In this document: piece after piece, positions 1 to 64,000 of the stretch
How the letters are laid out: each line of letters begins with the position of its first letter
Numbering within the stretch: the first letter of the stretch is position 1
Source: a virus
Length of the DNA stretch: 64,000 nucleotides
Virus record (IMG/VR): IMGVR_UViG_3300025840_000011
Strand: one strand, 5' to 3'
Position numbers and translations under genes: made by a program
Notes under the pieces: generated by a model
Seen by the model: the letters and a program-made list of their open reading frames with translations, nothing else
What the model was told of the DNA's origin: nothing
The model's database searches: none

Positions 1-2
1 CT

Positions 3-686
3 CAAAAGGGTCACGAATACATCACCTTAGTAGATGTATCAAAAGGTAGAGGGCAGGATTATTCTACGTTTAACGTAATCGACATATCGGTCCAACCTTT
101 TAAACAGGTTGCGGTTTATCGCTGTAACACTATATCTCCAATTCTCTTACCCAACTTTATCTATAAGTATTCGAATCTCTACAACAACGCATACGTAGTA
201 ATTGAATCAAATGATGCGGGTTCGGTGGTATGTAATGGATTATATCATGACTTGGAGTATGAGAATGTTCACGTTACCAGTTCAGTAAAAGCGTCTGGTA
301 TTGGTATTGAAATGAACCGTAAGGTCAAACGTCTGGGCTGTTCTGCAATCAAGGACATCCTTGAAAACCGCAAGTTGGAAATTGTTGATGAGAATACCAT
401 ACTAGAGATATCGACGTTCGTATCGAAGGGTCAGTCTTATGAGGCGTCTGAAGGAAACCACGATGATCTCATGATGAACTTAGTACTGTTTGGGTATTTT
501 GTCTCAACGCAATTCTTTGCAGATATGACCGACATCAACATCAAACAGATGTTATTTGAAAGAAGAATGAAGGAGATCGAAGACGATGTACCCCCATTCG
601 GTTTTGTTGATACTGGATTAGAAAATATAGTTGAGGAACCGATTATAGAAAATGAGTGGCAAGTCTGGAAACAGGATAACTGGTGA
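3..686 (+). CDS. gp17: Terminase large subunit, C-terminal nuclease domain (5'-partial)
   Basis: Frame open from window start: ...LVDVSKGRGQDYSTF...VIESND...YEASEGNHDDLMM; RNase H-like T4 gp17 motifs; lies directly upstream of the tail sheath gene. Confidence 0.95.
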   Translation, partial: QKGHEYITLVDVSKGRGQDYSTFNVIDISVQPFKQVAVYRCNTISPILLPNFIYKYSNLYNNAYVVIESNDAGSVVCNGLYHDLEYENVHVTSSVKASGIGIEMNRKVKRLGCSAIKDILENRKLEIVDENTILEISTFVSKGQSYEASEGNHDDLMMNLVLFGYFVSTQFFADMTDINIKQMLFERRMKEIEDDVPPFGFVDTGLENIVEEPIIENEWQVWKQDNW

Positions 687-699
687 AATTCTCCCTTTT

Positions 700-707
700 T
701 ATAAATA
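700..707 (+). promoter_or_regulatory. T4-type late promoter TATAAATA
   Basis: Exact gp55 consensus upstream of gp18. Confidence 0.85.
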
Positions 708-772
708 AAAGTGTTGAATAGACCCGTATCATGTTAAACTCATAATTTGTAAACGAAAAAAGGAAAACAGTC

Positions 773-2611
773 ATGGCATTAACCACACCGTCTGCTTCTC
801 CTGCAATCACAGTCAAAGAGATCGACCTCTCAGGATTCGCTCCTAATGTCACAACTTCGACTGGTGCGTTTGTAGGTAAGTTTCGTTGGGGCCCGGCAGA
901 GGAACGCACACTAGTAGCAGATGAAGCTGGTCTAGTGCAAGTTTTCGCCGCACCTAATGAAGATCATGCGACAGACTTTTTGTCTGCCGTGTACTTTTTA
1001 AAGTACTCAAACTCGTTGTTTGTTGTACGTGGTCACAATGGTTCTAAAAACGCACATTCCGGTTATGCCGCGGATGTGAACACCAGTGACTCCGGAGACA
1101 ACATCGTAGTAAAAAACACTAATCACTTCGATACCACAGTCAAGAGTTCTCTCAATGCATCCACCAATAACTCTGGTGCATTCATTTCGAGATTCCCTGG
1201 CGCTTTGGGTAACGGACTTTCAGTAACATTCTGTCCTGCCGACAGTGCAGATCGTTACTTTAATCAATGGGACTATCGTGGTTCCTTTGACCGTGCACCC
1301 ACTTCAAGTTCTTGGGCGACAGATCGTTCAGGTACTTTGGATGAAATCCACGTTGCGGTTATTGACCGCAAGGGTGAATTCACAGGTACGCCTGGCTCGG
1401 TACTCGAAACCTTCCCACACCTTTCAGTTGCAAAAGGTGCGGTATCTACAGAAGGTGAACCACAGTACGTGGTAGACGCCATCAACCAGTCTTCTGGATA
1501 TATCAGAATGTCTGGTTACTTTGATGGTGACTCTGCATTCTCTTCCACTCTTGCTGGTGGACAGGGTATTGGTCAGTACTGGGGAACCACTCCTGAAGTA
1601 GATTCCGCTACTAACTTTAGTACAGGAACTTCTGGATGGTTGAATTGGGACTCAGACAATAACGCACTCATCAAACTTTCGAATGGTGCAGATGACACTG
1701 ACTTCACCGCTGGTGATATTGGTACTGCATTCGACTTGTTTGAAGATACAGAGAACGTCACAGTAGACTTCCTGATCTCACCTGTAGGTAACGGATCAGT
1801 GAATGACAGTGACGCTGTTACTATTGTCAATGATCTTAACGGTATCGCACAACAGACTCGTAAAGACTGTGTTGTCGTGACTTCACCTAAGCGTAATGAT
1901 ACTGTTGGTGTCGCCGCTGGCACTGCGGTTTCCAATGCGGTTACGTTTGCAAATAGTTTGACAAACTCATCGTACCTAGTAGTCGATAACAACTACCTCA
2001 AGGTTTTCGACAAGTACAATGACAAGTATGTCTTCATTCCTGCTGCATCATCTACTGCTGGTCTTATGGCTGCAACAGATGCGGTGGCCGCTCCTTGGTT
2101 CTCCCCTGCTGGTCAACGTAGAGGTAATTATGTCGGTGTAACCGATCTTGCAATTACTCCTAACAAGACTCAGAGAGATACATTGTATAAGGCGGGTATT
2201 AACCCCATCGCCAACATTCCTGGCGCTGCAATCGTACTCTTCGGGGATAAAACCCATGAGAACAGACCTTCTGCATTCGACAGAATCAACGTTCGTAGAT
2301 TGTTCCTTGCACTGGAGCGTTCAATCGCTGCCGCTGCGAAGAACATCCTGTTTGAATTCAACGACGAGTTTACTCGTGCAGAATTCGTGAACGTTGTCGA
2401 ACCTCTGTTGCGTGAGATCAGGGGTCGAAGAGGTATCACAGACTTCCGTGTTGTATGTGACGAAACAAACAACACGCCCGCTGTGGTCGATAGAAACGAA
2501 TTTGTCGCTTCCATCTTTATCAAACCCGCACGTTCAATCAACTACGTAACACTGAACTTTGTTGCAGTTAGAACGGGTGTCCAGTTTGATGAAGTTGTGG
2601 GTGCGGTCTAA
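773..2611 (+). CDS. gp18: Contractile tail sheath protein
   Basis: N-term SPAITVKEID..GAFVGKFRWGP; C-term WFSPAG, FDRINVRRLF, FEFNDEFTR, IKPARSIN. Confidence 0.97.
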   Translation: MALTTPSASPAITVKEIDLSGFAPNVTTSTGAFVGKFRWGPAEERTLVADEAGLVQVFAAPNEDHATDFLSAVYFLKYSNSLFVVRGHNGSKNAHSGYAADVNTSDSGDNIVVKNTNHFDTTVKSSLNASTNNSGAFISRFPGALGNGLSVTFCPADSADRYFNQWDYRGSFDRAPTSSSWATDRSGTLDEIHVAVIDRKGEFTGTPGSVLETFPHLSVAKGAVSTEGEPQYVVDAINQSSGYIRMSGYFDGDSAFSSTLAGGQGIGQYWGTTPEVDSATNFSTGTSGWLNWDSDNNALIKLSNGADDTDFTAGDIGTAFDLFEDTENVTVDFLISPVGNGSVNDSDAVTIVNDLNGIAQQTRKDCVVVTSPKRNDTVGVAAGTAVSNAVTFANSLTNSSYLVVDNNYLKVFDKYNDKYVFIPAASSTAGLMAATDAVAAPWFSPAGQRRGNYVGVTDLAITPNKTQRDTLYKAGINPIANIPGAAIVLFGDKTHENRPSAFDRINVRRLFLALERSIAAAAKNILFEFNDEFTRAEFVNVVEPLLREIRGRRGITDFRVVCDETNNTPAVVDRNEFVASIFIKPARSINYVTLNFVAVRTGVQFDEVVGAV

Positions 2612-2630
2612 GATAACAGGAGCTTAAGAA

Positions 2631-3158
2631 ATGGCAATTTTAGGAGTAGATGACTTCAAGTCGAAGTTAAGAGGTGGTGGCGCTCGCGCCAACATGTTCA
2701 AGGCGACTGTTAACTTCCCCGCATATGCAGGGGGAGATGTGGAACTCACATCTTTCCTATGTAAGGCGGCACAGTTGCCCGCATCCGAAATGGGGGTTGT
2801 TACAATCCCGTTTCGTGGTAGACAGTTGAAGATCGCCGGTGACCGTACCTTCGGTACGTGGACCGTGACTATCATCAACGATACGGACTTCTTGGTACGT
2901 AACTCACTCGAACAGTGGATGAATGGTATTAATTCTCACCAAGCAAACACTGGTCTTACCAACCCCGTTGACTATCAGGCTGACCTGATCGTTGAACAGT
3001 TGGACAAGGATGGGTCAACTATCAAGACATATAATTTCCGTGGGTGTTTCCCAACTAACGTTGCGGCCATCGACGTGAATTATGAAACAGTAGATGCGAT
3101 TGAGGACTTCACTTGTGAATTCCAAGTCCAGTACTGGGAGTCTAACACTACCAATTAA
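2631..3158 (+). CDS. gp19: Tail tube protein
   Basis: GGARANMF, LCKAAQLP, PFRGRQLKIAGDRTF motifs; synteny. Confidence 0.96.
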   Translation: MAILGVDDFKSKLRGGGARANMFKATVNFPAYAGGDVELTSFLCKAAQLPASEMGVVTIPFRGRQLKIAGDRTFGTWTVTIINDTDFLVRNSLEQWMNGINSHQANTGLTNPVDYQADLIVEQLDKDGSTIKTYNFRGCFPTNVAAIDVNYETVDAIEDFTCEFQVQYWESNTTN

Positions 3159-3164
3159 TGGTGG

Positions 3165-3201
3165 TATAAGTATAGGGTACGGAGGGGTAACTCTCCGTAC
3201 C
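3165..3201 (+). promoter_or_regulatory. Late-promoter variant (TATAAGTA, 3165-3172) followed by a stem-loop (3176-3201)
   Basis: GGTACGGAG...CTCCGTACC inverted repeat between gp19 and gp20. Confidence 0.55.
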
Positions 3202-3228
3202 TTCTTACTATAGTAGAGTTTGGAATAT

Positions 3229-4746
3229 ATGGCAGAGAACAACGGTATCAAACTTTTTGGATTCGAGTTAAAGAGGATCCAGAAGAAAGATAAAGAACAG
3301 GAAAAACTCCCCTCTATTGTCCCAAAACAGGATGATGATGGCGCGGGGTATGTAACTGCCAGTGGAGCCCACTTCGGTCAATATATTGACATGAATGGGA
3401 ACGAAGCGAAAGACAATGCAGAACTCATCAAAAAATATCGTGGTATCGCAGAACATCCTGAAGTAGATGCCGCCATCGAAGATATTGTTAATGAGTCTAT
3501 CAGTGCATCTGATGCAGAGTCATCCGTTGAAATCGTTCTTGATAAGGTAGAGGCACCCGACAGAATTAAGAAACTGATTGTTGAAGAATTTGACAATGTA
3601 TGTTCTATGATGAACTTCAATGATCACGCCCACGATATCTTTAGATCGTGGTACGTTGATGGTCGTATCGTACACCATCTAGTAGTAAACGAATCAAACC
3701 TCAAGGCGGGTATTCAAGAGATCCGGTCAATCGACTCCTCTAAGATCCGCAAAGTAAAAGAGGTCAAATACAAAAAGGATCAAAAGACAGACGCCAAAAT
3801 CGTTGATAGTGTAAATGAGTTTTACATCTATCAAGAGAAGGCGGGTGCGAACCAAGGCATCAAATTGTCTCCGGATTCTGTTTCGTATGTGACTTCGGGT
3901 CTACTTGACCCCTCTCGCAAACGTGTAGTGTCTTATCTACACAAGGCAATTAAACCCGTCAACCAGTTAAGGATGATGGAAGACTCTCTGGTGATCTATC
4001 GTCTCGCACGTGCACCTGAGAGAAGAATTTTCTATATCGACGTTGGTAACCTACCTACGGGTAAGGCAGAACAACACATGAAAGACATCATGTCTCGTTA
4101 TAGAAATAAGTTAGTCTACGATGCAAACACTGGACAGATCAAAGATGATCGTAAACACATGTCCATGTTGGAAGACTTCTGGTTACCTCGTAGAGAGGGT
4201 GGACGTGGTACAGAGATCAGTACCCTGCCTGGCGGGGAGAACCTTGGACAGATAGATGACATCATCTACTTCCAGAAGAAACTGTACCGTTCATTGAATG
4301 TACCTATCAATAGACTGGAACAAGAAGCCCAGTTCTCGTTAGGTCGTTCAACAGAAATCAATAGGGACGAAGTAAAGTTCCAGAAGTTTGTTGATAGACT
4401 TCGCAGACGTTTCTCTATGATGTTCTTGGGCATCATCAAGAAACAACTTGTCCTCAAGGGTATCATCACCGATGAGGATTGGGATGAGTGGAAGAACGAT
4501 ATCGTCATCGACTTTATTCGTGACAACCACTTCACCGAACTTAAGAACGCTGAGTTGTTAAGGGAACGTCTGGATACTATGGACAGAATTACACAGTATG
4601 TTGGTGAATACTTCTCGCGTGAATGGGTAATGAAAAATGTCATGATGATGTCAGATGATGACATCGAACAGATGAAAGATGAGGTCGAATCCGAAAACGA
4701 TAAAGGTGACGGAGGAGAGGCGGACGATGGCGACGAATTCCAGTAA
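3229..4746 (+). CDS. gp20: Portal protein
   Basis: YRLARAPERRIFYIDVGNLP, MLEDFWLPRREGGRGTEISTLPGG; ATG at 3229 preferred over TTG at 3220. Confidence 0.97.
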   Translation: MAENNGIKLFGFELKRIQKKDKEQEKLPSIVPKQDDDGAGYVTASGAHFGQYIDMNGNEAKDNAELIKKYRGIAEHPEVDAAIEDIVNESISASDAESSVEIVLDKVEAPDRIKKLIVEEFDNVCSMMNFNDHAHDIFRSWYVDGRIVHHLVVNESNLKAGIQEIRSIDSSKIRKVKEVKYKKDQKTDAKIVDSVNEFYIYQEKAGANQGIKLSPDSVSYVTSGLLDPSRKRVVSYLHKAIKPVNQLRMMEDSLVIYRLARAPERRIFYIDVGNLPTGKAEQHMKDIMSRYRNKLVYDANTGQIKDDRKHMSMLEDFWLPRREGGRGTEISTLPGGENLGQIDDIIYFQKKLYRSLNVPINRLEQEAQFSLGRSTEINRDEVKFQKFVDRLRRRFSMMFLGIIKKQLVLKGIITDEDWDEWKNDIVIDFIRDNHFTELKNAELLRERLDTMDRITQYVGEYFSREWVMKNVMMMSDDDIEQMKDEVESENDKGDGGEADDGDEFQ

Positions 4747-4842
4747 TGAATTACTTGGAGTGGTTGGCACAGTTCTTTGATTTAAACCATGATGGTCAAG
4801 AAGACCGTCACGATGACTATGAGAAAATAGGAGAACCTGAAG

Positions 4843-5187
4843 ATGAGTGATAACGAAACAGTTGAAGACGTAGTTGATCAAGAGATCCCTACATCTATGC
4901 AACAGGATTTTATTGACATGGTGCAGGCTGGTAACTTCAACAAAGCGAAGGAACAGTTTGACACCATGATGGCGGACAAGATGACTGCACGTCTTGACGC
5001 CGAGAAAGCGGCAGTCGCATCTAGTATCTTTAACTCTGACGAAGACATCGATCTAGAAGACGATGATTTCTTCGATGTAGAAGATGAAGATGAACTGGAT
5101 GAACTCGACGAGTACGAGTTAGAACTCGAAGATGAGGACACCGCTGAACAAGAGGGTAAAGAAATTTATTCTGGTGCAGAAATCTAA
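4843..5187 (+). CDS. Acidic prohead core protein (gp67-like)
   Basis: Very acidic 114-aa protein between portal and protease; SD aggag. Confidence 0.65.
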   Translation: MSDNETVEDVVDQEIPTSMQQDFIDMVQAGNFNKAKEQFDTMMADKMTARLDAEKAAVASSIFNSDEDIDLEDDDFFDVEDEDELDELDEYELELEDEDTAEQEGKEIYSGAEI

Positions 5188-5192
5188 ATTTG

Positions 5193-5200
5193 TATAAATA
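5193..5200 (+). promoter_or_regulatory. Late promoter TATAAATA
   Basis: Exact consensus upstream of the gp21-gp23 operon. Confidence 0.85.
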
Positions 5201-5217
5201 ATAGTCAAGGGAAACTT

Positions 5218-5427
5218 ATGCAAACTTTTTTAGAACTTCGTGAGAAGTTGGGACGAAAACCAACTGGTACTATCGTCTACGATAAAAAAATTAATAAGAT
5301 CCCTGTACAGATTTATAAGGACAATAAAGGGTTCACCGCCTATGTTGATGGCGATAGATTGGACACCTTTAAGTCGCAGAAAGATGCACAGAGGTCCGCA
5401 GAGAACATCGTCAAGGAATTAACCTAA
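5218..5427 (+). CDS. Small prohead core protein (gp68 position)
   Basis: 69 aa, starts MQTFLELRE (capsid-targeting-like leader), translationally coupled to gp21. Confidence 0.6.
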   Translation: MQTFLELREKLGRKPTGTIVYDKKINKIPVQIYKDNKGFTAYVDGDRLDTFKSQKDAQRSAENIVKELT

Positions 5428-6086
5428 TGAAGTTAATCAGCGAATACGTAGAAAACGATCTACAATGTATTGTAGAGAAGAAAGAAGATGGCGCAAAGAA
5501 ATACGTCATCGAAGGTATTTTCGCGCAGGCGGACGCAAAGAATAGAAACGGACGTATCTACCCCAAACCAATTATGGAGAATGCGGTAGGTAAGTACGTA
5601 AAAGAACAAGTATCTAAGAAACGTGCGGTTGGTGAATTGAATCACCCTGAAGGACCGACAGTTAACTTAGACAAAGTTTCTCACCTCATCACTGACCTCA
5701 AGTTTGAGGGGAATGATGTGGTAGGAAAGGCACAAATATTGGATACTCCTATGGGTAAGATCGTTCAAGGTCTTCTTGAGGGTGGTGTTCAACTAGGTGT
5801 GTCAACTCGTGGTATGGGTAGCCTTGAACAACGGAACGGCGCAATGTACGTCAAAGACGATTTTATTCTTAGTACGGTTGACATCGTACAAGATCCATCC
5901 GCACCGGATGCCTTCGTTAATGGAATCATGGAAGGTGTTGATTGGATCTGGAATAACGGCGTTCTAGAAGCTCAGGTAATTGAAAAAATGGAGACTGAAA
6001 TTAAAACTGCTCCGAAGGCGTTTCGTCCTGAAACGCAAATTCGAGAGTTTAAGAATTTCCTCTCGTTAATTAAATCACAATTGTAA
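5427..6086 (+). CDS. gp21: Prohead core protease
   Basis: IEGIFAQAD.KNRNGRIYP, GELNHP, GVSTRGMGS, DIVQDPSAPDAFV. Confidence 0.97.
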   Translation: MKLISEYVENDLQCIVEKKEDGAKKYVIEGIFAQADAKNRNGRIYPKPIMENAVGKYVKEQVSKKRAVGELNHPEGPTVNLDKVSHLITDLKFEGNDVVGKAQILDTPMGKIVQGLLEGGVQLGVSTRGMGSLEQRNGAMYVKDDFILSTVDIVQDPSAPDAFVNGIMEGVDWIWNNGVLEAQVIEKMETEIKTAPKAFRPETQIREFKNFLSLIKSQL

Positions 6087-6096
6087 GGAGTCAATA

Positions 6097-7152
6097 ATGA
6101 CTGAAGAAACTAAAGTCGAAGTTGAACTCCACGATGAAGAAATTAACGATATCGTGGAAGAGACTCTCGAAGAGGCGGCTCCTGCTGCTAAGGGTGCAAA
6201 GGGTGATGAAGGGGCCGTAACGGAACCTGAGTCAATCGCATCTGTAGACAAGGCTGCAGACGCCGTTAAATCGCAAGCTCCTGTTCCGAAAACTAAGGCA
6301 GGTATGATCAATGCTATGTTCACTAAGATGAACGGTATGTCTAAGGCAGAAATGTCTAAGATGTATGCATCATACATGGGTGAAGGTGTTGAAGTTGAAG
6401 AAGGTGCGGAAGAAGTGGTTGCTGAAACCATTGACACTACCGCAGAACTGAACGCATTGGTCGAGTCTGAGGCAACACTCAGTGATGAGTTCAAGGCCAA
6501 GACTGCCGTAATTTTCGAAGCTGCTGTGAAGACGAAACTCTCTGAAGAAGTTGAGAGAATCGAAGATCAGTATAAGAGCGAACTTGCCGAAGAGGTATCC
6601 TCTATTAAAGAAGACCTCGTAGGTAAAGTAGACAGCTACCTCAACTACGTTGTTGAGACTTGGATGGAAGAGAACAAAGTTGCAGTTCAGAACGGTCTCC
6701 GTACTGAAATTGCAGAGACGTTCATGAACAAGATGAAGGATCTATTCGTAGAGTCTTACATCGAAGTTCCTGAGTCCAAGTTGGATCTAGTTGACGAACT
6801 GGCTGAACAGGTTGAAGAGTTGGAAGGAAAACTCAACACTCAAACTGGAGACAACATCAAACTTGCAGAACAACTGGAAGTACTCCAACGTGACGCGATC
6901 ATTGCAGAAGCAACTCGTGGAATGGCAGAGACTCAAGTTGAGAAACTGCGTGGTATGGTAGAGTCTGTAGATTTTGATGACGAAGAGTCTTTCAAAACTA
7001 AAGTTCAGACAGTTAAAGAATCTTTCTTTAAGACAGAAAAACCCGTGGTTAGTGAGGAACTCACCGCCGAAGAACCTGAGACTGAAATCGAAGTTTCTTC
7101 TGTGATGGAACAATACCTCGCTGCCATTAAGAAAACTACTCAATCACAGTAA
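6097..7152 (+). CDS. gp22: Prohead core scaffold protein
   Basis: Acidic coiled-coil; KVDSYLNYVVETW motif; synteny. Confidence 0.93.
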   Translation: MTEETKVEVELHDEEINDIVEETLEEAAPAAKGAKGDEGAVTEPESIASVDKAADAVKSQAPVPKTKAGMINAMFTKMNGMSKAEMSKMYASYMGEGVEVEEGAEEVVAETIDTTAELNALVESEATLSDEFKAKTAVIFEAAVKTKLSEEVERIEDQYKSELAEEVSSIKEDLVGKVDSYLNYVVETWMEENKVAVQNGLRTEIAETFMNKMKDLFVESYIEVPESKLDLVDELAEQVEELEGKLNTQTGDNIKLAEQLEVLQRDAIIAEATRGMAETQVEKLRGMVESVDFDDEESFKTKVQTVKESFFKTEKPVVSEELTAEEPETEIEVSSVMEQYLAAIKKTTQSQ

Positions 7153-7163
7153 GGAATATCTAA

Positions 7164-8498
7164 ATGAACACTAACTCTTACGATCAATTGATCGAAAAGT
7201 GGAGTCCGGTACTGAACGAAGAGTCTGCTGGTGTGATCGCAGATCGTCACCGCAAGGCCGTTACTGCCGCGATTCTTGAAAACCAAGAACGTGCAATGCG
7301 GGAAGACCGCGCTGCATCCGCTGGGTTCCTCACGGAAGCCGCTCCTGCCAACAACACTACCAGTGCATCGAACTGGGATCCTATTCTGATCTCTCTCGTT
7401 CGTCGCGCTATGCCTAACCTCATGGCATATGACGTATGTGGTGTTCAGCCTATGTCTGGACCTACTGGTCTTATTTTCGCCATGAAGTCTCGTTACGGTG
7501 GTGGTTCTACCTCTAACCGTGAAGCACTGTTCAACGAAGCAGAAACCACATTCTCTGGTGACTCTTCTGGTGTTGCTGCTCACGATAGTGACAACGTATC
7601 TGGTTTCAACGGAATCGCACCTTCTGGTGACTCCGCTGATACTCTTCGTGGTACTAATCTCACTGGTCGCCCAATGTCTACTGCTGATGCAGAAGCCCTT
7701 GGTTCTTCTGGTGCAGGTGCTTTCGAAGAGATGGGTTTCACCATCGAAAAGGCCACGGTGACTGCGAAGTCTCGTGCGTTGAAAGCCGAGTACTCACTTG
7801 AACTCGCACAAGACCTGAAGGCGATTCACGGTCTTGACGCAGAGACAGAATTGGCGAACATTCTGTCAACGGAAATCCTCGCGGAAATCAACCGTGAAGT
7901 TATCCGTACCATCAACTCTCAGGCGAAGACGGGTTGTCTTCAGGCAAACGTTACTAAGAACGGTATCTTTAACCTTTCTTCGGACGCTGATGGTCGTTGG
8001 TCTGCTGAGAAGTTCAAGGGTCTGGTTGTACAACTTGACCGCGAAGCGAACGTAATCGCAAAAGAAACTCGTCGCGGTAAGGGTAACGTAATCATCTGTT
8101 CTTCAGATGTTGCGACTGCTCTGTCTGCTTCTGGTATGTTGGATTACACTCCTGCAATGTCTACTCAACTTCAGGTTGATGACACAGGTAACACCTTCGC
8201 TGGTACATTGAACGGACGCATCAAGGTCTACATCGATCCTTATGCACAAACCGACTATGTAACTGTTGGATATAAGGGTACTAACCCTTATGACTCTGGT
8301 GTTTTCTATTGTCCTTACGTTCCTCTGACTATGGTCAAGGCCGTTGGGGAAGACACTTTCCAACCGAAGATCGGTTTCAAGACTCGTTACGGCATGGCTT
8401 CGAATCCTTTCGTGGGTGCAACACCTGCTGACGGTCTCGCTGCTGCTAAGAGTAACCAGTACTACCGTATCTTCCGTGTGGACAACATCCTCACATAA
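7164..8498 (+). CDS. gp23: Major capsid protein
   Basis: LVRRAMPNL, GVQPMSGPTGLIFAM, KSRALKAEYSLELAQDLKAIHGLDAE, QPKIGFKTRYG. Confidence 0.98.
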   Translation: MNTNSYDQLIEKWSPVLNEESAGVIADRHRKAVTAAILENQERAMREDRAASAGFLTEAAPANNTTSASNWDPILISLVRRAMPNLMAYDVCGVQPMSGPTGLIFAMKSRYGGGSTSNREALFNEAETTFSGDSSGVAAHDSDNVSGFNGIAPSGDSADTLRGTNLTGRPMSTADAEALGSSGAGAFEEMGFTIEKATVTAKSRALKAEYSLELAQDLKAIHGLDAETELANILSTEILAEINREVIRTINSQAKTGCLQANVTKNGIFNLSSDADGRWSAEKFKGLVVQLDREANVIAKETRRGKGNVIICSSDVATALSASGMLDYTPAMSTQLQVDDTGNTFAGTLNGRIKVYIDPYAQTDYVTVGYKGTNPYDSGVFYCPYVPLTMVKAVGEDTFQPKIGFKTRYGMASNPFVGATPADGLAAAKSNQYYRIFRVDNILT

Positions 8499-8536
8499 GA
8501 TAAAAAATAAAAAGAAACTCGAAAGAGTCATTTTTT

Positions 8537-8564
8537 GGGGGGACGCTGCAGTCCCCCCTTTTTT
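8537..8564 (+). terminator. Rho-independent terminator after gp23
   Basis: GGGGGGAC-gctgca-GTCCCCCC followed by T6. Confidence 0.9.
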
Positions 8565-8636
8565 ATGCATATATAATAATGGTACGACATGGTAGTCTCC
8601 TAGTGAAAGGAAGCATAACTTAAAGGAGCATGTAGT

Positions 8637-9011
8637 ATGAAATGGTTAATACTAGCGCTAGTGTTGATTCCGTTTTCTGCCCATTCTGAAACGGTAATCA
8701 ATTATGATGATGGATCGACATACACTCTATCCGAAGGCGAGAAAATTTACATCGCCAAACGTAAGTTGTTCACACAGAAAAACTACAATAACGGTAATGT
8801 GTATTTTACACTTCAGAAAGAACATACCAAGAGAGATTATGTTCCCGATCCAGACGGAACCGATGATATGGTAGTGGGTTCTCATGAATGGTGCAAAGCA
8901 TATGTACCGTGGCATGAAGGTCTAACTTTTGATATGATTGCGTGGCAACGTTTCTGTGACACCGATAATGATGGTGACTATGACGAAGACGATGATCGTT
9001 GGAATGAGTAA
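8637..9011 (+). CDS. Secreted hypothetical protein with DxDxDG (EF-hand-like) motif
   Basis: Sec signal MKWLILALVLIPFSAHS; DTDNDGDYD near C-terminus; SD aaggag. Confidence 0.7.
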   Translation: MKWLILALVLIPFSAHSETVINYDDGSTYTLSEGEKIYIAKRKLFTQKNYNNGNVYFTLQKEHTKRDYVPDPDGTDDMVVGSHEWCKAYVPWHEGLTFDMIAWQRFCDTDNDGDYDEDDDRWNE

Positions 9012-9012
9012 T

Positions 9013-9042
9013 AAAAAGGGGACTTAACGTCCCCTCTTTTTT
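9013..9042. terminator. Bidirectional terminator between convergent genes
   Basis: A5-GGGGAC-ttaac-GTCCCC-tc-T6. Confidence 0.8.
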
Positions 9043-9061
9043 AACCAACTGTTGGTTAAAT

Positions 9062-10300
9062 TTAACCAACTGTTAATTGTTGTTTCTGATCTTGTAACAG
9101 TTTCAAACCAACTTCTTTGAATTCGAAACCAGACTTTTCAAAGAAGAACTCTATCATGTTACGGTCTGCAATATACTTTGGCGAACCGATCCATTGATCA
9201 TGGTCAGAGATTTTTGGGTGATAGACGATACACACTGCCTTCGTGTATCCGTGTTCTTGGTGTGCCTCGAAAAAGTTAGACATGAAGGTCTGAAGCGAAC
9301 CACCAGAACCACTTGTGATAACTTCAACAAATGTCTTGCCGTCTTGGTAAGATGGAATGATCTCTTCGTAAAGTTTTTTCTTGTTGGCACCCTCTCTCCA
9401 CTTGATGTGCTTCTGGCCTAGCAAACTCAGTTCTTCGTTCTCGATTGCTTTCTTCGCCTTGTTGATAGCAGAGTTGATTTGACGTTTGGTGATATTGAAC
9501 TTCTCAAGTGCAAGGATCATTGCATCCGAATCAAGATCGATGTTGTGGTTATAGTAGAGACTCTGTGCAATCTTGGAGAAATCGTCAGATTGGTTTACCT
9601 TTGGTTGAATCTTACCTTCCTGAACATTCAACATCATGCCCAAATATTCGATCTCTGAATCTGTCAGACCTTCCCACATTGACAGGGGAACACGAACTAC
9701 CTCAAGAGTAACACCGTGTTTTGAGTCGTTGGTCGCACGGGTAGAGTGGTTACCACCAATACCAGCAGAACCATCAACACCAAAGTCTCGATCACCTTCT
9801 TCAAAATATCCTTCTAAAAGAACCGCCTGAAGTTTTAACTTCTCTGTGTTCCCGTGTTCCTCATCGATAGCGTTCTGGATATTCTGTTTGTGCGTCCAGT
9901 CATCTTCTGCACGTACTTGAATGAAGGTTGTCTTGACAACCTCAGACGCCATCTCCTGTTCACCCTTCATGTTCTTGATCTCTTCTGCGAGAGTCAGAAC
10001 ACGATCCATATCGAACTTCTTACTGGCGGGTGACCCGTTAGACTTATTAAAAAACATCACATTGGATTTTGCATTTGCTTCACTTAACACTCTATATTCC
10101 TCATTTTGCATTGCACCCCAACTACCAGTACGTAGTATCTCGTAGTCAAAGTCATTATAACTCTCTCTCAAGAGTTGGTTAAATTCTTCACATTTGGAAG
10201 AATGGTTATACCCATCTGAGATCAGACCCTTATGGATGCCAACATACATACGTCCGGTTGGACGGTGCGTATATTGGTATAGGTATGCTTCGTATTTCAT
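9062..10300 (-). CDS. GIY-YIG(Seg)-like N-terminal domain protein with a possible ParB/Srx-like central region
   Basis: YLYQYTHRPTGRMYVGIHKG...GYNHSS resembles the Seg-type GIY-YIG; GGNHS resembles a ParB-like motif (weak). Confidence 0.55.
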   Translation of the reverse strand: MKYEAYLYQYTHRPTGRMYVGIHKGLISDGYNHSSKCEEFNQLLRESYNDFDYEILRTGSWGAMQNEEYRVLSEANAKSNVMFFNKSNGSPASKKFDMDRVLTLAEEIKNMKGEQEMASEVVKTTFIQVRAEDDWTHKQNIQNAIDEEHGNTEKLKLQAVLLEGYFEEGDRDFGVDGSAGIGGNHSTRATNDSKHGVTLEVVRVPLSMWEGLTDSEIEYLGMMLNVQEGKIQPKVNQSDDFSKIAQSLYYNHNIDLDSDAMILALEKFNITKRQINSAINKAKKAIENEELSLLGQKHIKWREGANKKKLYEEIIPSYQDGKTFVEVITSGSGGSLQTFMSNFFEAHQEHGYTKAVCIVYHPKISDHDQWIGSPKYIADRNMIEFFFEKSGFEFKEVGLKLLQDQKQQLTVG

Positions 10301-10306
10301 GTTTTA

Positions 10307-10335
10307 ATAATAACAAACTGGACACTATTTGTCAA
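10307..10335 (-). promoter_or_regulatory. Sigma70-type promoter TTGACA-17-TATTAT (leaderless geometry)
   Basis: -10 box ends 7 nt before the ATG at 10300. Confidence 0.75.
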
Positions 10336-11308
10336 GGGCTTTATCCATCTTTTTTGCGAATTCCTCGAAATACTGGTCTTCACTCAGAAGAACCTTGGAG
10401 TAGTTGTTGCGGTACTCTTCCAACTTGTTATCAAAGAAAGTAGGGTCTCGTAACTCTAGGATCTTTTCCTCAAGTTCCTCAAACGTCTGGACTCTCTGCC
10501 AAGGGTCTATGTTATACGTGTTGTCTATGTCATAGTCCTGCCACACAAAGGGGACGATACCAATAGACAACGCCTCTGGATATCGTGACGTAGTGGCGTG
10601 TGGGTCTAACCAGTTGAAACATAGAGTAGACCGTGCGGGTTCTAGTAGAGGATAGAGTTTTCTCCAGTCCTTGATCCACTTGGATTGTCTCTGCACACCC
10701 GAAGGGAATCCGCCGATCATGACGGTAGACAACTGAGACCTATAGATTTTACGGATGGTCTTCTCTCTATCGTTTCCATGTTTCATCCTACCCCAATACC
10801 CAAAGTCCACAGACTTACCTTCGAACATCAAATCGGAGATGGGGTTCTTCAACCTCTGAATGAAGTGATACTTCATACCGTGAATATTTCCACTGAAGTC
10901 TATCTCATCTATGGTCACAAACTTCTTGATGTTTGGCAGGAAACTGCGGTACAGTTCTTCGGTGTCTCCCCTGTCACTACGGAACATCACTACAGTCTTG
11001 CCTTCGAAGTAGGGTGCAATCTTATCAATGTGAGACTGACTCTTCGCCAAGTCTTTGGGGTTCATCTGTAACTCACCGTGATACCGAAACTCACTGTCAC
11101 TTGGTATGACAATAACATCTGCGGACTCAATGGTTTCGGGTGTACGTTTAGGGCGTGTCCCATCAAAGGAACAATTGTACGTATCGTAGTTGTGTTCGGG
11201 GTGCGCCTTCATCCACTTGACGTAGTTCTCGAAGAAACTGTCCAGTACGGTTTCGAGTGGTCCTTCATACTTAACAAAGGATCTCAGTCTTGCGATGGTA
11301 ATGTTCAT
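10325..11308 (-). CDS. T4 beta-glucosyltransferase-like GT-B glycosyltransferase
   Basis: KSVDFGYWGRMKHGNDREK and TTSRYPEALSIGIVPFVWQDYD...VQTFEELEEKILELR align by eye with T4 BGT KTLDVIYGGSFRSGQRESK and ITLRVWETMASDAVMLIDEEFD...VNNRAELIDRVNELK; similar length. Confidence 0.7.
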   Translation of the reverse strand: MNITIARLRSFVKYEGPLETVLDSFFENYVKWMKAHPEHNYDTYNCSFDGTRPKRTPETIESADVIVIPSDSEFRYHGELQMNPKDLAKSQSHIDKIAPYFEGKTVVMFRSDRGDTEELYRSFLPNIKKFVTIDEIDFSGNIHGMKYHFIQRLKNPISDLMFEGKSVDFGYWGRMKHGNDREKTIRKIYRSQLSTVMIGGFPSGVQRQSKWIKDWRKLYPLLEPARSTLCFNWLDPHATTSRYPEALSIGIVPFVWQDYDIDNTYNIDPWQRVQTFEELEEKILELRDPTFFDNKLEEYRNNYSKVLLSEDQYFEEFAKKMDKALDK

Positions 11309-12417
11309 CGTATAATATCAATCTCGTTCATGGTGTCCTGATTCCAGACCTCTAGTTCTGTACGGACACGATTTTCATTTTTCAACTTGTCGTAACGTTT
11401 ACTGGCGAGTTTCTTCCACCACGCGATCACGTTATCTAGTTCAAACCTATCAAAGTTTTCTGCCTTGATCAGGTTATCGGTCCTACCCAATAGAACGTCC
11501 CGCACATTAGAGTAACCATACTCACCCATATAAAAACGTTTCTGTGTAGTCACATCACCCGCAGTCGATATCTTATCAACAAATTTGTTGTACGCCTCCG
11601 TGTCATGATGTTTCAGTGATGCCTTGACGATACTCACCATCTTGGTTTGCATCTTTAGTTTACGGGATGACGCACCCTTGTGCACTAACTCCTCACCACC
11701 GTTCTTCTCAGTAAACCAATCCCTCATCTCTGGATAGAAGTCATCCCCTAGAGTCAACAGGAACTTAGATTGTGTGTCGCCCTTGTACCGTAGATAAGGA
11801 CGCATACCATCATACATCGATGCACCCTTGAGGTTACCATACAACGAGGTGGTTTCAAAGAGACAGAACTCTGTATCATATTTGTCATTCAACATTCTGC
11901 GACTATCATGGGAACAACAGATGGCGGCAAGTAACTTACCACCAAGATAGTTAAACCCAAAGGGTTGGGCGGGTACGATGTTGAACCCCATGATTGCACG
12001 TTTGTTGAATATGTCAAGATCCGGTACACCCCCAAGATACTCGTTCCGTGGTTTGGAATTGATTAGAGGAGATCCAAACCGAATGAACCCACATATGGTG
12101 TTGGTGGTTGTTTCTCTGACTACCATCTTTAATGTCTTGCCAGGCGACTCATCCGGAGAGAACGAGGCAGTCTTTTCAAGTAGGGTGTCAAACAACTCGT
12201 GTGGGATTTGTTGGATACGGAAGTCCATATCTTGGGGGTGCAAATCAAACTGTTGGAACAGGTCATCCTCAACGGACATGCCTGGCAACGGTGCGGGGAT
12301 GTTCCTCACACGTTCGATCTTACGTGCACGGAAATAGTCATCGATACGTTCGAAGTCATCGAAGTAATCCATGAGTTTCCACGCTGCGTGAAATGCGTCT
12401 TTCTTTGATAAAATCAT
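11305..12417 (-). CDS. DUF4338 / DruA-like protein
   Basis: GFIRFGSP, PFGFNYLGGKLLA, ETTSLYG, SMYDG..Y.G.T motifs typical of the DUF4338 family. Confidence 0.65.
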   Translation of the reverse strand: MILSKKDAFHAAWKLMDYFDDFERIDDYFRARKIERVRNIPAPLPGMSVEDDLFQQFDLHPQDMDFRIQQIPHELFDTLLEKTASFSPDESPGKTLKMVVRETTTNTICGFIRFGSPLINSKPRNEYLGGVPDLDIFNKRAIMGFNIVPAQPFGFNYLGGKLLAAICCSHDSRRMLNDKYDTEFCLFETTSLYGNLKGASMYDGMRPYLRYKGDTQSKFLLTLGDDFYPEMRDWFTEKNGGEELVHKGASSRKLKMQTKMVSIVKASLKHHDTEAYNKFVDKISTAGDVTTQKRFYMGEYGYSNVRDVLLGRTDNLIKAENFDRFELDNVIAWWKKLASKRYDKLKNENRVRTELEVWNQDTMNEIDIIR

Positions 12418-12439
12418 ATTGAACCTCTAATCATGTACC

Positions 12440-12468
12440 ATTATATAGCATCCAGACAAGTTTGTCAA
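12440..12468 (-). promoter_or_regulatory. Perfect sigma70 promoter TTGACA-17-TATAAT for the inverted island
   Basis: Reverse-strand consensus upstream of 12417. Confidence 0.85.
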
Positions 12469-12471
12469 GTG

Positions 12472-12479
12472 TATAAATA
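12472..12479 (+). promoter_or_regulatory. Late promoter TATAAATA for gp3
   Basis: Exact consensus, back-to-back with the early promoter. Confidence 0.85.
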
Positions 12480-12501
12480 GAGGTGTACATAGGAGTGACT
12501 C

Positions 12502-13023
12502 ATGGCGAAATCTACCTTAACCGCAAACAAAAACTTTTTACAACCCACAGGGTTTAGAGTAAGCATCGACAACACGTTGTTCGGTAACGTGCAGTTCTTT
12601 GCACAATCCATATCACATCCGGGCGCTTCCACGAACGCAGTCGAGGTTGGTATACCTAGAGTTACTGGAATCCCATTTTCAGGATCTAAGATAACATATT
12701 CTGACCTTACTGTCAACCTTATTCTTGACGAAGACATGCAGTCCTACACAGAACTACAGAAGTGGATGGAGCGTCTGGTCAACGAGAAAGAGGTTAGGCC
12801 AGGCGATAGGTACAGAGGACAGGTCGAGAAGGATGAAACATATTCCGACATCACGGTTACCATCTTGACCAGTCAGAACAACTCAAACTTGCGAATCAGA
12901 TACAACGATGCGATCATCACTAATCTGGGCAGTTTTGAGTTGAACGCAAACGCAAACGATATTACTTACATTCAATTCCCCGCAACCTTCCGGTTCAGGG
13001 ACTTCGAGATCGTCAAACTATAA
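12502..13023 (+). CDS. gp3: Tail completion / sheath terminator protein
   Basis: NFLQPTGF, FFAQS..HPG, L.VN.ILDEDM..Y.E...WM; synteny before uvsY. Confidence 0.85.
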   Translation: MAKSTLTANKNFLQPTGFRVSIDNTLFGNVQFFAQSISHPGASTNAVEVGIPRVTGIPFSGSKITYSDLTVNLILDEDMQSYTELQKWMERLVNEKEVRPGDRYRGQVEKDETYSDITVTILTSQNNSNLRIRYNDAIITNLGSFELNANANDITYIQFPATFRFRDFEIVKL

Positions 13024-13024
13024 C

Positions 13025-13053
13025 TTGACACAACACGACAAAACGGGTATAAT
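13025..13053 (+). promoter_or_regulatory. Perfect sigma70 promoter TTGACA-17-TATAAT
   Basis: Exact consensus. Confidence 0.85.
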
Positions 13054-13056
13054 AAT

Positions 13057-13248
13057 ATGGAAATAAACCCAATAGAACCAGCGTCTATGCCAATGAAGTC
13101 ATGGTGGAACGAGGTACAGACACAAAAGGTTCAAAAGAAATTGGTAGAGGGTGGTACTGCAATGCAATACACCATCTATACATATAACCGATATGGACAA
13201 CTGATAGAGTCTGAGGTGAGGGTTCAACAACTTGATATGAGGGCATAG
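13057..13248 (+). CDS. Hypothetical protein
   Basis: 63-aa ORF abutting uvsY; start uncertain. Confidence 0.55.
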   Translation: MEINPIEPASMPMKSWWNEVQTQKVQKKLVEGGTAMQYTIYTYNRYGQLIESEVRVQQLDMRA

Positions 13249-13695
13249 ATGCTAGACCTTGATAATATTTTGAAAGAGTGGGCAGAAGACTGTAAGATCC
13301 CCCAACACCAACTAGATGAAACATCCCGTAACACACCTAGTCTACACGCAAAGTACTTGCAGTACCTATCTTTGACTAAATTGAACCTGAAGAGGGCAGA
13401 ACACTCTCAGAAGGATCTACTCAAAGACAAGTGGTTGTACTACAACGGTAAGATGGATGAGGAAACTCTTCAGTCTAAGAACTGGCATCCGGACCCCTTT
13501 GACGGATTGAAGATTATGAAAGGTGACATGAACTATTACTATGACTCCGATCCTGAGATTCAGAAGTCCGAAGAAAAAATCGTTTACCTTAAAACGATTA
13601 TAGATACTCTGGTCGAGATAGTCGATAGTCTGAAGTGGAGACACCAGACCGTGAAGAACATTATTGAGTGGAGAAAGTTCGATGCCGGAGGTTAA
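13249..13695 (+). CDS. uvsY: Recombination mediator UvsY
   Basis: P.LHAKYL, KWLYYNGK, IKN.IEW.KF-like C-terminus; synteny. Confidence 0.9.
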   Translation: MLDLDNILKEWAEDCKIPQHQLDETSRNTPSLHAKYLQYLSLTKLNLKRAEHSQKDLLKDKWLYYNGKMDEETLQSKNWHPDPFDGLKIMKGDMNYYYDSDPEIQKSEEKIVYLKTIIDTLVEIVDSLKWRHQTVKNIIEWRKFDAGG

Positions 13696-13697
13696 TC

Positions 13698-13847
13698 GTG
13701 GCGAAGAATTCTAACGTCATTACCAAGAAGGTTATTAATGACGTACACCGCAAGGGTACGTCTATTGGTAATGGTAAAGTCAAGCGCAGTTCCATGAACA
13801 AGGATAAGAAACGTTCCTTCAAGAAGTATCGCGGTCAAGGACGATAG
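13698..13847 (+). CDS. Small basic protein (49 aa, ends KKYRGQGR)
   Basis: GTG start with SD ggagg; fills the uvsY-uvsW gap; not in the ORF track. Confidence 0.7.
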   Translation: MAKNSNVITKKVINDVHRKGTSIGNGKVKRSSMNKDKKRSFKKYRGQGR

Positions 13848-13850
13848 TTC

Positions 13851-15329
13851 ATGGAAAGTACCATTCGTATTCGGATGTTAGATCATTCGAGAATGGCGGT
13901 TGAGTCTAACCCCGCACAACAACAGGAACTAAGAGATTACTTCTCTTTCTTCGTTCCGGGCTATCGGTTCATGCCTGCATTTAAACGCAAGGTGTGGGAC
14001 GGTAAGGTGCGTCTATATAATCAAGTAAAACGAGAGATACATGTTGGTCTGTATCACCAACTCCGCAAATTTTGTGCAGACCGCATGTACCCTCTCCAGA
14101 TCGTAGAGAATAAAAAATACGGCATTCCCAATGCCAAGAATAAGATTGATCATCAAGGACTAGTCAAGTTTCTTGGGTCATTACAAACCCCGTTCGAGCC
14201 CCGTGACTATCAGTACGATGCGATAACACACGCCATCGAAAACAAGCGGGCCATTCTTCTATCCCCCACAGGTTCGGGTAAGTCGTTCATCATCTATAAT
14301 ACGATGAGGTGGTTCCTTGACAATCACGAAGGCAAGGTTCTTATTGTTGTACCAACAACGTCTCTGGTAGAACAGATGCATCAGGACTTTGCGGACTATG
14401 GTTATGAGTCAGATTTGATTCATAAAATATACAGTGGTAAAGATAAAGAAACAAATAAACGTATTATCATCTCAACATGGCAGTCTATCTACAAGTTGGG
14501 TTCAGAATGGTTCGAACAGTTTCCTTGTATATTCGGAGATGAAGTCCATTTATTCAAGGCAAAATCCTTATCCACTCTCATGGACAAGTGCAGAAATGCG
14601 GAGTATCGTTTTGGGACAACAGGTACACTGGATGGTACTGAGACTAATAAGTTGGTACTAGAAGGATTGTTTGGTCCGGTCTTCAAGGTCACCACTACAG
14701 TACAGTTACAGGAAGACAACACACTTGCAGACCTAGACATCAAGGTCATACTCATGCGTTATCACAACGATGAGTGCCATAAGATGAAGGGTAAAACCTA
14801 TCAGGAAGAAATTGAATATATAGTAACGAACGAGAAAAGAAATAAGTTCATCACGAAGTTGTCCCTTGATCAAGAGGGGAACACTCTGGTACTATTTCAA
14901 TTCGTTGAAAAACATGGAAAGGTTTTGTATGACCTTATCCGTGACTCTGCCGACGAGAACCGAAAAGTATTCTATGTGTCCGGTGAAGTGGCAGCCAATG
15001 ACCGTGAACAGATCCGTGGGATCGTCGAGAAACAGAAAGATGCAATCATCGTGGCAAGCCTTGGAACTTTTTCTACTGGGATTAATATTCGGAATCTGCA
15101 TAATATTGTATTCGCTTCTCCAAGTAAATCTCAGATTAAGGTTCTTCAATCTATCGGAAGAGGGTTACGAAAAAGTGACAATGGGGTTGCTACTAAGCTT
15201 TATGATCTATCAGATGATCTACATTGTAGAGGCTACAAGAACTTTACTCTAAAACATTCCGCCGAAAGAATAAAGATATATACTAGAGAAGGGTTTAAAT
15301 ACAAAGTGTACCCGATTAGTTTGAGATGA
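13851..15329 (+). CDS. uvsW: SF2 DNA helicase UvsW
   Basis: SPTGSGKS, GDEVH, GTTGT, QSIGRGLR. Confidence 0.95.
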   Translation: MESTIRIRMLDHSRMAVESNPAQQQELRDYFSFFVPGYRFMPAFKRKVWDGKVRLYNQVKREIHVGLYHQLRKFCADRMYPLQIVENKKYGIPNAKNKIDHQGLVKFLGSLQTPFEPRDYQYDAITHAIENKRAILLSPTGSGKSFIIYNTMRWFLDNHEGKVLIVVPTTSLVEQMHQDFADYGYESDLIHKIYSGKDKETNKRIIISTWQSIYKLGSEWFEQFPCIFGDEVHLFKAKSLSTLMDKCRNAEYRFGTTGTLDGTETNKLVLEGLFGPVFKVTTTVQLQEDNTLADLDIKVILMRYHNDECHKMKGKTYQEEIEYIVTNEKRNKFITKLSLDQEGNTLVLFQFVEKHGKVLYDLIRDSADENRKVFYVSGEVAANDREQIRGIVEKQKDAIIVASLGTFSTGINIRNLHNIVFASPSKSQIKVLQSIGRGLRKSDNGVATKLYDLSDDLHCRGYKNFTLKHSAERIKIYTREGFKYKVYPISLR

Positions 15330-15703
15330 GAACAATGATAAGACAAGTAAAGTTGGTTTCTGGAGAGGAACTTGTTTGCGAGGTACTTCATGATTCGGTG
15401 GATGAACAGTCCGACGAAATTATAATTCGTCACGCCTTAAAAATCGTGTCTAAAATTCATAATGGTTACAAGTATTACACCTTCAAACCATTCATGGTTT
15501 TTTCCGATACTAAGGACTCTCTGACTATGTTGCGAGACGGTGCGATCATCTCGTACACAATTCCTCATGATACCCTTATCGCGGAATACAGAGAAGCCTT
15601 GTCTCAGATTAACGACGAGGTAGAAGAGGATCTTTCGATGCCGAAGTTTTCGGGAGACTCAGACTCTAATGTTGTCGCATTCAAAAAACCTACCCATCAC
15701 TAG
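15326..15703 (+). CDS. Conserved hypothetical protein (Sm-like fold likely)
   Basis: QVKLVSGEELVCEV N-terminus typical of the post-uvsW gene of T4-like phages. Confidence 0.6.
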   Translation: MRTMIRQVKLVSGEELVCEVLHDSVDEQSDEIIIRHALKIVSKIHNGYKYYTFKPFMVFSDTKDSLTMLRDGAIISYTIPHDTLIAEYREALSQINDEVEEDLSMPKFSGDSDSNVVAFKKPTHH

Positions 15704-15754
15704 GGTATATTCCCCCCGCACTTAGTGGCTTTAGTTTAACATGAGATACGTGAT

Positions 15755-16219
15755 TTGTCAAGAAGAATTATCAGAAATTTTATAAAAGAGGAAGACCTAC
15801 CCGAAGTACTCGACTTCGCAAACTCTCTCCCTTACTATAGAGATCGTGATCTGCCTGGCGAAGCGGGTGAGGCGGTGCGTCAAGGTGTTTTTAAGTTTAC
15901 GGGAAAACGGACAGAAAGCGTCCATACAATATGTGACATAGGAACGGACATATATAACGCAACGGGATTAAGACCAACACGTCTCTACTTCCACTGGCAT
16001 GATGCGGATCCTGAGTGGACACCGAAAATCCACGCAGACCTGTCAATGAGTGGAGTGATCTACCTTATAGGTGGTGAAGGATGTGGTACGGAAATCGATG
16101 GTGTGGTTGAAGAGTTCGAAGTTGGAAAGTTGGTTATGTACGATGGCAGAACCCCACATAGACCTCAAGGGTTTCCCGTCGATAGGTTGGTAATTACATT
16201 TTTTATAGGTGAAGAATAA
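15755..16219 (+). CDS. 2OG-Fe(II) oxygenase-like protein
   Basis: IHAD...SGVIYL...GT...H...R.VITFF (HxD...H...R). Confidence 0.7.
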   Translation: MSRRIIRNFIKEEDLPEVLDFANSLPYYRDRDLPGEAGEAVRQGVFKFTGKRTESVHTICDIGTDIYNATGLRPTRLYFHWHDADPEWTPKIHADLSMSGVIYLIGGEGCGTEIDGVVEEFEVGKLVMYDGRTPHRPQGFPVDRLVITFFIGEE

Positions 16220-16662
16220 TGACAGTTGGATTTACTGCATCGACATTTGATCTCTTACATGCGGGTCACGTCTCCATGTTGAGAGAGGCGAAGGAACAGT
16301 GTGACTACTTGATCTGTGGTCTACAGGTTGATCCCTCTTTGGATAGACCTGAGAAGAACAAACCCGTTCAGACCTTGGTCGAGAGGTACACGCAACTGGC
16401 GGGTATCAAGTACGTCGATGAGATCATTCCCTACCAGACCGAAGAAGACCTTGAAGACATTCTTAAGATGGTCAACATCGATCTCCGCATCATAGGATCG
16501 GAGTACAAAGACAAGACCTTCACAGGAAGAGCCACGTGCGCCGCGCGAGGGATTGAAATCTATTTTAACAAGAGGGACCATAGGTTCTCCACTAGTGACT
16601 TAAGAAGAAGAGTCAGTGCGAGCGAATATGGTCTTGACAACCCACCCCTTGATGTAATATAA
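16219..16662 (+). CDS. Glycerol-3-phosphate cytidylyltransferase-like (TagD family)
   Basis: STFDLLHAGH (HxGH), R.H.FSTS. Confidence 0.85.
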   Translation: MTVGFTASTFDLLHAGHVSMLREAKEQCDYLICGLQVDPSLDRPEKNKPVQTLVERYTQLAGIKYVDEIIPYQTEEDLEDILKMVNIDLRIIGSEYKDKTFTGRATCAARGIEIYFNKRDHRFSTSDLRRRVSASEYGLDNPPLDVI

Positions 16663-16663
16663 T
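16634..16663 (+). promoter_or_regulatory. Sigma70 promoter TTGACA-18-TATAAT upstream of gp55
   Basis: Consensus hexamers. Confidence 0.7.
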
Positions 16664-16689
16664 ACGTTAAATTGAATTAGGAGTATTTA

Positions 16690-17292
16690 ATGGCAACCGC
16701 AAAAGTGAAACCCAAGGAAAGACCGCATTACGTGAACAACAAAGAGTTCTCTGCGGCAGTAGTCGAGTACTGTAAGGAGGTTGGAGTATGTAGGGAGAAG
16801 GGAGAAAAAGTTCCAATCGTTCCCAACTACATCGCTTCTTGTTTCCTGAAGATTGCGGAGGGGTTGTCACATAAGTCTAACTTCGTCCGTTACACCTATC
16901 GGGAAGAGATGGTTATGGACGCTGTGGAGAACTGTCTCAAGGCGATTGAGAACTACAACATTGAGACCGCAACTCGTACAGGTAACCCGAACGCATTCGC
17001 ATACTTCACACAGATTTCTTGGTATGCGTTTCTTCGTCGTATTGCACGTGAGAAGAAACAACAGGACATCAAACTAAAGTACATCTCCGAAGCGGGTGTC
17101 GAACAGTTCCTTGATCAACAGGAAGGTGACCCCGAATGGCAACACGTTGTACCTTTTATCGATGTGTTGCGTAATCGAATCGACGCCGTGAAGGAGTCGG
17201 ATGCGGAGTTCAAAGAGTACGTTGAAGAAGAGAAGAAACGTAAGAGACGGACTGTCAAGGTCGATTCAGACCTGTCGGATTTCCTTGTATAA
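16690..17292 (+). CDS. gp55: Late-transcription sigma factor
   Basis: HYVNNKEF, IAEGLSHKSNF..YTYREEM..D, NPNAFAYFTQI...AF.RRI..EKKQ. Confidence 0.95.
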   Translation: MATAKVKPKERPHYVNNKEFSAAVVEYCKEVGVCREKGEKVPIVPNYIASCFLKIAEGLSHKSNFVRYTYREEMVMDAVENCLKAIENYNIETATRTGNPNAFAYFTQISWYAFLRRIAREKKQQDIKLKYISEAGVEQFLDQQEGDPEWQHVVPFIDVLRNRIDAVKESDAEFKEYVEEEKKRKRRTVKVDSDLSDFLV

Positions 17293-17297
17293 AACAC

Positions 17298-17326
17298 TTG
17301 ACATCCTTTGCATATTCTGGTAATAT
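17298..17326 (+). promoter_or_regulatory. Sigma70 promoter TTGACA-17-TAATAT
   Basis: Upstream of the small ORF and gp47. Confidence 0.7.
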
Positions 17327-17335
17327 AGGTTAATT

Positions 17336-17455
17336 ATGTGGACATATGAATGTAGCGCAGGGACATACAGAGAAGAGTCCCTGCACAAATTACTGTGGAT
17401 AATTTTTAAACATCGTCTTCATCATCTAGTGGAAGACGGGAGGTTCTCTGATTAG
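17336..17455 (+). CDS. Small hypothetical protein (39 aa)
   Basis: MWTYECSAG...GRFSD; stop overlaps the gp47 GTG. Confidence 0.5.
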   Translation: MWTYECSAGTYREESLHKLLWIIFKHRLHHLVEDGRFSD

Positions 17456-18513
17456 TGAAGGTTGCCATCTTAAACGATACCCATGCGGGTATTCGTAACT
17501 CATCTGATATTTTTATGTCGTACCAAGAACGCTTCTACTCAGAAGTGTTCTTTCCATATCTGCTAGAAAATGACATCAAACAGATCCTACACCTTGGAGA
17601 CTACTACGATAACCGTAAGACAGTCAACTTCAAGGCGTTGAACCATAACCGCAAAATCTTTCTAGAGAAATTGCGGGAGTATGGTATCACTATGGATATC
17701 ATTCCGGGCAACCATGACACCTACTACAAGAACACCAACGATCTGAATTCGTTGAAAGAGTTGTTGGGTCACTACATGAATGAAGTCAACGTTATCATGG
17801 AACCTACCGTGGTTAAATACGACACTTTAGATGTCGCATTAATCCCTTGGATTAACCCTGAGAATGAGGAAGCAACACTCAAGTTTCTTTCGAAGTGCAA
17901 GGCGCCTGTCGTAGGTGCACACCTAGAACTGGTCGGGTTCGATATGCAACGTGGTATGCCCTGTCACGATGGTATGTCACCTAAACACTTCGAGAACTTT
18001 GAGATGGTGTTGTCTGGTCACTTCCATGCAAAATCGTCACAGGGAAATGTTCACTATCTGGGTTCTCAGATGGAGTTCTTTTGGAACGATTGCAATGACA
18101 AGAAGTACTTCCACATTCTTGATACTGAAACAAGAGAACTTACTCCGGTACACAATCCTATCACCATCTACGAGAAGGTGTATTACGATGCCGACAAGAT
18201 GCGTAAGTTCCAAGACCTACGATATCTTGATAATAAATTCGTTAAGTTGATCGTAGTGAAGAAGGGCGACACCTATGATTTCGAACGGTTCGTAGACCGC
18301 ATCCAGAATCAGAAGATACACGAACTCAAGATCGTTGAGGACTTCAAAGAGTTCATTGGTGAGAATGTGGGTGACCACAACATCACTATTGACGATACCG
18401 AAACTTTGGTGTATAATTATATCGACAACGTGCAGACCGATCTGGACAAGTCGAGAATCAAAAGAGAGATATCTGTGTTGATGACAGAGGCACAATCAAT
18501 GGAGGTAGTATAG
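17455..18513 (+). CDS. gp47: Recombination endonuclease subunit (Mre11/SbcD-like)
   Basis: DTH, GDYYD, GNHD, SGHFH metallophosphoesterase motifs. Confidence 0.95.
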   Translation: MKVAILNDTHAGIRNSSDIFMSYQERFYSEVFFPYLLENDIKQILHLGDYYDNRKTVNFKALNHNRKIFLEKLREYGITMDIIPGNHDTYYKNTNDLNSLKELLGHYMNEVNVIMEPTVVKYDTLDVALIPWINPENEEATLKFLSKCKAPVVGAHLELVGFDMQRGMPCHDGMSPKHFENFEMVLSGHFHAKSSQGNVHYLGSQMEFFWNDCNDKKYFHILDTETRELTPVHNPITIYEKVYYDADKMRKFQDLRYLDNKFVKLIVVKKGDTYDFERFVDRIQNQKIHELKIVEDFKEFIGENVGDHNITIDDTETLVYNYIDNVQTDLDKSRIKREISVLMTEAQSMEVV

Positions 18514-18662
18514 TGGGTAAGGGATCCAAACCAAGACCTATCAAAGATCGGAAACAGTTCAATGATAACTGGGACCGCATATTCAAAGGACAGACGCAAC
18601 AACCCAAAGGCGTCGATCAAGAAAAACTCAAAGAACAGGCGCAAGATCCAAAAAACGGTTGA
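18513..18662 (+). CDS. Small hypothetical protein (49 aa, MGKGSKPRP...NWDRIF)
   Basis: GTG overlapping the gp47 stop, SD ggagg. Confidence 0.6.
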   Translation: MGKGSKPRPIKDRKQFNDNWDRIFKGQTQQPKGVDQEKLKEQAQDPKNG

Positions 18663-18687
18663 CAAGACCTGTTTGGGATAGTATAAT
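18659..18687 (+). promoter_or_regulatory. Perfect sigma70 promoter TTGACA-17-TATAAT (leaderless geometry for gp46)
   Basis: -10 ends 7 nt before ATG 18694. Confidence 0.85.
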
Positions 18688-18693
18688 TGACCT

Positions 18694-20418
18694 ATGATTA
18701 AATTCGAAAAGATCCGGTGGAAAAATTTCCTTTCCACTGGGAATAACTTTACGGAAATAGATTTCCAATCTACCCCTACCACTCTAGTGGTGGGTCACAA
18801 CGGCGCGGGTAAGTCAACACTACTCGACGCTCTCAGTTTTGGATTGTTCGGTAAACCACACCGTAAGATATCCAAGCCTCAACTTATCAATTCCATCAAC
18901 GGAAAGGGTACACTAGTTGAGGTCTTTTTCTCAGTCGGCTCTGTTAGGTATAAGGTACTCCGTGGTATCAAACCCAACAAGTTTGAGATATGGTGCAACG
19001 ATAACATGTTGAACCAGAGTTCTCACGCCAAGGAATACCAACAGATCCTTGAGACGAATATCCTTAAACTGAACCACAAGTCGTTCCACCAGATCGTTGT
19101 ACTGGGTTCGTCTTCGTTCGTACCGTTTATGCAACTTCCGGCAAACTCTCGTAGAGATGTAATCGAAGACCTACTTGACATCAACATGTTCTCCAAGATG
19201 AACACAATTCTGAAAGAGAAGATGTCTATACTCAAGGAAAACATCCGTGAGAATGGACACGCCATTGAGGTGGTCAAGACTAAGATCAACGCACAGAAGA
19301 AGTATCTGCGAGATTTGTCGGCGCTAAACACCGCACACCGTAAGGAGAAAGAAGAATCAATCTCAACCCTTCTTAAGGAGATTAGTGAACTCCAAGACTT
19401 TAACGATAAGAACATGCAAGATGCAATGGATCGTTCTATGTCAGTGGCTTCCAAATTGCAGAAGGTTCAGACATCACGTGAGAAGTTACTTGAGTATCAA
19501 TCAACGTTCAAGTCTCAGATCAAGTCCGTAGTGAAGGAGGCGAAGTTCTTTGAAGACAACTCTGTCTGTCCTACGTGTGATCAAGATATTGCGGATGATC
19601 TGCGTGAGACTAAAAAGAATGATGCGAACAAACGTGCAAAGGATCTCAGTGAGGCGATGGGTAAGTCTGACTCTCAGATGAAAGAGTTTGATGATCAACT
19701 CGTTGAACTGCAAAAGGAGTTGGAGTCTGCCCGTGTACTACAGAATGAGGTTAACAATAACAACCAGACCATCACCAGACTTAACCAACAGATAGAACGC
19801 ATCCGTGCAGAGATCGATAACTTGGGAGATAACACTGGTGACCTCAAGGATGCAAACGATGAACTCCAAACTCTGAACAAGGACTTAGAGTCAAAACAAG
19901 ATGAGAAGTATCGTATGCACGAGGACTACTCGTATCAACAGATCAACGCTGAACTTCTTAAGGATACGGGGATCAAAACCAAGATTATCAAACAGTACCT
20001 TCCGGTCATTAACCAACTGACCAACCAGTACTTACAAATCTTAGACTTCTTTGTTCACTTCGATCTGGACGAGAGTTTCAACGAGACTATCCGTTCGCGT
20101 TTTCGTGACAGTTTCTCTTATGACTCTTTCTCTGAGGGGGAGAAACAACGTATAGACTTGTCCCTACTATTTACGTGGAGACAAGTGGCGAAGATGAAAA
20201 ACAGTGTTGCGACTAACCTACTCATCCTTGACGAGACTTTCGATTCTTCTTTGGACGATGATGGTGTAGACAACCTAATGAAGATCATACACACTCTGGG
20301 TGAAGAGACCAACGTGTTTGTTATCTCACACAAGGCGGAACTGGAAGACGCTGCGTTTCAACGCAGGATTGAATTCGTCAAAGAGAAGAACTTCAGTAAG
20401 ATGAAAGAAGCCGCATGA
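18694..20418 (+). CDS. gp46: Recombination ATPase subunit (Rad50/SbcC-like)
   Basis: GHNGAGKST, CPTC zinc hook, FSEGEKQR, LILDE. Confidence 0.96.
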   Translation: MIKFEKIRWKNFLSTGNNFTEIDFQSTPTTLVVGHNGAGKSTLLDALSFGLFGKPHRKISKPQLINSINGKGTLVEVFFSVGSVRYKVLRGIKPNKFEIWCNDNMLNQSSHAKEYQQILETNILKLNHKSFHQIVVLGSSSFVPFMQLPANSRRDVIEDLLDINMFSKMNTILKEKMSILKENIRENGHAIEVVKTKINAQKKYLRDLSALNTAHRKEKEESISTLLKEISELQDFNDKNMQDAMDRSMSVASKLQKVQTSREKLLEYQSTFKSQIKSVVKEAKFFEDNSVCPTCDQDIADDLRETKKNDANKRAKDLSEAMGKSDSQMKEFDDQLVELQKELESARVLQNEVNNNNQTITRLNQQIERIRAEIDNLGDNTGDLKDANDELQTLNKDLESKQDEKYRMHEDYSYQQINAELLKDTGIKTKIIKQYLPVINQLTNQYLQILDFFVHFDLDESFNETIRSRFRDSFSYDSFSEGEKQRIDLSLLFTWRQVAKMKNSVATNLLILDETFDSSLDDDGVDNLMKIIHTLGEETNVFVISHKAELEDAAFQRRIEFVKEKNFSKMKEAA

Positions 20419-21017
20419 GTGTTAACATAATCGATGACTTCTATGATCCGGAAACTCTGAACGAGATTTCCAGTTACCTCAATGGGATCCTGTATTCAAA
20501 ACAGGATGAAGTCCATCTGTTCTCGTGTAACATGGTTTTATGGGATGATGGACTATACAGACACCAGAACGGTAGTGATCTTGAAGCGCCTCCTTTAGTA
20601 CTCATTCACTACCCCCAAGCACATGGTGAAAGAGGTAAAATAATCCATGACCTCATAAAAGAAAAGACTAATGAAAGGGTCAAAGAGTTTGGGTTGAGGT
20701 GTCAAGACGTAACAGGTCCAATGTTTCATATCTGGACCCCACAGTCTTACATCAACTGGCATAACGACTTTAGGCCTGGGGTTGAATCAGAACAGAGACA
20801 TGGGGCGGCAACAATTTATTTAAATCGTGAATGGGCCCTTGACAAAGGGGGTGAGTTTTTGTATAATGATGATGCAGCTGACTTGAATAACGTTAAACGT
20901 GTCACGCCCGCAGAAAATCGTGCAGTTGTATTGGACGGTTGGGCGAGACACAAAACAACTCCGGTTGCACCGGAAAACATTAGGAAGTCATTACAAATTT
21001 GGTTAACCAAAATCTAA
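20415..21017 (+). CDS. 2OG-Fe(II) oxygenase (prolyl-hydroxylase-like)
   Basis: INWHND, TIYLN..W...GGEF, H.TTPV...RKS. Confidence 0.85.
   Translation: MSVNIIDDFYDPETLNEISSYLNGILYSKQDEVHLFSCNMVLWDDGLYRHQNGSDLEAPPLVLIHYPQAHGERGKIIHDLIKEKTNERVKEFGLRCQDVTGPMFHIWTPQSYINWHNDFRPGVESEQRHGAATIYLNREWALDKGGEFLYNDDAADLNNVKRVTPAENRAVVLDGWARHKTTPVAPENIRKSLQIWLTKI
20839..20867 (+). promoter_or_regulatory. Intragenic perfect sigma70 promoter TTGACA-17-TATAAT, upstream of gp45
   Basis: Exact consensus inside the oxygenase CDS. Confidence 0.75.
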
Positions 21018-21029
21018 GCGGAGTATATA

Positions 21030-21707
21030 ATGGAACTAACTGATCGTACTATGCAAGTACTTAAAAATTATGCAAACATCAACCCGAACATTGTGATCAG
21101 TGCGGGTAAACAATTGAAGACTGTTTCTATTGCAAGGAACGTCTTCTCTAAGACTACCCTTGAGGAAGAGTTTCCCCAAGAGTTTGGTATCTACGATTTG
21201 AATGAGTTTCTTGGTGTTCTCTCTCTGGTAGAGAAACCCAACATCAAGTTCGAGAAGGATTACCTTGTCGTGGGCGATCACACTGGTCGTTCTCGTATCA
21301 AGTATTTTCTTTCCGATCCGGATCTATTGACTACTCCTTCCAAGGACATCATTATGCCCGAAGCGGAAGTTAAGTTTTCACTAGATAATGACACGTTGAA
21401 TCGAATCAAACGTGCTGCTGCGACATTGGGTCACAATGAGATTTCTATCACACCACAGAGTGGTTCAGTACAAATCTCTGTTGTTGATTCTAAGGACGCA
21501 ACCTCGAATGCGTTTTCGATTGACGTGGAAGGTTCGTATCAAGAAGGAGTTGATTTCAACTTTATTCTGAATGTGAACAACCTCAAGATTGTTAGTGAGG
21601 ACTATGATGTCAGTATCTCTTCGAAACTGATCTCACGGTTCGCATCAAAACAGTCAGAGATTGAGTACTATATTGCACTTGAAAAATCATCTAACTACGG
21701 AGCTTAA
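21030..21707 (+). CDS. gp45: Sliding clamp
   Basis: LKNYANIN, FGIYDLNEFL, Y.IALE C-terminus. Confidence 0.95.
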   Translation: MELTDRTMQVLKNYANINPNIVISAGKQLKTVSIARNVFSKTTLEEEFPQEFGIYDLNEFLGVLSLVEKPNIKFEKDYLVVGDHTGRSRIKYFLSDPDLLTTPSKDIIMPEAEVKFSLDNDTLNRIKRAAATLGHNEISITPQSGSVQISVVDSKDATSNAFSIDVEGSYQEGVDFNFILNVNNLKIVSEDYDVSISSKLISRFASKQSEIEYYIALEKSSNYGA

Positions 21708-21710
21708 AAG

Positions 21711-21935
21711 ATGGCAAAGACAGAGACCGCCGCACCGGCACAAGACCACTCTCAGGTCTATGAATTGAGTAATCGGGTCGCACGATCCACTATCGCAGTG
21801 ATTGATACTGTGGTTCAACGTGGGGGTTTTAAGGGTGAAGAACTCTCAACCATTGGTCAGTTGCGTGACCAAGCGGTTCAGGTTATTCAACTTGCAGAGG
21901 CGTTTCAGTCAGAAGAGACTGGTGAAACGAAGTAA
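21711..21935 (+). CDS. Conserved hypothetical protein
   Basis: 74 aa; IDTVVQRGGFKGEEL..IG.LRD. Confidence 0.7.
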   Translation: MAKTETAAPAQDHSQVYELSNRVARSTIAVIDTVVQRGGFKGEELSTIGQLRDQAVQVIQLAEAFQSEETGETK

Positions 21936-21941
21936 CCCTCT

Positions 21942-22018
21942 GGGATCGTAGCTCAACTGGATAGAGCGACGGCCTTCTAAGCCGTAGGTTAAAGGTTCGA
22001 GTCCTTTCGGTCCCGCCA
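21942..22018 (+). tRNA. tRNA-Arg (anticodon TCT)
   Basis: Acceptor GGGATCG/CGGTCCC, D-arm GCTC/GAGC, anticodon arm ACGGC-ctTCTaa-GCCGT, GGTTCGA T-loop, encoded CCA. Confidence 0.96.
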
Positions 22019-22031
22019 ATTTGAAAGGAAG

Positions 22032-22721
22032 ATGATGGACACGGTGATCTTTATTCCTGCAAGGCTGGGGAGTAAAAGACTCATCCATAAACCACTTACC
22101 AAATTGGGGGGTGTACCTCTGGTAAGACGTGTTGCGGAGGCTTGCGAAAAGTCTGGATATCCGGTTGTGGTATTGACAGACAGTAAAAGAGTCGCGGATT
22201 GTGTAAAGGGTTTTGAGGTTGTAATTGATAGTCAACACTATCATAACGGTACGGAAAGATGTGCCTCCGCTTCATACTTTCCTATGTTGGAACCCTACAA
22301 GTACATCATCAATGTCCAAGGAGACATGCCTGATGTTACCACTAACATGATTGAGACTCTGGCGCATGGTCTTCGTAACGATGAGTGGGATGTCTGTACT
22401 CTTTACACCAAGATGACAGAAGAGGAACAGTCGAACCGTAACAATGTGAAGATGGTACATAACCAAGAACTCGCACACTGGTTCGCTCGTGACATAACTT
22501 ACGGTGTACGTCACCTTGGTGTATATGGATACTCTCAACCAACCTTAAGAGAGTATGGAAACTGGGATGTTAGTCTGTATGAAGAAATTGAGAGTTTGGA
22601 ACAACTTCGATGGATTGAAAATGAAGTTGAGATTGGTGTATACGAAACTCAGTTTGATGGTATGGAGATTAACACAGTGGGTGACGTACATTCTTGGCAT
22701 ATGAGGAATAAGTTGGTATGA
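22032..22721 (+). CDS. kdsB: CMP-Kdo synthetase (3-deoxy-manno-octulosonate cytidylyltransferase)
   Basis: IPARLGSKRL..KPL, GTERC, INVQGD.P, HLGVYGY, ESLEQLRW. Confidence 0.92.
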   Translation: MMDTVIFIPARLGSKRLIHKPLTKLGGVPLVRRVAEACEKSGYPVVVLTDSKRVADCVKGFEVVIDSQHYHNGTERCASASYFPMLEPYKYIINVQGDMPDVTTNMIETLAHGLRNDEWDVCTLYTKMTEEEQSNRNNVKMVHNQELAHWFARDITYGVRHLGVYGYSQPTLREYGNWDVSLYEEIESLEQLRWIENEVEIGVYETQFDGMEINTVGDVHSWHMRNKLV

Positions 22722-23500
22722 GAATTATTGCAGGCCCATGCCAGTTCGAGTCGTTCGATATGGCACGTGAAGTTGCAGAACACTGCAAAGGTATCTGTGA
22801 CGAATATGGTATTGAGTACTACTTCAAGGCGTCCTTTGACAAAGCGAACCGTAGTAAAGGGACGAGTGCAAGGGGTGTAGGACTGAAACAATGTATGGAT
22901 CATTTCTGGAGATTGAAGGCAGAAATTCCTGAGTTGAAGACACTAACCGATGTACATGAGACTCATCAAGTCTATAACATCGCGTCAGAACATGATGAAT
23001 GTGTGGATGTCCTACAGATCCCTGCCCTCTTATCAAGACAGACGGATTTGATCAAAGCCGCATCTCTCAGTGGTAAGATCGTTAATATCAAGAAGGGTCA
23101 GTTCATGTCTCCCTATGATTGTCAAGATGTCTTGGACAAGGCGTCCGGTGCAAGGGAAGTTTGGTTGACAGAACGGGGAACTTCTTTTGGTTACAACAGA
23201 TTGGTGGTGGACTTCGTGGGTCTCAACTACATGATCAATAACTACCCCGATGTGGTGTTTGACGTGACTCACTCTATCCAAAACCCCGCAAAGGTGGAGA
23301 CTTCGGATAGGTCCGCCATCACCCCTCTCGCCTGCGCGGCCGCCGCAATGGGGGTCCAGAACTTCTTTTTTGAGGTACATCCGGACCCCGATAACGCAAA
23401 ATCTGATGGACCCAACTCTCTCCATCTATCTGATTTTAAACAACTTGTCTGTTCTCTTGAAAAAATTTCAAAAAAACGCTTGACTTTTCTTGCGGAGTAG
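22718..23500 (+). CDS. kdsA: Kdo-8-phosphate synthase
   Basis: IAGPC, KASFDKANRS, TDVHE, QIPA, NIKKGQF, ERGTSFGY, DVTHS, EVHPDP..A.SDG. Confidence 0.94.
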   Translation: MRIIAGPCQFESFDMAREVAEHCKGICDEYGIEYYFKASFDKANRSKGTSARGVGLKQCMDHFWRLKAEIPELKTLTDVHETHQVYNIASEHDECVDVLQIPALLSRQTDLIKAASLSGKIVNIKKGQFMSPYDCQDVLDKASGAREVWLTERGTSFGYNRLVVDFVGLNYMINNYPDVVFDVTHSIQNPAKVETSDRSAITPLACAAAAMGVQNFFFEVHPDPDNAKSDGPNSLHLSDFKQLVCSLEKISKKRLTFLAE

Positions 23501-23508
23501 GTTATAGT
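23480..23508 (+). promoter_or_regulatory. Early promoter TTGACT-17-TATAGT with A-tract UP element
   Basis: Shares an 18/19-nt core with the promoter at 52530. Confidence 0.75.
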
Positions 23509-23539
23509 GTATATGTAATTTGGTGAGAGAGGACTGGTT

Positions 23540-23707
23540 ATGAAACCGATGCACATGGTGAAGTCAATATCTGAGAAGGAGCTCGCGATGCTCCAACGGA
23601 TCTGGACTCAGAATGAGAAGAAGATCAACGAACTTCTTAATCATCAACAAGAGATCGATAAGTTGTTTGACAAGATCGATCAAGGTAAAGTGTTAATCGG
23701 AGGCTAA
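23540..23707 (+). CDS. Small hypothetical protein (55 aa)
   Basis: SD gagga, ATG 23540, helical sequence; not in the ORF track. Confidence 0.6.
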   Translation: MKPMHMVKSISEKELAMLQRIWTQNEKKINELLNHQQEIDKLFDKIDQGKVLIGG

Positions 23708-23709
23708 TT

Positions 23710-24201
23710 ATGAAACTTGTAATCTTCACCCAAATCAAAGAGAACTACGGCGCCCATGCATGGGACGGTAAGGGCGAATGCCCGCAGCGCTGGAAGTTCA
23801 AGGGTGGTAACACCATTATAGTCCGTGATATCACTGTAGATCAGGCGATGAAATTGAGAACGGGTATCCCTACTCTGACGGCTCTCATCGAAGAGAACAA
23901 TGAGTACTTCGAAGAGTACATCTTGGACTGGGATATCATGGACGATTGCGTGGGAGATCCAATCGAAGATTGGGATTCACCCATCGAATACTCGTGGGGT
24001 GGTGACCGTTGGTTGGCCCAGCGGGTAGTTGATAACACCAAAGACGGTGGTTACTATCGTTATGAGATTGCGTCCGCAAAAGAGACGTGGATCCCAATGG
24101 AAGGTGGCGAAAAGTCCGACTTCAAGGTCGAGTACACCATGCGTAATGGTGATGTTCTAAACTACGAGGAGTTGCAACAGTTTTTTAGTGAGGCATCGTG
24201 A
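23710..24201 (+). CDS. Hypothetical protein
   Basis: 163-aa ORF, SD ggagg; ENYGAH.WDG.GECPQ.WKFKGG. Confidence 0.75.
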   Translation: MKLVIFTQIKENYGAHAWDGKGECPQRWKFKGGNTIIVRDITVDQAMKLRTGIPTLTALIEENNEYFEEYILDWDIMDDCVGDPIEDWDSPIEYSWGGDRWLAQRVVDNTKDGGYYRYEIASAKETWIPMEGGEKSDFKVEYTMRNGDVLNYEELQQFFSEAS

Positions 24202-24212
24202 AGGTTTGAAGT

Positions 24213-24836
24213 ATGCGAACTGGTTATCAAGTAGCTACCGTGGGTGCACTATTTGCATCTATACTGAGTTTTGAATATTATTTAATAGATTCGGTTTCGA
24301 CTAGACTGGATAGTCTGGAAGAAGTCATCTCCACTAATGCGGCTTCCGCATCCTCACTCTCTCTCGAAACGGAGGCGATTGGTGGAGATGACATTTATTC
24401 TGAACGAGACCTTGAGTGTCTCGCACTCAACGCTTACTTTGAGTCGTTGAATGAACCCACCGCTGGTAAGATTGGAGTGACACACGTTGTCTTAAATCGT
24501 GTAGAGAGTGCACGGTTCCCCAACACAGTTTGTGGTGTGATCTATCAAGGTCAGACATATACGACACCGGACGGGAGACGTATGCCTCTCCGCAACAGGT
24601 GTCAATTCAGTTGGTATTGTGACGGTAGATCCGACATACCAAGGGCATGGAAAAGGTACACTGAAATATACCAACTTGTCGCAAAGGTCGCAACAGATCG
24701 TGCACAAGGTGTTGGTAACGACATCACGAAGGGTAGTTTATTCTACCATGCTGATTACGTTGATCCCCACTGGAACAGACGTATGAACCGTGAGGTCCAA
24801 TTGGGTAGACATATATTCTACACAATGGACAGTTAA
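24213..24836 (+). CDS. Cell wall hydrolase (SleB/CwlJ, Hydrolase_2 family)
   Basis: CLALNAYFE, V..VVLNRV....FP.TVCGV.YQ, CQFSWYCDG, FYHADYV.P.W, GRHIFY. Confidence 0.9.
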   Translation: MRTGYQVATVGALFASILSFEYYLIDSVSTRLDSLEEVISTNAASASSLSLETEAIGGDDIYSERDLECLALNAYFESLNEPTAGKIGVTHVVLNRVESARFPNTVCGVIYQGQTYTTPDGRRMPLRNRCQFSWYCDGRSDIPRAWKRYTEIYQLVAKVATDRAQGVGNDITKGSLFYHADYVDPHWNRRMNREVQLGRHIFYTMDS

Positions 24837-24875
24837 CCCAAGACTATATACACACACAAACTAAGGAGGTTTGAT

Positions 24876-25139
24876 ATGGAACTAAATGCTCTCGGCATTA
24901 TCGCAATCGTGTTTGTTGCAGTCGTATTTGTCCTTGTTACGAAAGCCGCAAATAATGCGGAAGATCGACTTGAAGAGGTAGATGGTGAACCAGCTTTTGA
25001 TTTACCACCTAAACCCTTAGAAGATATGACGAAGGCCGAACTTCTGGAGGTTGCAGATGAATGCAACATCGCAGGAGTCAGATCCCGAATGCGAAAAGCA
25101 GAAGTATTCGAACTCGTTCGCAAAAATTTTGGTGTTTAA
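24876..25139 (+). CDS. Small membrane-anchored protein with Rho-N/HEH-like motif
   Basis: N-terminal TM segment; LEDMTKAELLEVA....I.G.....KAE. Confidence 0.65.
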   Translation: MELNALGIIAIVFVAVVFVLVTKAANNAEDRLEEVDGEPAFDLPPKPLEDMTKAELLEVADECNIAGVRSRMRKAEVFELVRKNFGV

Positions 25140-25140
25140 G

Positions 25141-25167
25141 AAAGGGGGCGAATGCCCCCTTCTTTTT
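25141..25167 (+). terminator. Rho-independent terminator
   Basis: AAGGGGGC-gaat-GCCCCCTT followed by a T-tract. Confidence 0.8.
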
Positions 25168-25168
25168 C

Positions 25169-25197
25169 TTGACAGATTGTACCGTATGGTGTACAAT
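25169..25197 (+). promoter_or_regulatory. Sigma70 promoter TTGACA-17-TACAAT for gp44
   Basis: Near consensus. Confidence 0.8.
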
Positions 25198-25223
25198 GTG
25201 ATTTTTATTATGGAGAAACCTAT

Positions 25224-26162
25224 ATGCGTGATGAATTCCTCTGGGTTGAGAAGTATCGTCCTCGAACTGTCTCTGACACGATCCTTCCGTCTGAACTCAA
25301 ACAAGTATTTACCAAGGTAGTTGCGGGCGGTGAAATTCCTAACATGTTGTTCTCTGGCACTGCTGGTACTGGTAAGACCACTGTCGCACGTGCAATATGT
25401 GATGAACTTGGACTCGATTACATCGTCATCAATGGTAGCGAGGAGGGGAACATCGATACCCTTCGTGGGAAGATTAAACAGTTTGCATCTTCCATATCTC
25501 TGAGTGGTGGGTACAAGGTTGTCATTCTAGACGAGGCAGATTACCTCAATCCTCAATCAACACAACCCGCACTCCGTGGGTTCATCGAAGAGTTCTCTTC
25601 TAACTGTCGGTTCATCCTGACCTGTAACTTCAAGAACCGTGTCATCGAACCCCTACACTCTCGTTGTTCTAATTACGAGTTTAACTTCAACAAGAAGGTT
25701 CAGGCGCAACTCTGTTCGGAGTTCATGAGACGTGCGGATGATATCCTCAAGACTGAGGGTGTCGCCTATAACAAGGATACTCTCGCACAAGTTATCATGC
25801 GTCACTCTCCAGACTGGAGACGTGTACTCAATGAGTTGCAACGTCACTCTATCTCTGGTCAACTGGAAACTACAGTTATCATTAATGACGCAAATGAGAA
25901 CTACAGTCTCTTGTTCCGTTCCCTCAAAGAGAAGAACTTCAAGACCATGCGGTCATGGGTGGTCAACAACATGGACGTAGAACCCGCCGCAGTGTTTCGT
26001 GGGATCTATGACTTGATGAACGAATATGTTGCACCACAGTCTATTCCACAACTCGTATTGATCCTCGCTGATTATCAATACAAGAATGCGTTCGTGGCAG
26101 ATCATGAACTTAACCTAGTCGCCTGTATGACTGAGATCATGGCAAACGTGGAGATTAAATGA
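25224..26162 (+). CDS. gp44: Clamp loader ATPase subunit
   Basis: LWVEKYRP, GTAGTGKTT, ILDEAD, PLHSRC. Confidence 0.96.
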   Translation: MRDEFLWVEKYRPRTVSDTILPSELKQVFTKVVAGGEIPNMLFSGTAGTGKTTVARAICDELGLDYIVINGSEEGNIDTLRGKIKQFASSISLSGGYKVVILDEADYLNPQSTQPALRGFIEEFSSNCRFILTCNFKNRVIEPLHSRCSNYEFNFNKKVQAQLCSEFMRRADDILKTEGVAYNKDTLAQVIMRHSPDWRRVLNELQRHSISGQLETTVIINDANENYSLLFRSLKEKNFKTMRSWVVNNMDVEPAAVFRGIYDLMNEYVAPQSIPQLVLILADYQYKNAFVADHELNLVACMTEIMANVEIK

Positions 26163-26419
26163 TGAGTAAAGATCGATTTGATTTAGAACAATCTATCATG
26201 GAATGTTGGAATGTCACCGAAGATATTAATATGGTGACCGAACATTTTATGGACAGTCCTAAGTGGGAACATATACCACCTGATGTTGCGGATGCTATGT
26301 GTAACAAGTATCTTGGTATCAAGGAACTTTATGAGATTCGTTTTCAAAGGTTGTGGGATACCTTTACAGAATGTTTCGATCTAGATAGGAATTCTAGAGG
26401 AGAGAATCTACGTGAGTAA
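26159..26419 (+). CDS. Hypothetical protein
   Basis: 86-aa ORF overlapping both neighbours; DRFDLEQ.IM.CW. Confidence 0.65.
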   Translation: MMSKDRFDLEQSIMECWNVTEDINMVTEHFMDSPKWEHIPPDVADAMCNKYLGIKELYEIRFQRLWDTFTECFDLDRNSRGENLRE

Positions 26420-26834
26420 GTTTGATAGAAATTTGCACTGGACAACGGAGTGGAGTGAGAAAGTCTTATTGGGTATTATAGGTACACTCACCTTTGGCGC
26501 TGCAATACAATACCTGTATGGTATGTACATGAACCTGTCAATTGAACTGTCAGATCTGTTCATGTTGTTTATCTACGCAGAGGTTCTAGGTATGGTTGGT
26601 GCGTTCTATAGTACTACACGTATTCCCGTAACCCTACCTATCATTATTGCGATTACCGCACTGTGTCGATTAATCATCCTACATAGTAAGGAGATGCAGG
26701 AGATGCAACTACTCGCTGAGGGTGGGGCGATTCTAATTCTATCTGCTGCGGCATACTTGATGTCACTAAAGGACAAACTCAGTTTAGAAAAGATGAGGAT
26801 TCGTGATGGACAAGATGAAGAGAATTTGGTTTAA
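26412..26834 (+). CDS. PsiE-family (phosphate-starvation-inducible) membrane protein
   Basis: Four TM segments; DL..LFIY.E...MV..F....RIPV.LPI.IAITAL.RLII. Confidence 0.8.
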   Translation: MSKFDRNLHWTTEWSEKVLLGIIGTLTFGAAIQYLYGMYMNLSIELSDLFMLFIYAEVLGMVGAFYSTTRIPVTLPIIIAITALCRLIILHSKEMQEMQLLAEGGAILILSAAAYLMSLKDKLSLEKMRIRDGQDEENLV

Positions 26835-26964
26835 GGCTCTTGGAGAAAAGTCTGGGAGTACAGACGAAGAATCGGATGCAGTCGCTTGGGTGAGAACCAT
26901 CCTAATACTGCAAGCCGTTGCGACTAACTGTTTCATTATAAGTGGAGTGTTAAGACATTGGTAG
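26806..26964 (+). CDS. Small membrane protein (52 aa)
   Basis: RIWFKALGEKSG...ESDAVAWVRT...RHW; SD gagga. Confidence 0.6.
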   Translation: MDKMKRIWFKALGEKSGSTDEESDAVAWVRTILILQAVATNCFIISGVLRHW

Positions 26965-27386
26965 AAGATAAGAAAGGGTTTAGTCCCCAAGAAGACGTTG
27001 ATGTCTTCATGATGGCGGCAGAACAACCCATGCGGTATGAGTTACCCCAAAACCCTGAGATGATGTTCGAAGAGGATCAGTCTAGACTCTACATGGATCT
27101 GGTTGAAGAAGAGTTCAATGAAATCAAAGAAGCGTTTGCGAATCAAGACATCGTTGAGGTTGCGGATGGTATCGCAGATACGGTGTGGGTATTGATGGGT
27201 TTATCCAGTACTCTGGGTATAGATTTCTATAAAGTGTGGGAGGCGGTATTCCAATCCAACATGAGTAAAGTGGTCGAAGGTAAGTTGATTAAAAATCCCG
27301 AAACTGGTAAAGTCATGAAACCGGATAGTTACTTCCCCCCGAAGATAAGGGAGGCGTTGGGTCTTGAAGAAGAGACACCTGACTAA
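26958..27386 (+). CDS. MazG-like all-alpha NTP pyrophosphohydrolase
   Basis: L..EE..E...EVAD..AD, V..SNMSK, GKV.KP..Y.PP. Confidence 0.85.
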   Translation: MVEDKKGFSPQEDVDVFMMAAEQPMRYELPQNPEMMFEEDQSRLYMDLVEEEFNEIKEAFANQDIVEVADGIADTVWVLMGLSSTLGIDFYKVWEAVFQSNMSKVVEGKLIKNPETGKVMKPDSYFPPKIREALGLEEETPD

Positions 27387-27567
27387 GGCAGTAACTTGGA
27401 GGATAATCGCTAGTACTACAACCGCATTGATTGCATGGATGTTCGGTCTACCCCCGTCCGCAATCGGAGCGGTATTCTTTGTAGACCTAGTATTAAAATT
27501 CGGATTGTACTACGGACACGAACGTGTTTGGTATAAGTACATAAGATATGGAGTGGAAGAAAAATGA
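27364..27567 (+). CDS. DUF2061-like small membrane protein
   Basis: KA.TWRI.A, LYY.HERVW. Confidence 0.75.
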   Translation: MKKRHLTKAVTWRIIASTTTALIAWMFGLPPSAIGAVFFVDLVLKFGLYYGHERVWYKYIRYGVEEK

Positions 27568-27986
27568 ATAAGTGGGATGCTGCTCATATGACCTCTGCGG
27601 AAGTCTACGCAAACCTTTCGTCTGCAAGACGGGCGAAGGTTGGTTGTGTTATTGTGAAGGACAACCGCATCGTGTCTATCGGGTATAATGGTATGCCTAG
27701 TGGTTGGGATAATAACTGTGAGTATGGTCTTGATGCAGAACCGACGATCCTGAGAACCAAACCCGAAGTGTTACATGCAGAGACCAATGCAATTGCAAAG
27801 GTCGCCCGTAGTAACGAGTCTTGTGAAAACGCATCCTTGTATACTACGGTTGCCCCCTGTTTGGACTGTGCAAAACTTATCTACCAGTCTGGAATATCGA
27901 AAGTGTTTTGGAGAAACGAGTATCCACGTGGAGAACTGGGTCTAAAGTTTCTTTCAAAGTGTGATATAGAAGTAACCCAAATATGA
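27564..27986 (+). CDS. cd: dCMP deaminase
   Basis: VG..IV, GYNG.P.G, HAE.NAI, PCxxC. Confidence 0.93.
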   Translation: MNKWDAAHMTSAEVYANLSSARRAKVGCVIVKDNRIVSIGYNGMPSGWDNNCEYGLDAEPTILRTKPEVLHAETNAIAKVARSNESCENASLYTTVAPCLDCAKLIYQSGISKVFWRNEYPRGELGLKFLSKCDIEVTQI

Positions 27987-28744
27987 CAACCGCAGATGAT
28001 TTATATGCAAAAGAACTGAGAAAGGTTCTGCGGCATCGCCTCAGGGGAACGATGACCCCCATAGAAAATGTCTTGTACTTCCCAAACAACATCGATGTTA
28101 GGATATGTCCTAAGAATGGTATGAGTAGTTTGAAGTGGGCTATGTTGTATGTCTACGGTGTCCCACAAGATCAGTCTGATCGTGTGAGTCTGACTATGGG
28201 TACGAAAGTTTGGAGGATGGAAGATATTAAGAAACATGGACATAAACCAGACTTACCTTTTCGTAAGGACAGTTACAAAACTTGTGTTTCAAGAGATCCC
28301 ATCAAAAGGTTCATGTCCGCATGTGAGTATATCAAGACTGAGTATGCGAGCTCGGCGGAGATGTTGTCAACTTCGAAGTCATTAACTGTCGAACAACTAG
28401 AACGTTTGTCGAGACTCTCAGATGTAAACCCACTTCCAGATTCTTTGGATGATATTATAGACGGTGTGTGGACTGGTGAAATACATAACTCACACTTCTT
28501 TACGCAGACATACTTTCACGGTAACCGTGGTCAGTATAACAAGATTTGGAGTATGAGTGATTTCAAACGGATGATGGAATGGCTCAGAACCGAAACCAAG
28601 TGCAGTAGAAAGATTGATAAGATACATTCGAACTATACATCCGGTCAATGGTTTGGAGGCGTTGAACTCTTGACACCAGACCAGAAAAAACGTATAATGC
28701 GTATTTACGAAGAGGATTATGATTATGGATGGACAGAAGATTAG
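27983..28744 (+). CDS. Sulfotransferase-family protein
   Basis: PKNG.SSLK (5'-PSB), RDP..RF.S (3'-PB), HF.TQ, Y.ED. Confidence 0.75.
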   Translation: MTTADDLYAKELRKVLRHRLRGTMTPIENVLYFPNNIDVRICPKNGMSSLKWAMLYVYGVPQDQSDRVSLTMGTKVWRMEDIKKHGHKPDLPFRKDSYKTCVSRDPIKRFMSACEYIKTEYASSAEMLSTSKSLTVEQLERLSRLSDVNPLPDSLDDIIDGVWTGEIHNSHFFTQTYFHGNRGQYNKIWSMSDFKRMMEWLRTETKCSRKIDKIHSNYTSGQWFGGVELLTPDQKKRIMRIYEEDYDYGWTED

Positions 28745-29117
28745 TCCGTTTGATTTCTTGAATAGTATCAACACTACCAAGAAAAACCTCATGATAGGAA
28801 CAGACGAAGAGAAGCAGTACGTACCCTTCGTAGTAAACCGTACACTGTCGTACTTTCAAGACACGGTTGGTCTTGCGAATGCGATGAACATTCACCATCA
28901 TATTGACAACCGTCTACAATATGACTTTTTTATAAATATCGTTAGGAAACGAAAACGTTTCTCTAAGTGGGTTAAACCAACCACTTACAATGACGTGGAA
29001 GTAATCAAAGAGTATTATGGCTACAACGATGAGAAAGCCCGCCAAGTAATACCCTTACTGTCTTCCCAACAACTAGAGTTTATAAAAAATAAGGTGAATA
29101 AAGGTGGAAGAAAATAA
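28728..29117 (+). CDS. gp62: Clamp loader small subunit
   Basis: PFDFLNSIN, Y.PF.VNR.LS, RKRKRFSKW, KEYYGY. Confidence 0.92.
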   Translation, partial: DGQKISPFDFLNSINTTKKNLMIGTDEEKQYVPFVVNRTLSYFQDTVGLANAMNIHHHIDNRLQYDFFINIVRKRKRFSKWVKPTTYNDVEVIKEYYGYNDEKARQVIPLLSSQQLEFIKNKVNKGGRK

Positions 29118-29514
29118 GTTAGTCGAATGGAATCCAACGAAAATGTTGGAAGTCACTCTGAGGGAACCAGATGACTTTTTGAAAGTGAGAGAAACCTTGA
29201 CCCGCATTGGAGTAGCGTCTCGTAAAGAAAAGAGGTTGTTTCAGTCCTGCCACATTCTACACAAACAGGGTAGGTACTTTATCGTACATTTCAAGGAACT
29301 GTTTATGTTAGACGGTAAGAAGTCTAATCTAGAGTTGACAGACGTGCAACGAAGAAACACAATCGCAACTCTATTGCAGGACTGGGGACTCGTAGATATT
29401 CACAACAGGGAAGTCGCACAAGATTGTGCACCAATGAGACAGATCAAAATTATTGGTTTTAAGGATAAGGACGAATGGGAGTTGTGTCCTAAGTACAATA
29501 TCGGAAACAAGTAA
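29104..29514 (+). CDS. regA: Translational repressor RegA
   Basis: DDFLKVRETLTRIG, QSCHILHKQGRYFIVHFKELF.LDG, KYNIG. Confidence 0.96.
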   Translation: MEENKLVEWNPTKMLEVTLREPDDFLKVRETLTRIGVASRKEKRLFQSCHILHKQGRYFIVHFKELFMLDGKKSNLELTDVQRRNTIATLLQDWGLVDIHNREVAQDCAPMRQIKIIGFKDKDEWELCPKYNIGNK

Positions 29515-29627
29515 TGGGATTAGTTGGCCTGTTGGCGGTGTTCATGTGTCCTATGGTGTTTGGTGGAATAACCTTCTACTACTCATGGAAGGTCGTACAT
29601 GAAAGAGAGTATGGTAATGAAAGTTGA
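29514..29627 (+). CDS. Small membrane peptide (37 aa)
   Basis: Coupled to the regA stop (TAATG); hydrophobic. Confidence 0.45.
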   Translation: MGLVGLLAVFMCPMVFGGITFYYSWKVVHEREYGNES

Positions 29628-30156
29628 TATATTTGAGGGTAAGGATGAGTACATTGCATCTAAAACCCCGTTCTTTGGTAAGTTGGATGAGGGTCTCGCT
29701 GAGGCGTATGACTGGAACCAACATATGGATCTGTTAGACTGGCATCCTCAAGAAATGATAGATTCTAACAGTACGAAGTTCCGTATTGGTCTTAACAGTT
29801 TTCATCTGAGACCTTCCGCTCCTGAATTTGCAAAAGAGATTGTCGATCAGATGACTGAGACTTTCTCTCTGCATGGAGACAAAAGAAAAATCACCAACAT
29901 TGCGTTTACTGGATTCGGTCAAGAGTCGGATAGTTATCCTTGGCATAAGGATTCTATGGACGTGTTTTTAGTACAAGTTATTGGAACCGTGGGACTTCGT
30001 GTCGAAGGACACAACAACGATGAGGAGTTCGACTTCTCGCCTGGCGATTACGTCTGGTTACCAAGAGGAACCCATCACCAAGTTCTTCCAAGAACAAGTC
30101 GTTGTACGTTCTCGTTCGGTGTAGAAGGGGATCCGGACCCAGCGATATACTTTTAG
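29617..30156 (+). CDS. JmjC/cupin oxygenase (YcfD/RoxA-like)
   Basis: WHKD.MDVFLVQV.G, PGD.V.LPRGT.H. Confidence 0.8.
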   Translation: MKVDIFEGKDEYIASKTPFFGKLDEGLAEAYDWNQHMDLLDWHPQEMIDSNSTKFRIGLNSFHLRPSAPEFAKEIVDQMTETFSLHGDKRKITNIAFTGFGQESDSYPWHKDSMDVFLVQVIGTVGLRVEGHNNDEEFDFSPGDYVWLPRGTHHQVLPRTSRCTFSFGVEGDPDPAIYF

Positions 30157-30728
30157 TAATCCGATCCGTCTGGGTTTATCGTTTTGTGAACAAACGCGAT
30201 AGACGGTACTACTACCCTATCTAGTACACGAAGTCTGACTGTATCCGTGTCGGTGTCCGAATCGTTGACGGGAGTTGTTGGTATACTGTGTGTACTATCC
30301 GAATCGACTAATGTCAATAAGTGAGGCGCTCCAACAATAGTGAAGTCCGAATCGGTAGTAGTAATATAAACTGCACCGTCTACTATATTTGTCAAAGAAT
30401 CATATCCACCACCCTGTAGAGTAAGCGTTCCACCATTCTCGTCTTTTGTTCCCGTTATAATGGTTCCTGTCTTACCACTAAAGGTTATTGTATCGGATAT
30501 CACCTGAACACCATTAATATCGACATTGACCCAACCCATTTGACGGGGTACTGCAACTTGGATGGGAGGATTTTGCCAAGACATAGTTCCCTTGTCAGAA
30601 TCCCACATAAGAGACTTACCTTTACCAGTTGAGCCCGGACTACTGTCTAGTGCGTAAAGGGATGCACCACTATCCACTAGACCATGCATGTTATTGAATG
30701 TATATTTTTTCGGTTGGGGCATTGACAA
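30153..30728 (-). CDS. Hypothetical, probably virion-associated, Thr/Asp/Ser-rich protein
   Basis: Only long ORF in the gap; late-like ACTAAATA on the minus strand at 30761-30768; repeated DSD. Confidence 0.6.
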   Translation of the reverse strand: MSMPQPKKYTFNNMHGLVDSGASLYALDSSPGSTGKGKSLMWDSDKGTMSWQNPPIQVAVPRQMGWVNVDINGVQVISDTITFSGKTGTIITGTKDENGGTLTLQGGGYDSLTNIVDGAVYITTTDSDFTIVGAPHLLTLVDSDSTHSIPTTPVNDSDTDTDTVRLRVLDRVVVPSIAFVHKTINPDGSDY

Positions 30729-30750
30729 AAAATCCTCGTTGTGTTATAGT
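30722..30750 (+). promoter_or_regulatory. Sigma70 promoter TTGACA-17-TATAGT upstream of hsp20
   Basis: Near consensus. Confidence 0.7.
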
Positions 30751-30834
30751 TTTGCAATACTATTTAGTATATATAGCAGTGTACATGCGGATAGTCCGGT
30801 GTACATTAGTCTTGCTTAAAAAAGGAGATACAAC

Positions 30835-31251
30835 ATGACTAATCTTAAAGCGAATACGCTCTTCCCTCGTGCATCTTTTGTGGGGTTTGACCACCTGTTT
30901 CAAGAACTTGATTGGGTTGCCAAACACGCTACTGATACGTACCCACCTCACAATATAGTGAAGGTATCTGATGACGATTATCTAATCGAAGTCGCATGTG
31001 CAGGGTTTACTTTGGACGATTTGGAGATCGAACAGGACGAACGGACATTGACCGTAACTGGTCAACAGGAAGTTCCTGCTGAACGTGAATACCTACATAA
31101 AGGTATCTCGCAGAAGAAGTTCAAGAGAGTGTTTAGACTGTCAGAATACGTCTTTGTTGACGGTGCTTCTTTGACGGACGGAATCCTGTCTATCCAGTTG
31201 AAGTTTGAACTTCCCGAAGAGAAGAGACCTCGTAAGATCGATATTTCATAA
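30835..31251 (+). CDS. Small heat-shock protein (Hsp20/IbpA-like)
   Basis: GFD.LF, YPPHNI, IEVA.AGF, YLHKGIS...F.R.F.L, DGIL.I.L...PEEK.PR.I.I. Confidence 0.95.
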   Translation: MTNLKANTLFPRASFVGFDHLFQELDWVAKHATDTYPPHNIVKVSDDDYLIEVACAGFTLDDLEIEQDERTLTVTGQQEVPAEREYLHKGISQKKFKRVFRLSEYVFVDGASLTDGILSIQLKFELPEEKRPRKIDIS

Positions 31252-31270
31252 ATCTAACGAGGAGAAAATT

Positions 31271-31363
31271 ATGAAAACTGACCTAGTAGAACGGGTCGGT
31301 GAGGCAGTGATGTGTTTGTGGGTAGTCGCAATCATGGTCACGGCTTTCCAGCCCCTAGTATAA
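31271..31363 (+). CDS. Small membrane peptide (30 aa)
   Basis: Strong SD gaggag; followed by a hairpin at 31371-31390. Confidence 0.5.
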   Translation: MKTDLVERVGEAVMCLWVVAIMVTAFQPLV

Positions 31364-31400
31364 AAAGACAGGGGGGTGAAAGTCCCCCCACTCGTGAGGA

Positions 31401-32201
31401 ATGATGAAGGTATACCAAATTGTAATGAAGGGTGATGAGAGATCGGAGAAGTACGCCGAACTCAGTAAGTTATCTTTTCAGAACCTTATAGATGATGGCA
31501 CGTTGGACTGGAACGTGTTTGATGCGATCACTCCAGAACACCCTGACTTCGAAGAACACGTTGCGAAGTACGATTGGAGACCATCCCTCGCCAGACTGGA
31601 TGCGGGGAAACAACCTCAAGATCATTCCCCAACAGAGAAAGCGGGAATGTGTTCTCACTGGGAGTTGATGCGTCAACAAGGTGCAACCGGAGAACGGTTC
31701 CTAGTTATGGAACATGATACGTATCTATGGCCTCAACATGAAAACGAATTCCGCAACCTACTCACGTACATTCACGCAAAAAATATAATCTACGCAAACA
31801 TAGGTTTGTTCATGGGGTGTTATACCTTCAAACCGTTTTGTGCAGCGTGGCAGTACAGACTACTAACCGAACAAAAGTTCTGGATTAACTGTGGTCCTTA
31901 TGGTGTACTAGAGAGACTATTCAAGAACTACGTTGATCACTTCTTGTCAAAACAAGATAAGAGTCGTATACCTGAGAACTACATCATCCACCCTTGGTCT
32001 AACGGAGACACCTTGTATTTTGGTAGAGACATACATTTACCATACAATCACCGTGACCCCGATCCAATGCAGTCAGTCAAAAACCCGACAACGCAGATGG
32101 TGTCTAAGTCTCTCGCCGTGACTCAGGACCATCATGGTTATCCAGACATACACATAGAACAACCTTGGACTCGTTCAGATCAATTTAAAGTTATCCCTTG
32201 A
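31401..32201 (+). CDS. GT25-like glycosyltransferase
   Basis: FDAITP, E.AG..SH..L, FLVMEHD resemble LPS GT25 (LgtB/Lex2) motifs. Confidence 0.7.
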   Translation: MMKVYQIVMKGDERSEKYAELSKLSFQNLIDDGTLDWNVFDAITPEHPDFEEHVAKYDWRPSLARLDAGKQPQDHSPTEKAGMCSHWELMRQQGATGERFLVMEHDTYLWPQHENEFRNLLTYIHAKNIIYANIGLFMGCYTFKPFCAAWQYRLLTEQKFWINCGPYGVLERLFKNYVDHFLSKQDKSRIPENYIIHPWSNGDTLYFGRDIHLPYNHRDPDPMQSVKNPTTQMVSKSLAVTQDHHGYPDIHIEQPWTRSDQFKVIP

Positions 32202-32227
32202 CAGAAGACGCCCTACTGTTATATAAT
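32198..32227 (+). promoter_or_regulatory. Sigma70 promoter TTGACA-18-TATAAT for gp43
   Basis: Consensus hexamers. Confidence 0.75.
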
Positions 32228-32253
32228 ACAACCCTACTGAAAAAAGGCGCACC

Positions 32254-34737
32254 ATGAATCAACCAATGTTTTACACTTCCGTGGTCCGGTACGGCAGTAA
32301 CATCCTGTTCCGTGGGTTTGCGGAGAACGGAAAAAAACTTCAAACCAAAGTCCCCTACAAACCTACCCTGTACGTGCAGTCCGACAAGAGACAATCGGGG
32401 TGGAAGGCGATTGACGGTACTTCTGTCGAACCTCTCAAGTTTGACTCCATGAAGGAGGCGACTGAGTTCCAGAAACGTTACGAGGACGTACCCAACTTCA
32501 AGGTCTACGGGATGAACAACTTCGTGTCTCAGTTCATTGCAGACATGTTCCCTACCCCTATCGAATTCAACCGTGACTGGATCGATGTGTGCACCATCGA
32601 CATTGAGGTCGCATCTGACGAAGGGTTCCCCGAACCCGACAAGGCAGATCATCCGGTCATCGCCATCACTATCAAGAACCCCAACGGTCCCTATCGCGTC
32701 TGGGGTCTGTATGACTACAATGCGGGTGAGGATGTGATCTACGAGAAGTGCGACTCCGAAGCGCAACTCCTCATGAAGTTCGTCGATCACTGGTTCCGTA
32801 ACCAACCCGACATCGTGACCGGATGGAACACACGATTCTTCGACATTCCCTATCTGGTCAACCGTATTGGTAAAACCATTGGCGCGGACATGGTGAAGAA
32901 ACTTTCACCGTGGGGTCTGGTACGTGAAGGTAACGTAACCATCAACGGAAAGAAACAACAGGAGTACACCCTCGAAGGTATCCAACACCTCGACTATCTA
33001 GAAATCTTCAAGAAGTTCACCTACAACACTCTGGGTCAACAGGAGTCCTATCGACTGGACCACATCGCCCACGTAGTACTGGGTGAGGGTAAACTATCCT
33101 ACGAAGAACACGGTACACTGTACTCCCTGTACAAGACTGACTTCCAGAAGTTCATTGACTACAACATCAAGGACGTGGAACTGGTCGAGAAACTCGACGA
33201 GAAACTTGACCTGATCTCTCTGGTCCTGACCATGGCGTATCGCGGTGGTGTGAACTACAACGACACGATGGGGACCACAAACATCTGGGACACCATCATC
33301 TACCGCATCTTGAACGAACAGAAAGTTGCAGTACCACCCAAGGTCGAGAAGGTCAAGACATCGTATCCAGGCGGATACGTCAAGGAACCTCAAGTCGGTT
33401 CCCATGACTGGGTGACATCGTTCGACTTGAACTCACTGTACCCGAACATCATTGTCCAGTACAACATGTCACCTGAGACTGTCCTTGATGGTTTCTACAA
33501 TGACGTGTCCGTGGACGCATTCCTTTCCGGCGACATCGATGTGTCCGGTAGTCCTTTCTCTGTCGCACCTACCGGAATTAAGTTTACTCACGAACGTGAG
33601 GGTGTGATCCCCAACATCATTAAGAAATACTATGACGAACGCCGTGTGGTCAAGAAGGAGATGTTGCGACTACAACAAGAATACCAGAACAATCCCACAC
33701 GGGAACTGGACAACAAGATCACGTCACTGAACAACCAACAGATGGCGATCAAGATTCTGATGAACTCACTCTACGGTGCGTTGGGTAATCGGTGGTTCCG
33801 ATACTTTGACCAACGTGTTGCGGAGTCGATCACCCTTGCGGGACAACTCGCAATCAAGTGGGCGGAACGTGCGGTCAACGATGAGATGCAAAAACTTCTC
33901 AAGACGGAAGAAGACTACGTTGTTGCAATTGACACCGACTCTGTTTACATTCGGATGGGTGATCTTGTTGACAAGTTCAACCCGAAGGATCCTGTAAAGT
34001 TCCTTGACAAGATTTGTTCCGAACACTTCGAGAAAGTATTGTCTAAATCCTATGCGGAGATGGCGAGAGTCACCAGTGCAATGGTCAACCGTATGGAGAT
34101 GGGACGCGAGGTAATCGCAGACCGTGGTATCTGGATGGCGAAGAAACGTTACATCCTCAACGTGCACAACAACGAGGGTGTGCAGTACGCACAACCCAAA
34201 CTCAAGTTGATGGGTATCGAAGCGGTCAAGTCATCTACGCCTCAGGTTGTGCGTGACAAGTTTCAAGAAATCTTTCGGGTCATCATAGAAGGTACTGAGT
34301 CAGACACACAGTCCTTTATTGGGAACTTTAAGACCCAATTTGGGACTCTTCCTCCCGAAGACGTGTCGTTCCCTCGTGGGGTTTCGGAGATCACCAAGTG
34401 GCAGGATCGACAGACCGTCTACAAGAAGGGTTGTCCTATCCACGTGCGTGGTGCACTGGTCTACAACGATACGGTTAAGAAGAACGCACTTGACAAGAGG
34501 TACGTCTACGTCCAGAACGGAGAGAAGATCAAGTTCGTCTACCTGAAGATGCCCAACCGTCTGGGTGAGAACGTGGTGTCGTTCCCCTTGAACCTACCCA
34601 AGGAGTTCGGGTTGCATGACTTCATCGACTATGACATGATGTTCCGGAAGACGTTCCTAGATCCTCTCGAACCAATCCTTGATGCAGTCGGGTGGGCGGC
34701 AGAACCACGTGCAACCCTAGAAGACTTTTTCTCTTGA
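32254..34737 (+). CDS. gp43: Family B DNA polymerase
   Basis: DIE (ExoI), [16 protein letters not shown]...NS.YG, DTDS, KKRY. Confidence 0.98.
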
Positions 34738-34763
34738 CAGAAACCGCGAAGATTTGTTATGAT
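34734..34763 (+). promoter_or_regulatory. Sigma70 promoter TTGACA-18-(TGn)TATGAT (leaderless geometry)
   Basis: -10 ends 7 nt before ATG 34770. Confidence 0.7.
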
Positions 34764-34769
34764 GTGTCT

Positions 34770-35708
34770 ATGTTTGAACTAACACTATTCCGCAATCAGT
34801 TTGATAACAAGACTCACAATCGGGTCCAGTTCGATTCGTGGGATAAATTTGTTAAGTGGTTGTATCGCATATCACAAGTGAAAGGAGAGAAGGGTGGAAA
34901 TAATTCTAGTCCTCTTATTAGTCCTGCTGTTTTCGAAATGGGTTCGAAACGTTCTAATAAATCTACTAGTCATTGGGGTGGTTGGTGCGCTGTTGATGTT
35001 GATGATCACAATTTTGGTGTGGATCTTTCAACCCTTGAGCGAAGACTGCAAGATCAATTCGGAGGATACGACTATGTTGTGTACAATACTGCGTCAAGTA
35101 GATCAGACAACCTCAAGTTTCGGATCGTCTTCCGACTCGACGAACCCGTCGAAAACGAAAGGATCAAATCCTTCTGGTATGCTCTGAATACAGAACTAGG
35201 TGAGATCGGAGATCCTCAGACAAAAGACCTTGCACGTATGTACTATGTGCCGGCGCAGTATCCTAACGCAACATCTTTCTTCTTTGCGAACTCTGGTTCT
35301 GCACTCAACGTATCTGAGTTGATTGCAAAACATCCTTACCACGAGAAGACAGGTAATTCTTTCCTAGATAGATTACCAGAAAGTTTACAGAAGGCAGTGA
35401 TAGAACATCGTAAGTCCCAACTGGACAACACTAACATAGTATGGACATCGTATCACGATTGTCCGTTCTGGCCTAAGTCGTTAGGTGCGGAATATATACA
35501 GATCAGTGGTACAGGTTGGTATCACAAAATGTATCAGATCATGGTCGCTGTTGCGGGCCGCGCAACAGAAAGTAACTATCCCATAACTGCACAACAGATT
35601 GCGGATATGTGTAAACAGTTCGACGCTGAAACTGGTAACTGGTACGAGAACAGACCTCTCATTGTAGAGGCCGACAGAGCATTGGAGTACATTTACCGAA
35701 ATGGATAA
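34770..35708 (+). CDS. Primase-polymerase (AEP-like) protein with PriCT-like C-terminus
   Basis: SPA.F, AVDVD (DxD), T.SS....KFRIVF.L..PV, D..TKD.ARMYYVP. Confidence 0.7.
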   Translation: MFELTLFRNQFDNKTHNRVQFDSWDKFVKWLYRISQVKGEKGGNNSSPLISPAVFEMGSKRSNKSTSHWGGWCAVDVDDHNFGVDLSTLERRLQDQFGGYDYVVYNTASSRSDNLKFRIVFRLDEPVENERIKSFWYALNTELGEIGDPQTKDLARMYYVPAQYPNATSFFFANSGSALNVSELIAKHPYHEKTGNSFLDRLPESLQKAVIEHRKSQLDNTNIVWTSYHDCPFWPKSLGAEYIQISGTGWYHKMYQIMVAVAGRATESNYPITAQQIADMCKQFDAETGNWYENRPLIVEADRALEYIYRNG

Positions 35709-36699
35709 TAAAAGAATATTAGTCACCGGAGCTGCAGGGTTCATAGGATCTCAGTTGTGTCTAAGACTCACAGGAATGGGTCATGATGTTATTGGATGCG
35801 ATAACTGGAACAGTCATCTCTATGATCCTTGGTTGAAAGTTAAAAGACATACTAACTTTGGTATGCAGATCATGGACATGGACATACGTGATGAACTGAT
35901 GCTGGGTAACCTTTTAAACGATCAACGTTTGATACCGGATGTTGTGGGCGAACCCTTTGACTATGTTATACATCTCGCCGCACACGCAGGGGTGCGTGAC
36001 TCGTTTGGGAAAGAATCAGAGTATCACTCAAACAACATTGATGGTACACAGAACCTAATTAATCTGTTCGAAAACTACAGTCCCCAAACAAAATTCATCT
36101 ATGCATCTACCAGTTCTGTATATGGAGGAACTCCTATTTCAGAGAATGGGTGGAAGGAAGACTTTGTTCAGGCGCACCAACTTAACGCCTATGCATATAC
36201 CAAATACATCAACGAGTGTCAGTTCGGAATTTCCAAGTTGTTTAGTACAGGACTACGTTTCTTTACCGTGTACGGACCTTGGGGTAGACCAGACATGGCA
36301 CTCTTCCAATTTACGAAATCAACCCTTGACGGAACGCCAATAAAGGTGTATAATTATGGGGATATGAAGCGGGACTTCACCTACATCGATGATATCCTTG
36401 ACGGGATCTGCATCGTTTTGGCGAACGTGGAATCTGGAGTCATTCCCAATAATGAGATATTTAATATTGGTAGAGGCGAACAGGTTCAACTGATGGACTT
36501 CATCTCAGAGATTGAGAAGAACGTTGGTAAGGAAGTTACGAAGGAGATGGTTGCGAAACATCCCGCCGATACAAAAGAGACGTGGAGTAACACAGACAAA
36601 CTTCAAAAACTAGGATATACACCGAAGGTCAGTATTGCAGAAGGTGTTGCAAAATTCTATGAGTGGTACAAAAATTTTTATGACGTAGAGGAGACATAA
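35701..36699 (+). CDS. NAD-dependent epimerase (UDP-glucuronate 4-epimerase-like)
   Basis: VTGAAGFIG, HLAA.AGVR.S, YxxxK, LRFFTVYGPWGRPDMA, RDFTYIDD. Confidence 0.92.
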   Translation: MDNKRILVTGAAGFIGSQLCLRLTGMGHDVIGCDNWNSHLYDPWLKVKRHTNFGMQIMDMDIRDELMLGNLLNDQRLIPDVVGEPFDYVIHLAAHAGVRDSFGKESEYHSNNIDGTQNLINLFENYSPQTKFIYASTSSVYGGTPISENGWKEDFVQAHQLNAYAYTKYINECQFGISKLFSTGLRFFTVYGPWGRPDMALFQFTKSTLDGTPIKVYNYGDMKRDFTYIDDILDGICIVLANVESGVIPNNEIFNIGRGEQVQLMDFISEIEKNVGKEVTKEMVAKHPADTKETWSNTDKLQKLGYTPKVSIAEGVAKFYEWYKNFYDVEET

Positions 36700-36701
36700 T
36701 A

Positions 36702-37733
36702 ATGGCAGATAATTTTGATGACTTTGTTCCGAAGACTTCGGACGGTCCATCTCAGGCAGACAAACAGAAACCTATTAGTCCGGATAACCCTTTCAAGTTG
36801 GGTATTGTCGGTCATGGGTTTGTAGGTAAGGCAGTAGAGTATGCATTCCTACATCCACTAGTGGACTTGCAGATTGCAGATCCAAAGTATGGTCCAGAGG
36901 CATCCATCGATGCGATGGTTGAGTTCGAACCACACTGTGTGTTTGTGTGTGCACCCACACCCATGAACCCCGACAGTGGATTTGTTGATGCATCTATCGT
37001 AGAGGATGCGGTACTCAAACTGATCGAACACACCGAGTCTCTTGTTGTTGTCAAATCAACAATCACTCCGGACGTTATTGATCGACTCTACAACTCTATG
37101 TTTGAGGACGGTATTGATCGTTTCGTGTACAACCCTGAGTTCCTTACGGAGAAGTCGGCAGAGGAACAGTTTGTAAATGCAGAGTTCCACGTACTTGGTG
37201 GTAGTGAACGTGCAACTGCCGAACTGGTAGAAATCTATGACGTGTTCAGTCTGTGTAAGTCTAACGAGTACTTCCGCATGGCGGCCGCAGAGGCATCGTT
37301 CGTGAAGTATGCAATCAACACTTACCTTGCAACTAAGGTTACCTTCTTTAACCAACTGTATGACCTGATCAATGCGTGGGGTTGTTCTTACAACATCGTT
37401 ACACGTGCGGTTGGCCGAGATCCTCGTGTTGGTGTTGGACACACCCGTGTGCCGGGTTATGACCGCAAACGTGGGTTTGGTGGTGCATGTTTACCCAAGG
37501 ATGCAACCGCATTCTTAAAGTTCTCTGAGGCAGAGGACCAAGAGGGTAACAAGATTAGTTTCGATTTAATCGAAAAAGTCCTTGACATAAACAGCCGATA
37601 TCGTGCATACTATGAGCTAGATGAACGAGAGAAAGCGAACAATATTACTTTTGGAGATGTGAATAATGAGCGTGATGGACAAACTGAAGAAGAACTCGAA
37701 GATCAAGACAACGGAGGTACTGTCGGAGAGTAA
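36702..37733 (+). CDS. UDP-glucose/GDP-mannose dehydrogenase family protein (short form)
   Basis: GHGFVG, VKST, NPEFL, K...N..LA.K..F.N, GFGGACLPKD; appears to lack the C-terminal UDP-binding domain. Confidence 0.88.
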   Translation: MADNFDDFVPKTSDGPSQADKQKPISPDNPFKLGIVGHGFVGKAVEYAFLHPLVDLQIADPKYGPEASIDAMVEFEPHCVFVCAPTPMNPDSGFVDASIVEDAVLKLIEHTESLVVVKSTITPDVIDRLYNSMFEDGIDRFVYNPEFLTEKSAEEQFVNAEFHVLGGSERATAELVEIYDVFSLCKSNEYFRMAAAEASFVKYAINTYLATKVTFFNQLYDLINAWGCSYNIVTRAVGRDPRVGVGHTRVPGYDRKRGFGGACLPKDATAFLKFSEAEDQEGNKISFDLIEKVLDINSRYRAYYELDEREKANNITFGDVNNERDGQTEEELEDQDNGGTVGE

Positions 37734-38721
37734 GTTCTTCACTGAGAAAGATATGGTCCCAACCAACGTTCCTATGGTGAACGTTGCACTATCCGGATCT
37801 GTCAACGGTGGAGTTACGCCAGGCCTTACGGTACTTGCGGGTCCATCCAAACACTTCAAGACCTCATTCGCCTTGTTGATGGCGGGTGCATATCTGGAGG
37901 CAAAGAAAGATGCGGTATTACTATTCTATGATAGTGAGTTCGGTTCCCCCCAATCTTATTTCCAACAGTTTGGAATTGACACTGATCGGGTGCTTCACAC
38001 TCCTATCACGAATGTAGAAGAACTCAAGTTTGACTTGATCAGTCAACTCGAAGAGTTGGATCGCAACGATGATGTAATCGTAGTGATCGACTCAATCGGT
38101 AACCTTGCATCCAAGAAAGAACTTGAGGATGCAATCAACGAGAAGTCTGTTGCAGACATGTCACGTGCGAAGGCACTGAAGGGTCTGTTCCGTATGTGTA
38201 CACCATACCTCGCAATGAAGAACATTCCTATGTTGGCGGTGAACCATACGTACAAAGAGATCGGTCTCTTCCCCAAAGATATTGTGGGTGGTGGTACTGG
38301 TATCTATTACAGTGCAGACAACATCTGGATCCTTGGACGCCAACAGGATAAAGTTGGTACAGAGATCAAGGGTTACCACTTTGTGATCAATGTGGAGAAG
38401 AGTCGATATGTTAAAGAAAAGTCTAAGATTCCTATTTCTGTGTCTTGGGAAGGTGGTGTACAGCGTTATAGCGGTCTTCTGGATGCTGCTCTTGTTGGTG
38501 GTTATGTCACTAAGCCTAGTAATGGTTGGTATTGTCGCGTTGATAGAGAAACTGGAGAGTTACTTGACCCGAAGGTTCGTCTGACTCAAACTCTGGAAGA
38601 AGAGTTCTGGACTCCGATCTTTGAGTTCACAGACTTCGCAGACTTCCTAGAGAAACAGTACAAGATTGGACTACCTCAACAGGTTGATATGGATGCGATA
38701 GTCGATGCCGAAGAAACTTAA
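37666..38721 (+). CDS. uvsX: RecA-like recombinase
   Basis: GPSKHFKT, YDSEFG, DSIGNLAS.KE, ADMSRAK. Confidence 0.96.
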   Translation: MSVMDKLKKNSKIKTTEVLSESKFFTEKDMVPTNVPMVNVALSGSVNGGVTPGLTVLAGPSKHFKTSFALLMAGAYLEAKKDAVLLFYDSEFGSPQSYFQQFGIDTDRVLHTPITNVEELKFDLISQLEELDRNDDVIVVIDSIGNLASKKELEDAINEKSVADMSRAKALKGLFRMCTPYLAMKNIPMLAVNHTYKEIGLFPKDIVGGGTGIYYSADNIWILGRQQDKVGTEIKGYHFVINVEKSRYVKEKSKIPISVSWEGGVQRYSGLLDAALVGGYVTKPSNGWYCRVDRETGELLDPKVRLTQTLEEEFWTPIFEFTDFADFLEKQYKIGLPQQVDMDAIVDAEET

Positions 38722-39025
38722 TGTAGATAAGGTCTCTGAGGGGATTGATTATAAGTTGATCCCCGTCGAAGACTCTCCTAATGATCAGGCGTGGGACATA
38801 CGTATTCTACGTGGTGATTTCACTGAAACCGTTATTCGTTATGGAAATGTTGCATTCAATGAAATTCAGGATTGCCTTACATTCAATTATAAGGTGGTAT
38901 TCTCACCTGATCCTTTATTGACATCTGATGACATTCAACTTCAGGAATATGCAGCAGACATTCTGGAGGACATTCTAGAAACCGCCTTCAATGAAGGGTG
39001 GGCAATCGCACAGCCGAGGACTTGA
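38705..39025 (+). CDS. Conserved protein (gp40 head-vertex chaperone position)
   Basis: Lies between uvsX and gp41 as in T4; YGNV.F...LTFNY. Confidence 0.55.
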   Translation: MPKKLNVDKVSEGIDYKLIPVEDSPNDQAWDIRILRGDFTETVIRYGNVAFNEIQDCLTFNYKVVFSPDPLLTSDDIQLQEYAADILEDILETAFNEGWAIAQPRT

Positions 39026-40416
39026 TGGATATAAACCTAGAACAAACTATACTTCGCAACTTAGTAACGAATGATGAGTATGCGAGGAAGGTTGCAGCAT
39101 TCGTATCACCGGACTATTTCGAAGGGGTCTATCGTAATCTCTTCAAAGAGTTCACCAAGTTCATTGCCAAGTACAACAAACTTCCGACTATGGAATCCTT
39201 CAAGATTGAGATCGATGAGGGTGACCGACTGTCGGATGAACAGTACCGACATGCAATGGAGATTTTGCCCAACATCTTTTCTTTTGAAGAGGTAGACGTA
39301 AATTGGTTGGTTGACCGTACAGAGAAGTGGTGTCAAGACCGTGCGGTATTCAATGCAGTCATGGAGTCTATATCCGTAATTGATGGTAAACACAAAACAC
39401 TAAGTAAGAATGCGATACCGGAGATCCTGAGTAAGGCGCTCGCAGTTAGTTTCGATACCAATATTGGACACGACTATATTGAAAACGTAGACCAACGATA
39501 TGAGTTCTACCACCAGAAAGAAGAAAGACTTCCGTTCGATCTGGAATACTTTAATTCCATCACTAAGGGTGGTCTACCTAATAAGACCCTCAACATTGCA
39601 CTTGCAGGTACGGGTGTCGGTAAAAGTCTTTTCATGTGTCATTGTGCTGGAGCTTCCTTGTCTCAGGGAAAAAATGTCCTTTACATCACTATGGAGATGG
39701 CTGAAGAACGAATCGCGGAACGTATCGATGCGAATCTACTCAACGTAGCGATTGACCAGTTAGAGAACATGTCGAAGGATATGTTCCGTGATCGGGTTGG
39801 AGAACTCGCACGTAAGACTCAGGGTAAGTTGATAATCAAGGAGTACCCTACCGGACAGGCGAACACTTCACACTTCCGTGCTTTGTTGAACGAACTGAAA
39901 CTGAAGAAGAAGTTTACTCCGGATATTGTCTTCATCGATTACTTGAACATCTGCGCCTCTTCTCGTATGAAGGGTATGGGTGGTGCAATTAACTCTTACT
40001 CTTATATCAAGAGTATTGCAGAAGAGATCCGTGGACTGGCAGTGGAGTTCAATGTTCCTATCGTCTCTGCAACTCAGACTACACGATCTGGTTACTCAAA
40101 CGATGATGTGGGTCTCGAAGATACCTCTGAGTCTTTTGGTCTACCCGCAACCGCAGACTTCATGTTCGCTCTGATCTCTAACACTGAACTAAACTCTCAG
40201 GGTAAGATCCTCGTAAAACAGTTGAAGAACCGTTACAACGATCCCACAGTGAATCAGAAATTTGTTGTAGGGGTTGACAGATCGAAAATGAGACTGTATG
40301 ATTGTGAACAGTCTTCGGAAGAAGAAGGTGAAGTAGTAGATGACCGTCCAGCGTTTGACAAGTCATCTGCGGGAGAACGTCTCAGTGCCGAGAGGTTCAA
40401 TTTATTTAAGGTATAA
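39025..40416 (+). CDS. gp41: Replicative helicase
   Basis: AGTGVGKS, IKEYPT, DYLNI, IAEE.RGLA, SESFGLP.TAD, KQLKNRY. Confidence 0.97.
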   Translation: MDINLEQTILRNLVTNDEYARKVAAFVSPDYFEGVYRNLFKEFTKFIAKYNKLPTMESFKIEIDEGDRLSDEQYRHAMEILPNIFSFEEVDVNWLVDRTEKWCQDRAVFNAVMESISVIDGKHKTLSKNAIPEILSKALAVSFDTNIGHDYIENVDQRYEFYHQKEERLPFDLEYFNSITKGGLPNKTLNIALAGTGVGKSLFMCHCAGASLSQGKNVLYITMEMAEERIAERIDANLLNVAIDQLENMSKDMFRDRVGELARKTQGKLIIKEYPTGQANTSHFRALLNELKLKKKFTPDIVFIDYLNICASSRMKGMGGAINSYSYIKSIAEEIRGLAVEFNVPIVSATQTTRSGYSNDDVGLEDTSESFGLPATADFMFALISNTELNSQGKILVKQLKNRYNDPTVNQKFVVGVDRSKMRLYDCEQSSEEEGEVVDDRPAFDKSSAGERLSAERFNLFKV

Positions 40417-40419
40417 ATC

Positions 40420-40599
40420 ATGTTTGACAATTGGGAAATTGCAGTGGTCGCCACATTCTTGTTGTGGGCGAGTCACACTATAGGTTACCGATCCGGAATC
40501 AAAGCCGGCACTCTCATTGGAATTGAGAACGCACTACAATGGTTGCACGATAATGACTGTCTCGACAAAGACAAGGTTGACTGGGATGACCTCACTTAG
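40420..40599 (+). CDS. Small membrane protein (59 aa)
   Basis: MFDNWEIAVVATFLLW...; fills the gap after gp41. Confidence 0.55.
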   Translation: MFDNWEIAVVATFLLWASHTIGYRSGIKAGTLIGIENALQWLHDNDCLDKDKVDWDDLT

Positions 40600-41137
40600 A
40601 GAACTTATCAAGGTATACGATAATGTTCTCAATGAAGATGTATGTGCACGTTACGTAAGAATTTTCAAGAACAATAAGAAATCGGTCACGTCTTACAAGA
40701 CTGGTGGTTACCACTTTGACCAATTGGACCTGAACGAGAGCGTTCCTTCTGAGTGCCAGTACGTCTACACCAAACTGTTACCCATCTATAGAAGTTATAT
40801 TCAAGAGTGTGGTGCGGAGAACTATCTAAAGGTGACAGCGATGGAGGCGTTGCGTATAAAGAAGTACGCAAAGAAATCCACTCAGGAGTTTCAAACCCAC
40901 GTTGACGTTACGGATTATCCGACAGCTCGTAGAGCGGCTGTCGCAATCATATACCTTAACAACAACGATGGTTCAACTATGTTCCCCGCATTAGATGTTG
41001 ACGGGGGTGATTTAGAAATCAGACCAAAGACCGGACGTGTCGTTGTCTTCCCACCCATGTGGATGTTTCCCCATGCAGGACTGACACCTAATGATCACGA
41101 TAAGTACATCATGATGACATGTCTACATTACCAATAA
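40586..41137 (+). CDS. 2OG-Fe(II) oxygenase
   Basis: RIKKY, HVD, IIYLN, FPPMWMFPHAG..P....KY. Confidence 0.88.
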   Translation: MTSLRELIKVYDNVLNEDVCARYVRIFKNNKKSVTSYKTGGYHFDQLDLNESVPSECQYVYTKLLPIYRSYIQECGAENYLKVTAMEALRIKKYAKKSTQEFQTHVDVTDYPTARRAAVAIIYLNNNDGSTMFPALDVDGGDLEIRPKTGRVVVFPPMWMFPHAGLTPNDHDKYIMMTCLHYQ

Positions 41138-41147
41138 GGAGAGTAAA

Positions 41148-41837
41148 ATGAGTGAGGTTAACCTTGTGGGTCTCACTACTCCTAGTGCTAGCACTGGGTG
41201 TCACACGGCGGAGGAGTTGGTTGCATACGCCGCAAGAGTTTCAAACCCGATCAATCAGAACAACGCATTGACCGCACCGAAACTTCTGAAGTATCTGATC
41301 AAACATAAACACTGGTCTCCCTTCGAGATGGTGTCAGTAACGATGGAGATCAAGACAACACGTGACATTTCACGTCAGATTGTTCGACACCGTTCGTTTT
41401 CATTCCAAGAGTTCTCTCAACGGTATGCGGAGAGTGACACCTTTAATCTACGAGAGGCGAGGTTGCAAGATCCTAAGAACCGACAGAACTCTATCGAACT
41501 GGATGACATTGATGATTTTGGAAAGGGTGGTAACAAGACCCCTAATGAACGACTCTACGAACAGTGGAACATGAAACAGTCCGAAGTTATCAACAAGGCG
41601 AGACAGGCGTATGAGTGGGCCCTGAACCAAGGTATTGCAAAGGAACAGGCCCGTGCGGTATTACCGGAGGGTAACACTAAGACAACTTTGTACATGTCCG
41701 GTACTCTGAGGTCTTGGATCCATTACTGTGATCTACGCATGGCGAATGGTACTCAGAAAGAACACATCGATATTGCGAAAAAGGCATGGGCGGTAATCGG
41801 TGCACACTTTCCATCTGTAGTGGAGGCGTTAGACTAA
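41148..41837 (+). CDS. thyX: Flavin-dependent thymidylate synthase
   Basis: H.SPFE, RHRSFSFQEFSQRY signature, AR.VLP. Confidence 0.96.
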   Translation: MSEVNLVGLTTPSASTGCHTAEELVAYAARVSNPINQNNALTAPKLLKYLIKHKHWSPFEMVSVTMEIKTTRDISRQIVRHRSFSFQEFSQRYAESDTFNLREARLQDPKNRQNSIELDDIDDFGKGGNKTPNERLYEQWNMKQSEVINKARQAYEWALNQGIAKEQARAVLPEGNTKTTLYMSGTLRSWIHYCDLRMANGTQKEHIDIAKKAWAVIGAHFPSVVEALD

Positions 41838-41948
41838 TGGAACAATTTGCCGGTTGGATGTTTTTGATTACGTTGGCGATTGTCAATACTGTTGTGTACA
41901 TGTTGATAGATGGTTATTTCAAAGGTGACATCGAAGGAGTTAAGGACG

Positions 41949-42125
41949 ATGATATATACGACGAAAGTATTTGAAGACAGCGATGGATATCAATGTTTGG
42001 AATTTTCTGATGAGATGATGGAAGCGCTCGATTTGAAAGTTGGTGACCAGATCGTTTGGGAACAAAATAAGATTACTGGTCAGTGGAGTTTTAGGAAACA
42101 AGATGGAAGTTCAGATACGGAATAA
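41949..42125 (+). CDS. AbrB/MazE-like small protein
   Basis: LEFSDEMMEALDLKVGD.I.W pattern. Confidence 0.5.
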   Translation: MIYTTKVFEDSDGYQCLEFSDEMMEALDLKVGDQIVWEQNKITGQWSFRKQDGSSDTE

Positions 42126-42768
42126 AGACTTTCTCGCAACCCTCAACCATTTCAAAGATGAGTTCTTTAAGGTTGACGGGTACGAGGATCCAAAGTACTT
42201 CATGTACTCTTCTGAAGAGGACAGACAAAACGGACAGTACCTTACAAGCGAAGAGTTCTTGAGAGAGGTTTCTCTTAAGGGTGATCCTGTAGGTCCGCCA
42301 GATAGACACTATGCACAACCGATTGCGTCTATGGTACGAAGGGATCCGGAAGTCTGGAGTTCGTACATGAATATGGTCAAGTACGAGTTCGCATCTGAGA
42401 TAGGGGCGCACACCAGTGCACTGTTGTCGTATTACCCGCCAGGCGGTTTCGTAGGTTGGCATACCAACTGGGACGCTACCGCATATCAAGTTCTGTTCAC
42501 TTGGTCTGAGGGTGATGGTTACTTCACTTATTATGATATCAAGAAAGATGAAGTGGTGACCATACCAGACGTACCAGGCTGGCAGTGCAGACACTATTAC
42601 TTTGGACCCAAAGAGGAACCTGATAATTTGTGTTGGCACGCCGCATATGCAGGGGGTAAACGGATTACCCTCGCATATAAATTCTGTGGGTATGGTGAAA
42701 ATGATCCTCGTGATGAGAAGGCGAGACAGTTACGTGACATGTTAATTGAGGAGATTGAGAGTGATTAA
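42103..42768 (+). CDS. Cupin/2OG-Fe(II)-like protein (HxN variant)
   Basis: YYPPGGFVGWHTN, WHAA....R.TLA. Confidence 0.65.
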   Translation: MEVQIRNKDFLATLNHFKDEFFKVDGYEDPKYFMYSSEEDRQNGQYLTSEEFLREVSLKGDPVGPPDRHYAQPIASMVRRDPEVWSSYMNMVKYEFASEIGAHTSALLSYYPPGGFVGWHTNWDATAYQVLFTWSEGDGYFTYYDIKKDEVVTIPDVPGWQCRHYYFGPKEEPDNLCWHAAYAGGKRITLAYKFCGYGENDPRDEKARQLRDMLIEEIESD

Positions 42769-44215
42769 TCGGAGTTTACTTCGAGAACAACTTCTGGTTA
42801 GAAACGTCCATAGGGGACGTGCTAGTGAACACAACAAAGAAGAGTTTGTCGAACTAATTGATAAGTGGAAGTGCTATCTCCATAACGAGGTGGGTATCCA
42901 GAAGGGTGACATATGTGCGATTGGTTGTGTCACCAACAAAACAAATTTTCACGCCTTTGTTTTTGCACTTGCAGAACTGGGTGTTGTTATGTTTCCGGGC
43001 CACCTGCCTTGGAACAGAGACATCCTAGTTGATGGTGCAATCCCTCTTCTCAAACCTGAACTACTTGTGATAGATGAAGAGGCTTCTCGCATGTGTGAGG
43101 GTATCATACCTGACTACCTTGTACATGAAATGGAGAGTTACGGTAACACTGGGTGTCTGATTAACATCGATGATGTTGACCTAGACTCTTATGAAGGGGG
43201 TGAAGTGCCTGGCATCTTATCCGGACCCCATGATCTTCTATACATCTCGTATGATGACGGACTGGAAGATGACAGTTTCAATTTCAGGTACTACACACAT
43301 AAAGAGGTCGCCGCACTCTCTGCACGTAACGGTGCAATATTTAATCTAAAAGACACTCGTGCAATCCACACCTTCAATTTCATTCACGCAGAATCTTTCA
43401 TGACGTATTTCCTACCGGCTTACATCTACTGTACGGAACATCTGTTAATGAATTTCTGGGACAGGTTGTCCATGTGGAACCCCGTGTTCACAAACTTTGT
43501 TGTGTCTGTCATGGAGGAAGAGGGTAAGAAACAAGTCATGATCAAGAACGAGGAGACCCTTGAAAACATGGTCGCTCGTATGTCTAAAAAATCTAGGAGA
43601 GATGTGACATTCATTTACCCCTATGGTGAGTTCACGGAGAACCTACACCGTATTATAAAGAAGTGGGATCTAAGAGTTGCGATCCTAAGTGGAGAAAAGA
43701 GGGCGCAGGCGTTTAATCTGTTCTGCAAGGTGGTTGACAAAAAGACACCGTTCGAAGAGGGTAACGTAGGAAAACCCCTTGACAACTTCTATAATATTTT
43801 GTATAATGAAAGGGAAAAGGTCGCACTGGTTCGTGCAAAACCGTGTAGAGAATTCGTGCAACTTTCTCATTTTTATGACAAGAACGAGGCGGGTGAGTAC
43901 ATTCGGTTACATAGAGTGTTCAAGAACCCGTACTCAAGACCAGTGAAGGAGATTCTGGGTCATGAGAACTTCGACATACTATCCAAGTACGGTAGAAACT
44001 ACTTGGTTGTATACGAAGACTTTACCGCCGAAGAGAACGAGAAACTCTCTGACCTTCGGTATTTTAAGGATATCGTACACCAGTCTAGGGAAGCGTTTTG
44101 TCTCGACAATCTAAGATGTCGATACTGGCACAACCTGAAGAGTCAACTGGAGTATGGTTTCGATGATTATGAAACTGATAGATTGAGGTATAGAGATGTC
44201 GAAAAAGAAGGATAG
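42761..44215 (+). CDS. Degenerate adenylate-forming (ANL/AMP-binding) enzyme-like protein
   Basis: GIQKGD..AI...FALAELG.V resembles the ANL N-terminus; the TSGTTG.PK loop is not conserved. Confidence 0.45.
   Translation: MINRSLLREQLLVRNVHRGRASEHNKEEFVELIDKWKCYLHNEVGIQKGDICAIGCVTNKTNFHAFVFALAELGVVMFPGHLPWNRDILVDGAIPLLKPELLVIDEEASRMCEGIIPDYLVHEMESYGNTGCLINIDDVDLDSYEGGEVPGILSGPHDLLYISYDDGLEDDSFNFRYYTHKEVAALSARNGAIFNLKDTRAIHTFNFIHAESFMTYFLPAYIYCTEHLLMNFWDRLSMWNPVFTNFVVSVMEEEGKKQVMIKNEETLENMVARMSKKSRRDVTFIYPYGEFTENLHRIIKKWDLRVAILSGEKRAQAFNLFCKVVDKKTPFEEGNVGKPLDNFYNILYNEREKVALVRAKPCREFVQLSHFYDKNEAGEYIRLHRVFKNPYSRPVKEILGHENFDILSKYGRNYLVVYEDFTAEENEKLSDLRYFKDIVHQSREAFCLDNLRCRYWHNLKSQLEYGFDDYETDRLRYRDVEKEG
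43779..43807 (+). promoter_or_regulatory. Intragenic perfect sigma70 promoter TTGACA-17-TATAAT
   Basis: Exact consensus inside the CDS. Confidence 0.7.
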
Positions 44216-44729
44216 AAGTGGTAGGGGTAGTATTGATGACATCACTCCAGAAGAGTGGAACGAGATGGCCCGTAAACATAGGGAAGAGAAGTTTGGAAAG
44301 AAGGAGGACACTATTAAAGTAGATGGTATAACTGTTGATACTGTGCCCCTAGACTTTACAACTAGTATCGGAAATCCCTACACACTTGACTATGGGGACG
44401 CCACTACAGTAACCCTGACTGTTACTGATGATGACTATGGCAGCGTTGAACATCGTCCGGACTATAAGTTCCGTGAGGATGAGTTGATCAAGGAATTTAA
44501 AGAGTACATCGATAGTACGTACAGCGCCCACTATTGTCAGTCCGGTATCCAGTCAAGTGAGGTTATCATTGACAGGGGAAGAGGTATGGGTTTCTTTCTA
44601 GGTAACGTGGATAAATACAACAGTCGCTACGGTAATAAGGGTGATGTATCTGATCACCGCAAAGACCTAATGAAAGTATTGCACTACGCACTACTGGCGT
44701 TGTATGTTCACGATCTAGAAAATGGATAA
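44196..44729 (+). CDS. Conserved phage protein (DUF3310-like C-terminal domain)
   Basis: TY..HY, GF..GN..KY..RYG.K....DL.K..HY. Confidence 0.7.
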   Translation: MSKKKDRSGRGSIDDITPEEWNEMARKHREEKFGKKEDTIKVDGITVDTVPLDFTTSIGNPYTLDYGDATTVTLTVTDDDYGSVEHRPDYKFREDELIKEFKEYIDSTYSAHYCQSGIQSSEVIIDRGRGMGFFLGNVDKYNSRYGNKGDVSDHRKDLMKVLHYALLALYVHDLENG

Positions 44730-44732
44730 TTT

Positions 44733-45500
44733 ATGTTACTAGTCAATGGTTGCAGTTTTACATATGGGGATGAGTTGGAGGGTTGTAATGATGACCCCCC
44801 TACTCACTGGCCTAGAAACTGGGCAAGTAAGTTAAGTAATCATCTTGGTTTTGAGGAACCACCAGTAAATCTTGCAACCTGTGGCGGAGGTAACGAAAAG
44901 ATTTTCCGTGATCTCACAGTGTACCTTGCGGATGCACAGGCGGGAAAGAGAACCATGCCCACTCACATTGTGGTTATGTGGTCTGGGTTTACTCGACATG
45001 AGGTCGCTGAGTCCAGAGAGGTTCACAACGAAAAGTGGTTGAACATAAAACGATATGATGACATGACCCAATATTCTCCGGAGAGAATCGATATTCTTGA
45101 CGAGAGTAAGTGGGGTGCGATGTACATGTATATCCATAAGGGTCATGAACCAAGAACCGATATTCTACACACCCTTACTTTCATGTTAAGTCTACAAAAC
45201 ACATGTGATACTCTTGGTATTAAATTGATTCAAGGCGCTTTCCATAAGATGATGTATGATATGATGATCTACATGACTCAGGAAAATGGACGAGATAAAA
45301 TTTTTCGCAATTGGCAGAAACAGTGTAATGAACATCTGGGTAGACTAAAGAAAGAGTCTAGGATTGGAATGGGACATTGGAAAGACCTCTACACTCTCGC
45401 CAAAGAGAACTATACGATCCACGAACACAATCATCCAGACGAAGACGCACATACAGAGTATTCGACTCTTTTATATCACATCTTCGAACAAATGGAATAA
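44733..45500 (+). CDS. SGNH/GDSL hydrolase-like protein
   Basis: NGCSFTYG (block I), NLA..G.GN, VMWS...R, HP...AH. Confidence 0.7.
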   Translation: MLLVNGCSFTYGDELEGCNDDPPTHWPRNWASKLSNHLGFEEPPVNLATCGGGNEKIFRDLTVYLADAQAGKRTMPTHIVVMWSGFTRHEVAESREVHNEKWLNIKRYDDMTQYSPERIDILDESKWGAMYMYIHKGHEPRTDILHTLTFMLSLQNTCDTLGIKLIQGAFHKMMYDMMIYMTQENGRDKIFRNWQKQCNEHLGRLKKESRIGMGHWKDLYTLAKENYTIHEHNHPDEDAHTEYSTLLYHIFEQME

Positions 45501-45526
45501 TCGTTCAAATTTAAAAATCTCAAAAG

Positions 45527-45571
45527 ACTAAATACAGGCATACTATGGGGGTGTCAATTAAATGACACCCC
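45527..45571 (+). promoter_or_regulatory. Late-like promoter ACTAAATA plus 5' hairpin heading cassette copy 1
   Basis: ACTAAATA at 45527-45534; GGGGTGTCA/TGACACCCC stem at 45548-45571. Confidence 0.55.
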
Positions 45572-45595
45572 AACTAATTGGAAAAGGAATATGGT

Positions 45596-46171
45596 ATGCG
45601 CTTAGTAATTAGCAGCGTGGTGTTACTTACATCATTAATTTTTGGAGTCGCAGTCAATGCACAGGACGCTGACGAAACTCCGACTCAAACAGTTGAACCT
45701 ATCATAACTGAGAGTACCGTTACTACCAACGGTAAAACGACTACTATTCTCAGATCACCCCCTGCCTCTGCGATCACCCCGACAATCAACACGTCGAACT
45801 CAGACTTGTGTACCTTTGGAGTTGCGGGTGCAATTCAAACTCAGATTCTTGGTGTCTCTACAGGTACTCAGGTAACGGATGAAAATTGTGAGAGGTTAAA
45901 GAATGCAAAGACGCTCTATGATATGGGAATGAAAGTGGCCGCCGTGTCGGTTATGTGCCAAGACGAAAGAGTCTTTGATGCAATGATGCACGCCGGAACA
46001 CCGTGTCCATATGATGGTCTAATAGGTCCAGCGGCAAAGGCGGCGTGGGAAATCAACGAAGAGGAACAACCCAATGCAGAAGACTACGACAAAGGGTTTA
46101 CAAATGACAAGAAAACCTTACTGGGCGCTGGTGGTGTCCTTAGTATTCTTCTCATGCTTCTGGTCATCTAA
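45596..46171 (+). CDS. Cassette 1 gene A: exported Cys-containing protein with C-terminal hydrophobic anchor
   Basis: Signal peptide ending AVNA; PPASAI.P...DLC...NCERLK...MCQD...GTPCP; ends GAGGVLSILLMLLVI. Confidence 0.8.
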   Translation: MRLVISSVVLLTSLIFGVAVNAQDADETPTQTVEPIITESTVTTNGKTTTILRSPPASAITPTINTSNSDLCTFGVAGAIQTQILGVSTGTQVTDENCERLKNAKTLYDMGMKVAAVSVMCQDERVFDAMMHAGTPCPYDGLIGPAAKAAWEINEEEQPNAEDYDKGFTNDKKTLLGAGGVLSILLMLLVI

Positions 46172-47000
46172 CGTACATGCACAAACCGTTTTCGGGACAA
46201 CCGGAAATGCGGCGCAAGATGGTCTTACATGGGTAATGACCAACGTCCTGCCTCAACAGACAGGACTTACAGTTAATGGTGTTGTGTACAGATACACAAC
46301 CATAAAGAACCCCGAAGACGATATGATCGTCTACGTGCAGAACGAGGATGCGGAGAACGAAGGTCAATACATTTTTCGATCCGCAGACGATTGGTCTGGA
46401 TTGCCAGGCAGTTCGATAAGGAGATTGGTTCCTGTCTCTAACATACCTCGAAGTAGGTGGGGAGACGGATCTATTGTTGTGGAAGGTGAAGGTAAAGTAA
46501 CGGATCCTACTGTCCTCTACAACTATCAGTACGATCCTTGTTTTGGTGTAACTGATAGACCGGAGTGCCCGAATTATATTCCGTCCACTCCAACCGTACC
46601 GGAAATTGTAGCGTATGATCCAATGGACGATCAGTTCGTACAAGAAGAACTGGAAAAAGAAACTGAAACTAAAGATGAGGAGGAAGAAGAGAGAGATAGA
46701 GAACAGATTGAGGAGGGTGGTGAATCAAAACCAAACCTGAGAAGGAAATCCCTCGAAGAGATGTTAGGTATTGTTGAGAGGTCACTTATCGCGTCCGCTG
46801 ACCAACAGATACACAACCAACTACTCTTACTAAACTTCGTACCAACTTTTTATTATGATACACTCCCCGACACTAAATACGAGGAGACCATAACTCTACA
46901 GGATGCGAATTTACCTGACAATACTAACGGGTATCGTGTAAACTTTGCCCAAGACCAACTACATCAAGAGATGGTCAATCTACAGTATGAACAACCATAA
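46104..47000 (+). CDS. Cassette 1 gene B: exported protein (beta-rich N-domain, acidic linker)
   Basis: Signal ending VHA; Y.YD.C....P.CP; paralogue at 60230. Confidence 0.8.
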   Translation: MTRKPYWALVVSLVFFSCFWSSNVHAQTVFGTTGNAAQDGLTWVMTNVLPQQTGLTVNGVVYRYTTIKNPEDDMIVYVQNEDAENEGQYIFRSADDWSGLPGSSIRRLVPVSNIPRSRWGDGSIVVEGEGKVTDPTVLYNYQYDPCFGVTDRPECPNYIPSTPTVPEIVAYDPMDDQFVQEELEKETETKDEEEEERDREQIEEGGESKPNLRRKSLEEMLGIVERSLIASADQQIHNQLLLLNFVPTFYYDTLPDTKYEETITLQDANLPDNTNGYRVNFAQDQLHQEMVNLQYEQP

Positions 47001-47013
47001 AAAGGAACATTAA

Positions 47014-47517
47014 ATGTTAAAGAAAGTACTACCATTAACGGCGTTGTCTCTTGTTCTCGCAACAAGTGCGAATGCAACTAATGTCGATATCACGGGTACT
47101 GTAGATTCTAAGTGTGTGGTGACAACAGACACTCTAGGTGTCTTTGGAAACCCGACACCAAGTACACTCAGTACTGACGCAGTTGACGGGGGTGTTGAAC
47201 CCATCGTTCGCTACGATGTTATTCAGGCTGATTATTACAAGGCGACAATAACAACTCCAGACCAATTCGTTGAGAGTCCTGCTTTGGACGATGTTGTGAC
47301 TTGGAGTGGAACAGTTTCGGTCAGTGAAGTTTCGGATCCCGCGATGGCGGCATACGACACTGAGAAGAGACTCTACAACAACGTAACAGAAATCGATCTA
47401 ACGGTTGCAGGAAGTACTTGGTTCAAAGTATCTTCAGAAGCCGACTATGGATTTGACAAGGCATTACCCGCTGGTATCTATCGTGCGACAGTACAGGCGG
47501 AGTGTATCGCAATCTAA
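47014..47517 (+). CDS. Cassette 1 gene C: pilin/fimbrial-subunit-like exported protein
   Basis: Signal ending ANA; I.G.V.SKC N-terminal strand; C-terminal P.G.Y.A.V.A.C strand; about 145-aa mature beta protein. Confidence 0.6.
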   Translation: MLKKVLPLTALSLVLATSANATNVDITGTVDSKCVVTTDTLGVFGNPTPSTLSTDAVDGGVEPIVRYDVIQADYYKATITTPDQFVESPALDDVVTWSGTVSVSEVSDPAMAAYDTEKRLYNNVTEIDLTVAGSTWFKVSSEADYGFDKALPAGIYRATVQAECIAI

Positions 47518-47895
47518 ATGATACGTTTTATTATGTTATTGACAGGATTGTTCTTGAGTGGGTCAGCGATGGCCCACTCTTGGACACCAACATATCCAAA
47601 ACTCGAAAGAAGTTTTGTTGAGAATGTGATGCAGACTGAGATGTTACTGATCAATCGAAGAAGTGATGTTGAGTTCTTCGAGATTAGTGTTTACGACTCT
47701 GAGTGGAACCCCGTGAAATTCGCCACGAGCGAAAAGATAATTAGGGTTCCTTACTTAGAGAGAAGAGAAGTAATGGTGTATATCCGACAACAAGATGTTG
47801 GTATTGCAGATTACATATGTACAAAAACTAAAATTGTCAGACAAAGGACTACCGGAACGTCCGTGTCTTCTAGGATATGTTCGAGATTGAAATGA
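47518..47895 (+). CDS. Cassette 1 gene D: periplasmic chaperone-like (single PapD-N-like Ig domain)
   Basis: Signal ending AMA; H.WTPTYPK, L.N.R.DV.FFEI.VYD, ICT/ICS Cys pair. Confidence 0.55.
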   Translation: MIRFIMLLTGLFLSGSAMAHSWTPTYPKLERSFVENVMQTEMLLINRRSDVEFFEISVYDSEWNPVKFATSEKIIRVPYLERREVMVYIRQQDVGIADYICTKTKIVRQRTTGTSVSSRICSRLK

Positions 47896-48389
47896 AAAAA
47901 TTACTCGTTATTGTAGCGTTATTGTTTTCTGCTGAGACCGCAGCGCAGGATTCTATACCCGCAACAACCACTACAACAATAATTGAGAGAGCGCCCACTA
48001 GTAACAGCGCGAGTTCTCTCAATCTTAATATGCCCAACTCTCCCCAAAGTTTTCAACAGGACCGTGTACGTGCAGGAGACTTCGAGTGTTCTGCCGCGAT
48101 TGGTTCTGCAACAAATCTAGAGTTTGGTGTGGTGGGTATCCTCAATCAGGATGACCCTTACTACGGAACTTACTATGGTACGGACATAGGTCCACCCACG
48201 AGATTTGGAAATCAAGCGTTCACACGAGACGTGGGTGTTTACGCACGGATCAATATTCCTATCGGTGCACCAAAAGAGAGACCCAACTGTAACTTGTTAT
48301 ACAAACTAGAGTTGGAGAAGAAACGACTAGAGGTCTTAAGACTACAACAGGAACTACAAAACTTACGCAACTTGCAATTCGAAGAATAA
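47892..48389 (+). CDS. Cassette 1 gene E: exported protein with amphipathic beta-hairpin and C-terminal coiled coil
   Basis: ECSAAIGS..N.EFGVVGI...D.GVY.RI.IPIG...NC..LY.LELEKKRLE. Confidence 0.75.
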   Translation: MKKLLVIVALLFSAETAAQDSIPATTTTTIIERAPTSNSASSLNLNMPNSPQSFQQDRVRAGDFECSAAIGSATNLEFGVVGILNQDDPYYGTYYGTDIGPPTRFGNQAFTRDVGVYARINIPIGAPKERPNCNLLYKLELEKKRLEVLRLQQELQNLRNLQFEE

Positions 48390-48429
48390 TAAATACAGTT
48401 AAACTAACTACCAAAAAGAGAATAATAAT

Positions 48430-48897
48430 ATGGTAGAACTAGCTGTCGCGGTGCAAGTCGCTGGTGCCGCATATAATGCAATTAAGGGAGCAGTGGAAAA
48501 GGGTAGGGAAGCCCAAGATATGATTGGCGCGTTCGGAAAGTTTTTCGATTCTATGGACGCAGTGAGTGAAGCAAACATCAAGAACCAATCTACCGCAGGA
48601 GTTCAGAAACTTTTTAGTGGTAACAGTGTAGAGGCGCAGGCGTTGGAGATCACCGCCGCGAAACACAAGATTGCATGGATGGAAAAAGAACTCAGAGAGT
48701 ACCTGATCTATTCCGGACAAGGCGCCTTCTACGAAGACATGATGGAAGAACGCAAAAGGATACGAAGGTATCGTCAGAACGAAATGCGTAGGAAGGCGCA
48801 GGCCAAGGCGTTCTGGATTGATGTTGCGGCGCTTGTTTTTGGTATAGGAATAAGTATATTTGTGATCACAGGACTCATCACAGTAATCGTAAGTTAA
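48430..48897 (+). CDS. Cassette 1 gene F: helical protein with C-terminal TM segment
   Basis: SVEAQAL, E.EL.EYL.Y.GQ..FY.DM..ER; paralogue at 62470. Confidence 0.8.
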   Translation: MVELAVAVQVAGAAYNAIKGAVEKGREAQDMIGAFGKFFDSMDAVSEANIKNQSTAGVQKLFSGNSVEAQALEITAAKHKIAWMEKELREYLIYSGQGAFYEDMMEERKRIRRYRQNEMRRKAQAKAFWIDVAALVFGIGISIFVITGLITVIVS

Positions 48898-48906
48898 GGA
48901 TAACAG

Positions 48907-49386
48907 ATGGCAGAATTTGAATTCGCGGGAATGACCTTCAGAGGTGGTAGGATAATGGTTATCCTCACCGCCCTGTCAACCTTGGGTGGTGCATCTTGGG
49001 GTGCATTTGAGTTCTATAAAGACTACATGGATATGAAAGAGATCATTGCGAACATCGATACCACAGAGATTGAGAACCGCAATAGACTAATCGAGCAGAA
49101 GTTAGACGATGCGTTGATTCAAGTTGACGCCGCAGTAGACTATTCCAGAACTATCAAGAACGACTTACGAGACGATTTCAATCGCATGGAACGCAACGTT
49201 GACCGTGTGGAGGATCAAGGGAGAACTCTAGAAACCGTAGTTGAAGATATGATAGATAGGGCTGACGAACGATTTGATACCAAACGAGATGCACTCGTTG
49301 TGGATACTGATCGTAAACTTCAACAGGTAGAGGAAAGACTCGACGCAAAAATACAGGCGTTTTTAGATAATCCTTTATCAAATTAG
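48907..49386 (+). CDS. Cassette 1 gene G: N-terminal TM plus coiled-coil protein
   Basis: MAEFEFAGMTFRGG..LSTLGG..WGAFEFY...LDNPL; paralogue at 63224. Confidence 0.8.
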   Translation: MAEFEFAGMTFRGGRIMVILTALSTLGGASWGAFEFYKDYMDMKEIIANIDTTEIENRNRLIEQKLDDALIQVDAAVDYSRTIKNDLRDDFNRMERNVDRVEDQGRTLETVVEDMIDRADERFDTKRDALVVDTDRKLQQVEERLDAKIQAFLDNPLSN

Positions 49387-49389
49387 GTC

Positions 49390-49418
49390 TTGACAAAAAT
49401 GAAAAATCGTGTTATAAT
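49390..49418 (+). promoter_or_regulatory. Perfect sigma70 promoter TTGACA-17-TATAAT
   Basis: Exact consensus overlapping the start of the lipoprotein gene. Confidence 0.75.
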
Positions 49419-49773
49419 CTTAGCTAGCTTGCTGGGGATGAGTATACTCAGCGGTTGTGCATCACTCTACGACGATAATGAGTCGTATCAAGCGGTAGAA
49501 CTCTACCACAACATCAATAATCTAGAATGTAGTGACGAAGGTCTCGCAATAGAACAAGCGGCGATTATCGATGATAACGTTGACTGGTTGATTGCGTACT
49601 CCGAACTCAAAGGATCCCGTGATGTTAATAACCTTTTACTACTTATGAAAACCACAACGGAACCCCTCGCGGCGCGAGAATCGATGTCACCTACATATTG
49701 TGGACTGAAGAAAACTTTATTGCAGGAACAGAGTCGTGACGTTGGAACGGCGATCCTACGGAGAAACAAATGA
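49399..49773 (+). CDS. Putative lipoprotein
   Basis: MKNRVIILASLLGMSILSG-C lipobox. Confidence 0.65.
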   Translation: MKNRVIILASLLGMSILSGCASLYDDNESYQAVELYHNINNLECSDEGLAIEQAAIIDDNVDWLIAYSELKGSRDVNNLLLLMKTTTEPLAARESMSPTYCGLKKTLLQEQSRDVGTAILRRNK

Positions 49774-50006
49774 GTCCAGAACTACAAGAAATTAAACGGC
49801 AAGCAGAAGACCAAGACATGTCTAGACTGGCCCTGTTAGTCCAGTCCACCACAGTCGAGTACGAGTCGGGTAACCTGACCAAGGAAGAGTTCTTTGAGAT
49901 CCTCGAAGACATCAAGACCACTCAGGAGATTGCAGAACAGTCCAACTCCATGATCTGGAGAAACCGACTGATTTTGGCGATCTCAACCCTCATGTCCTTG
50001 TACTGA
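49770..50006 (+). CDS. Hypothetical protein
   Basis: 78-aa ORF coupled to the lipoprotein gene. Confidence 0.65.
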   Translation: MSPELQEIKRQAEDQDMSRLALLVQSTTVEYESGNLTKEEFFEILEDIKTTQEIAEQSNSMIWRNRLILAISTLMSLY

Positions 50007-50037
50007 AAATAAATTTAACTTTTTTTCGAAAAAAGTA

Positions 50038-50066
50038 TTGACAATCTCTGCCTAGTGTAGTATTAT
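50038..50066 (+). promoter_or_regulatory. Early promoter TTGACA-17-TATTAT with AT-rich UP element
   Basis: Near consensus; upstream A/T tracts. Confidence 0.8.
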
Positions 50067-50116
50067 ACATACATAACTGAGGAGATAGTCTTCTCAGAAC
50101 TTTGGAGAAATATATT

Positions 50117-51091
50117 ATGTCGCATGAAGTCGAAACTATGGCATACGCAGGTGCAGTCCCTTGGCATGGTCTTGGTGTACCAGTATCTAACGATCTCACT
50201 CCCGCACAGATGATGCAGAAGGCTGGTCTTGACTGGACAGTCGAGAAGGTTCCTACCTATGCACGTGTGGGTGACACGGTTCTGTCGCAAATTGAAATCC
50301 CGACAGGTGTCGAGGCTCTTGTTCGTTCTTCGGACAACAAGGTTCTGACTCAGGTTGGTGAGAACTGGAACCCCGTCCAGAACGAAGAAGCGTTTGAATT
50401 CTTCTCTGAGTACGTTCTTGCTGGTGACATGGAAATGCACACCGCTGGTTCACTGAAGGGTGGACAGATGGTTTGGGCACTCGCCAAGATCAAGGAGTCG
50501 TTCGATATCCTTGGTGGTGATCAGGTTGACTCCTACCTTCTCTTCTCTAACCCTCACCAGTACGGTAAGTCGATTGACGTTCGGTTCACTCCGATTCGTG
50601 TGGTCTGCAACAACACTCTTACCATGTCGCTGGGTCAGCAGGTTGCAAACTCCTGCAAGATGAACCACCGTTCTGAGTTTAACCCTCAGAAGGTTAAGGA
50701 AGCTCTGGGTATCGCCCACGAGAAGTTTGATCAGTACAAAGAGATGGCAGAGTTCCTCGCAAAGAGGCGGTTCACTATGGACTCTCTGATCCAGTACTAC
50801 AACGAAGTCTTCCCACGTACTTACACTGGTAAGAAGTCTCCGGACAATGTACAACAGTTCGAAGACCTAACTACGAACGCGAAGAAGGCGTTTGAGGTTC
50901 TAGAGACTCAGCCTGGTGCGGAGTTCGCGGAAGGTTCATGGTGGCAGGCACTTAACAGTGTCACCTACTTGACCGATCACATTATGGGTCGAGAGGCAGA
51001 CTCACGTTTGACCTCTGCATGGTTTGGTTCTAACCAGACTCGTAAACAACGTGCGGTTGAAAAGGCGGTGGAGTTCGCAGTAGCCGCTTAA
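50117..51091 (+). CDS. DUF932 / TIGR03299-type phage-plasmid protein
   Basis: PWHGLG, AGLDW.V, VQN.EAF.F, TAGSL.GG, TPIRVVCNNTL. Confidence 0.88.
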   Translation: MSHEVETMAYAGAVPWHGLGVPVSNDLTPAQMMQKAGLDWTVEKVPTYARVGDTVLSQIEIPTGVEALVRSSDNKVLTQVGENWNPVQNEEAFEFFSEYVLAGDMEMHTAGSLKGGQMVWALAKIKESFDILGGDQVDSYLLFSNPHQYGKSIDVRFTPIRVVCNNTLTMSLGQQVANSCKMNHRSEFNPQKVKEALGIAHEKFDQYKEMAEFLAKRRFTMDSLIQYYNEVFPRTYTGKKSPDNVQQFEDLTTNAKKAFEVLETQPGAEFAEGSWWQALNSVTYLTDHIMGREADSRLTSAWFGSNQTRKQRAVEKAVEFAVAA

Positions 51092-51180
51092 CAGTTTGTG
51101 GGTACGGCCCTCTGGTAACAGGGGGCCTCAACCGGACGCTTGGGACATGCAAACCCTGTCACCCTACCCACTTTTTATTC

Positions 51181-51255
51181 GCCGGAGTAGCACAACGGTA
51201 GTGCAACTGATTTGTAATCAGTAGGTTGAGGGTTCGATTCCTTTCTCCGGCACCA
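51181..51255 (+). tRNA. tRNA-Thr (anticodon TGT)
   Basis: Acceptor GCCGGAG/CTCCGGC, anticodon arm ACTGA-ttTGTaa-TCAGT, GGTTCGA T-loop, ACCA end. Confidence 0.95.
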
Positions 51256-51270
51256 TATGAGATTGATGTG

Positions 51271-51555
51271 ATGAACCAAGACATACTATCACAAGCAAGG
51301 CGTTTTTATCATCATGTGGTCAATGGCGGTAAGTTGAAACCTGAAGATGTTTCTTACATGGTATCTGCTCTTGAGGAAGCCTACGAAGACCACGCACTGA
51401 CATTTGAAGAATGGTTAGATGAAATAGAATGCTACTCGACACGTCGAGAACGCCTAGGTGAAGAACTGCCTGTATCAGATGCATTGATAAAATGGCTACG
51501 AGCCGCCTATGAAGTAGGATACGAACAAGGAAAGAAAGATGACCTTACCAACTGA
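51271..51555 (+). CDS. Hypothetical protein
   Basis: ORF after the tRNA; ATG 51271. Confidence 0.6.
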   Translation: MNQDILSQARRFYHHVVNGGKLKPEDVSYMVSALEEAYEDHALTFEEWLDEIECYSTRRERLGEELPVSDALIKWLRAAYEVGYEQGKKDDLTN

Positions 51556-51727
51556 AAGAACCAATGCAGTATTGAGAACAGAGAAGTTCCTATTAGACCT
51601 CTGCAATCCCAAGGCTACACCTAGAGTTCCACGAGCAGTGAGGCAAGAGGCAGGCAGACTGCTAAAACACTATCCCAGCAAATATGATATGGAAGAAATG
51701 GAGGGACGTTTTGAATATAAAACATGA
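51539..51727 (+). CDS. Small conserved phage protein
   Basis: MTLP.ERT.AV...FL..L...TPRVP..VR..A..LL.HYP. Confidence 0.7.
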   Translation: MTLPTERTNAVLRTEKFLLDLCNPKATPRVPRAVRQEAGRLLKHYPSKYDMEEMEGRFEYKT

Positions 51728-52328
51728 ACCTATTTTTAACACTGATGCTATGGCAGAACACTATTCTAAAAAAGACGGTGTAGCTGTTAAGTATGTTTGC
51801 ACAAGTGCACTGGGCGGTGAAGCACAGGCTATGGATATTTTCTATCGTGATACTCCTCATCCTCAATTTGGTAATCGCTACTTTGGTATGTTTATTGACA
51901 CAGAGGATCGTGTGATGATCACCAATGCAGATCGTATCGAGGGTGCAGAGTTTGCCATGATCGAGGATGGCGAAGGTAACCTACATTACAGTGCTCATCG
52001 ACATGACTGCAAAATGATCGGTGACAACATGATTGATGGTGGCAGAGCATACATTCGCTCAAGCGGTGATGTTGTATTGTACAAAATTCGTGATGGTGAG
52101 ATTGTAAAAATGGAAGATCGGACCAGTTCTAAGTTACCGACAATCATTGCGGTGAACGATAGATTGAATGAGGTCATGGTCGAGGAACTTGATGGATCTT
52201 ACAATAGATACAAAAAAGTCTTGACAATGTGGTCTCACTTCTGTATCATAGAAAAATGTGAGATGGAAGTTGAATCGGGGTCGCCCTGTAACTGGTGTGG
52301 TCTCACAGAGAATCAACAATACGATTAA
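51711..52328 (+). CDS. Hypothetical protein
   Basis: TTG start with SD ggagg; S.HRHD....IDGGR.Y.R motif. Confidence 0.65.
   Translation: MNIKHEPIFNTDAMAEHYSKKDGVAVKYVCTSALGGEAQAMDIFYRDTPHPQFGNRYFGMFIDTEDRVMITNADRIEGAEFAMIEDGEGNLHYSAHRHDCKMIGDNMIDGGRAYIRSSGDVVLYKIRDGEIVKMEDRTSSKLPTIIAVNDRLNEVMVEELDGSYNRYKKVLTMWSHFCIIEKCEMEVESGSPCNWCGLTENQQYD
52221..52249 (+). promoter_or_regulatory. Sigma70 promoter TTGACA-17-TATCAT
   Basis: Near consensus with A-tract. Confidence 0.6.
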
Positions 52329-52345
52329 CACTCTAGTACGGAGAT

Positions 52346-52534
52346 ATGAAAATGAGTGAAGTACGTACCGTTCGTGACATCGAAATCGATATCGCATGGG
52401 CTCAGAATGAGTTGGACGATATCCAGAACGGAGACCTTCTGGGTCTGGGGATGGTTCGGAAGCGCCGTAAGGAGCTCCAAAATCTGGTCAAATCCTTGTT
52501 CAAGGAGCGAAATGTTTTGAAAAAAAGTTCTTGA
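52346..52534 (+). CDS. Hypothetical protein
   Basis: 62 aa, SD ggag. Confidence 0.6.
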   Translation: MKMSEVRTVRDIEIDIAWAQNELDDIQNGDLLGLGMVRKRRKELQNLVKSLFKERNVLKKSS

Positions 52535-52559
52535 CATTTCTTGCGGAGGCTGGTATTAT
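52531..52559 (+). promoter_or_regulatory. Early promoter TTGACA-17-TATTAT with UP element
   Basis: Near consensus; core shared with 23480. Confidence 0.8.
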
Positions 52560-52591
52560 AGGTACTGAAATGGTGATTCGAGAGGAATCTA

Positions 52592-53179
52592 ATGTCACAA
52601 ATCGAGTACAAAACCTACCTTCTCAAATTCAAAAAGAAACAGAACAAGGGTGCACGGGGTACTAGAGACTCCGAACGTGCCAAGACTTATGAGTCTGAGT
52701 GGGCGTTCCAACGTCAATTCAATGTCCCCAAATTCAATGACATTAAAGAGGCGCAGAAGTACGCTAAGAAAATCTACAAGTCTAAGACTTGGCAGAAACT
52801 CTGGTCCACGCATATCAATGAGGATGTGACTCGACTGTTCGCCTCTAACCCTCCGGTTGTTGCGAAACTCCGTAGTTCGGGTCGGGGTACTTCTGGTTGG
52901 ACTAACGGACATACCGTTACCCTAGATACCAAATGCGGTTTGGACGTTTACGTCTTGTTACACGAGTTGACTCACTGTCTGGGTAACATGCATCACGGAC
53001 GATCTTTCCGGAAAGACTTACTCTCTCTGGTTTCTAGGTTCCTTGGTAGAGACGCCGCGAAGATCCTGAAGGGTGAGTTCAGGAAACGTAAACTCGCTTG
53101 TGGTGAGGAACGTAAACCCCTCAGTTACGAACAGTGGATGTCTGCAAGACAACGTATGGAGAAAATACGTAATGGATGA
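52592..53179 (+). CDS. SprT-like zincin metalloprotease
   Basis: LLHELTH....HHG..F. Confidence 0.7.
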   Translation: MSQIEYKTYLLKFKKKQNKGARGTRDSERAKTYESEWAFQRQFNVPKFNDIKEAQKYAKKIYKSKTWQKLWSTHINEDVTRLFASNPPVVAKLRSSGRGTSGWTNGHTVTLDTKCGLDVYVLLHELTHCLGNMHHGRSFRKDLLSLVSRFLGRDAAKILKGEFRKRKLACGEERKPLSYEQWMSARQRMEKIRNG

Positions 53180-53477
53180 GAAGGAATTCGCGCCAGAAGA
53201 ACTGGCGAATTCAAAAAGAATATTTAAGTCCGCTACACCGAAGGGTGGATTTGACTGGTACATTAAATGGTTCGCAACCGTAATGATACTCTCAGCGGTC
53301 ACTATCAGATCGACTGGTATACCGGAGTTGCAGATTTACGATATGGCGTTCTCTTGGGTTGGTGCAATTGGGTGGTTTGTAGTTTCCTACATATGGCAGG
53401 ATAGGGCACTTATACTACTCAACGGAGTGATGGGTGTCCTGTTGTTCTCTGGACTGATACGTTACTTCGTAAATTAG
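53172..53477 (+). CDS. Small membrane protein
   Basis: DWYIKW.AT, three TM segments, W.DRALI.LN. Confidence 0.7.
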   Translation: MDEKEFAPEELANSKRIFKSATPKGGFDWYIKWFATVMILSAVTIRSTGIPELQIYDMAFSWVGAIGWFVVSYIWQDRALILLNGVMGVLLFSGLIRYFVN

Positions 53478-53483
53478 GAAAAA

Positions 53484-53756
53484 ATGGTAATGAATGTTGA
53501 ACTGAACGTTGAAGTGACACCTTGGTTTGATGAAAAGGGTGTTCTTACTAGTCTCTATATTGGAGACGCATGTGAACCTGCCTATGAGGGACACACTCCA
53601 TACAAAGATCTTGTCAAACAGAATCTATTCTGTTATACTGTGTTAGGAAAGATTCCCCCTGAACATTTTGATGAGGTCGAAGAGTTCGTGCGGGAACTGG
53701 AGAAGGCGGCCAAGTACGCACGTAAACAAATGGAAAAGATGAAAGAAGATGTTTGA
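53484..53756 (+). CDS. Hypothetical protein
   Basis: 90-aa ORF, SD agga. Confidence 0.6.
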   Translation: MVMNVELNVEVTPWFDEKGVLTSLYIGDACEPAYEGHTPYKDLVKQNLFCYTVLGKIPPEHFDEVEEFVRELEKAAKYARKQMEKMKEDV

Positions 53757-54423
53757 ACACGTATCAGTTGAATTGAAAGAGATGGAAGCGGTCACTACCG
53801 AAGAGGGTCGTAAGTATCAGACTCCCGAAGGTATTAACCTCCCATCCATTACTACCGTCCTGAGTATTCTCTCACGGGACGGTATTGCCGCATGGCGTAA
53901 ACGTGTAGGTGAGGAAGAGGCTAATCGAATCTCTCGTGTTGCTTCTACTCGTGGTACTAAGGTACACGAAATCATAGAGAAGTACATTAACAACGAGGAG
54001 GATTTTAAAGATGGATACACACCAGATATTATTTCCAGTTTTCTTGACCTTAAGTCCATTCTTGATGATCGTATTGGCAGAGTATTTGCACAGGAAGCAC
54101 CTCTTTACTCCAATCATCTTGGCGTTGCTGGTAGGGTTGACTGTGTGGCTGAGTTTGACGGTACAATTTCTATTATAGACTTCAAGACTTCTCGTAAGAA
54201 GAAGTTCCCGTCCATGATCAAGAACTACTTCATGCAAGAATCTGCCTACGCAATCATGTGGGAAGAACGTACTGGTCAACCCATCACTCAGTTGGTCACC
54301 ATTATTGCAGTAGATGATAATCCGCCTCAGGTGTTTATCGAACACCGTGACAACTGGGTACGCCCTCTCAAAGAAACCATTGAACAGTGGAACGAGGAAA
54401 ATTCGACTTTACAATTCTTATAA
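53749..54423 (+). CDS. PD-(D/E)xK exonuclease
   Basis: PSITTVL, RGT..H, AGRVD, IIDFKTS, Q..AY. Confidence 0.88.
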   Translation: MFEHVSVELKEMEAVTTEEGRKYQTPEGINLPSITTVLSILSRDGIAAWRKRVGEEEANRISRVASTRGTKVHEIIEKYINNEEDFKDGYTPDIISSFLDLKSILDDRIGRVFAQEAPLYSNHLGVAGRVDCVAEFDGTISIIDFKTSRKKKFPSMIKNYFMQESAYAIMWEERTGQPITQLVTIIAVDDNPPQVFIEHRDNWVRPLKETIEQWNEENSTLQFL

Positions 54424-54436
54424 ATAGTGTTATAGT
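54408..54436 (+). promoter_or_regulatory. Nested promoters: TTTACA-17-TATAGT with late TATAAATA (54419-54426) in the spacer
   Basis: Both elements are visible in the sequence. Confidence 0.65.
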
Positions 54437-54465
54437 TTTTGTTAAACACTAACGGAATAAGTCGT

Positions 54466-55779
54466 ATGTTAAGATTTTCTAGTTTCGAAGAACTCTCAGA
54501 GTCGAAGTTGACCTTCGGCGAAATCGTGCGGGACGATAGGGCGTTTCGTCTAGAATTGTTTTTGCGTAAGTACAAAGGTAACGAACCTTTCGAACTGACC
54601 GATGGTAGTCAAGTCACTCTCCAGTATGATGCCGCAATTGAAAAGGCGTTGAGGGCGGGAGACGCAAAGACAGGTAACAAGATTGGTCTCATGACCAACA
54701 CCGGACAGAAGATTGCGTTCGGTAGTCTCGCAAAGACTCAGGAGTTTGGTGGTGGTCGTGGTTCCGGCGGTGGATCAGACAATACCCGTGCAACCGAATC
54801 CGCACAGTGCGTTTACCTTCAGGCCATCTGGGATGATCCCTCAACCAAATTCTCTCCGGACGATATCCGCAACGCATACAAGAAAACTTTCACAGACGCT
54901 ACCTTGGAAGATGTTTTGTTGGGTGACAATAATTGGATTGGTTCATCGATTGAGATTGCGAGGATCCTCTACAGGGTTTTGAAGAGACAAGGAACCTACA
55001 GTTTTCACCGTGGGTCCGACTGGGTTGATTCCCTTGAGAACAAGTTCAAGGCGTTGAACCGTCAAGAGAAATTATTTCAGAACGTCAATAAGTGGACTCC
55101 CGCCGACATCTGGTTGGTAAAAAAAGGTAAAGAAGGTGCGTATGACATAGACGGTTGTGATTCTATCAACGCACTCAACCAAGTACTTCTACAGGCGTTC
55201 AAAGAACGTGACATTATTGGGGTGTCACTCAAAACCACCGCTGGTGGTAAACCTAGACTTGCACAAGTCAACTACAAGAAACCATTCAAACCACCCGTCT
55301 TCCAGTCTGTCTCTTATAACAAGCGCGGAGACTTCTTCAAGTCAAAGGACGGATATCTGTTCGGACAGGGTGGTGTTGAGATTCAGTTCCGCACCTTCCC
55401 CACGTTCCAGTGTGAGGTCATCGGTAAGAAAGCAAAACACGGTAAGGTATCCCACGGTGGGATTGACTCCGCACTCTATGCAACTACACGTAATAAGACT
55501 GAGGCTCGAAAGACTCTAGAGGCAGAGATTAAGAAAGACCGTGAGGGGTTCTTGGATAAGTTCTACGGATTCTATTCCGGTGAGGTAACCAACCCCGTTG
55601 ACCGACAGGAGTTCTCGAAGAAACTGGCCAGTAAGAATGTCGAATGGTTGGTTTCTAAATATTACGTAACAACGATTTTTACCATGATCAAAGGACGTGA
55701 ACAAGACTTTATGTCGAGTCTATATCGTGTTGCCAAATCAGAATCAGCAGATTCTGCCGTCCACTTAAAGGTAATGTAA
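54466..55779 (+). CDS. Restriction-endonuclease-fold (PD-(D/E)xK-like) protein
   Basis: T...ES.QC, KWTPADIW, IIGVSLK; N-terminal MLRFSSFEELSE leader. Confidence 0.55.
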   Translation: MLRFSSFEELSESKLTFGEIVRDDRAFRLELFLRKYKGNEPFELTDGSQVTLQYDAAIEKALRAGDAKTGNKIGLMTNTGQKIAFGSLAKTQEFGGGRGSGGGSDNTRATESAQCVYLQAIWDDPSTKFSPDDIRNAYKKTFTDATLEDVLLGDNNWIGSSIEIARILYRVLKRQGTYSFHRGSDWVDSLENKFKALNRQEKLFQNVNKWTPADIWLVKKGKEGAYDIDGCDSINALNQVLLQAFKERDIIGVSLKTTAGGKPRLAQVNYKKPFKPPVFQSVSYNKRGDFFKSKDGYLFGQGGVEIQFRTFPTFQCEVIGKKAKHGKVSHGGIDSALYATTRNKTEARKTLEAEIKKDREGFLDKFYGFYSGEVTNPVDRQEFSKKLASKNVEWLVSKYYVTTIFTMIKGREQDFMSSLYRVAKSESADSAVHLKVM

Positions 55780-55780
55780 C

Positions 55781-56629
55781 ATGGCACAATACTCAGTAAA
55801 CAGAAACACACATCACAACACATCAAACAGTGACTTACATGAAATCATGTTGTTGGCTGATCAGGACGGCAACATTATCAATACGTTTGGTGTTGCATCG
55901 AATATTCCTATTGCAGGTGGACTCGTTGATGGGTATAGTGCAATACATAAGTTTGGTAGAAATCCAAATGTAGGAAACATACCAGAAACTATTTGGATGC
56001 ACGGAGGACTTTATAGTTATCTTGATGTTGGTTCTGATAGTACAATTTATGCATATAGCGCAAGCTCTGACGATGGTCCTGGCAATCCTGGTGCTCACAC
56101 GATTACTGTTCAAGGTTTAGATAATGATTTCAATCTAATTGAAGAAACGATTACTGTAAATGGTGCAGCTTCTACTGCTTCATTCCTAAGAGTTTATAGA
56201 GCATTTGTTGCGACTGCTGGGGCGTTAAGGGCAAATGATGGTAATGTTCTTATATCCACCGCCGCGGCTGGAGGTGGTACAGTTCTTGCTGATATTGGCG
56301 TTATTGGTACAGGAACAACTACTGGTTTGGGTCAAACTCAACTTGCACTTTATACAATACCAGCTGGAAAAACTGGTTATCTCACTACTTGGAACATCGG
56401 TGTAGCACCAATGAATAATGCTGTCACAGTGACTTTAAAAGCAAGAGAACTAGATGGTGATGCACCATTTAGATCAAAGGATATTGTTGATATCGTAGGT
56501 GGATATACTACTCAGAATTATTCAATTCCCTTGCGTTTTCCAGAAAAAACTGATATTGAAGTGAGAGGAACTGGTGACACTGGTTCAGTTATTTCATCTT
56601 CTTTTGATGTTATACTAGTAGATAACTAA
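55781..56629 (+). CDS. Putative virion structural protein (beta-rich, Gly/Thr/Ala-rich)
   Basis: HKFG.N, GA.TITVQGLD, F.RV.RA.V, YT.PAGKT.Y, EKTDIEVR. Confidence 0.6.
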   Translation: MAQYSVNRNTHHNTSNSDLHEIMLLADQDGNIINTFGVASNIPIAGGLVDGYSAIHKFGRNPNVGNIPETIWMHGGLYSYLDVGSDSTIYAYSASSDDGPGNPGAHTITVQGLDNDFNLIEETITVNGAASTASFLRVYRAFVATAGALRANDGNVLISTAAAGGGTVLADIGVIGTGTTTGLGQTQLALYTIPAGKTGYLTTWNIGVAPMNNAVTVTLKARELDGDAPFRSKDIVDIVGGYTTQNYSIPLRFPEKTDIEVRGTGDTGSVISSSFDVILVDN

Positions 56630-56657
56630 ATGTTATATGCATATAGCCAAACAATCC

Positions 56658-56686
56658 TTTACTTTTGTGTTCAGATATAGTACAAT
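56658..56686 (+). promoter_or_regulatory. Sigma70 promoter TTTACT-17-TACAAT (leaderless geometry)
   Basis: -10 ends 7 nt before ATG 56693. Confidence 0.55.
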
Positions 56687-56692
56687 GCGCGT

Positions 56693-57928
56693 ATGAAATC
56701 GTTTATGACACATCAAATGCTCTCTGAGGCGAAGAACACTCACATGACTCACATCGAGGATAAAGTCCTCTATGGGGGAGTTGAGGGAACTCGTCAGGCG
56801 ATCAACGCACTTCGTTCCCTGCGCGATATGCTTGCTGGCAAACATAAGGGCGATATCTCCGTCAAGTGGGACGGTGCTCCTGCTATCTTCGCAGGCATTG
56901 ATCCTCGGGACGGTAAGTTCTTCGTGGCGAAGAAGGGTATCTTCAACAAAAACCCCAAAGTATACAAGACGAAAGCAGATGTAGACGCTGACACTTCCGG
57001 TGACTTGAATGTAAAACTCAACGCTGCACTTGAGGAACTCCCTGCTCTTGGCATCAAGGGTGTCATACAGGGCGACTTCTTGTTTGGTCCTGGAGATGTA
57101 GCGACCAAGAATATTGGTGGCGATGCTTATGTTACGTTCCACCCCAACACGATCGTGTATGCCTTGCCTACTGGTAGTGCTGCGGCGAAAGAAGTGAAGA
57201 CTGCTCGTATCGGTATTGTATGGCATACAACATACACTGGTGATACGTTTGAAAGTATGCGAGCATCATTCGGCGTCAACGTTGGTGCTCTGAAGAACAG
57301 TCGTAAGGTTTGGAGTCAAGATGCTATGCTTCGTGACGTGACGACTGCTACTTTGACTGCTGCCAAAACTAAAGAAGTGACCGAATACCTTTCAACTGCT
57401 GGTAAAATATTCCAGAAGATTGCTGGCAGCACCCTTCGGCAACTTGAGGCGAACCAAGAACTCGCTCAGTTGATTGAACAGTTTAACAACACGTTCGTCC
57501 GTAAGGGTATGGTGATACAAGACTCGCGGCGACACGTGATTGCACTACAACGTTGGTTGCGCACGAAGTACAAAGCAGAGATGGATAAGCGATCCACGGA
57601 GCGTGGTAAGAAGGCACAAAAAGAAAAACTCAACAAAATTATGGCGTTCTTCTCGAAGCAAAACACCGCATCATTAATCGCTATGTTCGAATTGCAAAAG
57701 AATATTGTATTGGCGAAACTGATCCTTATAAATAAACTCAATGCCCTTGCGAATATAAGCACTTTTGTTAAAACGCGGAAGGGTTACAAGGTAACAGGTC
57801 AAGAAGGATTTGTTGCTATCGACAAACTTGGTGGTGATGCGGTGAAGTTAGTTGATCGTATGGAATTTTCATATAACAACTTTTCACCAGATATATTAAA
57901 AGGATGGGATAAACCTAGTAGGAATTAA
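56693..57928 (+). CDS. Conserved T4-like protein (DUF6267-like) with ligase-type nucleotidyltransferase motifs
   Basis: KNTHMTHIED, VKWDGAPA (KxDG), QGD, EGFV, VKLVDR. Confidence 0.65.
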   Translation: MKSFMTHQMLSEAKNTHMTHIEDKVLYGGVEGTRQAINALRSLRDMLAGKHKGDISVKWDGAPAIFAGIDPRDGKFFVAKKGIFNKNPKVYKTKADVDADTSGDLNVKLNAALEELPALGIKGVIQGDFLFGPGDVATKNIGGDAYVTFHPNTIVYALPTGSAAAKEVKTARIGIVWHTTYTGDTFESMRASFGVNVGALKNSRKVWSQDAMLRDVTTATLTAAKTKEVTEYLSTAGKIFQKIAGSTLRQLEANQELAQLIEQFNNTFVRKGMVIQDSRRHVIALQRWLRTKYKAEMDKRSTERGKKAQKEKLNKIMAFFSKQNTASLIAMFELQKNIVLAKLILINKLNALANISTFVKTRKGYKVTGQEGFVAIDKLGGDAVKLVDRMEFSYNNFSPDILKGWDKPSRN

Positions 57929-57930
57929 AC

Positions 57931-58425
57931 GTGCCTAAACCACTTTCATTTAAAGATTTTCTCGTGGTCGACTATGCTCCAGGAATGGGTGAGTATATCA
58001 ACTATCAAGCGGCCAAACGCAAAAAGCAGCAAGGTGCTGGCAGCAATGCCGAGTATGCTTCTTACCAACCTGAAGGTGAGAAGATAGAAGAAGCACTGAC
58101 TCATGCTCAGCGTATTAAGAAACGTCAGATGATGAAGAAGATGAAGGGACGTATTAAAATTGGAAGACTTCGTGCACTAAAAAGAACTCCAACAATGGAC
58201 GTTATCAAGAGACGTGCAAAGAAGAAAGCGAGATTGCTCATGCTCAAGAAATTGACTAGGGGCAAGTCGAAGCAAGATATGAGTTTCGCTATGCGCCAGT
58301 CATACGAAAAGAAACTTGACAAGATGAAACCTCGCTTAGATCGTATTGCCAGAAGGTTAATCCCCGACGTTAGAAAAGCAGATCGTGAGAGAAAGAAGGC
58401 AGCATCTGCTGCTAAAAATAAATAA
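57931..58425 (+). CDS. Highly basic hypothetical protein
   Basis: K/R-rich after IEEAL; probably nucleic-acid binding. Confidence 0.7.
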   Translation: MPKPLSFKDFLVVDYAPGMGEYINYQAAKRKKQQGAGSNAEYASYQPEGEKIEEALTHAQRIKKRQMMKKMKGRIKIGRLRALKRTPTMDVIKRRAKKKARLLMLKKLTRGKSKQDMSFAMRQSYEKKLDKMKPRLDRIARRLIPDVRKADRERKKAASAAKNK

Positions 58426-58445
58426 TGTAGTCGTAGGGAGACGAC

Positions 58446-59573
58446 ATGATTAAGTCGTTTAATGACTATCTGGTAGAAGAAGCAAAGGTCGCTTATTTTA
58501 CCTTCGGTCGTATGAATCCTCCAACCTCTGGTCATCAGAAGTTGTTAGACATGCTCGCAAAAAATGCGGGCAAAAATCCTTATTTCGTTTTCCTATCTCA
58601 GTCACAAGACGCCAAGAAAAATCCACTCGACTACAGCGCGAAGGTAAAGCATGTTCGTAAGATGTTTCCTCGTCACGCTCGTCGAGTTTTGATCAACAAG
58701 AAAGTCCGCACTGCCTTTGATGCAGCATCATACCTGTATGAGCAAGGTTTTAAAAACTTGGTCATGGTTGTTGGTTCTGACCGTGTTCGAGAGTTTACGA
58801 CATTGCTAGAAAAGTATAATGGTGTGAAGGGTAAGCATGGATTTTACAACTTCAAAAACATCCAAGTAGTTTCTGCTGGAGCACGCGATCCTGACGCCGA
58901 AGGTGTAGAGGGTATGTCTGCTTCTAAACTCCGTGCGTTCGCAGCGGATAATGACTTCGCAGGTTTCTCTCAGGGTCTAGGATCTATGAGTAACAAAGAC
59001 GCGAAGAAGTTGTTTGTTGATGTACGCAACGGTATGGGCATCAAAGAAGAAACTGTGTTCAAACGCCACGTAGAACTTGACCCTGTGTCGGAGACTCGTG
59101 AGAAGTTTGTAAAGGGTGAGTTGTTTGAAGTTGGTGATCAGGTTGTAGTAAAAGAATCTGAAGAAGTTGGCACCATCACTCATCTAGGCAGCAACTATGT
59201 TATCGTCCAACTGGGCGAGGATAAAGTTGTGCGCAAATGGTTAGACGCCATTGAAAAGTTAGATGAATATGTGTCCAGCGCAGAGTTTGTTCCGTCACCC
59301 ACTGGTGGCAAGAAATATGCGACACTCAACATGCGCGAAGAACCTAAAACTCCTCAAGACCCTGACATTAAAGATCGCAAGGGTTCCCAACCAAAAGCAT
59401 ACCATAAAGGTTTAAGCAAGTCGATGAAACGTCGTCGTGATGCTCAATTTAAGAAGCAGACTAAAATGTCAGACTCAGATCCAAAGGCATACAAACCTGC
59501 TCCTGGCGACAAAACAACTAAAACTAAACCGTCAAAATACACGAAAGCGTTTTCTAAGATGTACGGCGACTAA
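58446..59573 (+). CDS. Cytidylyltransferase/NMNAT-PPAT-like nucleotidyltransferase
   Basis: FGRMNPPTSGH, VGSDR, SAG.RDPD...GMSAS. Confidence 0.85.
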   Translation: MIKSFNDYLVEEAKVAYFTFGRMNPPTSGHQKLLDMLAKNAGKNPYFVFLSQSQDAKKNPLDYSAKVKHVRKMFPRHARRVLINKKVRTAFDAASYLYEQGFKNLVMVVGSDRVREFTTLLEKYNGVKGKHGFYNFKNIQVVSAGARDPDAEGVEGMSASKLRAFAADNDFAGFSQGLGSMSNKDAKKLFVDVRNGMGIKEETVFKRHVELDPVSETREKFVKGELFEVGDQVVVKESEEVGTITHLGSNYVIVQLGEDKVVRKWLDAIEKLDEYVSSAEFVPSPTGGKKYATLNMREEPKTPQDPDIKDRKGSQPKAYHKGLSKSMKRRRDAQFKKQTKMSDSDPKAYKPAPGDKTTKTKPSKYTKAFSKMYGD

Positions 59574-59576
59574 ATA
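59569..59576 (+). promoter_or_regulatory. Late-like promoter ACTAAATA upstream of cassette copy 2
   Basis: Same octamer as upstream of copy 1. Confidence 0.45.
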
Positions 59577-59697
59577 TTCGTGGTCTCCGTTATGTGCTTG
59601 ACCTGACGTTCCTGTTTTATTTCCTTTTGTAATTACGAATAATACTATGCAAATCTGATTTGATTTGTTGGACAAAACTACATTAGGAAATGGTAAA

Positions 59698-60303
59698 ATG
59701 GATAAACTGGACGCAAGTCTATGGCGCATTATCTGTGCCGCCATATTAGTAGTAACATTAGCAGTTGTTGCATCAGAGGCGATATCGCAAGATGAAAACC
59801 AACCGCTTGATGATGTTATTAGAACCGAGTCGGTCACTAACAGTACAGTGACTACGAACGGCAACACAACCACAACACTGAAGTCTCCACCTGCTTCAGC
59901 AATCACTCCTACTATAAACACTTCCAACTCCGACCTCTGTACGTTCGGAGTTGCTGGTGCAGTACAAACGCAGATTCTTGGTATCTCTACTGGTACACAG
60001 TTTACTGATGAAAACTGTGAACGTCTCAAGAACGCAAAGACCTTGTACGATATGGGTATGAAAGTTGCAGCAGTATCAATGATGTGTCAGGATGAAAGAG
60101 TGTTTAAGGCAATGATGAATGCTGGAACACCTTGTCCTTATGACGGACTTATTGGTGATCAGGCAAGAGCAGCGTGGTTAGCAGAAGGTAACACAGTAGA
60201 AGAAAACGTAAAACCAGAGGAAGGATTGGATGAAACGGATAAGACTGTCGCAGCTGCTAGTGGCGGCATTGCTAGTTTGCTTGCCCTCTTACTCTTACTC
60301 TGA
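59698..60303 (+). CDS. Cassette 2 gene A (paralogue of 45596)
   Basis: Near-identical core SPPASAITPTINTSNSDLC...GTPCPYDGLIG; ends SGGIASLLALLLLL. Confidence 0.85.
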   Translation: MDKLDASLWRIICAAILVVTLAVVASEAISQDENQPLDDVIRTESVTNSTVTTNGNTTTTLKSPPASAITPTINTSNSDLCTFGVAGAVQTQILGISTGTQFTDENCERLKNAKTLYDMGMKVAAVSMMCQDERVFKAMMNAGTPCPYDGLIGDQARAAWLAEGNTVEENVKPEEGLDETDKTVAAASGGIASLLALLLLL

Positions 60304-61114
60304 GCAAGTATTCGGCACCACAACCAATGCGGCGAGTTCTGGATATAACTGGGTTATGTCCAATGTCTTGCCTCAGGCGACAGGGTTGACTGTCAGTAAT
60401 GTGATATACAGATACACTACAGTGAAAGATCCTGATGATCCTATGTTGGTGCACGTTTCTAACGAAAATCCTATAGACGGTGGATATACATTTAGAAGTA
60501 CTGATGACTGGACTGGAATACCAGGAAATACAATAAACAGAGTTATACCGATATCGCAAATACCTATCGAGTATTGGGGGGATGGAAGTATTGAGTGGGA
60601 AGGCAAAGGGAGAGTTGATGACCCTTTTGTGGTATACACTTATCAATATGACACCTGCTATGATCCACAAGCAGATCCGGATTGCCCAGGATACAAACCC
60701 GAGATACCTGATATACCACCCGTCCCAGATGTTGCTGATCCTCTTAATGACCAGTTTGTACAAGATGAGTTAGATCGCGAAATGATGCTTCGCGATGAAG
60801 ACGAAGAAGAAAAACAAAGAGCAAAACTTGCAGATGCTGAAGAGGAAGAAGAAGACGTAGACCTAGAAACTGTGCTGGGTATAGTTGGGCGTTCGCTACA
60901 AGGCGCAGAGGATACTGCTAAGCACAATCAGGTCATGGCGTTAAGTCAGTTTTCTCAACAATATTTCCAACAGTTGCCTGATGGTGTTATAGAGGACACT
61001 GTTGTGTTAAAAGATTCTAGACTCCCGAGGAATAATCGGGGTCGTAGACTACAGTTTGCGCAAGACTTACTTCATGATAAATTAGTAAAATCTCAATATA
61101 GAGGAGAACAGTAA
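60230..61114 (+). CDS. Cassette 2 gene B (paralogue of 46104)
   Basis: VFGTT.NAA, WVM.NVLPQ.TGLTV, FRS.DDW.G.PG, FAQD.LH. Confidence 0.85.
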   Translation: MKRIRLSQLLVAALLVCLPSYSYSEQVFGTTTNAASSGYNWVMSNVLPQATGLTVSNVIYRYTTVKDPDDPMLVHVSNENPIDGGYTFRSTDDWTGIPGNTINRVIPISQIPIEYWGDGSIEWEGKGRVDDPFVVYTYQYDTCYDPQADPDCPGYKPEIPDIPPVPDVADPLNDQFVQDELDREMMLRDEDEEEKQRAKLADAEEEEEDVDLETVLGIVGRSLQGAEDTAKHNQVMALSQFSQQYFQQLPDGVIEDTVVLKDSRLPRNNRGRRLQFAQDLLHDKLVKSQYRGEQ

Positions 61115-61611
61115 TGTTCAAAAAGACGTTGGCATTGTGTGTATCGCTCGCAGCGATGAATGCATATGCTGTAGACACACCGATCATTGGGCAGGTAGAG
61201 TCTAAGTGTGTGGTGACAACTGATAAGCAGGGTGTTTATGGAAACCCGAGTGCTAGCATTCTCAGTACTGATGCAGCAGACGGTGGAGTAGAACCTGTTG
61301 TGCGATTCGATGTTGTCCTCGCTGAAGCATACAAGGCAGTGATTGCTCATCCGATTTCATTCTCACAAAGTCCACAGTTGAACGACGTTGTCAACTGGAC
61401 TGGATCAACTTCTGTAGAAGCAGTCTCTGACGCTGGTATGTCAGCATACGACACTTCTAAAGTTGAATACGATAATGTGACAGAAGTCGATCTTGATATC
61501 GCTGGCAGCACTTGGTTCAAGGTAAGTTCTGAAGCAGATTACGGTTTTAATAAGGCACTCCCAGGAGGCACTTATACTGCAATCGTAGAAGCGAACTGCA
61601 TAGCACTATAA
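61114..61611 (+). CDS. Cassette 2 gene C, pilin-like (paralogue of 47014)
   Basis: SKCVVTTD..GV.GNP, GGVEP.VR.DV, AGSTWFKVSSEADYG..KALP.G.Y.A.V.A.CIA. Confidence 0.65.
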   Translation: MFKKTLALCVSLAAMNAYAVDTPIIGQVESKCVVTTDKQGVYGNPSASILSTDAADGGVEPVVRFDVVLAEAYKAVIAHPISFSQSPQLNDVVNWTGSTSVEAVSDAGMSAYDTSKVEYDNVTEVDLDIAGSTWFKVSSEADYGFNKALPGGTYTAIVEANCIAL

Positions 61612-61614
61612 ACT

Positions 61615-61989
61615 ATGCGCTTCGTTATGGCGGTAATCGGGTGTCTGCTGTGTGCGCAAGTTTATGCTCACCAGTGGACGCCCACATATCCCAAGGTAAC
61701 TGGTTCATTTGTTCCTGGGATCTATCAAGCAAAGATGTACTTGTGGAATAGTCGAAAGGATGTTTCATATTATACATTTGAAGTGTTTGATGAAGATTTT
61801 CTACCTGTACCATTCGCAACAGCAGATAGGACGGTACAGTTAGATTATTTGAAAAAGAAAGAAGTGGTAATTTATTTTAGAGAGGCAGACTACCTTCGTT
61901 CAGTTTATATTTGTAGTCGGTCTATGATTTTACAGGGGGACGTAAGTAGAACGGTTGTGTCCTCGAGGATATGTTCGAAAATACGATGA
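61615..61989 (+). CDS. Cassette 2 gene D, chaperone-like (paralogue of 47518)
   Basis: HQWTPTYPK, N.R.DV, FAT, VSSRICSK. Confidence 0.6.
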   Translation: MRFVMAVIGCLLCAQVYAHQWTPTYPKVTGSFVPGIYQAKMYLWNSRKDVSYYTFEVFDEDFLPVPFATADRTVQLDYLKKKEVVIYFREADYLRSVYICSRSMILQGDVSRTVVSSRICSKIR

Positions 61990-62468
61990 AAAGATTATTG
62001 TTGTTTTTATTTTTAGTTTCTGGTTCGGCATATGGACAGAGCAACGGGATAAACCTTGCGATACCGCAAAGTCCCCAGTCCTTCCAATCAGATAGAGTTA
62101 GAGCAGGTGACGTCGAATGCTCAGCGGCGATCGGGTCATCTACAAACGTAGAGTTTGGGGTTGTTGGTATATTAAACCAAGAAGATCCAATTTACAACCT
62201 TGCTTCGCAAGATCCATATATGATGAACCGATATAATACAGGTGAGTTCTTGCGAGACATTGGTGTGTATGGGAAGATTACTATCCCTATCGGCGCACCT
62301 AAGCAAAGGTTGAATTGTAATGCGTTATATCAGTTAGAGTTAGAAAAGAAGCGATTGGAAGTTATGAAACTACAGCAGGAAATAGTAAACCTGCGTCAGT
62401 TAAAGTTTGAAGGGTCTGGAATACCGACAGCACCGAACTTGATGGCAGGACCACCAAGAGAGGAATAA
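61986..62468 (+). CDS. Cassette 2 gene E (paralogue of 47892)
   Basis: SPQSFQ.DRVRAGD.ECSAAIGS, EFGVVGILNQ, IPIGAPK. Confidence 0.8.
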   Translation: MKRLLLFLFLVSGSAYGQSNGINLAIPQSPQSFQSDRVRAGDVECSAAIGSSTNVEFGVVGILNQEDPIYNLASQDPYMMNRYNTGEFLRDIGVYGKITIPIGAPKQRLNCNALYQLELEKKRLEVMKLQQEIVNLRQLKFEGSGIPTAPNLMAGPPREE

Positions 62469-62469
62469 A

Positions 62470-62931
62470 ATGATAGAAGTAGCAGCAGCGTTGTCAATGG
62501 CAGGCTCTGCTTTTAAAATGCTAAAAGGGGCAATTGAACAGGGACGTGAAGTACAAGATATGTACGCGCAGTTTGCTCAGTTTTTTGACGCGAAGGAATC
62601 GCTCGCAGAGGCAGATCAACATGCAAAGAATCCATCGATGGTGGGTTCACTTTTTGGTGGCAGCAGTGTTGAAGCGCAGGCACTACAGGTTACTGCTGCT
62701 CGTCATAAAATTAAACAACTAGAAAAAGAGTTGTACGAATATTTGTTGTACACTGGTCAACAACAATTCTACGATGATATGATGAAAGAAAGGCGAGTTA
62801 TTCGTCAGCGTAGAATAGAGGCAGCACAAGCAGCTGCTCGGAAAAAAGCAAACATAATAGACGGCATCGCAATAGTTTTGTTTTTATGTTTTTCTGGTGC
62901 TATGATTGCCGGATTCGTGAGTGTCTTATGA
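62470..62931 (+). CDS. Cassette 2 gene F (paralogue of 48430)
   Basis: SVEAQAL..TAA.HKI; C-terminal TM. Confidence 0.8.
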   Translation: MIEVAAALSMAGSAFKMLKGAIEQGREVQDMYAQFAQFFDAKESLAEADQHAKNPSMVGSLFGGSSVEAQALQVTAARHKIKQLEKELYEYLLYTGQQQFYDDMMKERRVIRQRRIEAAQAAARKKANIIDGIAIVLFLCFSGAMIAGFVSVL

Positions 62932-63062
62932 TAAAGACTGAGATCACACAGAATGGCATCAGATATATTGTATATGATAATAATGATCGTATCGTCGTTA
63001 TTACGTCTGATAGAAAACTCGCTCAAAAATTATGGGAGAAGAAAAGGGATGCGCAGAGGTAA
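62928..63062 (+). CDS. Small hypothetical protein (44 aa) inserted in copy 2
   Basis: ATGA overlap with gene F; YIVYD.N.RIV.IT. Confidence 0.5.
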   Translation: MIKTEITQNGIRYIVYDNNDRIVVITSDRKLAQKLWEKKRDAQR

Positions 63063-63237
63063 GAAAACTGATATAATTGATTATATCGACATTCGTATTT
63101 CACAACTCGCTTCTGATATGCACAAAGCGAAAGACGAATACGACAAGCAATGGTATAATCGTATCATTCAAGAACTCAGTTGGGCAAGGTCGCAAGATCA
63201 CAACTGTTACATGGGAGAAAACAATGGCGGAGTTTGA
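63049..63237 (+). CDS. Small hypothetical protein (62 aa) inserted in copy 2
   Basis: MRRGK...D..WYNRIIQEL.W. Confidence 0.55.
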   Translation: MRRGKKTDIIDYIDIRISQLASDMHKAKDEYDKQWYNRIIQELSWARSQDHNCYMGENNGGV

Positions 63238-63703
63238 ATTCGCTGGCATGACGTTCCGTGGTGGTAAGATAGTGGTGCTGATCACTGCTCTATCTACACT
63301 CGGCGGTGGCGCATGGGGTGCGTTTGAATTTTATAACGACTACCGTAACATGAAAGCACAGATAACAAGTTACGTTGCTCCTGATCTTTCTCATATTGAT
63401 CAAGAGTTGGCAGTACAGAAAGAAACTATGGCATCTGTAGAGGCGAGTTTATCTGCCCTCGCTCTAAAGATTGATGCCTTGAAATCAGATTTGAGTAATG
63501 ACATGGATAAGGTTGAAGCACTTGCTCGTCGCGTAGACGATTCAACTGCAACTACCCAACGCGAATTACGAGATGACGTTTATGAGATTGAGATTCGAGT
63601 AAACGAAAGGATGAGGACTTTGGATAAAGACCTGCGAGATGCGCGCAAAGATCTCGAAGAGAAGATTCAGATTATCCTCGACAATCCACTCAATAATCCG
63701 TAG
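63224..63703 (+). CDS. Cassette 2 gene G (paralogue of 48907)
   Basis: MAEFEFAGMTFRGG...LDNPL; SD ggag. Confidence 0.8.
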   Translation: MAEFEFAGMTFRGGKIVVLITALSTLGGGAWGAFEFYNDYRNMKAQITSYVAPDLSHIDQELAVQKETMASVEASLSALALKIDALKSDLSNDMDKVEALARRVDDSTATTQRELRDDVYEIEIRVNERMRTLDKDLRDARKDLEEKIQIILDNPLNNP

Positions 63704-63711
63704 GAGGGGGC

Positions 63712-64000
63712 ATGGAACCTGAAAAGAAAATAGTACAACTAGAACTTGAAGTTGATACTACCATGGTTGATAGTAGCAAGAATCCATATCAAAACTGGAT
63801 ACACTTGGCACGAGCAGTAGATTCATGGCGAATCTTTCCTCGTTTGTTTTTATCAGTATACATATTCCTACTGTATAAAACGGTGCTCTGGTATATGGAT
63901 CTAGCAGAACCAAGTATGGAGCAGTCTGGTTTAATATCAGTCATCGTAGGTGCAGGTGCAGCGTGGTTTGGTTTGTACGCTGGAACGCACAAAGAAAATA
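63712..64000 (+). CDS. Two-TM membrane protein, holin-like (3'-partial)
   Basis: SD ggagg; DSWRIFPRLF...W.M.L..P...QSGL.S..VGAGAAWFGLY. Confidence 0.6.
   Translation, partial: MEPEKKIVQLELEVDTTMVDSSKNPYQNWIHLARAVDSWRIFPRLFLSVYIFLLYKTVLWYMDLAEPSMEQSGLISVIVGAGAAWFGLYAGTHKEN

What the first reader, a model, noticed from the sequence alone, without database searches (positions are those of the whole stretch)
9062..12468. Inverted early island: BGT-like glycosyltransferase + DUF4338/DruA-like protein + GIY-YIG-like protein, a candidate new DNA modification module
Seen: the only multi-gene minus-strand block in the window, inserted between gp23 and gp3, with perfect sigma70 promoters. The DUF4338-like gene overlaps the glycosyltransferase by 4 nt. 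The GT aligns by eye with T4 beta-glucosyltransferase in its UDP-sugar-binding half. Known: T4 BGT glucosylates 5hmC, and DUF4338 is the DruA family of Druantia systems. No dCMP hydroxymethylase or C5-methyltransferase appears in this window, while thyX and dCMP deaminase indicate normal dTTP synthesis. Inference: post-replicative base glycosylation, possibly further decorated by the DUF4338 protein and possibly using UDP-uronic acids made by the epimerase/dehydrogenase pair next to gp43. The nuclease could degrade unmodified DNA.
Basis: partly seen in the sequence, partly recalled or inferred. Interest (0 to 1): 0.75.

Follow-up and report, generated by a model that had tools for sequence, protein, structure and literature searches.

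The report
Marine phage DruA/BGT-like DNA-modification island
An uncultured marine T4-like phage has an early-expressed pair of coupled genes, a DruA-family acyltransferase with a Mom-like fold and a close structural relative of the T4 DNA beta-glucosyltransferase, sitting next to a Seg-like nuclease gene; this is most likely a DNA hypermodification module that works without the usual hydroxymethyl-pyrimidine step, but no chemistry has been shown.

Summary
Window 9062-12417 carries three minus-strand genes in an otherwise plus-strand window. A perfect sigma70 promoter drives the first two, which overlap by 4 nt (ATGA).

- **GNAT (370 aa).** It belongs to the DruA/DUF4338 family. Phage Mu Mom is the nominal top structural hit but ties with other GNATs, and there is no sequence similarity to Mom.
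- **Third protein (412 aa).** It has a Seg-type GIY-YIG N-terminus. A ParB-like middle domain was not verified.

In relatives the block lies after DNA polymerase gp43, in the order gp43, DruA, GT, GIY-YIG, unknown, epimerase, UDP-glucose dehydrogenase, uvsX. This mirrors T4 43, 42, beta-gt, segA, uvsX. In 43 of 44 relatives a confirmed or probable glycosyltransferase follows the DruA gene. No dCMP hydroxymethylase homologue was found in the window or in five relatives' records.

Best reading (about 0.5): post-replicative DNA hypermodification with an unknown acceptor. Main rival: glycan or host-surface remodelling. The same scan had already noted this stretch in an overlapping window.

The parts
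12440..12468 (-). Perfect sigma70-type early promoter (TTGACA-17-TATAAT). A GAGG ribosome-binding site follows, then the start codon of the DruA-like gene at 12417.
11305..12417 (-). P0003, 370 aa: a DruA/DUF4338-family GNAT acyltransferase. The GNAT core spans about residues 60-310. A helical insert at 227-290 carries an invariant basic motif (SS[RK]KLKxQxKM). The motif-A loop (QPFGxNxLGGKLL) is invariant.
10325..11308 (-). P0002, 327 aa: a GT-B glycosyltransferase whose closest relatives are the T4 DNA beta- and alpha-glucosyltransferases. Its start codon overlaps the stop codon of the DruA-like gene by 4 nt (ATGA).
10307..10335 (-). Near-consensus promoter (TTGACA-17-TATTAT with a TG extension) overlapping the GT stop codon. 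The -10 element ends 6 nt before the P0001 ATG and there is no Shine-Dalgarno sequence, so a transcript from here would be leaderless.
9062..10300 (-). P0001, 412 aa. The N-terminal ~95 residues form a Seg-type GIY-YIG nuclease domain (invariant Y8, Y19, G21, H23, E68, N85, N88). The middle region has invariant QVR and GNH[ST] motifs. The C-terminal ~200 residues have no assigned family.
   Evidence: phrog_314 homing endonuclease 2e-4. SegE_GIY-YIG hits for 4 of 15 family members, best 3e-4. Alignment A3. Motif resemblance to T4 SegA.
9017..9035 (.). GC-rich hairpin with T-runs on both strands, a likely bidirectional terminator. It closes the convergent 124-aa ORF on the plus strand and the island on the minus strand.
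34692..37733 (+). Genes left at the ancestral site after gp43: a conserved unknown protein (about 324 aa), an NAD-dependent sugar epimerase/dehydratase (35701-36699) and a UDP-glucose/GDP-mannose dehydrogenase-family protein (36702-37733). In the closest relatives they directly follow the three island genes.
16219..16662 (+). Cytidylyltransferase-like gene, 53% identical to the gene that lies between the DruA-like and GT genes in many relatives.

Best explanation
The block is an early-transcribed module for post-replicative DNA hypermodification, relocated from its usual place in the replication gene cluster.

Shown. A consensus sigma70 promoter drives a translationally coupled pair: a DruA-family GNAT acyltransferase with a Mom-like fold, followed by a GT-B glycosyltransferase of the T4 BGT/AGT lineage.

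Inferred. The GNAT transfers an activated acyl or aminoacyl group, from acyl-CoA or from charged tRNA as Mom does, onto a base in duplex phage DNA. The BGT-like enzyme flips out a base and transfers a sugar from a nucleotide-sugar. The donor may be one made by the phage's own dehydrogenase, epimerase and cytidylyltransferase. The sugar may be added to the group installed by the GNAT, because no hydroxymethyl-pyrimidine pathway is present. The likely outcome is protection of phage DNA from nucleases, or discrimination of phage DNA from host DNA.

The adjacent Seg-type GIY-YIG protein is either a mobile endonuclease that travels with the module, as segA travels with beta-gt in T4, or its nuclease arm.
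For: 1. The GT belongs to the BGT lineage.
- Only BGT is found in the PDB by the family profile (E 4e-4); hhalign gives E 5.6e-5.
- The counterparts of the BGT UDP contacts R269/E272 are invariant or nearly invariant (E245 in all 42, R242 in 41 of 42), R181 (aligned to the Arg of the BGT GQRE stretch, which I recall as R195) is invariant, and an acidic residue follows strand 4 in 42 of 42 sequences.

2. The GNAT belongs to the DruA family, and its fold resembles Mom.
- It is a DruA-family member.
- Mom is the top structural hit in a search of the PDB that does not depend on Foldseek, with the longest alignment among the top GNAT hits (167 residues). The tRNA-dependent enzymes FemA and FemX are also hit.
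- Mom, and ~550-700-aa 'endonuclease-like' phage proteins that may be the Mom-nuclease fusions described in PMC7824862, appear among viral structural matches.
- Like Mom, it has a helical insert in the GNAT core, and that insert carries an invariant basic motif (PMC13219725).

3. Genomic context.
- In 54 of 84 related loci the DruA gene directly follows gp43. In cyanophages it sits inside the clamp-loader operon.
- The order in relatives, gp43-DruA-GT-GIY-...-uvsX, parallels T4 43-42-beta-gt-segA-uvsX.
- In 43 of 44 loci with enough sequence, a confirmed or probable glycosyltransferase lies within 5 kb downstream: BGT-like in 25, TAGT in 13, GT1 in 7, a probable GT-B in 18. GmrSD_N+HNH nucleases occur in 10.
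- In 13 of 14 adjacent DruA/GT pairs the genes overlap by 4 nt.

4. Early promoter.

5. The GT and DruA genes share the extreme AGC/GCT depletion of gp43 (observed/expected 0.08-0.09), so they are long-resident genes rather than recent cargo.
Against: - No modified base has been demonstrated for any phage carrying these genes.
- The acceptor that BGT needs, 5-hmC, has no visible source. PF00303 is absent from five relatives' records, four of them near-complete, with a working positive control, and T4 gp42 finds nothing in the window.
- This phage's copies are acidic: pI 6.0 for the GT and 6.7 for the GNAT, against 9.1 for BGT and 10.0 for Mom. The family medians are basic, at 8.1 and 8.6.
- The phage carries a broad glycan toolkit. 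The published view of pelagimyophage glycosyltransferases is modification of the host O-chain, with the argument that SAR11 hosts rarely have restriction systems (PMC7029224).
- In HTVC008M the two genes lie 14 kb apart.
- Cyanophages have the GNAT without the BGT-like gene.
Confidence: 0.5

Rival explanations
1. The genes serve glycan or host-surface remodelling. They would be part of the phage's carbohydrate toolkit. The GNAT N-acylates an amino sugar, as the GNATs PseH and WecD do. The GT-B enzyme transfers a sugar to a lipid, polysaccharide or protein acceptor, using products of the epimerase, dehydrogenase and cytidylyltransferase. The effect would be to alter the host envelope (superinfection exclusion) or to decorate virion proteins.
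For: - The island is contiguous with epimerase and UDP-glucose dehydrogenase genes in the closest relatives.
- A cytidylyltransferase gene sits between the GNAT and GT genes in 13 of 44 relatives.
- The window also has kdsA/kdsB and other glycan genes (first-stage note e1-5667950).
- PMC7029224 interprets pelagimyophage glycosyltransferases and UDP-glucose dehydrogenase as LPS O-chain modifiers.
- The window's GT and GNAT are acidic.
Against: - The GT's nearest relatives by both sequence and fold are the two T4 DNA glucosyltransferases, with a margin of 4 Z units over LPS, teichoic-acid and protein GT-B enzymes.
- The GNAT matches the defence-linked DruA family, not sugar N-acetyltransferase families.
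- Both genes are anchored in the replication module, directly after gp43 or inside the clamp-loader operon, not in the tail-fibre/glycan hypervariable region.
- TAGT-type glycosyltransferases and GmrSD-like modification-dependent nucleases share the island.
Confidence: 0.27
2. The three genes are unrelated neighbours in a hypervariable slot. The GNAT acetylates a protein, either a host or replisome factor or a counter-defence target such as a Druantia-type system. The GT acts independently. The GIY-YIG gene is a selfish homing endonuclease whose activity moved the segment.
For: - The gp43-uvsX region is highly variable in gene content.
- The GNAT occurs without the BGT-like gene in cyanophages and in many relatives.
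- The GT family occurs without a DruA gene on short contigs of other phages.
- The GIY-YIG gene is sporadic (14 of 44 loci), diverges to 21-29% identity, and is less depleted in AGC/GCT, at 0.48.
- Phage GNATs that acetylate host RNA polymerase are known (PMC7824862).
Against: - The 4-nt overlap is conserved in 13 of 14 adjacent DruA/GT pairs.
- Almost every locus, 43 of 44, has some confirmed or probable glycosyltransferase just downstream of the GNAT gene.
- The pair moved together to the gp3/gp23 site in several lineages (L007, L008, L078, L079 and the window).
Confidence: 0.18

Closest known systems
T4 DNA beta-glucosyltransferase (beta-gt; CAZy GT63) with its neighbours gene 42 and segA
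   Same: - BGT is the only PDB hit of the family profile.
- The UDP-binding Arg/Glu pair is conserved, as is the YxG...R motif and an acidic residue after strand 4.
- The genomic slot is the same, between DNA polymerase gp43 and uvsX, with a Seg-type GIY-YIG gene immediately downstream.
   Different: - Sequence identity is only 15-17%, and the Pfam model for BGT does not reach E 0.1.
- No dCMP hydroxymethylase is present. A DruA-family GNAT occupies the upstream position that gene 42 holds in T4.
- This copy is acidic.
- Its donor sugar and acceptor are unknown.
Phage Mu Mom (tRNA-Gly-dependent GNAT that makes N6-carbamoylmethyl-adenine; PMC13219725)
   Different: - No sequence similarity was detected (hhalign probability 0.1%).
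- The structural score ties with ordinary GNATs.
- P0003 is 130 residues longer, with extra N- and C-terminal helices.
- It is expressed early from a replication-module position, not late as Mom is.
- The Mom catalytic residues could not be mapped with these tools.
DruA (DUF4338, PF14236) of type I Druantia defence systems
   Same: Family-level sequence match over the GNAT core: 37 of 37 relatives hit, best 4e-12, and PADLOC DruA gives 6e-4. DUF4338 has been called a GNAT domain (PMC10853773).
   Different: The phage gene has no DruB-DruE partners and lies in a phage replication module. The match covers only about 125 residues, and this protein scores just below the Pfam cut-off. The function of DruA is itself unknown.
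T4 Seg-family GIY-YIG homing endonucleases (SegA, SegE)
   Same: The N-terminal motif pattern is shared (YxY...YxGxH...DGY..S, with conserved Glu and Asn). The gene is free-standing and sits right after the GT gene, as segA sits after beta-gt.
   Different: P0001 is about twice as long and acidic (pI 5.5 against 9.9 for SegA). It has a conserved middle region (QVR and GNH[ST] motifs) and a C-terminal region with no match. No known DNA-binding module was detected.

Membership tests
T4 beta-glucosyltransferase lineage (GT63) | Two-Rossmann-domain GT-B fold, closest to BGT rather than to other GT-B families | tested here: met
   [not shown]
T4 beta-glucosyltransferase lineage (GT63) | Detectable sequence homology to BGT | tested here: inconclusive
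   The family profile finds BGT as the only significant PDB hit (E 4e-4, C-terminal 86 residues). hhalign gives E 5.6e-5 but probability 66% over 160 columns. No Pfam BGT-model hit at E up to 1 for any of the 42 members; 8 members weakly hit Glyco_trans_1_2.
T4 beta-glucosyltransferase lineage (GT63) | UDP-binding residues (BGT R191/R195, R269, E272) and the catalytic acid (D100) | tested here: met
   R242 and E245 align to BGT R269 and E272 and are conserved in 41 and 42 of 42 sequences. R181 aligns to the Arg in the BGT GQRE stretch and is invariant. An acidic residue (D or E at position 112) follows strand 4 in 42 of 42 sequences; its equivalence to D100 is inferred from position only. The residue roles in BGT come from my own knowledge of the BGT structures.
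T4 beta-glucosyltransferase lineage (GT63) | A 5-hydroxymethylcytosine acceptor supplied by a phage dCMP hydroxymethylase | tested here: not met
   T4 gp42 tblastn finds nothing in the window at E up to 1. PF00303 is absent from 5 relatives' records, four of them near-complete, with the control positive in 10 genomes. The Tet_JBP search also found nothing, but its control was silent, so that result is uninformative. The rest of this phage's own genome is not held.
T4 beta-glucosyltransferase lineage (GT63) | Sugar transfer to DNA | not testable with these tools
   Needs a biochemical assay or nucleoside analysis.
DruA / DUF4338 (PF14236) | Match to the family model | tested here: met
   P0003 scores 26.1 bits against a cut-off of 27, E 5.7e-6. 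All 37 aligned relatives match, best 4.2e-12. PADLOC DruA gives 6e-4. Database relatives carry a precomputed PF14236 annotation.
DruA / DUF4338 (PF14236) | Druantia type I operon context (DruB-DruE, including the DruE helicase) | tested here: not met
   The neighbours are gp43, glycosyltransferases, uvsX, or gp3 and gp23. No Druantia partner appears in any of the 84 loci.
Mom-type DNA-modifying GNAT | GNAT fold with an extra helical insert | tested here: met
   [not shown]
Mom-type DNA-modifying GNAT | Sequence homology to Mom and its catalytic residues (R111, S124, D149, R151) | tested here: not met
   hhalign of alignment A2 against Mu Mom gives probability 0.1%. A residue-level structural alignment is not available from these tools, so the catalytic residues could not be mapped.
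Mom-type DNA-modifying GNAT | Aminoacyl-tRNA donor and adenine N6 in duplex DNA as acceptor | not testable with these tools
   Needs an in vitro assay.
Seg-type GIY-YIG homing endonuclease | GIY-YIG catalytic motifs | tested here: met
   Invariant Y8, Y19, G21, H23, E68, N85 and N88 across 15 homologues with pairwise identity down to 21%. SegE_GIY-YIG hits 4 of 15 members, best 3e-4, below the cut-off. phrog_314 gives 2e-4.
Seg-type GIY-YIG homing endonuclease | Sporadic, free-standing gene with a C-terminal DNA-binding module | tested here: inconclusive
   The distribution is sporadic (14 of 44 loci). No NUMOD, HTH or other DNA-binding module was detected. The family is acidic.
ParB/Srx-like (GmrSD_N/DUF262-type) domain in P0001 | Detectable similarity to ParB/DUF262 models | tested here: inconclusive
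   No Pfam or PDB profile hit. hhalign against the GmrSD_N+HNH proteins found in the same island of relatives gives probability 3.5%. Only the QVR and GNH[ST] motifs are suggestive.

The most novel reading that the evidence does not exclude
The DruA-family GNAT takes the place of T4's dCMP hydroxymethylase as the maker of the glycosyl acceptor. It would aminoacylate or acylate a base in duplex DNA, in the manner of Mom, possibly using charged tRNA. That would leave a hydroxyl or a primary amide, and the BGT-like enzyme would then glycosylate it. The result would be a two-step, fully post-replicative acyl-glycosyl DNA hypermodification, possibly on a purine, that needs no hydroxymethyl pyrimidine. 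By extension, DruA of Druantia would be a DNA-modifying enzyme.
Probability: 0.15. Interest if true: 0.9.

Novelty: new variant of a known kind. Interest (0 to 1): 0.66.

Why it matters
- **BGT relatives.** As far as I know, BGT-type DNA glucosyltransferases have been described essentially only in T-even phages, where they depend on 5-hmC. Here a clear BGT relative is widespread in abundant marine myophages (809 protein clusters) that lack the hydroxymethylase family.
- **A new partner.** The BGT relative is tightly coupled to a GNAT from a family of unknown function (6296 clusters), which also gives its name to a component of the Druantia defence system.
- **If DNA is the target.** This would define a new route to glycosylated DNA, give a first functional handle on DruA/DUF4338, and matter for sequencing, cloning and restriction of marine phage DNA.
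- **Testable now.** Cultured phages carry the genes: HTVC008M has both, and S-SM2 and S-SSM7 have the GNAT alone. I found no paper describing this pairing in the searchable library.

Tried and rejected
- **Near-identical DNA.** A megablast search against phage records found nothing.
- **Single-sequence PDB searches.** All three proteins gave only noise.
- **Profile comparison with Mom.** The DruA-like family against Mu Mom gave no signal. Its profile against the PDB gave no hits.
- **Complex prediction.** The GNAT with the GT scored 0.00 and the tool returned no verdict. I do not count this as evidence either way.
- **ParB-like domain in P0001.** Pfam, the PDB profile search and hhalign against the island's GmrSD-like proteins gave nothing significant.
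- **The conserved unknown protein after gp43 (orf338).** No Pfam, PADLOC or PDB-profile match.
- **Probable GT-B family c6.** Nothing by PDB profile. It is not related to the BGT-like family by hhalign. Its GT assignment rests on sub-threshold Glycos_transf_1 and Glyco_trans_1_2 hits in 6 and 2 of 11 members.
- **Repeats at the island borders.** A search for repeats that could explain the relocation found only short chance matches.
- **TET/JBP in relatives.** The search found nothing, but its positive control was silent.
- **Degenerate-pattern scan with the GT alignment.** It could not be run because no stretch is conserved enough.
- **Whole genome.** None is held for this window.
- **Phage tRNAs as a hint to a Mom-like donor.** The window has only tRNA-Arg and tRNA-Thr, which is not informative.


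Full report
**Observation**

The window comes from a marine T4-like myophage. Almost all genes run on the plus strand. They include gp23, a gp3-like gene, uvsY, gp43, uvsX and a gp41-type helicase.

Three ORFs lie on the minus strand between gp23 (plus a 124-aa ORF) and the gp3-like gene:
- P0001, 9062-10300, 412 aa
- P0002, 10325-11308, 327 aa
- P0003, 11305-12417, 370 aa

P0003 and P0002 overlap by ATGA. A perfect TTGACA-17-TATAAT promoter at 12468-12440, followed by a GAGG ribosome-binding site, precedes P0003. An 11-of-12 promoter at 10335-10307 precedes P0001 so closely that any transcript from it would be leaderless. Perfect sites of this kind occur 9 times in the window against 0.06 expected, which fits early promoters of this phage group. 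A GC-rich hairpin at 9017-9035 has T-runs on both strands and closes the convergent units.

**The glycosyltransferase**

P0002 alone hits no Pfam family and nothing in the PDB. I aligned 42 diverse homologues of 24-89% identity taken from an exhaustive representative search. The evidence from that alignment is as follows.
- The profile finds T4 beta-glucosyltransferase as the only significant PDB sequence (E 4e-4).
- hhalign aligns 160 columns of the C-terminal domain (E 5.6e-5, probability 66%).
- The AlphaFold model is confident (pLDDT 93).
- Foldseek ranks BGT and then T4 alpha-glucosyltransferase first.
- The residues aligned to the BGT UDP contacts are invariant or nearly so: R242 and E245 to R269 and E272, and the YWG...R181 stretch to the YGG...GQRE stretch. 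An acidic residue follows strand 4 in all 42 sequences, where BGT has its catalytic Asp100.

P0002 is a divergent member of the lineage of T4 DNA glucosyltransferases, with 15-17% identity.

**The GNAT**

P0003 scores just under the Pfam DruA cut-off. All 37 aligned relatives match that model (best 4e-12), PADLOC's DruA model also matches, and the whole length matches an uncharacterised PHROG. The family is very well conserved, with 63% mean column identity between pelagimyophage-type and cyanophage members. Invariant motifs include GSPxINSKPRN, QPFGxNxLGGKLL, FETTSLYG and SS[RK]KLKxQxKM.

The model (pLDDT 88) has a GNAT core. The QPFG...GG loop sits between strand 4 and helix 3, the position of the acyl-donor pyrophosphate loop. 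An 80-residue helical insert carries the basic motif.
- Foldseek finds ordinary GNATs and malonyl-CoA decarboxylase.
- Among predicted viral structures, the best matches are uncharacterised giant-virus proteins. After them come several Mom-family proteins (including one named Mom) and ~550-700-aa 'endonuclease-like' phage proteins, which may be the Mom-nuclease fusions described in PMC7824862.
- Profile comparison with Mom gives nothing.

Mom was recently shown to transfer glycine from Gly-tRNA to adenine N6 in duplex DNA, and to need a helical insert in its GNAT core (PMC13219725). DUF4338 has been called a GNAT domain (PMC10853773). I found no study of DruA's own function.

**The third protein**

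Fifteen homologues, down to 21% identity, keep a Seg-type GIY-YIG pattern: Y8, Y19-x-G21-x-H23, E68, N85 and N88. They also keep two mid-protein motifs, QVR and GNH[ST]. Support from family models is below threshold but consistent: phrog_314 at 2e-4, and SegE_GIY-YIG in 4 of 15 members. A first-stage note on the same genome proposed a ParB/Srx-like middle domain. The family is acidic, which is unusual for a homing endonuclease.

**Context in related phages**

The DruA-like gene is found in 31 phage records, namely Synechococcus T4-like phages and Pelagibacter phage HTVC008M, at 45-53% identity. It is also found in thousands of marine metagenome clusters. I fetched 80 IMG/VR loci plus four metagenome loci and clustered their ORFs.

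- **Position.** In 54 of 84 loci the gene directly follows DNA polymerase gp43. In cyanophages it lies between clamp-loader genes gp44 and gp62.
- **Closest relatives.** In loci L010-L017 (gp43 72% identical, DruA-like 83-85%) the order on one strand is gp43, one to three small ORFs, DruA-like, BGT-like, GIY-YIG protein, a conserved unknown, epimerase, UDP-glucose dehydrogenase, uvsX.
- **The window.** The window keeps the unknown, the epimerase and the dehydrogenase after gp43 (34692-37733). The first three genes sit instead, inverted, between gp3 and gp23. Several other lineages share that placement (L007, L008, L009, L055, L064, L075, L078, L079). The island is therefore a relocated part of a gp43-uvsX module, not a foreign insertion.
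- **Composition.** The GT and GNAT genes share the extreme AGC/GCT depletion of gp43 (observed/expected 0.08-0.09), which agrees with long residence. The GIY-YIG gene does so only partly (0.48, following note e1-5667947).
- **Parallel with T4.** The T4 order is 43, imm, 42 (dCMP hydroxymethylase), beta-gt, segA (a GIY-YIG endonuclease), uvsX. The BGT-like gene thus keeps the T4 position, a Seg-like gene follows it in both phages, and the GNAT holds the place of gene 42.

**What travels with the GNAT**

Among the 44 loci with at least 4 kb downstream, 43 have a confirmed or probable glycosyltransferase within 5 kb on the same strand.

| Family within 5 kb downstream | Loci (of 44) |
|---|---|
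| BGT-like glycosyltransferase | 25 |
| Probable GT-B (sub-threshold hits only) | 18 |
| TAGT, TET-associated glycosyltransferase (PF20691, E 1e-14) | 13 |
| GT1 | 7 |
| Cytidylyltransferase | 13 |
| GmrSD_N + HNH nuclease | 10 |
| GIY-YIG protein | 14 |

When the BGT-like gene is adjacent to the GNAT gene, the two overlap by 4 nt in 13 of 14 cases. The window's own cytidylyltransferase homologue (53% identity) lies at 16219-16662. The thymidylate-synthase/hydroxymethylase family is absent from five relatives' records, four of them near-complete, with a working control, and T4 gp42 finds nothing in the window. A TET/JBP search was uninformative.

**Interpretation**

Several lines point to DNA as the target:
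- the two enzyme lineages involved;
- their anchoring in the replication module;
- early expression;
- conserved translational coupling;
- the T4 synteny;
- the company of TAGT-type glycosyltransferases and GmrSD-like nucleases.

I put this reading at about 0.5. The steps that are shown are the folds, the family relations, the conserved donor-binding residues, the gene order and the promoter. Everything about substrates and order of action is inferred.

The main rival (about 0.27) is that these genes belong to the phage's extensive glycan toolkit and act on sugars, lipids or proteins. That is the published reading of pelagimyophage glycosyltransferases (PMC7029224). The adjacency to sugar-nucleotide genes and the acidic pI of this phage's copies fit it.

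A third reading (about 0.18) treats the three genes as independent neighbours. It is supported by three facts: HTVC008M has the two genes 14 kb apart, cyanophages lack the BGT-like gene, and distant GT relatives sit in other contexts.

**Novelty**

I found no description of this pairing or of BGT-like enzymes in marine myophages in the searchable literature. One cyanophage record annotates its homologue as 'methylcarbamoylase mom'. I class the finding as a new variant of a known kind, phage DNA hypermodification modules, because it lacks the defining hydroxymethyl-pyrimidine step. The most novel reading not excluded is a GNAT-then-glycosyltransferase pathway on DNA (probability about 0.15).

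The same stretch had already been noted by first-stage readers in an overlapping window of this genome (e1-5667939, e1-5667954).

Noticed in passing
L003:9107-10531, L043:5359-6819 and 10 other related loci: Relatives carry a 474-497-aa GmrSD_N (DUF262) + HNH protein next to the DruA-like gene. It also hits PADLOC NsnA (1e-14). It never co-occurs with the GIY-YIG protein in the loci examined, so the two may be alternative nuclease components of the island.
   Followed up: partly
L061:6285-7064, L018:13397-14101 and 15 other related loci: A 234-285-aa TAGT-family (TET-associated glycosyltransferase, PF20691, E 1e-14) gene lies downstream of the DruA/BGT-like/GIY-YIG genes in 17 loci. No TET/JBP gene was detected in the one large (84% complete) record checked, but the control for that search was silent.
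   Followed up: partly
window 16219-16662 (+): This cytidylyltransferase-like gene is 53% identical to the gene that sits between the DruA-like and GT genes in many relatives. The module's components seem to be scattered in this genome.
   Followed up: partly
window 9062-12417 and 32254-34737: AGC+GCT observed/expected is 0.09 for the GT gene, 0.08 for the DruA-like gene and 0.08 for gp43. It is 0.48 for the GIY-YIG gene, 0.79 for gp23 and about 0.8 over 56-64 kb. The two enzyme genes share the strongest form of the trinucleotide purge already noted for this genome.
   Followed up: partly
window 10300-10335 (-): The near-consensus promoter in front of P0001 ends 6 nt before its ATG, and there is no Shine-Dalgarno sequence. 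This suggests a leaderless mRNA, or translation only from the upstream polycistronic message.
   Followed up: no
BFVD matches to model m2a6c4bb9d0e6: The best viral structural matches to the DruA-like model are uncharacterised proteins of giant viruses: Faunusvirus at 1.5e-16, and Yasminevirus and Dasosvirus, where the match lies inside ~1200-aa proteins. The fold therefore reaches beyond phages and bacteria.
   Followed up: no
L300:523-6197, L299:743-2466, L301:3226-6948: Distant members of the BGT-like family (27-43% identity) sit on short phage-like contigs next to other enzymes. These are an asparagine-synthase-type amidotransferase, a 2-hydroxyacid dehydrogenase and a radical SAM enzyme (L300), a PLP-dependent enzyme (L299), and a NUMOD3 endonuclease plus an N6/N4 DNA methyltransferase (L301). 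These gene sets are reminiscent of base-hypermodification clusters.
   Followed up: no
window 34692-35708 (+): A conserved unknown protein (about 324 aa; 2742 database clusters) lies between the island genes and the epimerase in relatives. It has many invariant aromatic and acidic residues and matches no family or solved structure.
   Followed up: partly
L087:9325-9395 (Synechococcus phage S-SSM7): A phage tRNA-Gly gene lies about 3 kb downstream of the DruA-like gene in S-SSM7. This is possibly a coincidence, but it is worth noting because Mom uses Gly-tRNA.
   Followed up: no

Follow-up and report, generated by a model that had tools for sequence, protein, structure and literature searches.

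The uncultured marine T4-like phage recorded as IMGVR_UViG_3300025840_000011 has had the trinucleotides AGC and GCT removed from almost all of its long-resident genes, through choices between synonymous codons that depend on the neighbouring codon. The window analysed here is the whole 64,000-nt stretch of this record. Avoidance of the word is independent of reading frame, follows a defined ranking of motifs, is distributed through a clade of related phages and is found in a genome of mosaic structure. We tentatively favour long-standing selection on the lineage against a three-base word, RGC/GCY and most strongly AGC/GCT, the likeliest agent being one that targets DNA, is encountered in the course of infection and does more harm the more sites there are. 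We infer both that selection acts at the level of DNA and what kind of agent exerts it, our best guess being a host nuclease or nickase.

Under a base-composition null, AGC and GCT are the two lowest of the 64 trinucleotides at 9–55 kb, with observed/expected ratios (O/E) of 0.20 and 0.26, respectively. The earlier note on this DNA had placed the depletion over most of 9–55 kb. The depletion is real and stronger than first stated, and every count given there holds, but its true extent is 1–55.78 kb:

1..55780, no strand assigned: RGC/GCY-avoiding domain, strongest for AGC/GCT, in all reading frames, with junction words 8–10-fold below a synonymous-shuffle null

In this null model, synonymous codons were shuffled within each gene at 1–55.78 kb. 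With a dot marking the codon boundary, xxG·CTx is seen 26 times against 206 ± 11 after shuffling, xAG·Cxx 26 times against 262 ± 11, xxA·GCx 99 times against 230 ± 11 and xGC·Txx 22 times against 42 ± 5. The proposal that avoidance spans codon junctions is therefore upheld. The depletion persists with amino acids and codon usage controlled, and it is not even across the window, the block at 55.78–64 kb being non-depleted (O/E ~0.8–0.9). The genes at 1–55.78 kb still hold 203 GCT and 150 AGC, and sites are thus not nearly eliminated.

AGC and GCT are equally scarce on the sense strand, as are reverse-complement 4-mer pairs, and minus-strand genes behave in the same way as plus-strand genes. This strand symmetry, together with the shuffle nulls, largely refutes selection at the RNA level by a sequence-specific endoribonuclease, and the nulls exclude codon and amino-acid bias as the cause; we find either reading scarcely credible. 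MqsR-type toxins cleave at GCU, and the degree of depletion differs between genes, as an RNA-level process might produce. Equal depletion of AGC and GCU on the sense strand, however, would require such a model to have two unrelated specificities.

Features within the depleted domain include the following:

32254..34737, plus strand: gp43 DNA polymerase, the most depleted gene, with 0 GCT and 2 AGC
17455..20418, plus strand: gp47/gp46 recombination nuclease genes, strongly depleted, with 2.8 and 4.6 sites per kb
773..2611, plus strand: tail sheath gp18, with GCT 19/1/0 across frames, nearly all as the in-frame Ala codon
7164..8498, plus strand: major capsid protein gp23, with GCT 20/0/0 across frames and in-frame AGC 0

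The two sites in gp43 compare with ~77 expected from base composition and with 41 ± 4.7 when protein and codon usage are kept (minimum 27 in 1000 shuffles). Its 36 Ala codons comprise 18 GCG, 16 GCA, 2 GCC and no GCT. These counts agree with the manual scan that had found no GCT and about 2 AGC in this gene; for gp46, where fewer than 10 sites had been claimed, the total is 8 at 18694–20418. The gp47/gp46 genes are also the most depleted in the related genome G001. The suggestion that gp18 and gp23 use GCT freely is correct for the in-frame Ala codon, but off-frame GCT and all AGC remain rare in both. In the explanation we favour, the cleanest genes would be those that are longest resident and needed first for replication and repair (gp43, gp46/47), and highly expressed late genes would retain GCT solely as the translationally preferred Ala codon.

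The avoided word is broader than the GCT/AGC first proposed. That pair is the strongest, but GGC/GCC is avoided too and YGCR is not. Among NGCN tetranucleotides, O/E is 0.11 for AGCT, 0.22 for AGCC/GGCT, 0.24 for AGCA/TGCT and 0.30 for GGCC. By class, RGCY is lowest (0.11–0.30), RGCR/YGCY is intermediate (0.24–0.99) and YGCR is spared (1.2–1.4), and the codon-controlled junction table supports the order RGCY < RGCR/YGCY < YGCR. Depletion affects NAGC and AGCN whatever the flanking base, and the idea that several longer restriction sites containing AGC or GCT jointly produce the pattern is rejected for this reason.

Several routes lead away from the word. At G·CT junctions two alternative escapes are about equally used (deficits of 149 and 133). 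Lys, Glu and Gln codons end in G in 46–71% of cases overall and in 2–12% when the next codon begins with C, and Leu is encoded as CTN in 77% of cases overall and in 13% when the preceding codon ends in G. Codons ending in A fall from 23% overall to 9% preceding Ala, A·GCN being avoided through change of the A. GCT accounts for only 12% of Ala codons, although in all other four-fold families the T-ending codon is the commonest (28–58%). At conserved Ala positions, GCT in the relative L010 is replaced by GCA, GCG or GCC in the window phage. Because changes fall on each of its three positions, selection on the word is a better explanation than C-to-T decay.

Such decay would require the RGCY cytosine to be hypermutable or damage-prone, either methylated by a host M.CviJI-type enzyme or hit by a single-strand DNA deaminase, with the word decaying to GTT/AAC and selection adding to the loss where the change or lesion is harmful. 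Analogues are the loss of CpG from vertebrate genomes and the footprints that APOBEC enzymes leave in animal viruses. We regard this explanation as unlikely. It is consistent with a GC dinucleotide O/E of 0.58 accompanied by elevated GT, AC, TG and CA, and with depletion to 0.10–0.13 in the frames where C>T is synonymous versus 0.43–0.52 in other frames. It also agrees with the behaviour of AAC/GTT: over 81 gp43 orthologues, no other word shows so strong a negative correlation with AGC/GCT (rho −0.67, slope −0.82). The compensating GTT/AAC excess for which the earlier note had proposed a check is therefore present, but this gain is forced by the genetic code under selection or mutation alike and so does not discriminate between them. 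C>T change can yield neither the third-base replacement of Ala GCT by GCA or GCG nor the loss of A in A·GCN, and the first-base route is as common as the C>T route. Searches found no C5-methyltransferase (PF00145) in 10 related phage records and no ThyA/dCMP-hydroxymethylase (PF00303) in C48C1, G001, G006, G007 or G005; the window encodes ThyX and dCMP deaminase. The mutational footprint of a phage-made GpC-context cytosine modification, one of two causes originally offered, is thus unsupported. The other, selection against a short strand-symmetric target, fits the use of all synonymous routes and all three positions, the equality of AGC and GCT on the sense strand and a set of missing six-base palindromes.

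Of 58 six-base palindromes, 12 are absent from the window phage, where ~0 absences are expected; the missing ones include ACCGGT, CGATCG, CGTACG, CTCGAG, GACGTC, GGTACC and GTCGAC. Palindrome avoidance of this kind is common to depleted and non-depleted relatives, so word avoidance is a habit of the group. For the same reason, general palindrome avoidance was rejected as the distinguishing feature, since it leaves the clade-specific trait unexplained.

As a complete palindrome, AGCT shows no scarcity beyond that of its half-sites, with 18 seen against 15 expected from trinucleotides at 9–55 kb and 24 against 22 at 1–55.78 kb. Leftover sites do not keep a distance from one another, and close opposite-strand site pairs are in excess, largely owing to AGCT. 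The lack of extra AGCT depletion and the unspaced sites count against the explanation we favour, as neither is predicted by a classical type II enzyme with a palindromic target or by a pair-of-nicks model. A nickase model in which close opposite-strand nicks become breaks was rejected on the spacing. The word would apparently be read on each strand separately, and a very frequent restriction-type cutter or nickase, or another short-motif DNA-attacking defence, would be a fitting agent. With ~350 AGC/GCT left in 55.8 kb, efficient cutting would still kill the phage, so a weak effect per site is required. If the probability of damage at each site is low, each site lost would be a small independent gain, and depletion would then accrue gradually and need not be complete. 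With no cytosine methyltransferase in the related records, the phage would rely on avoidance of the word. We know of no bacterial enzyme with RGC/GCY specificity. The natural frequent cutters given in one source are only CviJI, SetI and FaiI (PMC3681635). DarT-type ADP-ribosyltransferases were rejected as the agent because the motifs of DarT2 resemble TNTC and DarT1 lacks a consensus motif, neither of which matches the word (PMC11543638).

The right-hand part of the window provides an internal control, for which four features are relevant:

45916..49386, plus strand: native depleted six-gene array, pooled O/E 0.30
55781..56629, plus strand: first non-depleted gene, 20 sites per kb, with a sharp compositional boundary at the gene start
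56693..63703, plus strand: imported non-depleted module, 67–98% amino-acid identity (~82% nucleotide) to contig G008
60230-63703, plus strand: second copy of the six-gene array, inside the imported module, pooled O/E 0.92

The module at 56.7–63.7 kb was acquired from a lineage without the depletion. Despite the high identity within the module, the gp43 of G008 is just 53% identical to that of the window. At 56693–57928, where roughly 30 sites in 1.2 kb had been reported as a contrast, we count 21 GCT and 9 AGC, 30 in all. The six native genes and their imported homologues form a natural experiment within one genome, separated by a three-fold gap in word density. Acquired DNA retains the word density of its donor, and the trait is therefore usable for spotting recent imports; under selection on the word, such imports would still be at the donor's normal frequency. 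Exchange of modules with non-depleted phages also means that hosts are probably shared at times, a circumstance that sits uneasily with pressure imposed solely by the host.

The depletion extends throughout the clade, to which it is specific, and varies in degree. Among gp43 orthologues, 79 of 81 lie at O/E 0.03–0.58, the lowest value being that of the window (0.03), and O/E is ~1 in L010/L011, G010 and G011. The closest cellular KdsA proteins to that of the window are only ~50% identical and come from unrelated gut and marine MAGs, too distant to point to a host. A literature search on GCT/AGC depletion in phages and on C48C1 found nothing relevant.

The distribution bears on a possible role of the phage's own replication machinery:

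34692..35708, plus strand: gp61-type primase

The primase is relevant because T4 gp61 starts its primers on single-stranded template at 5'-GTT and 5'-GCT (PMC10359460), which makes GCT one of two recognition triplets that a phage might avoid as a primase start site. Single-strand reading, with both strands serving as lagging-strand template, would match the per-strand behaviour of the 3-mer. Other T4-like phages are nevertheless undepleted in gp43, with O/E of 1.13–1.20 in KVP40-like, 1.22–1.43 in Rhizobium and 1.25–1.36 in T4-type phages (the comparison phages being RB27, Vibrio XZ1 and Rhizobium RHph_I1_18), and L010/L011, at O/E ~1, carry an orthologous primase. In addition, GGC/GCC is avoided too and the 5' neighbour matters. 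Surplus primase sites are not known to carry a cost, and we judge this origin highly improbable.

Depletion of a CRISPR protospacer-adjacent motif (PAM) of the hosts, leaving fewer sites to be targeted or acquired, would account for a 3-nt word on either strand, for the palindrome having no effect of its own, for a benefit that is graded and for the restriction of the trait to a lineage. To our knowledge, however, no PAM has the form RGC/GCY, and published PAM depletion is far weaker than the 5–30-fold seen here. The gain per PAM removed would be tiny while hundreds persist. There is precedent, in that two papers document PAM depletion in phages (PMC4246573, PMC12174588). Taken together, we hold this explanation to be very unlikely.

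The earlier note had suggested a link between the depletion and an island containing a gene for a BGT-like glycosyltransferase:

9062..12417, minus strand: mobile three-gene cassette encoding a 412-aa protein, a BGT-like glycosyltransferase (327 aa) and a DruA/DUF4338-like protein (370 aa)

The cassette is nearly free of the word, with 2 sites in 2.1 kb; at 10300-12400, where about 2 GCT had been claimed, there are 2 GCT and no AGC. The product of 10325-11308 is likened to T4-Gluco-transf clusters by language-model features only (0.96–0.97), with no Pfam or PDB sequence match, and PDB sequence searches with all three island proteins gave no match. The cassette is mobile and younger than the depletion trait, its proteins having 83–88% amino-acid identity to copies in phages with 72% identity in gp43. 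The DruA-like gene occupies the slot that holds a Dam-type DNA methyltransferase gene in DruA-negative relatives, which suggests a role in DNA modification. An AlphaFold model from a 12-sequence alignment has a mean pLDDT of 53 and does not give the fold. A homologue is labelled 'mom' in one GenBank record, and kinship with Mu Mom was rejected after profile comparison gave a probability of 0.2%.

These genes raise the possibility of self-avoidance, in which a phage-borne enzyme (the DruA-like, BGT-like and 412-aa proteins of the cassette or another nuclease candidate) marks or cuts DNA at the word, attacking host or competitor DNA or modifying the phage's own, and the phage sheds the word so as to damage itself less or to save on modification. 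A phage-borne cause would fit a clade-wide trait found over many environments, and the slot of the DruA-like gene and the near-absence of the word from the cassette are in keeping with it. So is the association of the DruA-like gene with lower gp43 O/E (overall p = 0.0016, kinship ignored). Median O/E is 0.43 with the gene versus 0.67 without it in cyanophages (one-sided p = 0.023, kinship ignored), and 0.12 versus 0.74 in the window's clade plus outliers (p = 0.008, kinship ignored). Presence or absence of genes across 81 partial loci gave only weak signals, depletion being stronger where the DruA-like gene is present and weaker where a Dam-type methyltransferase is (p = 0.02 for each, uncorrected). 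These statistics ignore phylogeny, and exceptions occur in both directions. C48C1, a complete genome without DruA-like and BGT-like genes, is depleted, as are S-SKS1 and RB11-B (O/E 0.25–0.36 for the three), and HTVC008M carries both genes yet is hardly depleted (0.63–0.82). With the age of the cassette, the unmodelled fold and the lack of likeness to Mu Mom also against it, self-avoidance seems quite improbable. Of the proposed link to the island, the statistical association stands, but there is no evidence that the island is the cause.

Phage word avoidance is usually discussed for 4–8 bp restriction sites. A 3-base word purged 5–30-fold, clade-wide, in abundant uncultured marine T4-like phages would imply a type of selective agent that has yet to be described in bacteria, and the depletion pattern gives its expected specificity, RGC/GCY with YGCR spared. 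It is conceivable, though doubtful, that coastal marine bacteria or their T4-like phages possess a three-base-specific DNA-acting system (RGC/GCY, chiefly AGC/GCT) strong enough to reshape whole phage genomes, to which the DruA/DUF4338-like protein and its BGT-like partner belong, either as a sequence-specific modifier protecting leftover sites or as a weapon. DUF4338 is a component of Druantia; the pattern yields a testable lead on the function of DruA/DUF4338 and, if the proposal is true, the first functional handle for this domain.

The pattern can be compared with several known systems. It differs from the hydroxymethylcytosine and glucosyl modification of T4 in that the five relatives searched lack the PF00303 dCMP hydroxymethylase. 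It resembles CpG decay and APOBEC footprints in the depletion of a short cytosine-centred word, the gain of its C>T product, and a graded loss that leaves many sites. Unlike those footprints, changes occur at all three positions, conserved Ala codons included, and unlike CpG decay there is no methyltransferase found in related phages. Virulent phages without methyltransferases avoid restriction sites in a similarly strand-symmetric and frame-independent manner, beyond amino-acid and codon constraints, and the same genome here is without 12 six-base palindromes, with no PF00145 enzyme in the related records. The word is just 3 bases, however, AGCT is not further depleted, and hundreds of sites are left, so protection cannot be all-or-none. 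Chlorovirus R.CviJI and its CviJI* activity, which cut RGCY with relaxation towards GC, are among the very few natural 2–3 bp cutters (PMC3681635). CviJI differs from the present case as an algal-virus enzyme with self-protection by methylation, and A/T flanks weigh much more than G/C flanks in the phage depletion. YGCR is the class left uncut by CviJI*, and the ranking of depletion in the phage, RGCY < RGCR/YGCY < YGCR, mirrors the specificity of this enzyme.

In the 9–55 kb region of the window, AGC and GCT have the lowest observed/expected frequencies (O/E) of the 64 trinucleotides, 0.20 and 0.26. The next rarest are GCC (0.44) and GGC (0.57), and the GC dinucleotide has an O/E of 0.58. Counts made from the sequence alone in an earlier note are borne out: gp43 contains no GCT and 2 AGC, the 10.3–12.4 kb segment contains 2 GCT and no AGC, gp46 contains 8 sites (fewer than 10 reported) and 56693–57928 contains 30 (about 30 reported). 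That observation is confirmed and extended here. The note had allowed that the depletion might disappear once amino-acid and codon usage were controlled, but it persists. When synonymous codons are shuffled within each gene, keeping the proteins and per-gene codon usage, words spanning codon junctions (hyphens below) are still far too rare, with 26 xxG-CTx junctions observed versus 206±11 after shuffling, 26 xAG-Cxx versus 262±11 and 99 xxA-GCx versus 230±11. For gp43 alone, 2 sites compare with 41±4.7 in shuffled versions (lowest of 1000 shuffles, 27) and 77 predicted from base composition. The gp43 gene (32254–34737) is the GC-richest stretch of the window (50% versus 44%), and its CG dinucleotides outnumber GC about 3-fold.

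Codon choice varies with the adjacent codon. Lys, Glu and Gln codons end in G in 46–71% of cases overall and in 2–12% when the next codon starts with C. The CTN share of Leu codons is 72–80% after codons ending in A, C or T and 13% after those ending in G. A-ending codons account for 23% generally and 9% before Ala, and the xGG-C junction is hardly ever formed. GCT is the least-used Ala codon (12%), whereas T-ending codons lead all other four-fold families (28–58%). None of the 36 Ala codons in gp43 is GCT, and conserved Ala residues encoded by GCT in the non-depleted related locus L010 are encoded by GCA, GCG or GCC in the window. At G-CT junctions two escapes are about equally frequent: the preceding G is changed (deficit 149) or Leu CTN is replaced by TTR (deficit 133). 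The first, second and third bases of the word are therefore all altered, which a process confined to C-to-T conversion at the central base could not bring about.

A methylated or deaminase-prone cytosine, ranked second of five explanations, would account for the marked rise in AAC/GTT that accompanies the drop in AGC/GCT (rho −0.67), but leaves the changes at the other two word positions unexplained. This gain is the compensating excess that the note had proposed to look for; it is present, but does not favor modification because the genetic code forces it under selection too. No C5-methyltransferase (PF00145) or ThyA/dCMP-hydroxymethylase family member (PF00303) was found in Phage C48C1 (OQ984149; complete), in related contigs G001 (87% complete) and G006 (93%) or in the further relatives searched, and these gene searches gave no evidence that the phage modifies its own cytosines. 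With the word also lost at all three positions, a phage-made GpC-context modification, one of two causes proposed in the note, is unsupported as the cause of the depletion. The C48C1 methyltransferase gene adjoining gp43 encodes an adenine enzyme of the Dam type, and the dCMP deaminase, ThyX and MazG-like enzyme encoded in the window are ordinary dTTP supply genes.

Strand-symmetrised O/E values for NGCN words rise from AGCT (0.11) through AGCC/GGCT (0.22), AGCA/TGCT (0.24), GGCC (0.30), AGCG/CGCT (0.48), GGCA/TGCC (0.63), GGCG/CGCC (0.99) and CGCA/TGCG (1.22) to TGCA (1.38). The rule is that RGC and GCY are avoided, AGC and GCT most, and YGCR is spared; a codon-controlled junction table gives the same rule. 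CGCG is low (0.36) separately from it. AGCT occurs 18 times versus 15 predicted from its two overlapping halves, so the avoided unit is a 3-mer on each strand and not the palindrome. Each 4-mer and its reverse complement have similar sense-strand counts, and genes on the minus strand show the same behaviour as those on the plus strand, which argues for selection at the level of DNA rather than mRNA. Among six-base palindromes, 12 of 58 are absent from 1–55780 (including ACCGGT, CGATCG, CGTACG, CTCGAG, GACGTC, GGTACC and GTCGAC), although each has an expected count of about 10 and none should be missing; lack of six-base palindromes is shared by depleted and non-depleted relatives. GATC is enriched in the same interval (O/E 1.46).

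Judged by its predicted ORFs, the window is from a T4-like phage. The features referred to below are as follows.

0.8–8.5 kb: tail sheath, tail tube, portal, prohead protease, scaffold and major capsid genes
After the capsid genes: replication/recombination module (UvsW, gp55, gp47/46, gp45, gp44, gp62, RegA, Hsp20, gp43, primase, UvsX, gp41)
9062–12417, minus strand: mobile three-gene cassette (412-aa protein, BGT-like glycosyltransferase, DruA/DUF4338-like protein)
45916–49386: six-gene array, native copy
59532–63703: six-gene array, copy carried in with an imported module

The nearest named genome is C48C1 (gp43 71% identical in amino acid sequence); identity to true cyanomyophages is about 45%. 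Numerous relatives in IMG/VR come from coastal and estuarine metagenomes (gp43 67–86% identical). A sugar-nucleotide gene set (16219–16662, 22032–23500, 27983–28744, 35701–37733 and 58446–59573) includes a KdsB-like CMP-KDO synthetase, a KdsA-like KDO-8-P synthase, two more cytidylyltransferases, a sulfotransferase-like protein, an NAD-dependent epimerase and a UDP-glucose dehydrogenase-like protein; their products may act on the host envelope or on DNA. Within the replication module, 26412–26834 encodes a PsiE (phosphate-starvation-inducible protein E) homologue.

The note placed the depletion at 9–55 kb; the actual domain is wider (1–55.78 kb), with a sharp boundary at 55.78 kb. Its report that gp18 and gp23 use GCT freely holds only for the in-frame Ala codon (counts over the three frames: 19/1/0 in gp18, 20/0/0 in gp23); off-frame GCT and all AGC are still rare. 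This pattern fits translational selection for the T-ending codon overriding avoidance in very highly expressed genes. Genes at 56693–63703 are 67–98% identical in amino acid sequence to those of the IMG/VR contig G008 (about 82% in nucleotides over 6.3 kb), whereas its gp43 is only 53% identical to that of the window and the genes adjoining the boundary on its left share about 30% identity with their G008 counterparts. The matching 17-kb G008 stretch is hardly depleted (O/E 0.85; G008 gp43, 0.54), so 56693–63703 is a module that passed between this phage and a lineage that is not depleted. The two six-gene arrays are collinear and 38–62% identical in amino acid sequence, with pooled O/E of 0.30 (native) and 0.92 (imported). 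Homologous proteins of one genome thus differ three-fold in word density, and the avoidance trait follows the history of the lineage rather than what the proteins do.

Among 81 clade orthologues of gp43, 79 have O/E of 0.03–0.58, the window's being the lowest; values near 1 occur only in L010 and L011. In both of these loci a 155-aa ORF directly follows gp43 (L010:12493–12960, L011:4857–5324) and is poor in AGC/GCT (8.5–12.8 sites/kb versus about 25 in neighbours), as if imported from a depleted genome. Pooled over the clade, core replication genes are all depleted (0.22–0.50), with Hsp20 the weakest (0.74). Depletion is milder in G001 (147 kb; 0.4–0.7), where gp43 and gp46/47 are again deepest, and is not seen in the more distant G010 and G011 (gp43 60–61% identical). 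Isolated cyanomyophages span gp43 O/E of 0.25–1.41; in locus L277 (Synechococcus phage ACG-2014f, 6489–9505), gp43 is annotated in two pieces with two small ORFs between. The O/E is 1.1–1.4 in a T4-type coliphage, a KVP40-like vibriophage and a T4-like phage of Rhizobium. Avoidance of the phage's own primase site, ranked fifth, draws on the recognition of GTT/GCT by T4 gp61 (PMC10359460), but other T4-like phages lack the avoidance.

Self-avoidance of a phage-borne enzyme, ranked third, draws on an association between DruA-like genes and depletion. In the cassette, the 370-aa protein is a DruA/DUF4338 family member (phrog_19197, 1.7e-156; Pfam DruA match below threshold) and matches atlas clusters that are 74–99% DruA; the 327-aa protein resembles T4 beta-glucosyltransferase clusters in language-model features only. 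The cassette is mobile: copies 83–88% identical in amino acid sequence directly follow gp43 in L017, L020, L024 and L026–L029, although identity in gp43 itself is only 72%. A DruA-like gene occurs by itself in the gp44/gp62 slot of several cyanophages and the post-gp43 slot of HTVC008M; the same slots hold a Dam-type methyltransferase in DruA-negative relatives. Presence of such a gene is associated with lower gp43 O/E, with medians of 0.43 versus 0.67 in cyanophages (p = 0.023) and 0.12 versus 0.74 in the clade taken together with outliers (p = 0.008); overall p = 0.0016, uncorrected for phylogeny throughout. Clear exceptions are C48C1, S-SKS1 and RB11-B, depleted without the gene, and HTVC008M, which has it with little depletion. 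The predicted structure was too poor in quality for use, and a profile comparison of the family with Mu Mom was negative. The cassette is read here as a possible second response to the same pressure rather than as the cause of the depletion.

Together, the data support selection against a 3-base DNA word, at a cost that rises with the number of sites. The note's other proposal, selection against a very short DNA target, is supported in kind, the word being under-represented beyond the shuffle null and altered at all positions. An all-or-none cutter is ruled out because hundreds of sites remain. Each site might instead do harm with a low probability p, with survival scaling as (1−p)^N; every site removed would then gain about p, which is amply sufficient for selection where phage populations are very large. 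Depletion is deepest in gp43 and gp46/47, which would fit damage to genes for the first replication round and recombinational repair not being rescuable. CRISPR PAM depletion, ranked fourth, has documented precedent in phages (PMC4246573, PMC12174588). The first-ranked candidate is a frequent cutter or nickase of the host, or else a different DNA-attacking defence with a short motif. The nearest known specificity to the avoided word is that of the chlorovirus enzyme CviJI (RGCY), listed among the very few natural 2–3 bp cutters (PMC3681635).

Follow-up and report, generated by a model that had tools for sequence, protein, structure and literature searches.

Can a phage equip the cell that it infects with part of a pilus-assembly system? 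The question is raised by a group of genes in the window, by which we mean the whole stretch of 64,000 nucleotides analyzed here. Its source is an uncultured, lytic, marine, T4-like phage, and the T4-type genes that it carries include those for the portal, Gp23, sheath, UvsW, UvsX, gp43 and gp41. A preliminary description had placed in it seven tightly coupled ORFs, A to G, taken together as a seven-gene cassette for exported proteins resembling a minimal pilus system, and all seven were found at the coordinates it gave, on the + strand (Table 1). No published description of this module was found in the literature. The reading that we put forward, with middling confidence, is that the cassette is a late-expressed, Sec-exported envelope module centered on an usher-less chaperone–subunit pair.

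Table 1. Positions in the window of the cassette genes, the upstream signals, the adjoining lipoprotein gene and the second copy
Feature	Position	Strand	Description
Late-promoter-like motif ACTAAATA	45527..45534	+	6/8 match to the T4 late box TATAAATA
5′ leader stem-loop	45538..45599	+	A start codon paired within the outer stem
Gene A	45596..46171	+	Signal peptide, highly conserved four-Cys domain, C-terminal membrane anchor
Gene B	46104..47000	+	Signal peptide, beta-rich N-terminal domain (two Cys), acidic linker, conserved C-terminal part
Gene C	47014..47517	+	Exported, predicted pilin-like Ig-fold subunit; two invariant Cys; conserved unstructured N-terminal extension
Gene D	47518..47895	+	Exported, predicted single PapD-like protein (chaperone domain 1)
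Gene E	47892..48389	+	Signal peptide, Cys-flanked hairpin-like segment with variable loop, C-terminal amphipathic helix
Gene F	48430..48897	+	C-terminally anchored helical protein, accessory; homologues in few loci only
Gene G	48907..49386	+	N-terminal weakly hydrophobic anchor, long coiled coil, terminal conserved DNPL motif
Gene H	49390..49773	+	Adjoining lipoprotein, lipobox LSGC
Second cassette copy	59698..63703	+	A2-B2-C2-D2-E2-F2, two small ORFs, G2; diverged

Organization, export and expression of the cassette

The genes are closely spaced, with overlaps of 68 nt between A and B and of 4 nt between D and E, and the remaining distances are 13 nt (B–C), 0 nt (C–D), 40 nt (E–F) and 9 nt (F–G). 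B begins within the last part of A, in another reading frame, and every related locus retains this arrangement with an overlap of 62–68 nt; translation of B could alternatively start from the ATG at 46074, further upstream. Using a crude von Heijne-type test, which asks for a positive n-region, a hydrophobic 10-residue core (Kyte–Doolittle score of at least 1.8) and small residues at −3/−1, a Sec-type leader was detected in every distinct N-terminus of each of A to E (20–24 out of 20–24), in line with the export signals originally ascribed to these five proteins. Membrane anchors had also been assigned to F and G; F does have a C-terminal membrane segment (residues 125–155), and G has a weakly hydrophobic N-terminal segment (residues 17–35, mean about 1.56). 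A further membrane segment is located at the C-terminus of A (residues 172–191). The Cys-flanked hairpins of A and E, which had been suggested to oligomerize into a barrel in place of an usher, are present as segments and their flanking Cys are invariant, but clean alternation of hydrophobic and polar residues is seen in the second E strand only. A matches phrog_20531 (E 3e-16) and has homologues in pelagiphages, roseophages, and Ralstonia and Achromobacter phages; E matches phrog_37374 (E 1e-5).

Judging from the upstream DNA, expression of the cassette looks late. The late-like promoter that had been noticed there is represented in the window by ACTAAATA, and the canonical box TATAAATA is found in 17 of 26 distinct upstream regions of relatives, in 16 cases at 29–46 nt before the start of A. 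The stem-loop in the 5′ leader has a folding energy of −26.7 kcal/mol (z = −5.75), none of 200 shuffled sequences folding as well, and relatives carry hairpins at the same position that differ in sequence. Further downstream, AATAAATA occurs upstream of F (48389–48396) and a perfect sigma-70 promoter overlaps the 5′ end of H.

Composition and distribution of the conserved unit

A survey of gene neighborhoods revealed that A-B-C-D-E-G are syntenic in 38 viral contigs. Since F is limited to the window and a few other loci, the conserved unit consists of six genes and not seven. At one locus (L121) the order is rearranged to A-B-x-G-C-D-E, with the six genes still together. Relatives of D are encoded at no fewer than 537 viral loci, and matches to C number more than 1,694 among metagenomic proteins. 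A-B-G is an older core, found without C-D-E in pelagiphages and roseophages, and the block is therefore composite rather than the one minimal pilus system that had been proposed. Because this core is present in pelagiphages and roseophages that are in culture, the system is partly open to experiment.

Predicted folds of D and C: a single chaperone-like domain and a pilin-like subunit

D had been thought to look like a single Ig-like periplasmic chaperone domain, and its predicted structure agrees, resembling PapD-type domain 1 in two independent structure searches. Mature D has 106 residues, which form one domain in the model (pLDDT 83.5), and begins with an invariant motif, H-x-[WF]-x-P-T-Y-P. 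The matches returned by Foldseek were FaeE, PapD, DraB, FimC and Caf1M (from E 5e-4, TMq 0.5–0.65), and those of the independent VIA-align search were FimC (Z 9.6, with 95 residues of domain 1 aligned at rmsd 2.6), SafB (9.3), and PapD, FaeE and YadV (8.9 each); CupB2, CfaA and CsuC are further chaperones that match the D fold at domain 1. The second chaperone domain (PapD_C) is absent from D, and a search of 7,372 candidates turned up no relative that is longer. PapD_N (PF00345) did not match D at E up to 10 with 54 family members, and a PapD_N model found no match on five related contigs, the E. coli control being matched. Comparison of D with FimC by hhalign gave a probability of 0.3%. For the cassette proteins as a whole, Pfam searches with single sequences and with all alignment members, as well as PDB profile searches, yielded no sequence-level link to pilus families.

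The fimbrial-type terminal motifs that had been pointed out in C are present, and the model (pLDDT 92) suggests a pilin-like Ig fold with a free and conserved N-terminal extension. Residues 1–12 are unstructured. The extension follows the pattern hydrophobic-x-hydrophobic-x-G-x-V, then Cys, in which Gly7 and Val9 never vary and only hydrophobic residues are found at positions 3 and 5, including in the most distant members; it is unstructured in the model of C and free in that of the complex. The top Foldseek matches are CfaB, the PapG pilin domain, FimF/G and CsuA/B (E 2e-3 to 3e-2, TM 0.4–0.46), and it is from these weak matches that the likeness to pilins derives, because VIA-align favors generic Ig adhesins, with Z below 8 for the best of them. 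Against the ESM Atlas, the nearest named cluster is DUF4402 (PF14352; TM 0.65 by query, 137 residues, rmsd 3.8), which comprises uncharacterized bacterial exported proteins with a putative link to pili; DUF4402 was found in no control genome, and no paper on it was found. None of the fimbrial families searched (Fimbrial, SCPU, DUF4402 and others) gave a Pfam match with 49 members of the C family at E up to 10, the hhalign probability with FimA/I/F/G was 2.4%, and a profile search of the PDB with C found nothing.

Predicted C–D complex and search for an usher

Donor-strand complementation between C and D, which had been proposed for modeling, was borne out in silico. The C+D complex model reached an ipSAE of 0.74 versus 0.02 for the best of three controls, a level attained by 58 of 80 solved complexes and by 2 of 110 mismatched pairs, this value being the model's own confidence, which may reflect memory of solved chaperone–subunit complexes. 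Three runs shared at least 94% of contacts, with a partner pLDDT of 88. Residues 138–145 of C pair with residues 96–103 of D in a rising register, that is, as parallel strands, and C 10–17 touches D 1–7 and D 101; the interface on the D side includes the invariant Arg29 and Tyr80, and residues 1–9 of C lie outside it. The predicted docking geometry is therefore that of donor-strand complementation, the last strand of D running parallel to the last strand of C. To our knowledge, donor-strand complementation has until now been known only from bacterial chaperone–usher pili and a few archaeal fibers.

The earlier remark that no usher gene is visible holds for the window, where there is no usher-sized unassigned ORF, and likewise for five related contigs, none longer than 147 kb, in which the usher family PF00577 had no match at E up to 1 and the E. 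coli control was matched. A known pore other than an usher was not found either. Since the models of C and D fold and dock in the manner of a pilus subunit and half of its chaperone, and no pore is nearby, phages seem to have borrowed the pilus-assembly mechanism in part.

Possible mode of action and alternative explanations

In the usher-less envelope module that we favor, A to E would leave via Sec, with A (by its C-terminal anchor) and G (by its N-terminal anchor) remaining in the inner membrane and facing the periplasm, and F would be tail-anchored on the cytoplasmic side. D appears from the models to correspond, as a relative or mimic with one domain, to the half of the PapD/FimC chaperones that binds the subunit, and to clasp C in the periplasm; its C-terminal strand is predicted to be laid parallel on the C-terminal strand of C, touching the first strand of C, and its invariant N-terminal motif together with Arg29 would complete the grip. 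The free stretch at the start of mature C, about nine residues long, could displace the D strand on a neighboring C and so produce a polymer, or C may instead be passed to other proteins of the module. E, with its amphipathic, Cys-clamped hairpin and its coiled coil, would, speculatively, be the sole candidate for an outer-membrane partner, and the coiled coil of G should be long enough to span the periplasm. As to the role, our guess is an envelope-associated structure, formed shortly before or at lysis, that would alter the cell surface, for instance by masking receptors on cells and debris. A complete usher-independent fiber pathway, in which D primes C, C polymerizes and exits via a new, small oligomeric pore formed by E in the outer membrane, and A and G serve as anchors for fibers displayed on the surface before lysis, appears unlikely to us.

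If the models hold, very abundant ocean phages use a stripped-down form of donor-strand complementation, with half a chaperone, no usher and new partners, and the chaperone–subunit step can work apart from the usher. The models would then also point to a late envelope event in infected marine bacteria, such as surface remodeling, receptor masking or a new route to outer-membrane rupture, and would provide a function for a gene block whose carriers among uncultured phage genomes number from hundreds to thousands.

It could also be that C and D pair up as a soluble heterodimer in the periplasm, or that D simply stabilizes C, and that the product binds or blocks a component of the host envelope, for instance a receptor, a porin or the pilus machinery, without any polymer or pore, resulting in superinfection exclusion or progeny protection. 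Such an arrangement would agree with the strong C–D prediction, with a C that is as like Ig-type adhesin domains as pilins, with the lack of an usher and with the module adjoining receptor-binding fiber genes in podophages, but it would leave the conserved free N-terminal extension of C without a role, and A, G (both membrane-anchored) and E are conserved together with the pair, which points to an assembly of more parts. We give this explanation a small share of the probability.

A comparably low likelihood is assigned to the block being lysis machinery, that is, a spanin-like complex, or one that disrupts the outer membrane, with G as its putative coiled-coil arm in the inner membrane, where the outer end would come from E, A, B or H, and C–D would be an accessory add-on. 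The topology of G, with an anchor at the N-terminus and a coiled coil after it, is that of an i-spanin, but topology alone is non-specific and G matched none of the PHROG spanin families. The lipoprotein H, 15 of whose 16 homologues have a lipobox, comes after G in the window and in a first group of loci, but no lipoprotein follows G in a second group; H is therefore no obligatory partner and is probably outside the core. The genomic context is suggestive, in that A-B-G-like genes come directly after a GTA_holin_3TM gene (E 1.6e-5) in the pelagimyophage Mosig, and in that the A-B-G trio follows tail-fiber genes, a region where lysis genes are often located, in the podophages HTVC115P, CRP-207 and CRP-810, which encode clear homologues of G (gp49, gp73 and gp51, respectively). 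However, the 'lysozyme' labels of the CRP-207 and CRP-810 proteins have no Pfam support, and no endolysin domain was found near the cassette in the window. The late-looking expression would suit lysis; for a pilin–chaperone pair, we know of no place in spanin function.

That the products are ordinary virion or virion-assembly components is highly improbable, despite the late-promoter motif and the position of the module beside tail-fiber genes in some podophages, because tailed-phage virions assemble in the cytoplasm, whereas five of the proteins have cleavable export signals and two have membrane anchors, conserved in all homologues, and no structural PHROG or Pfam match was obtained.

Relation to known systems

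With the chaperone–usher pathway (FimC–FimA, PapD–PapK, FaeE–FaeG, Caf1M–Caf1, CfaA–CfaB, CsuC–CsuA/B) the cassette shares the Sec export of both partners, the predicted Ig fold of C with its free N-terminal extension, the predicted PapD domain 1 fold of D and, in the modeled complex, the parallel arrangement of the last strands of D and C. It differs in having no usher, no second domain in D and no detectable sequence similarity, in that its genes reside in lytic phages and lie downstream of a late-promoter motif, in that C–D is embedded among the unrelated exported or anchored A, B, E and G, and in that the disulfide of C joins its first and last strands. DUF4402, whose named structural cluster is nearest to C, differs from it in showing no sequence match. 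The two-component spanins (Rz/Rz1 of lambda, PseT.3/PseT.2 of T4) have in common with the cassette the topology of G and, in the window, a lipoprotein (H) after it, but H is not conserved with G, there is no family match, and five more exported proteins are co-conserved with G. T5 Llp and T4 Imm and Sp, which are receptor-masking or exclusion proteins, are likewise phage-encoded and directed to the infected cell's envelope, but these are single small proteins made early, in contrast to the late-looking multi-protein block described here.

The second copy of the cassette shares 38–65% amino-acid identity with the first. A sharp compositional break is located at about 56.0 kb and the second copy lies beyond it, so that this copy may reflect recombination or chimeric assembly. 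The two copies have GACTAAATA in common, which is found upstream of the second one at 59569–59577.

A phage cassette of six conserved genes

The window carries genes for a T4-type portal, the Gp23 major capsid protein, a tail sheath, UvsW, UvsX, a gp46-like ATPase, a family B polymerase and a gp41-like helicase, at a G+C content of about 44%. Its capsid protein shares 72% identity with that of Phage C48C1 and about 60-63% with those of Methylophilales phage Melnitz and pelagimyophages; no near-identical phage record was found, and megablast of the region was likewise without match. Taken together, the gene set, the capsid relatives and the lack of a near-identical record identify the source as an uncultured marine T4-like phage. 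All seven ORFs of the preliminary description (A to G) were confirmed on the + strand and in tight packing, with C abutting D, and D and E sharing ATGA. Between A and B there is an out-of-frame overlap of 68 nt, which all related loci keep at 62-68 nt.

Coordinates of the cassette (copy 1) and of other features in the window
Feature	Coordinates	Remarks
Gene directly upstream of cassette	44733-45500	
Late-box-like motif ACTAAATA	45527-45534	5′ of cassette
Leader hairpin of A	45538-45599	outer stem pairs with A start codon; free energy -26.7 kcal/mol, z -5.75
A	45596-46171	
A/B overlap	46104-46171	
B	46104-47000	
C	47014-47517	
D	47518-47895	
E	47892-48389	
Loop of E	48090-48170	
Second late-box-like motif AATAAATA	48389-48396	41 nt 5′ of F, an accessory gene
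F	48430-48897	
G	48907-49386	
Extended sigma-70 promoter	49390-49418	TTGACA, 17 nt, TG, TATAAT; 12/12; directly after G stop, overlaps start of H (lipoprotein gene)
Second sigma-70 promoter	50038-50066	11/12; before DUF932 gene
Intact ORF around composition switch	55781-56629	
Composition switch	about 55900-56050	
Genes 5′ of copy 2	56693-59573	
Copy 2 (A2-G2)	59698-63703	

The export proposed for A to E is well borne out, since essentially every distinct homologue N-terminus passed a crude signal-peptide test; A has a C-terminal anchor besides its leader. Of F and G, which had been described as membrane-anchored coiled-coil proteins, F has a C-terminal anchor, and G begins with a weakly hydrophobic segment that leads into helical, coiled-coil-like sequence. 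The Gly-Gly hydrophobic tail of A was considered as a GlyGly-CTERM sorting signal and the idea dropped, there being no NCBIfam match and the tail being missing in pelagiphage homologues. Read in one frame, the DNA of the A-B overlap specifies the C-terminal membrane anchor of A; read in another, it specifies the signal peptide of B. The gene directly upstream of the cassette, which one group of relatives keeps in this position, matches DUF6071 weakly and is without a signal peptide; its N-terminal motif (G-C-S-F-T-Y-G-D-E) is GDSL/SGNH-like.

Relatives of C occur in 38 viral contigs, all 38 of which keep the order A-B-C-D-E-G, and relatives of D in at least 537 viral loci. F is restricted to the window and a few loci, and is thus accessory. 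One divergent contig (L121, 737-4154) is arranged A-B-small ORF-G-C-D-E, with a staphylococcal-nuclease-like gene coming next; it shows that the six genes travel together even when rearranged and that C-D-E moves as a block relative to G. The C family counts more than 1,694 metagenomic members, none of them named, and is compact (108 representatives in an exhaustive profile search, which found no named or cellular relatives). Searches of Pfam, NCBIfam and PHROGs with proteins A to I yielded nothing beyond PHROGs without a name, matched by A, E and F; no significant match came from PDB profile searches with A to E, tblastn with C and E against 50,697 phage records gave no match, and E and A retrieved unnamed viral clusters or nothing from the ESM Atlas. 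A genome scan with D yielded no more than three contigs, all of them short and binned into MAGs, and most likely phage DNA. No published description of the cassette was found in the literature.

A chaperone-like and a pilin-like protein

Mature D consists of 106 residues, begins with an invariant His and is modelled as a small beta-sandwich (pLDDT 83.5). At the level of fold, its earlier interpretation as a single Ig-like periplasmic chaperone domain is supported, PapD-like chaperones leading with both Foldseek and VIA-align. Such chaperones (FaeE, PapD, DraB, FimC, Caf1M, SafB, SfaE) make up almost all of the top 25 Foldseek matches, and MSP domains, which belong to the same superfamily, come after them. 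In VIA-align against 48,161 chains, FimC scores Z 9.6 (rmsd 2.6, 95 residues) over chain residues 4-114, which are its domain 1, SafB 9.3, and PapD, FaeE and YadV 8.9, with one unrelated glycosidase domain amid these matches (9.5). A second chaperone domain is absent from D, and a search for longer D relatives found none; the Pfam model PapD_N does not detect D, and its hhalign comparison with FimC is not significant.

Mature C is modelled from a 49-sequence alignment as an all-beta domain (pLDDT 92) with residues 1-12 unstructured. It had been likened to a fimbrial subunit, and its best Foldseek matches are indeed chaperone-usher pilins (CfaB, the PapG pilin domain, FimF/G, CsuA/B, CS17, Caf1, AggA), though weak ones (E 2e-3 to 3e-2, TM 0.4-0.46), but neither Pfam nor PDB profile search nor hhalign links C to fimbrial families. 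Generic Ig adhesins lead in two VIA-align runs, e.g. SdrD with Z 7.6, a value within the tool's own "common arrangement" range, and the closest named ESM Atlas cluster is bacterial DUF4402 (TM 0.65). Two Cys are invariant in the family, one starting the first strand and the other in the last. The N-terminus has hydrophobic residues at positions 3 and 5, invariant Gly7 and Val9, and then S-K-C, a pattern kept even in the most distant members.

Predicted donor-strand complementation

The prediction of the C-D complex gave an ipSAE of 0.74 in three runs sharing at least 94% of contacts, with a partner pLDDT of 88, against 0.02 for the best of three controls. Of 80 solved complexes 58 attain this ipSAE mark, as do 2 of 110 mismatched pairs, counts that are only approximate for C-D because custom alignments were used. 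Residues 138-145 of C pair with residues 96-103 of D and both indices rise, so that the strands are parallel. A parallel, non-canonical strand arrangement is what defines donor-strand complementation in chaperone-usher systems, and the mechanism that the preliminary description had raised for this pair is thus predicted by the model, with a parallel D strand on the last strand of C. The first strand of C (10-17) contacts D 101 and D residues 1-7, the invariant Arg29 and Tyr80 of D sit in the predicted interface, and the conserved C residues 1-9 lie outside it. The donor segment of D follows the pattern hydrophobic-x-Ser-x-Ile and the free extension of C the pattern hydrophobic-x-Gly-x-Val, and the two could fill one and the same groove. 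Since the prediction tool can owe a score to memorised structures when a pair is similar to solved complexes, we read the model as pointing to a likeness of mechanism and not to binding. The N-terminal His had prompted a reading of D as a copper protein, which was set aside as the leading one because residues 1-7 fall in the predicted interface and because copper-protein domains score Z 6.4-7.1 versus 8.9-9.6 for the chaperones.

The best-supported interpretation, resting on these models, is that the centre of the block would be an usher-less chaperone-subunit pair working by donor-strand complementation. It seems rather unlikely that C and D act as a non-polymerising binder of a host envelope target, which would agree with the adhesin-like fold of C but leaves its free, conserved extension without a fit.

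That no usher is visible holds both for the window, where there is no usher-sized unassigned ORF, and for five related contigs, the longest of 147 kb, in which the Pfam Usher model has 0 matches (E. coli control positive). The block would resemble the chaperone-usher pathway in its first step, but it has neither an usher nor a second chaperone domain and does not belong to the pathway's families by sequence, and for these three reasons we do not count it as a member. E is the sole candidate outer-membrane component. Of the Cys-flanked amphipathic hairpins claimed for E and A, that of E is partly upheld: two invariant Cys flank two strand-like segments, of which the second shows perfect hydrophobic/polar alternation over 11 positions but the first only a partial one. 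In A, the Cys-flanked segment is nearly invariant but lacks clear alternation. The strand-like segments of E are separated by a length-variable loop and followed by an amphipathic helix, and a barrel formed by E would be a guess. The loop is the sole freely varying part of E, in length as well as in sequence, whereas its flanks, including both Cys, are invariant.

Probable late expression

The late-like promoter claimed for the cassette is represented by ACTAAATA. The canonical T4 late box TATAAATA is found in 17 of 26 distinct upstream regions of relatives, 29-46 nt 5′ of the A start in 16 of the 17; ACTAAATA replaces it in the window and its two nearest relatives, and also lies 5′ of copy 2. 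The motif stands just 5′ of the long, stable leader hairpin of A, and relatives have hairpins of different sequence in the same place, a combination of late box and start-codon hairpin that recalls the translation control of T4 gene e. We infer from these motifs that the cassette is probably expressed late. The sigma-70 promoter after G marks the end of the cassette unit, and both sigma-70 promoters are probably early.

The A-B-G trio and possible function

Homologues of A occur in cultured Pelagibacter podophages (e.g. HTVC115P and HTVC023P), in pelagimyophage Mosig and in Roseobacter phages CRP-207 and CRP-810, with more distant ones in Ralstonia phage RSP15 and Achromobacter phages JWAlpha and JWDelta. 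Behind the A-like gene of HTVC115P, Mosig, CRP-207 and CRP-810 come a gene in the position of B, overlapping or adjacent, and a clear G homologue, which shares the N-terminal motif, the anchor, the coiled coil and the NPL ending of G; C-D-E is absent beside this trio. A-B-G is thus an older, widespread trio to which C-D-E was added as a sub-module in the T4-like lineage. The trio comes after tail-fibre genes in the podophages and directly 3′ of a GTA_holin_3TM gene in Mosig. Pfam does not back the annotation of the G-like proteins in CRP-207 and CRP-810 as 'lysozyme'.

The holin neighbour in Mosig, together with the topology of G and the inferred late timing, could suggest that the cassette is a lysis device, but H is lost in many loci and such a device gives the pilin-chaperone pair no role, so that we consider this improbable. 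The narrower proposal that G plus H form the phage's spanin was weakened by the loss of H in a second group of loci. A role of the cassette proteins in the virion is very unlikely given their export signals. Under the preferred interpretation, the chaperone-subunit pair would be embedded among anchored and exported partners and made late, and we see about an even chance that, at lysis or shortly ahead of it, an envelope-associated C assembly modifies the cell surface.

A second, diverged cassette

A complete second cassette (copy 2), with 38-65% amino-acid identity to copy 1, lies near the end of the window; two additional small ORFs precede G2, and the cassette is succeeded by the gene of a membrane protein that matches phrog_10198. 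Only one copy is present in related contigs, among them one of 147 kb. A chimeric duplication of a larger region was rejected, the cassette genes being the only duplicated genes within the window. The frequency of GCT plus AGC is 6.9 per kb (strongly depleted) up to about 56.0 kb and 23.4 per kb beyond, and the switch falls inside an intact ORF. Copy 2 thus sits in a stretch whose composition differs, which suggests either recent recombination or chimeric assembly. In related contigs, the genes found 5′ of copy 2 are followed by other genes; in an independent contig (L031), a cassette directly follows these same genes, so that the insertion site of copy 2 exists in nature.
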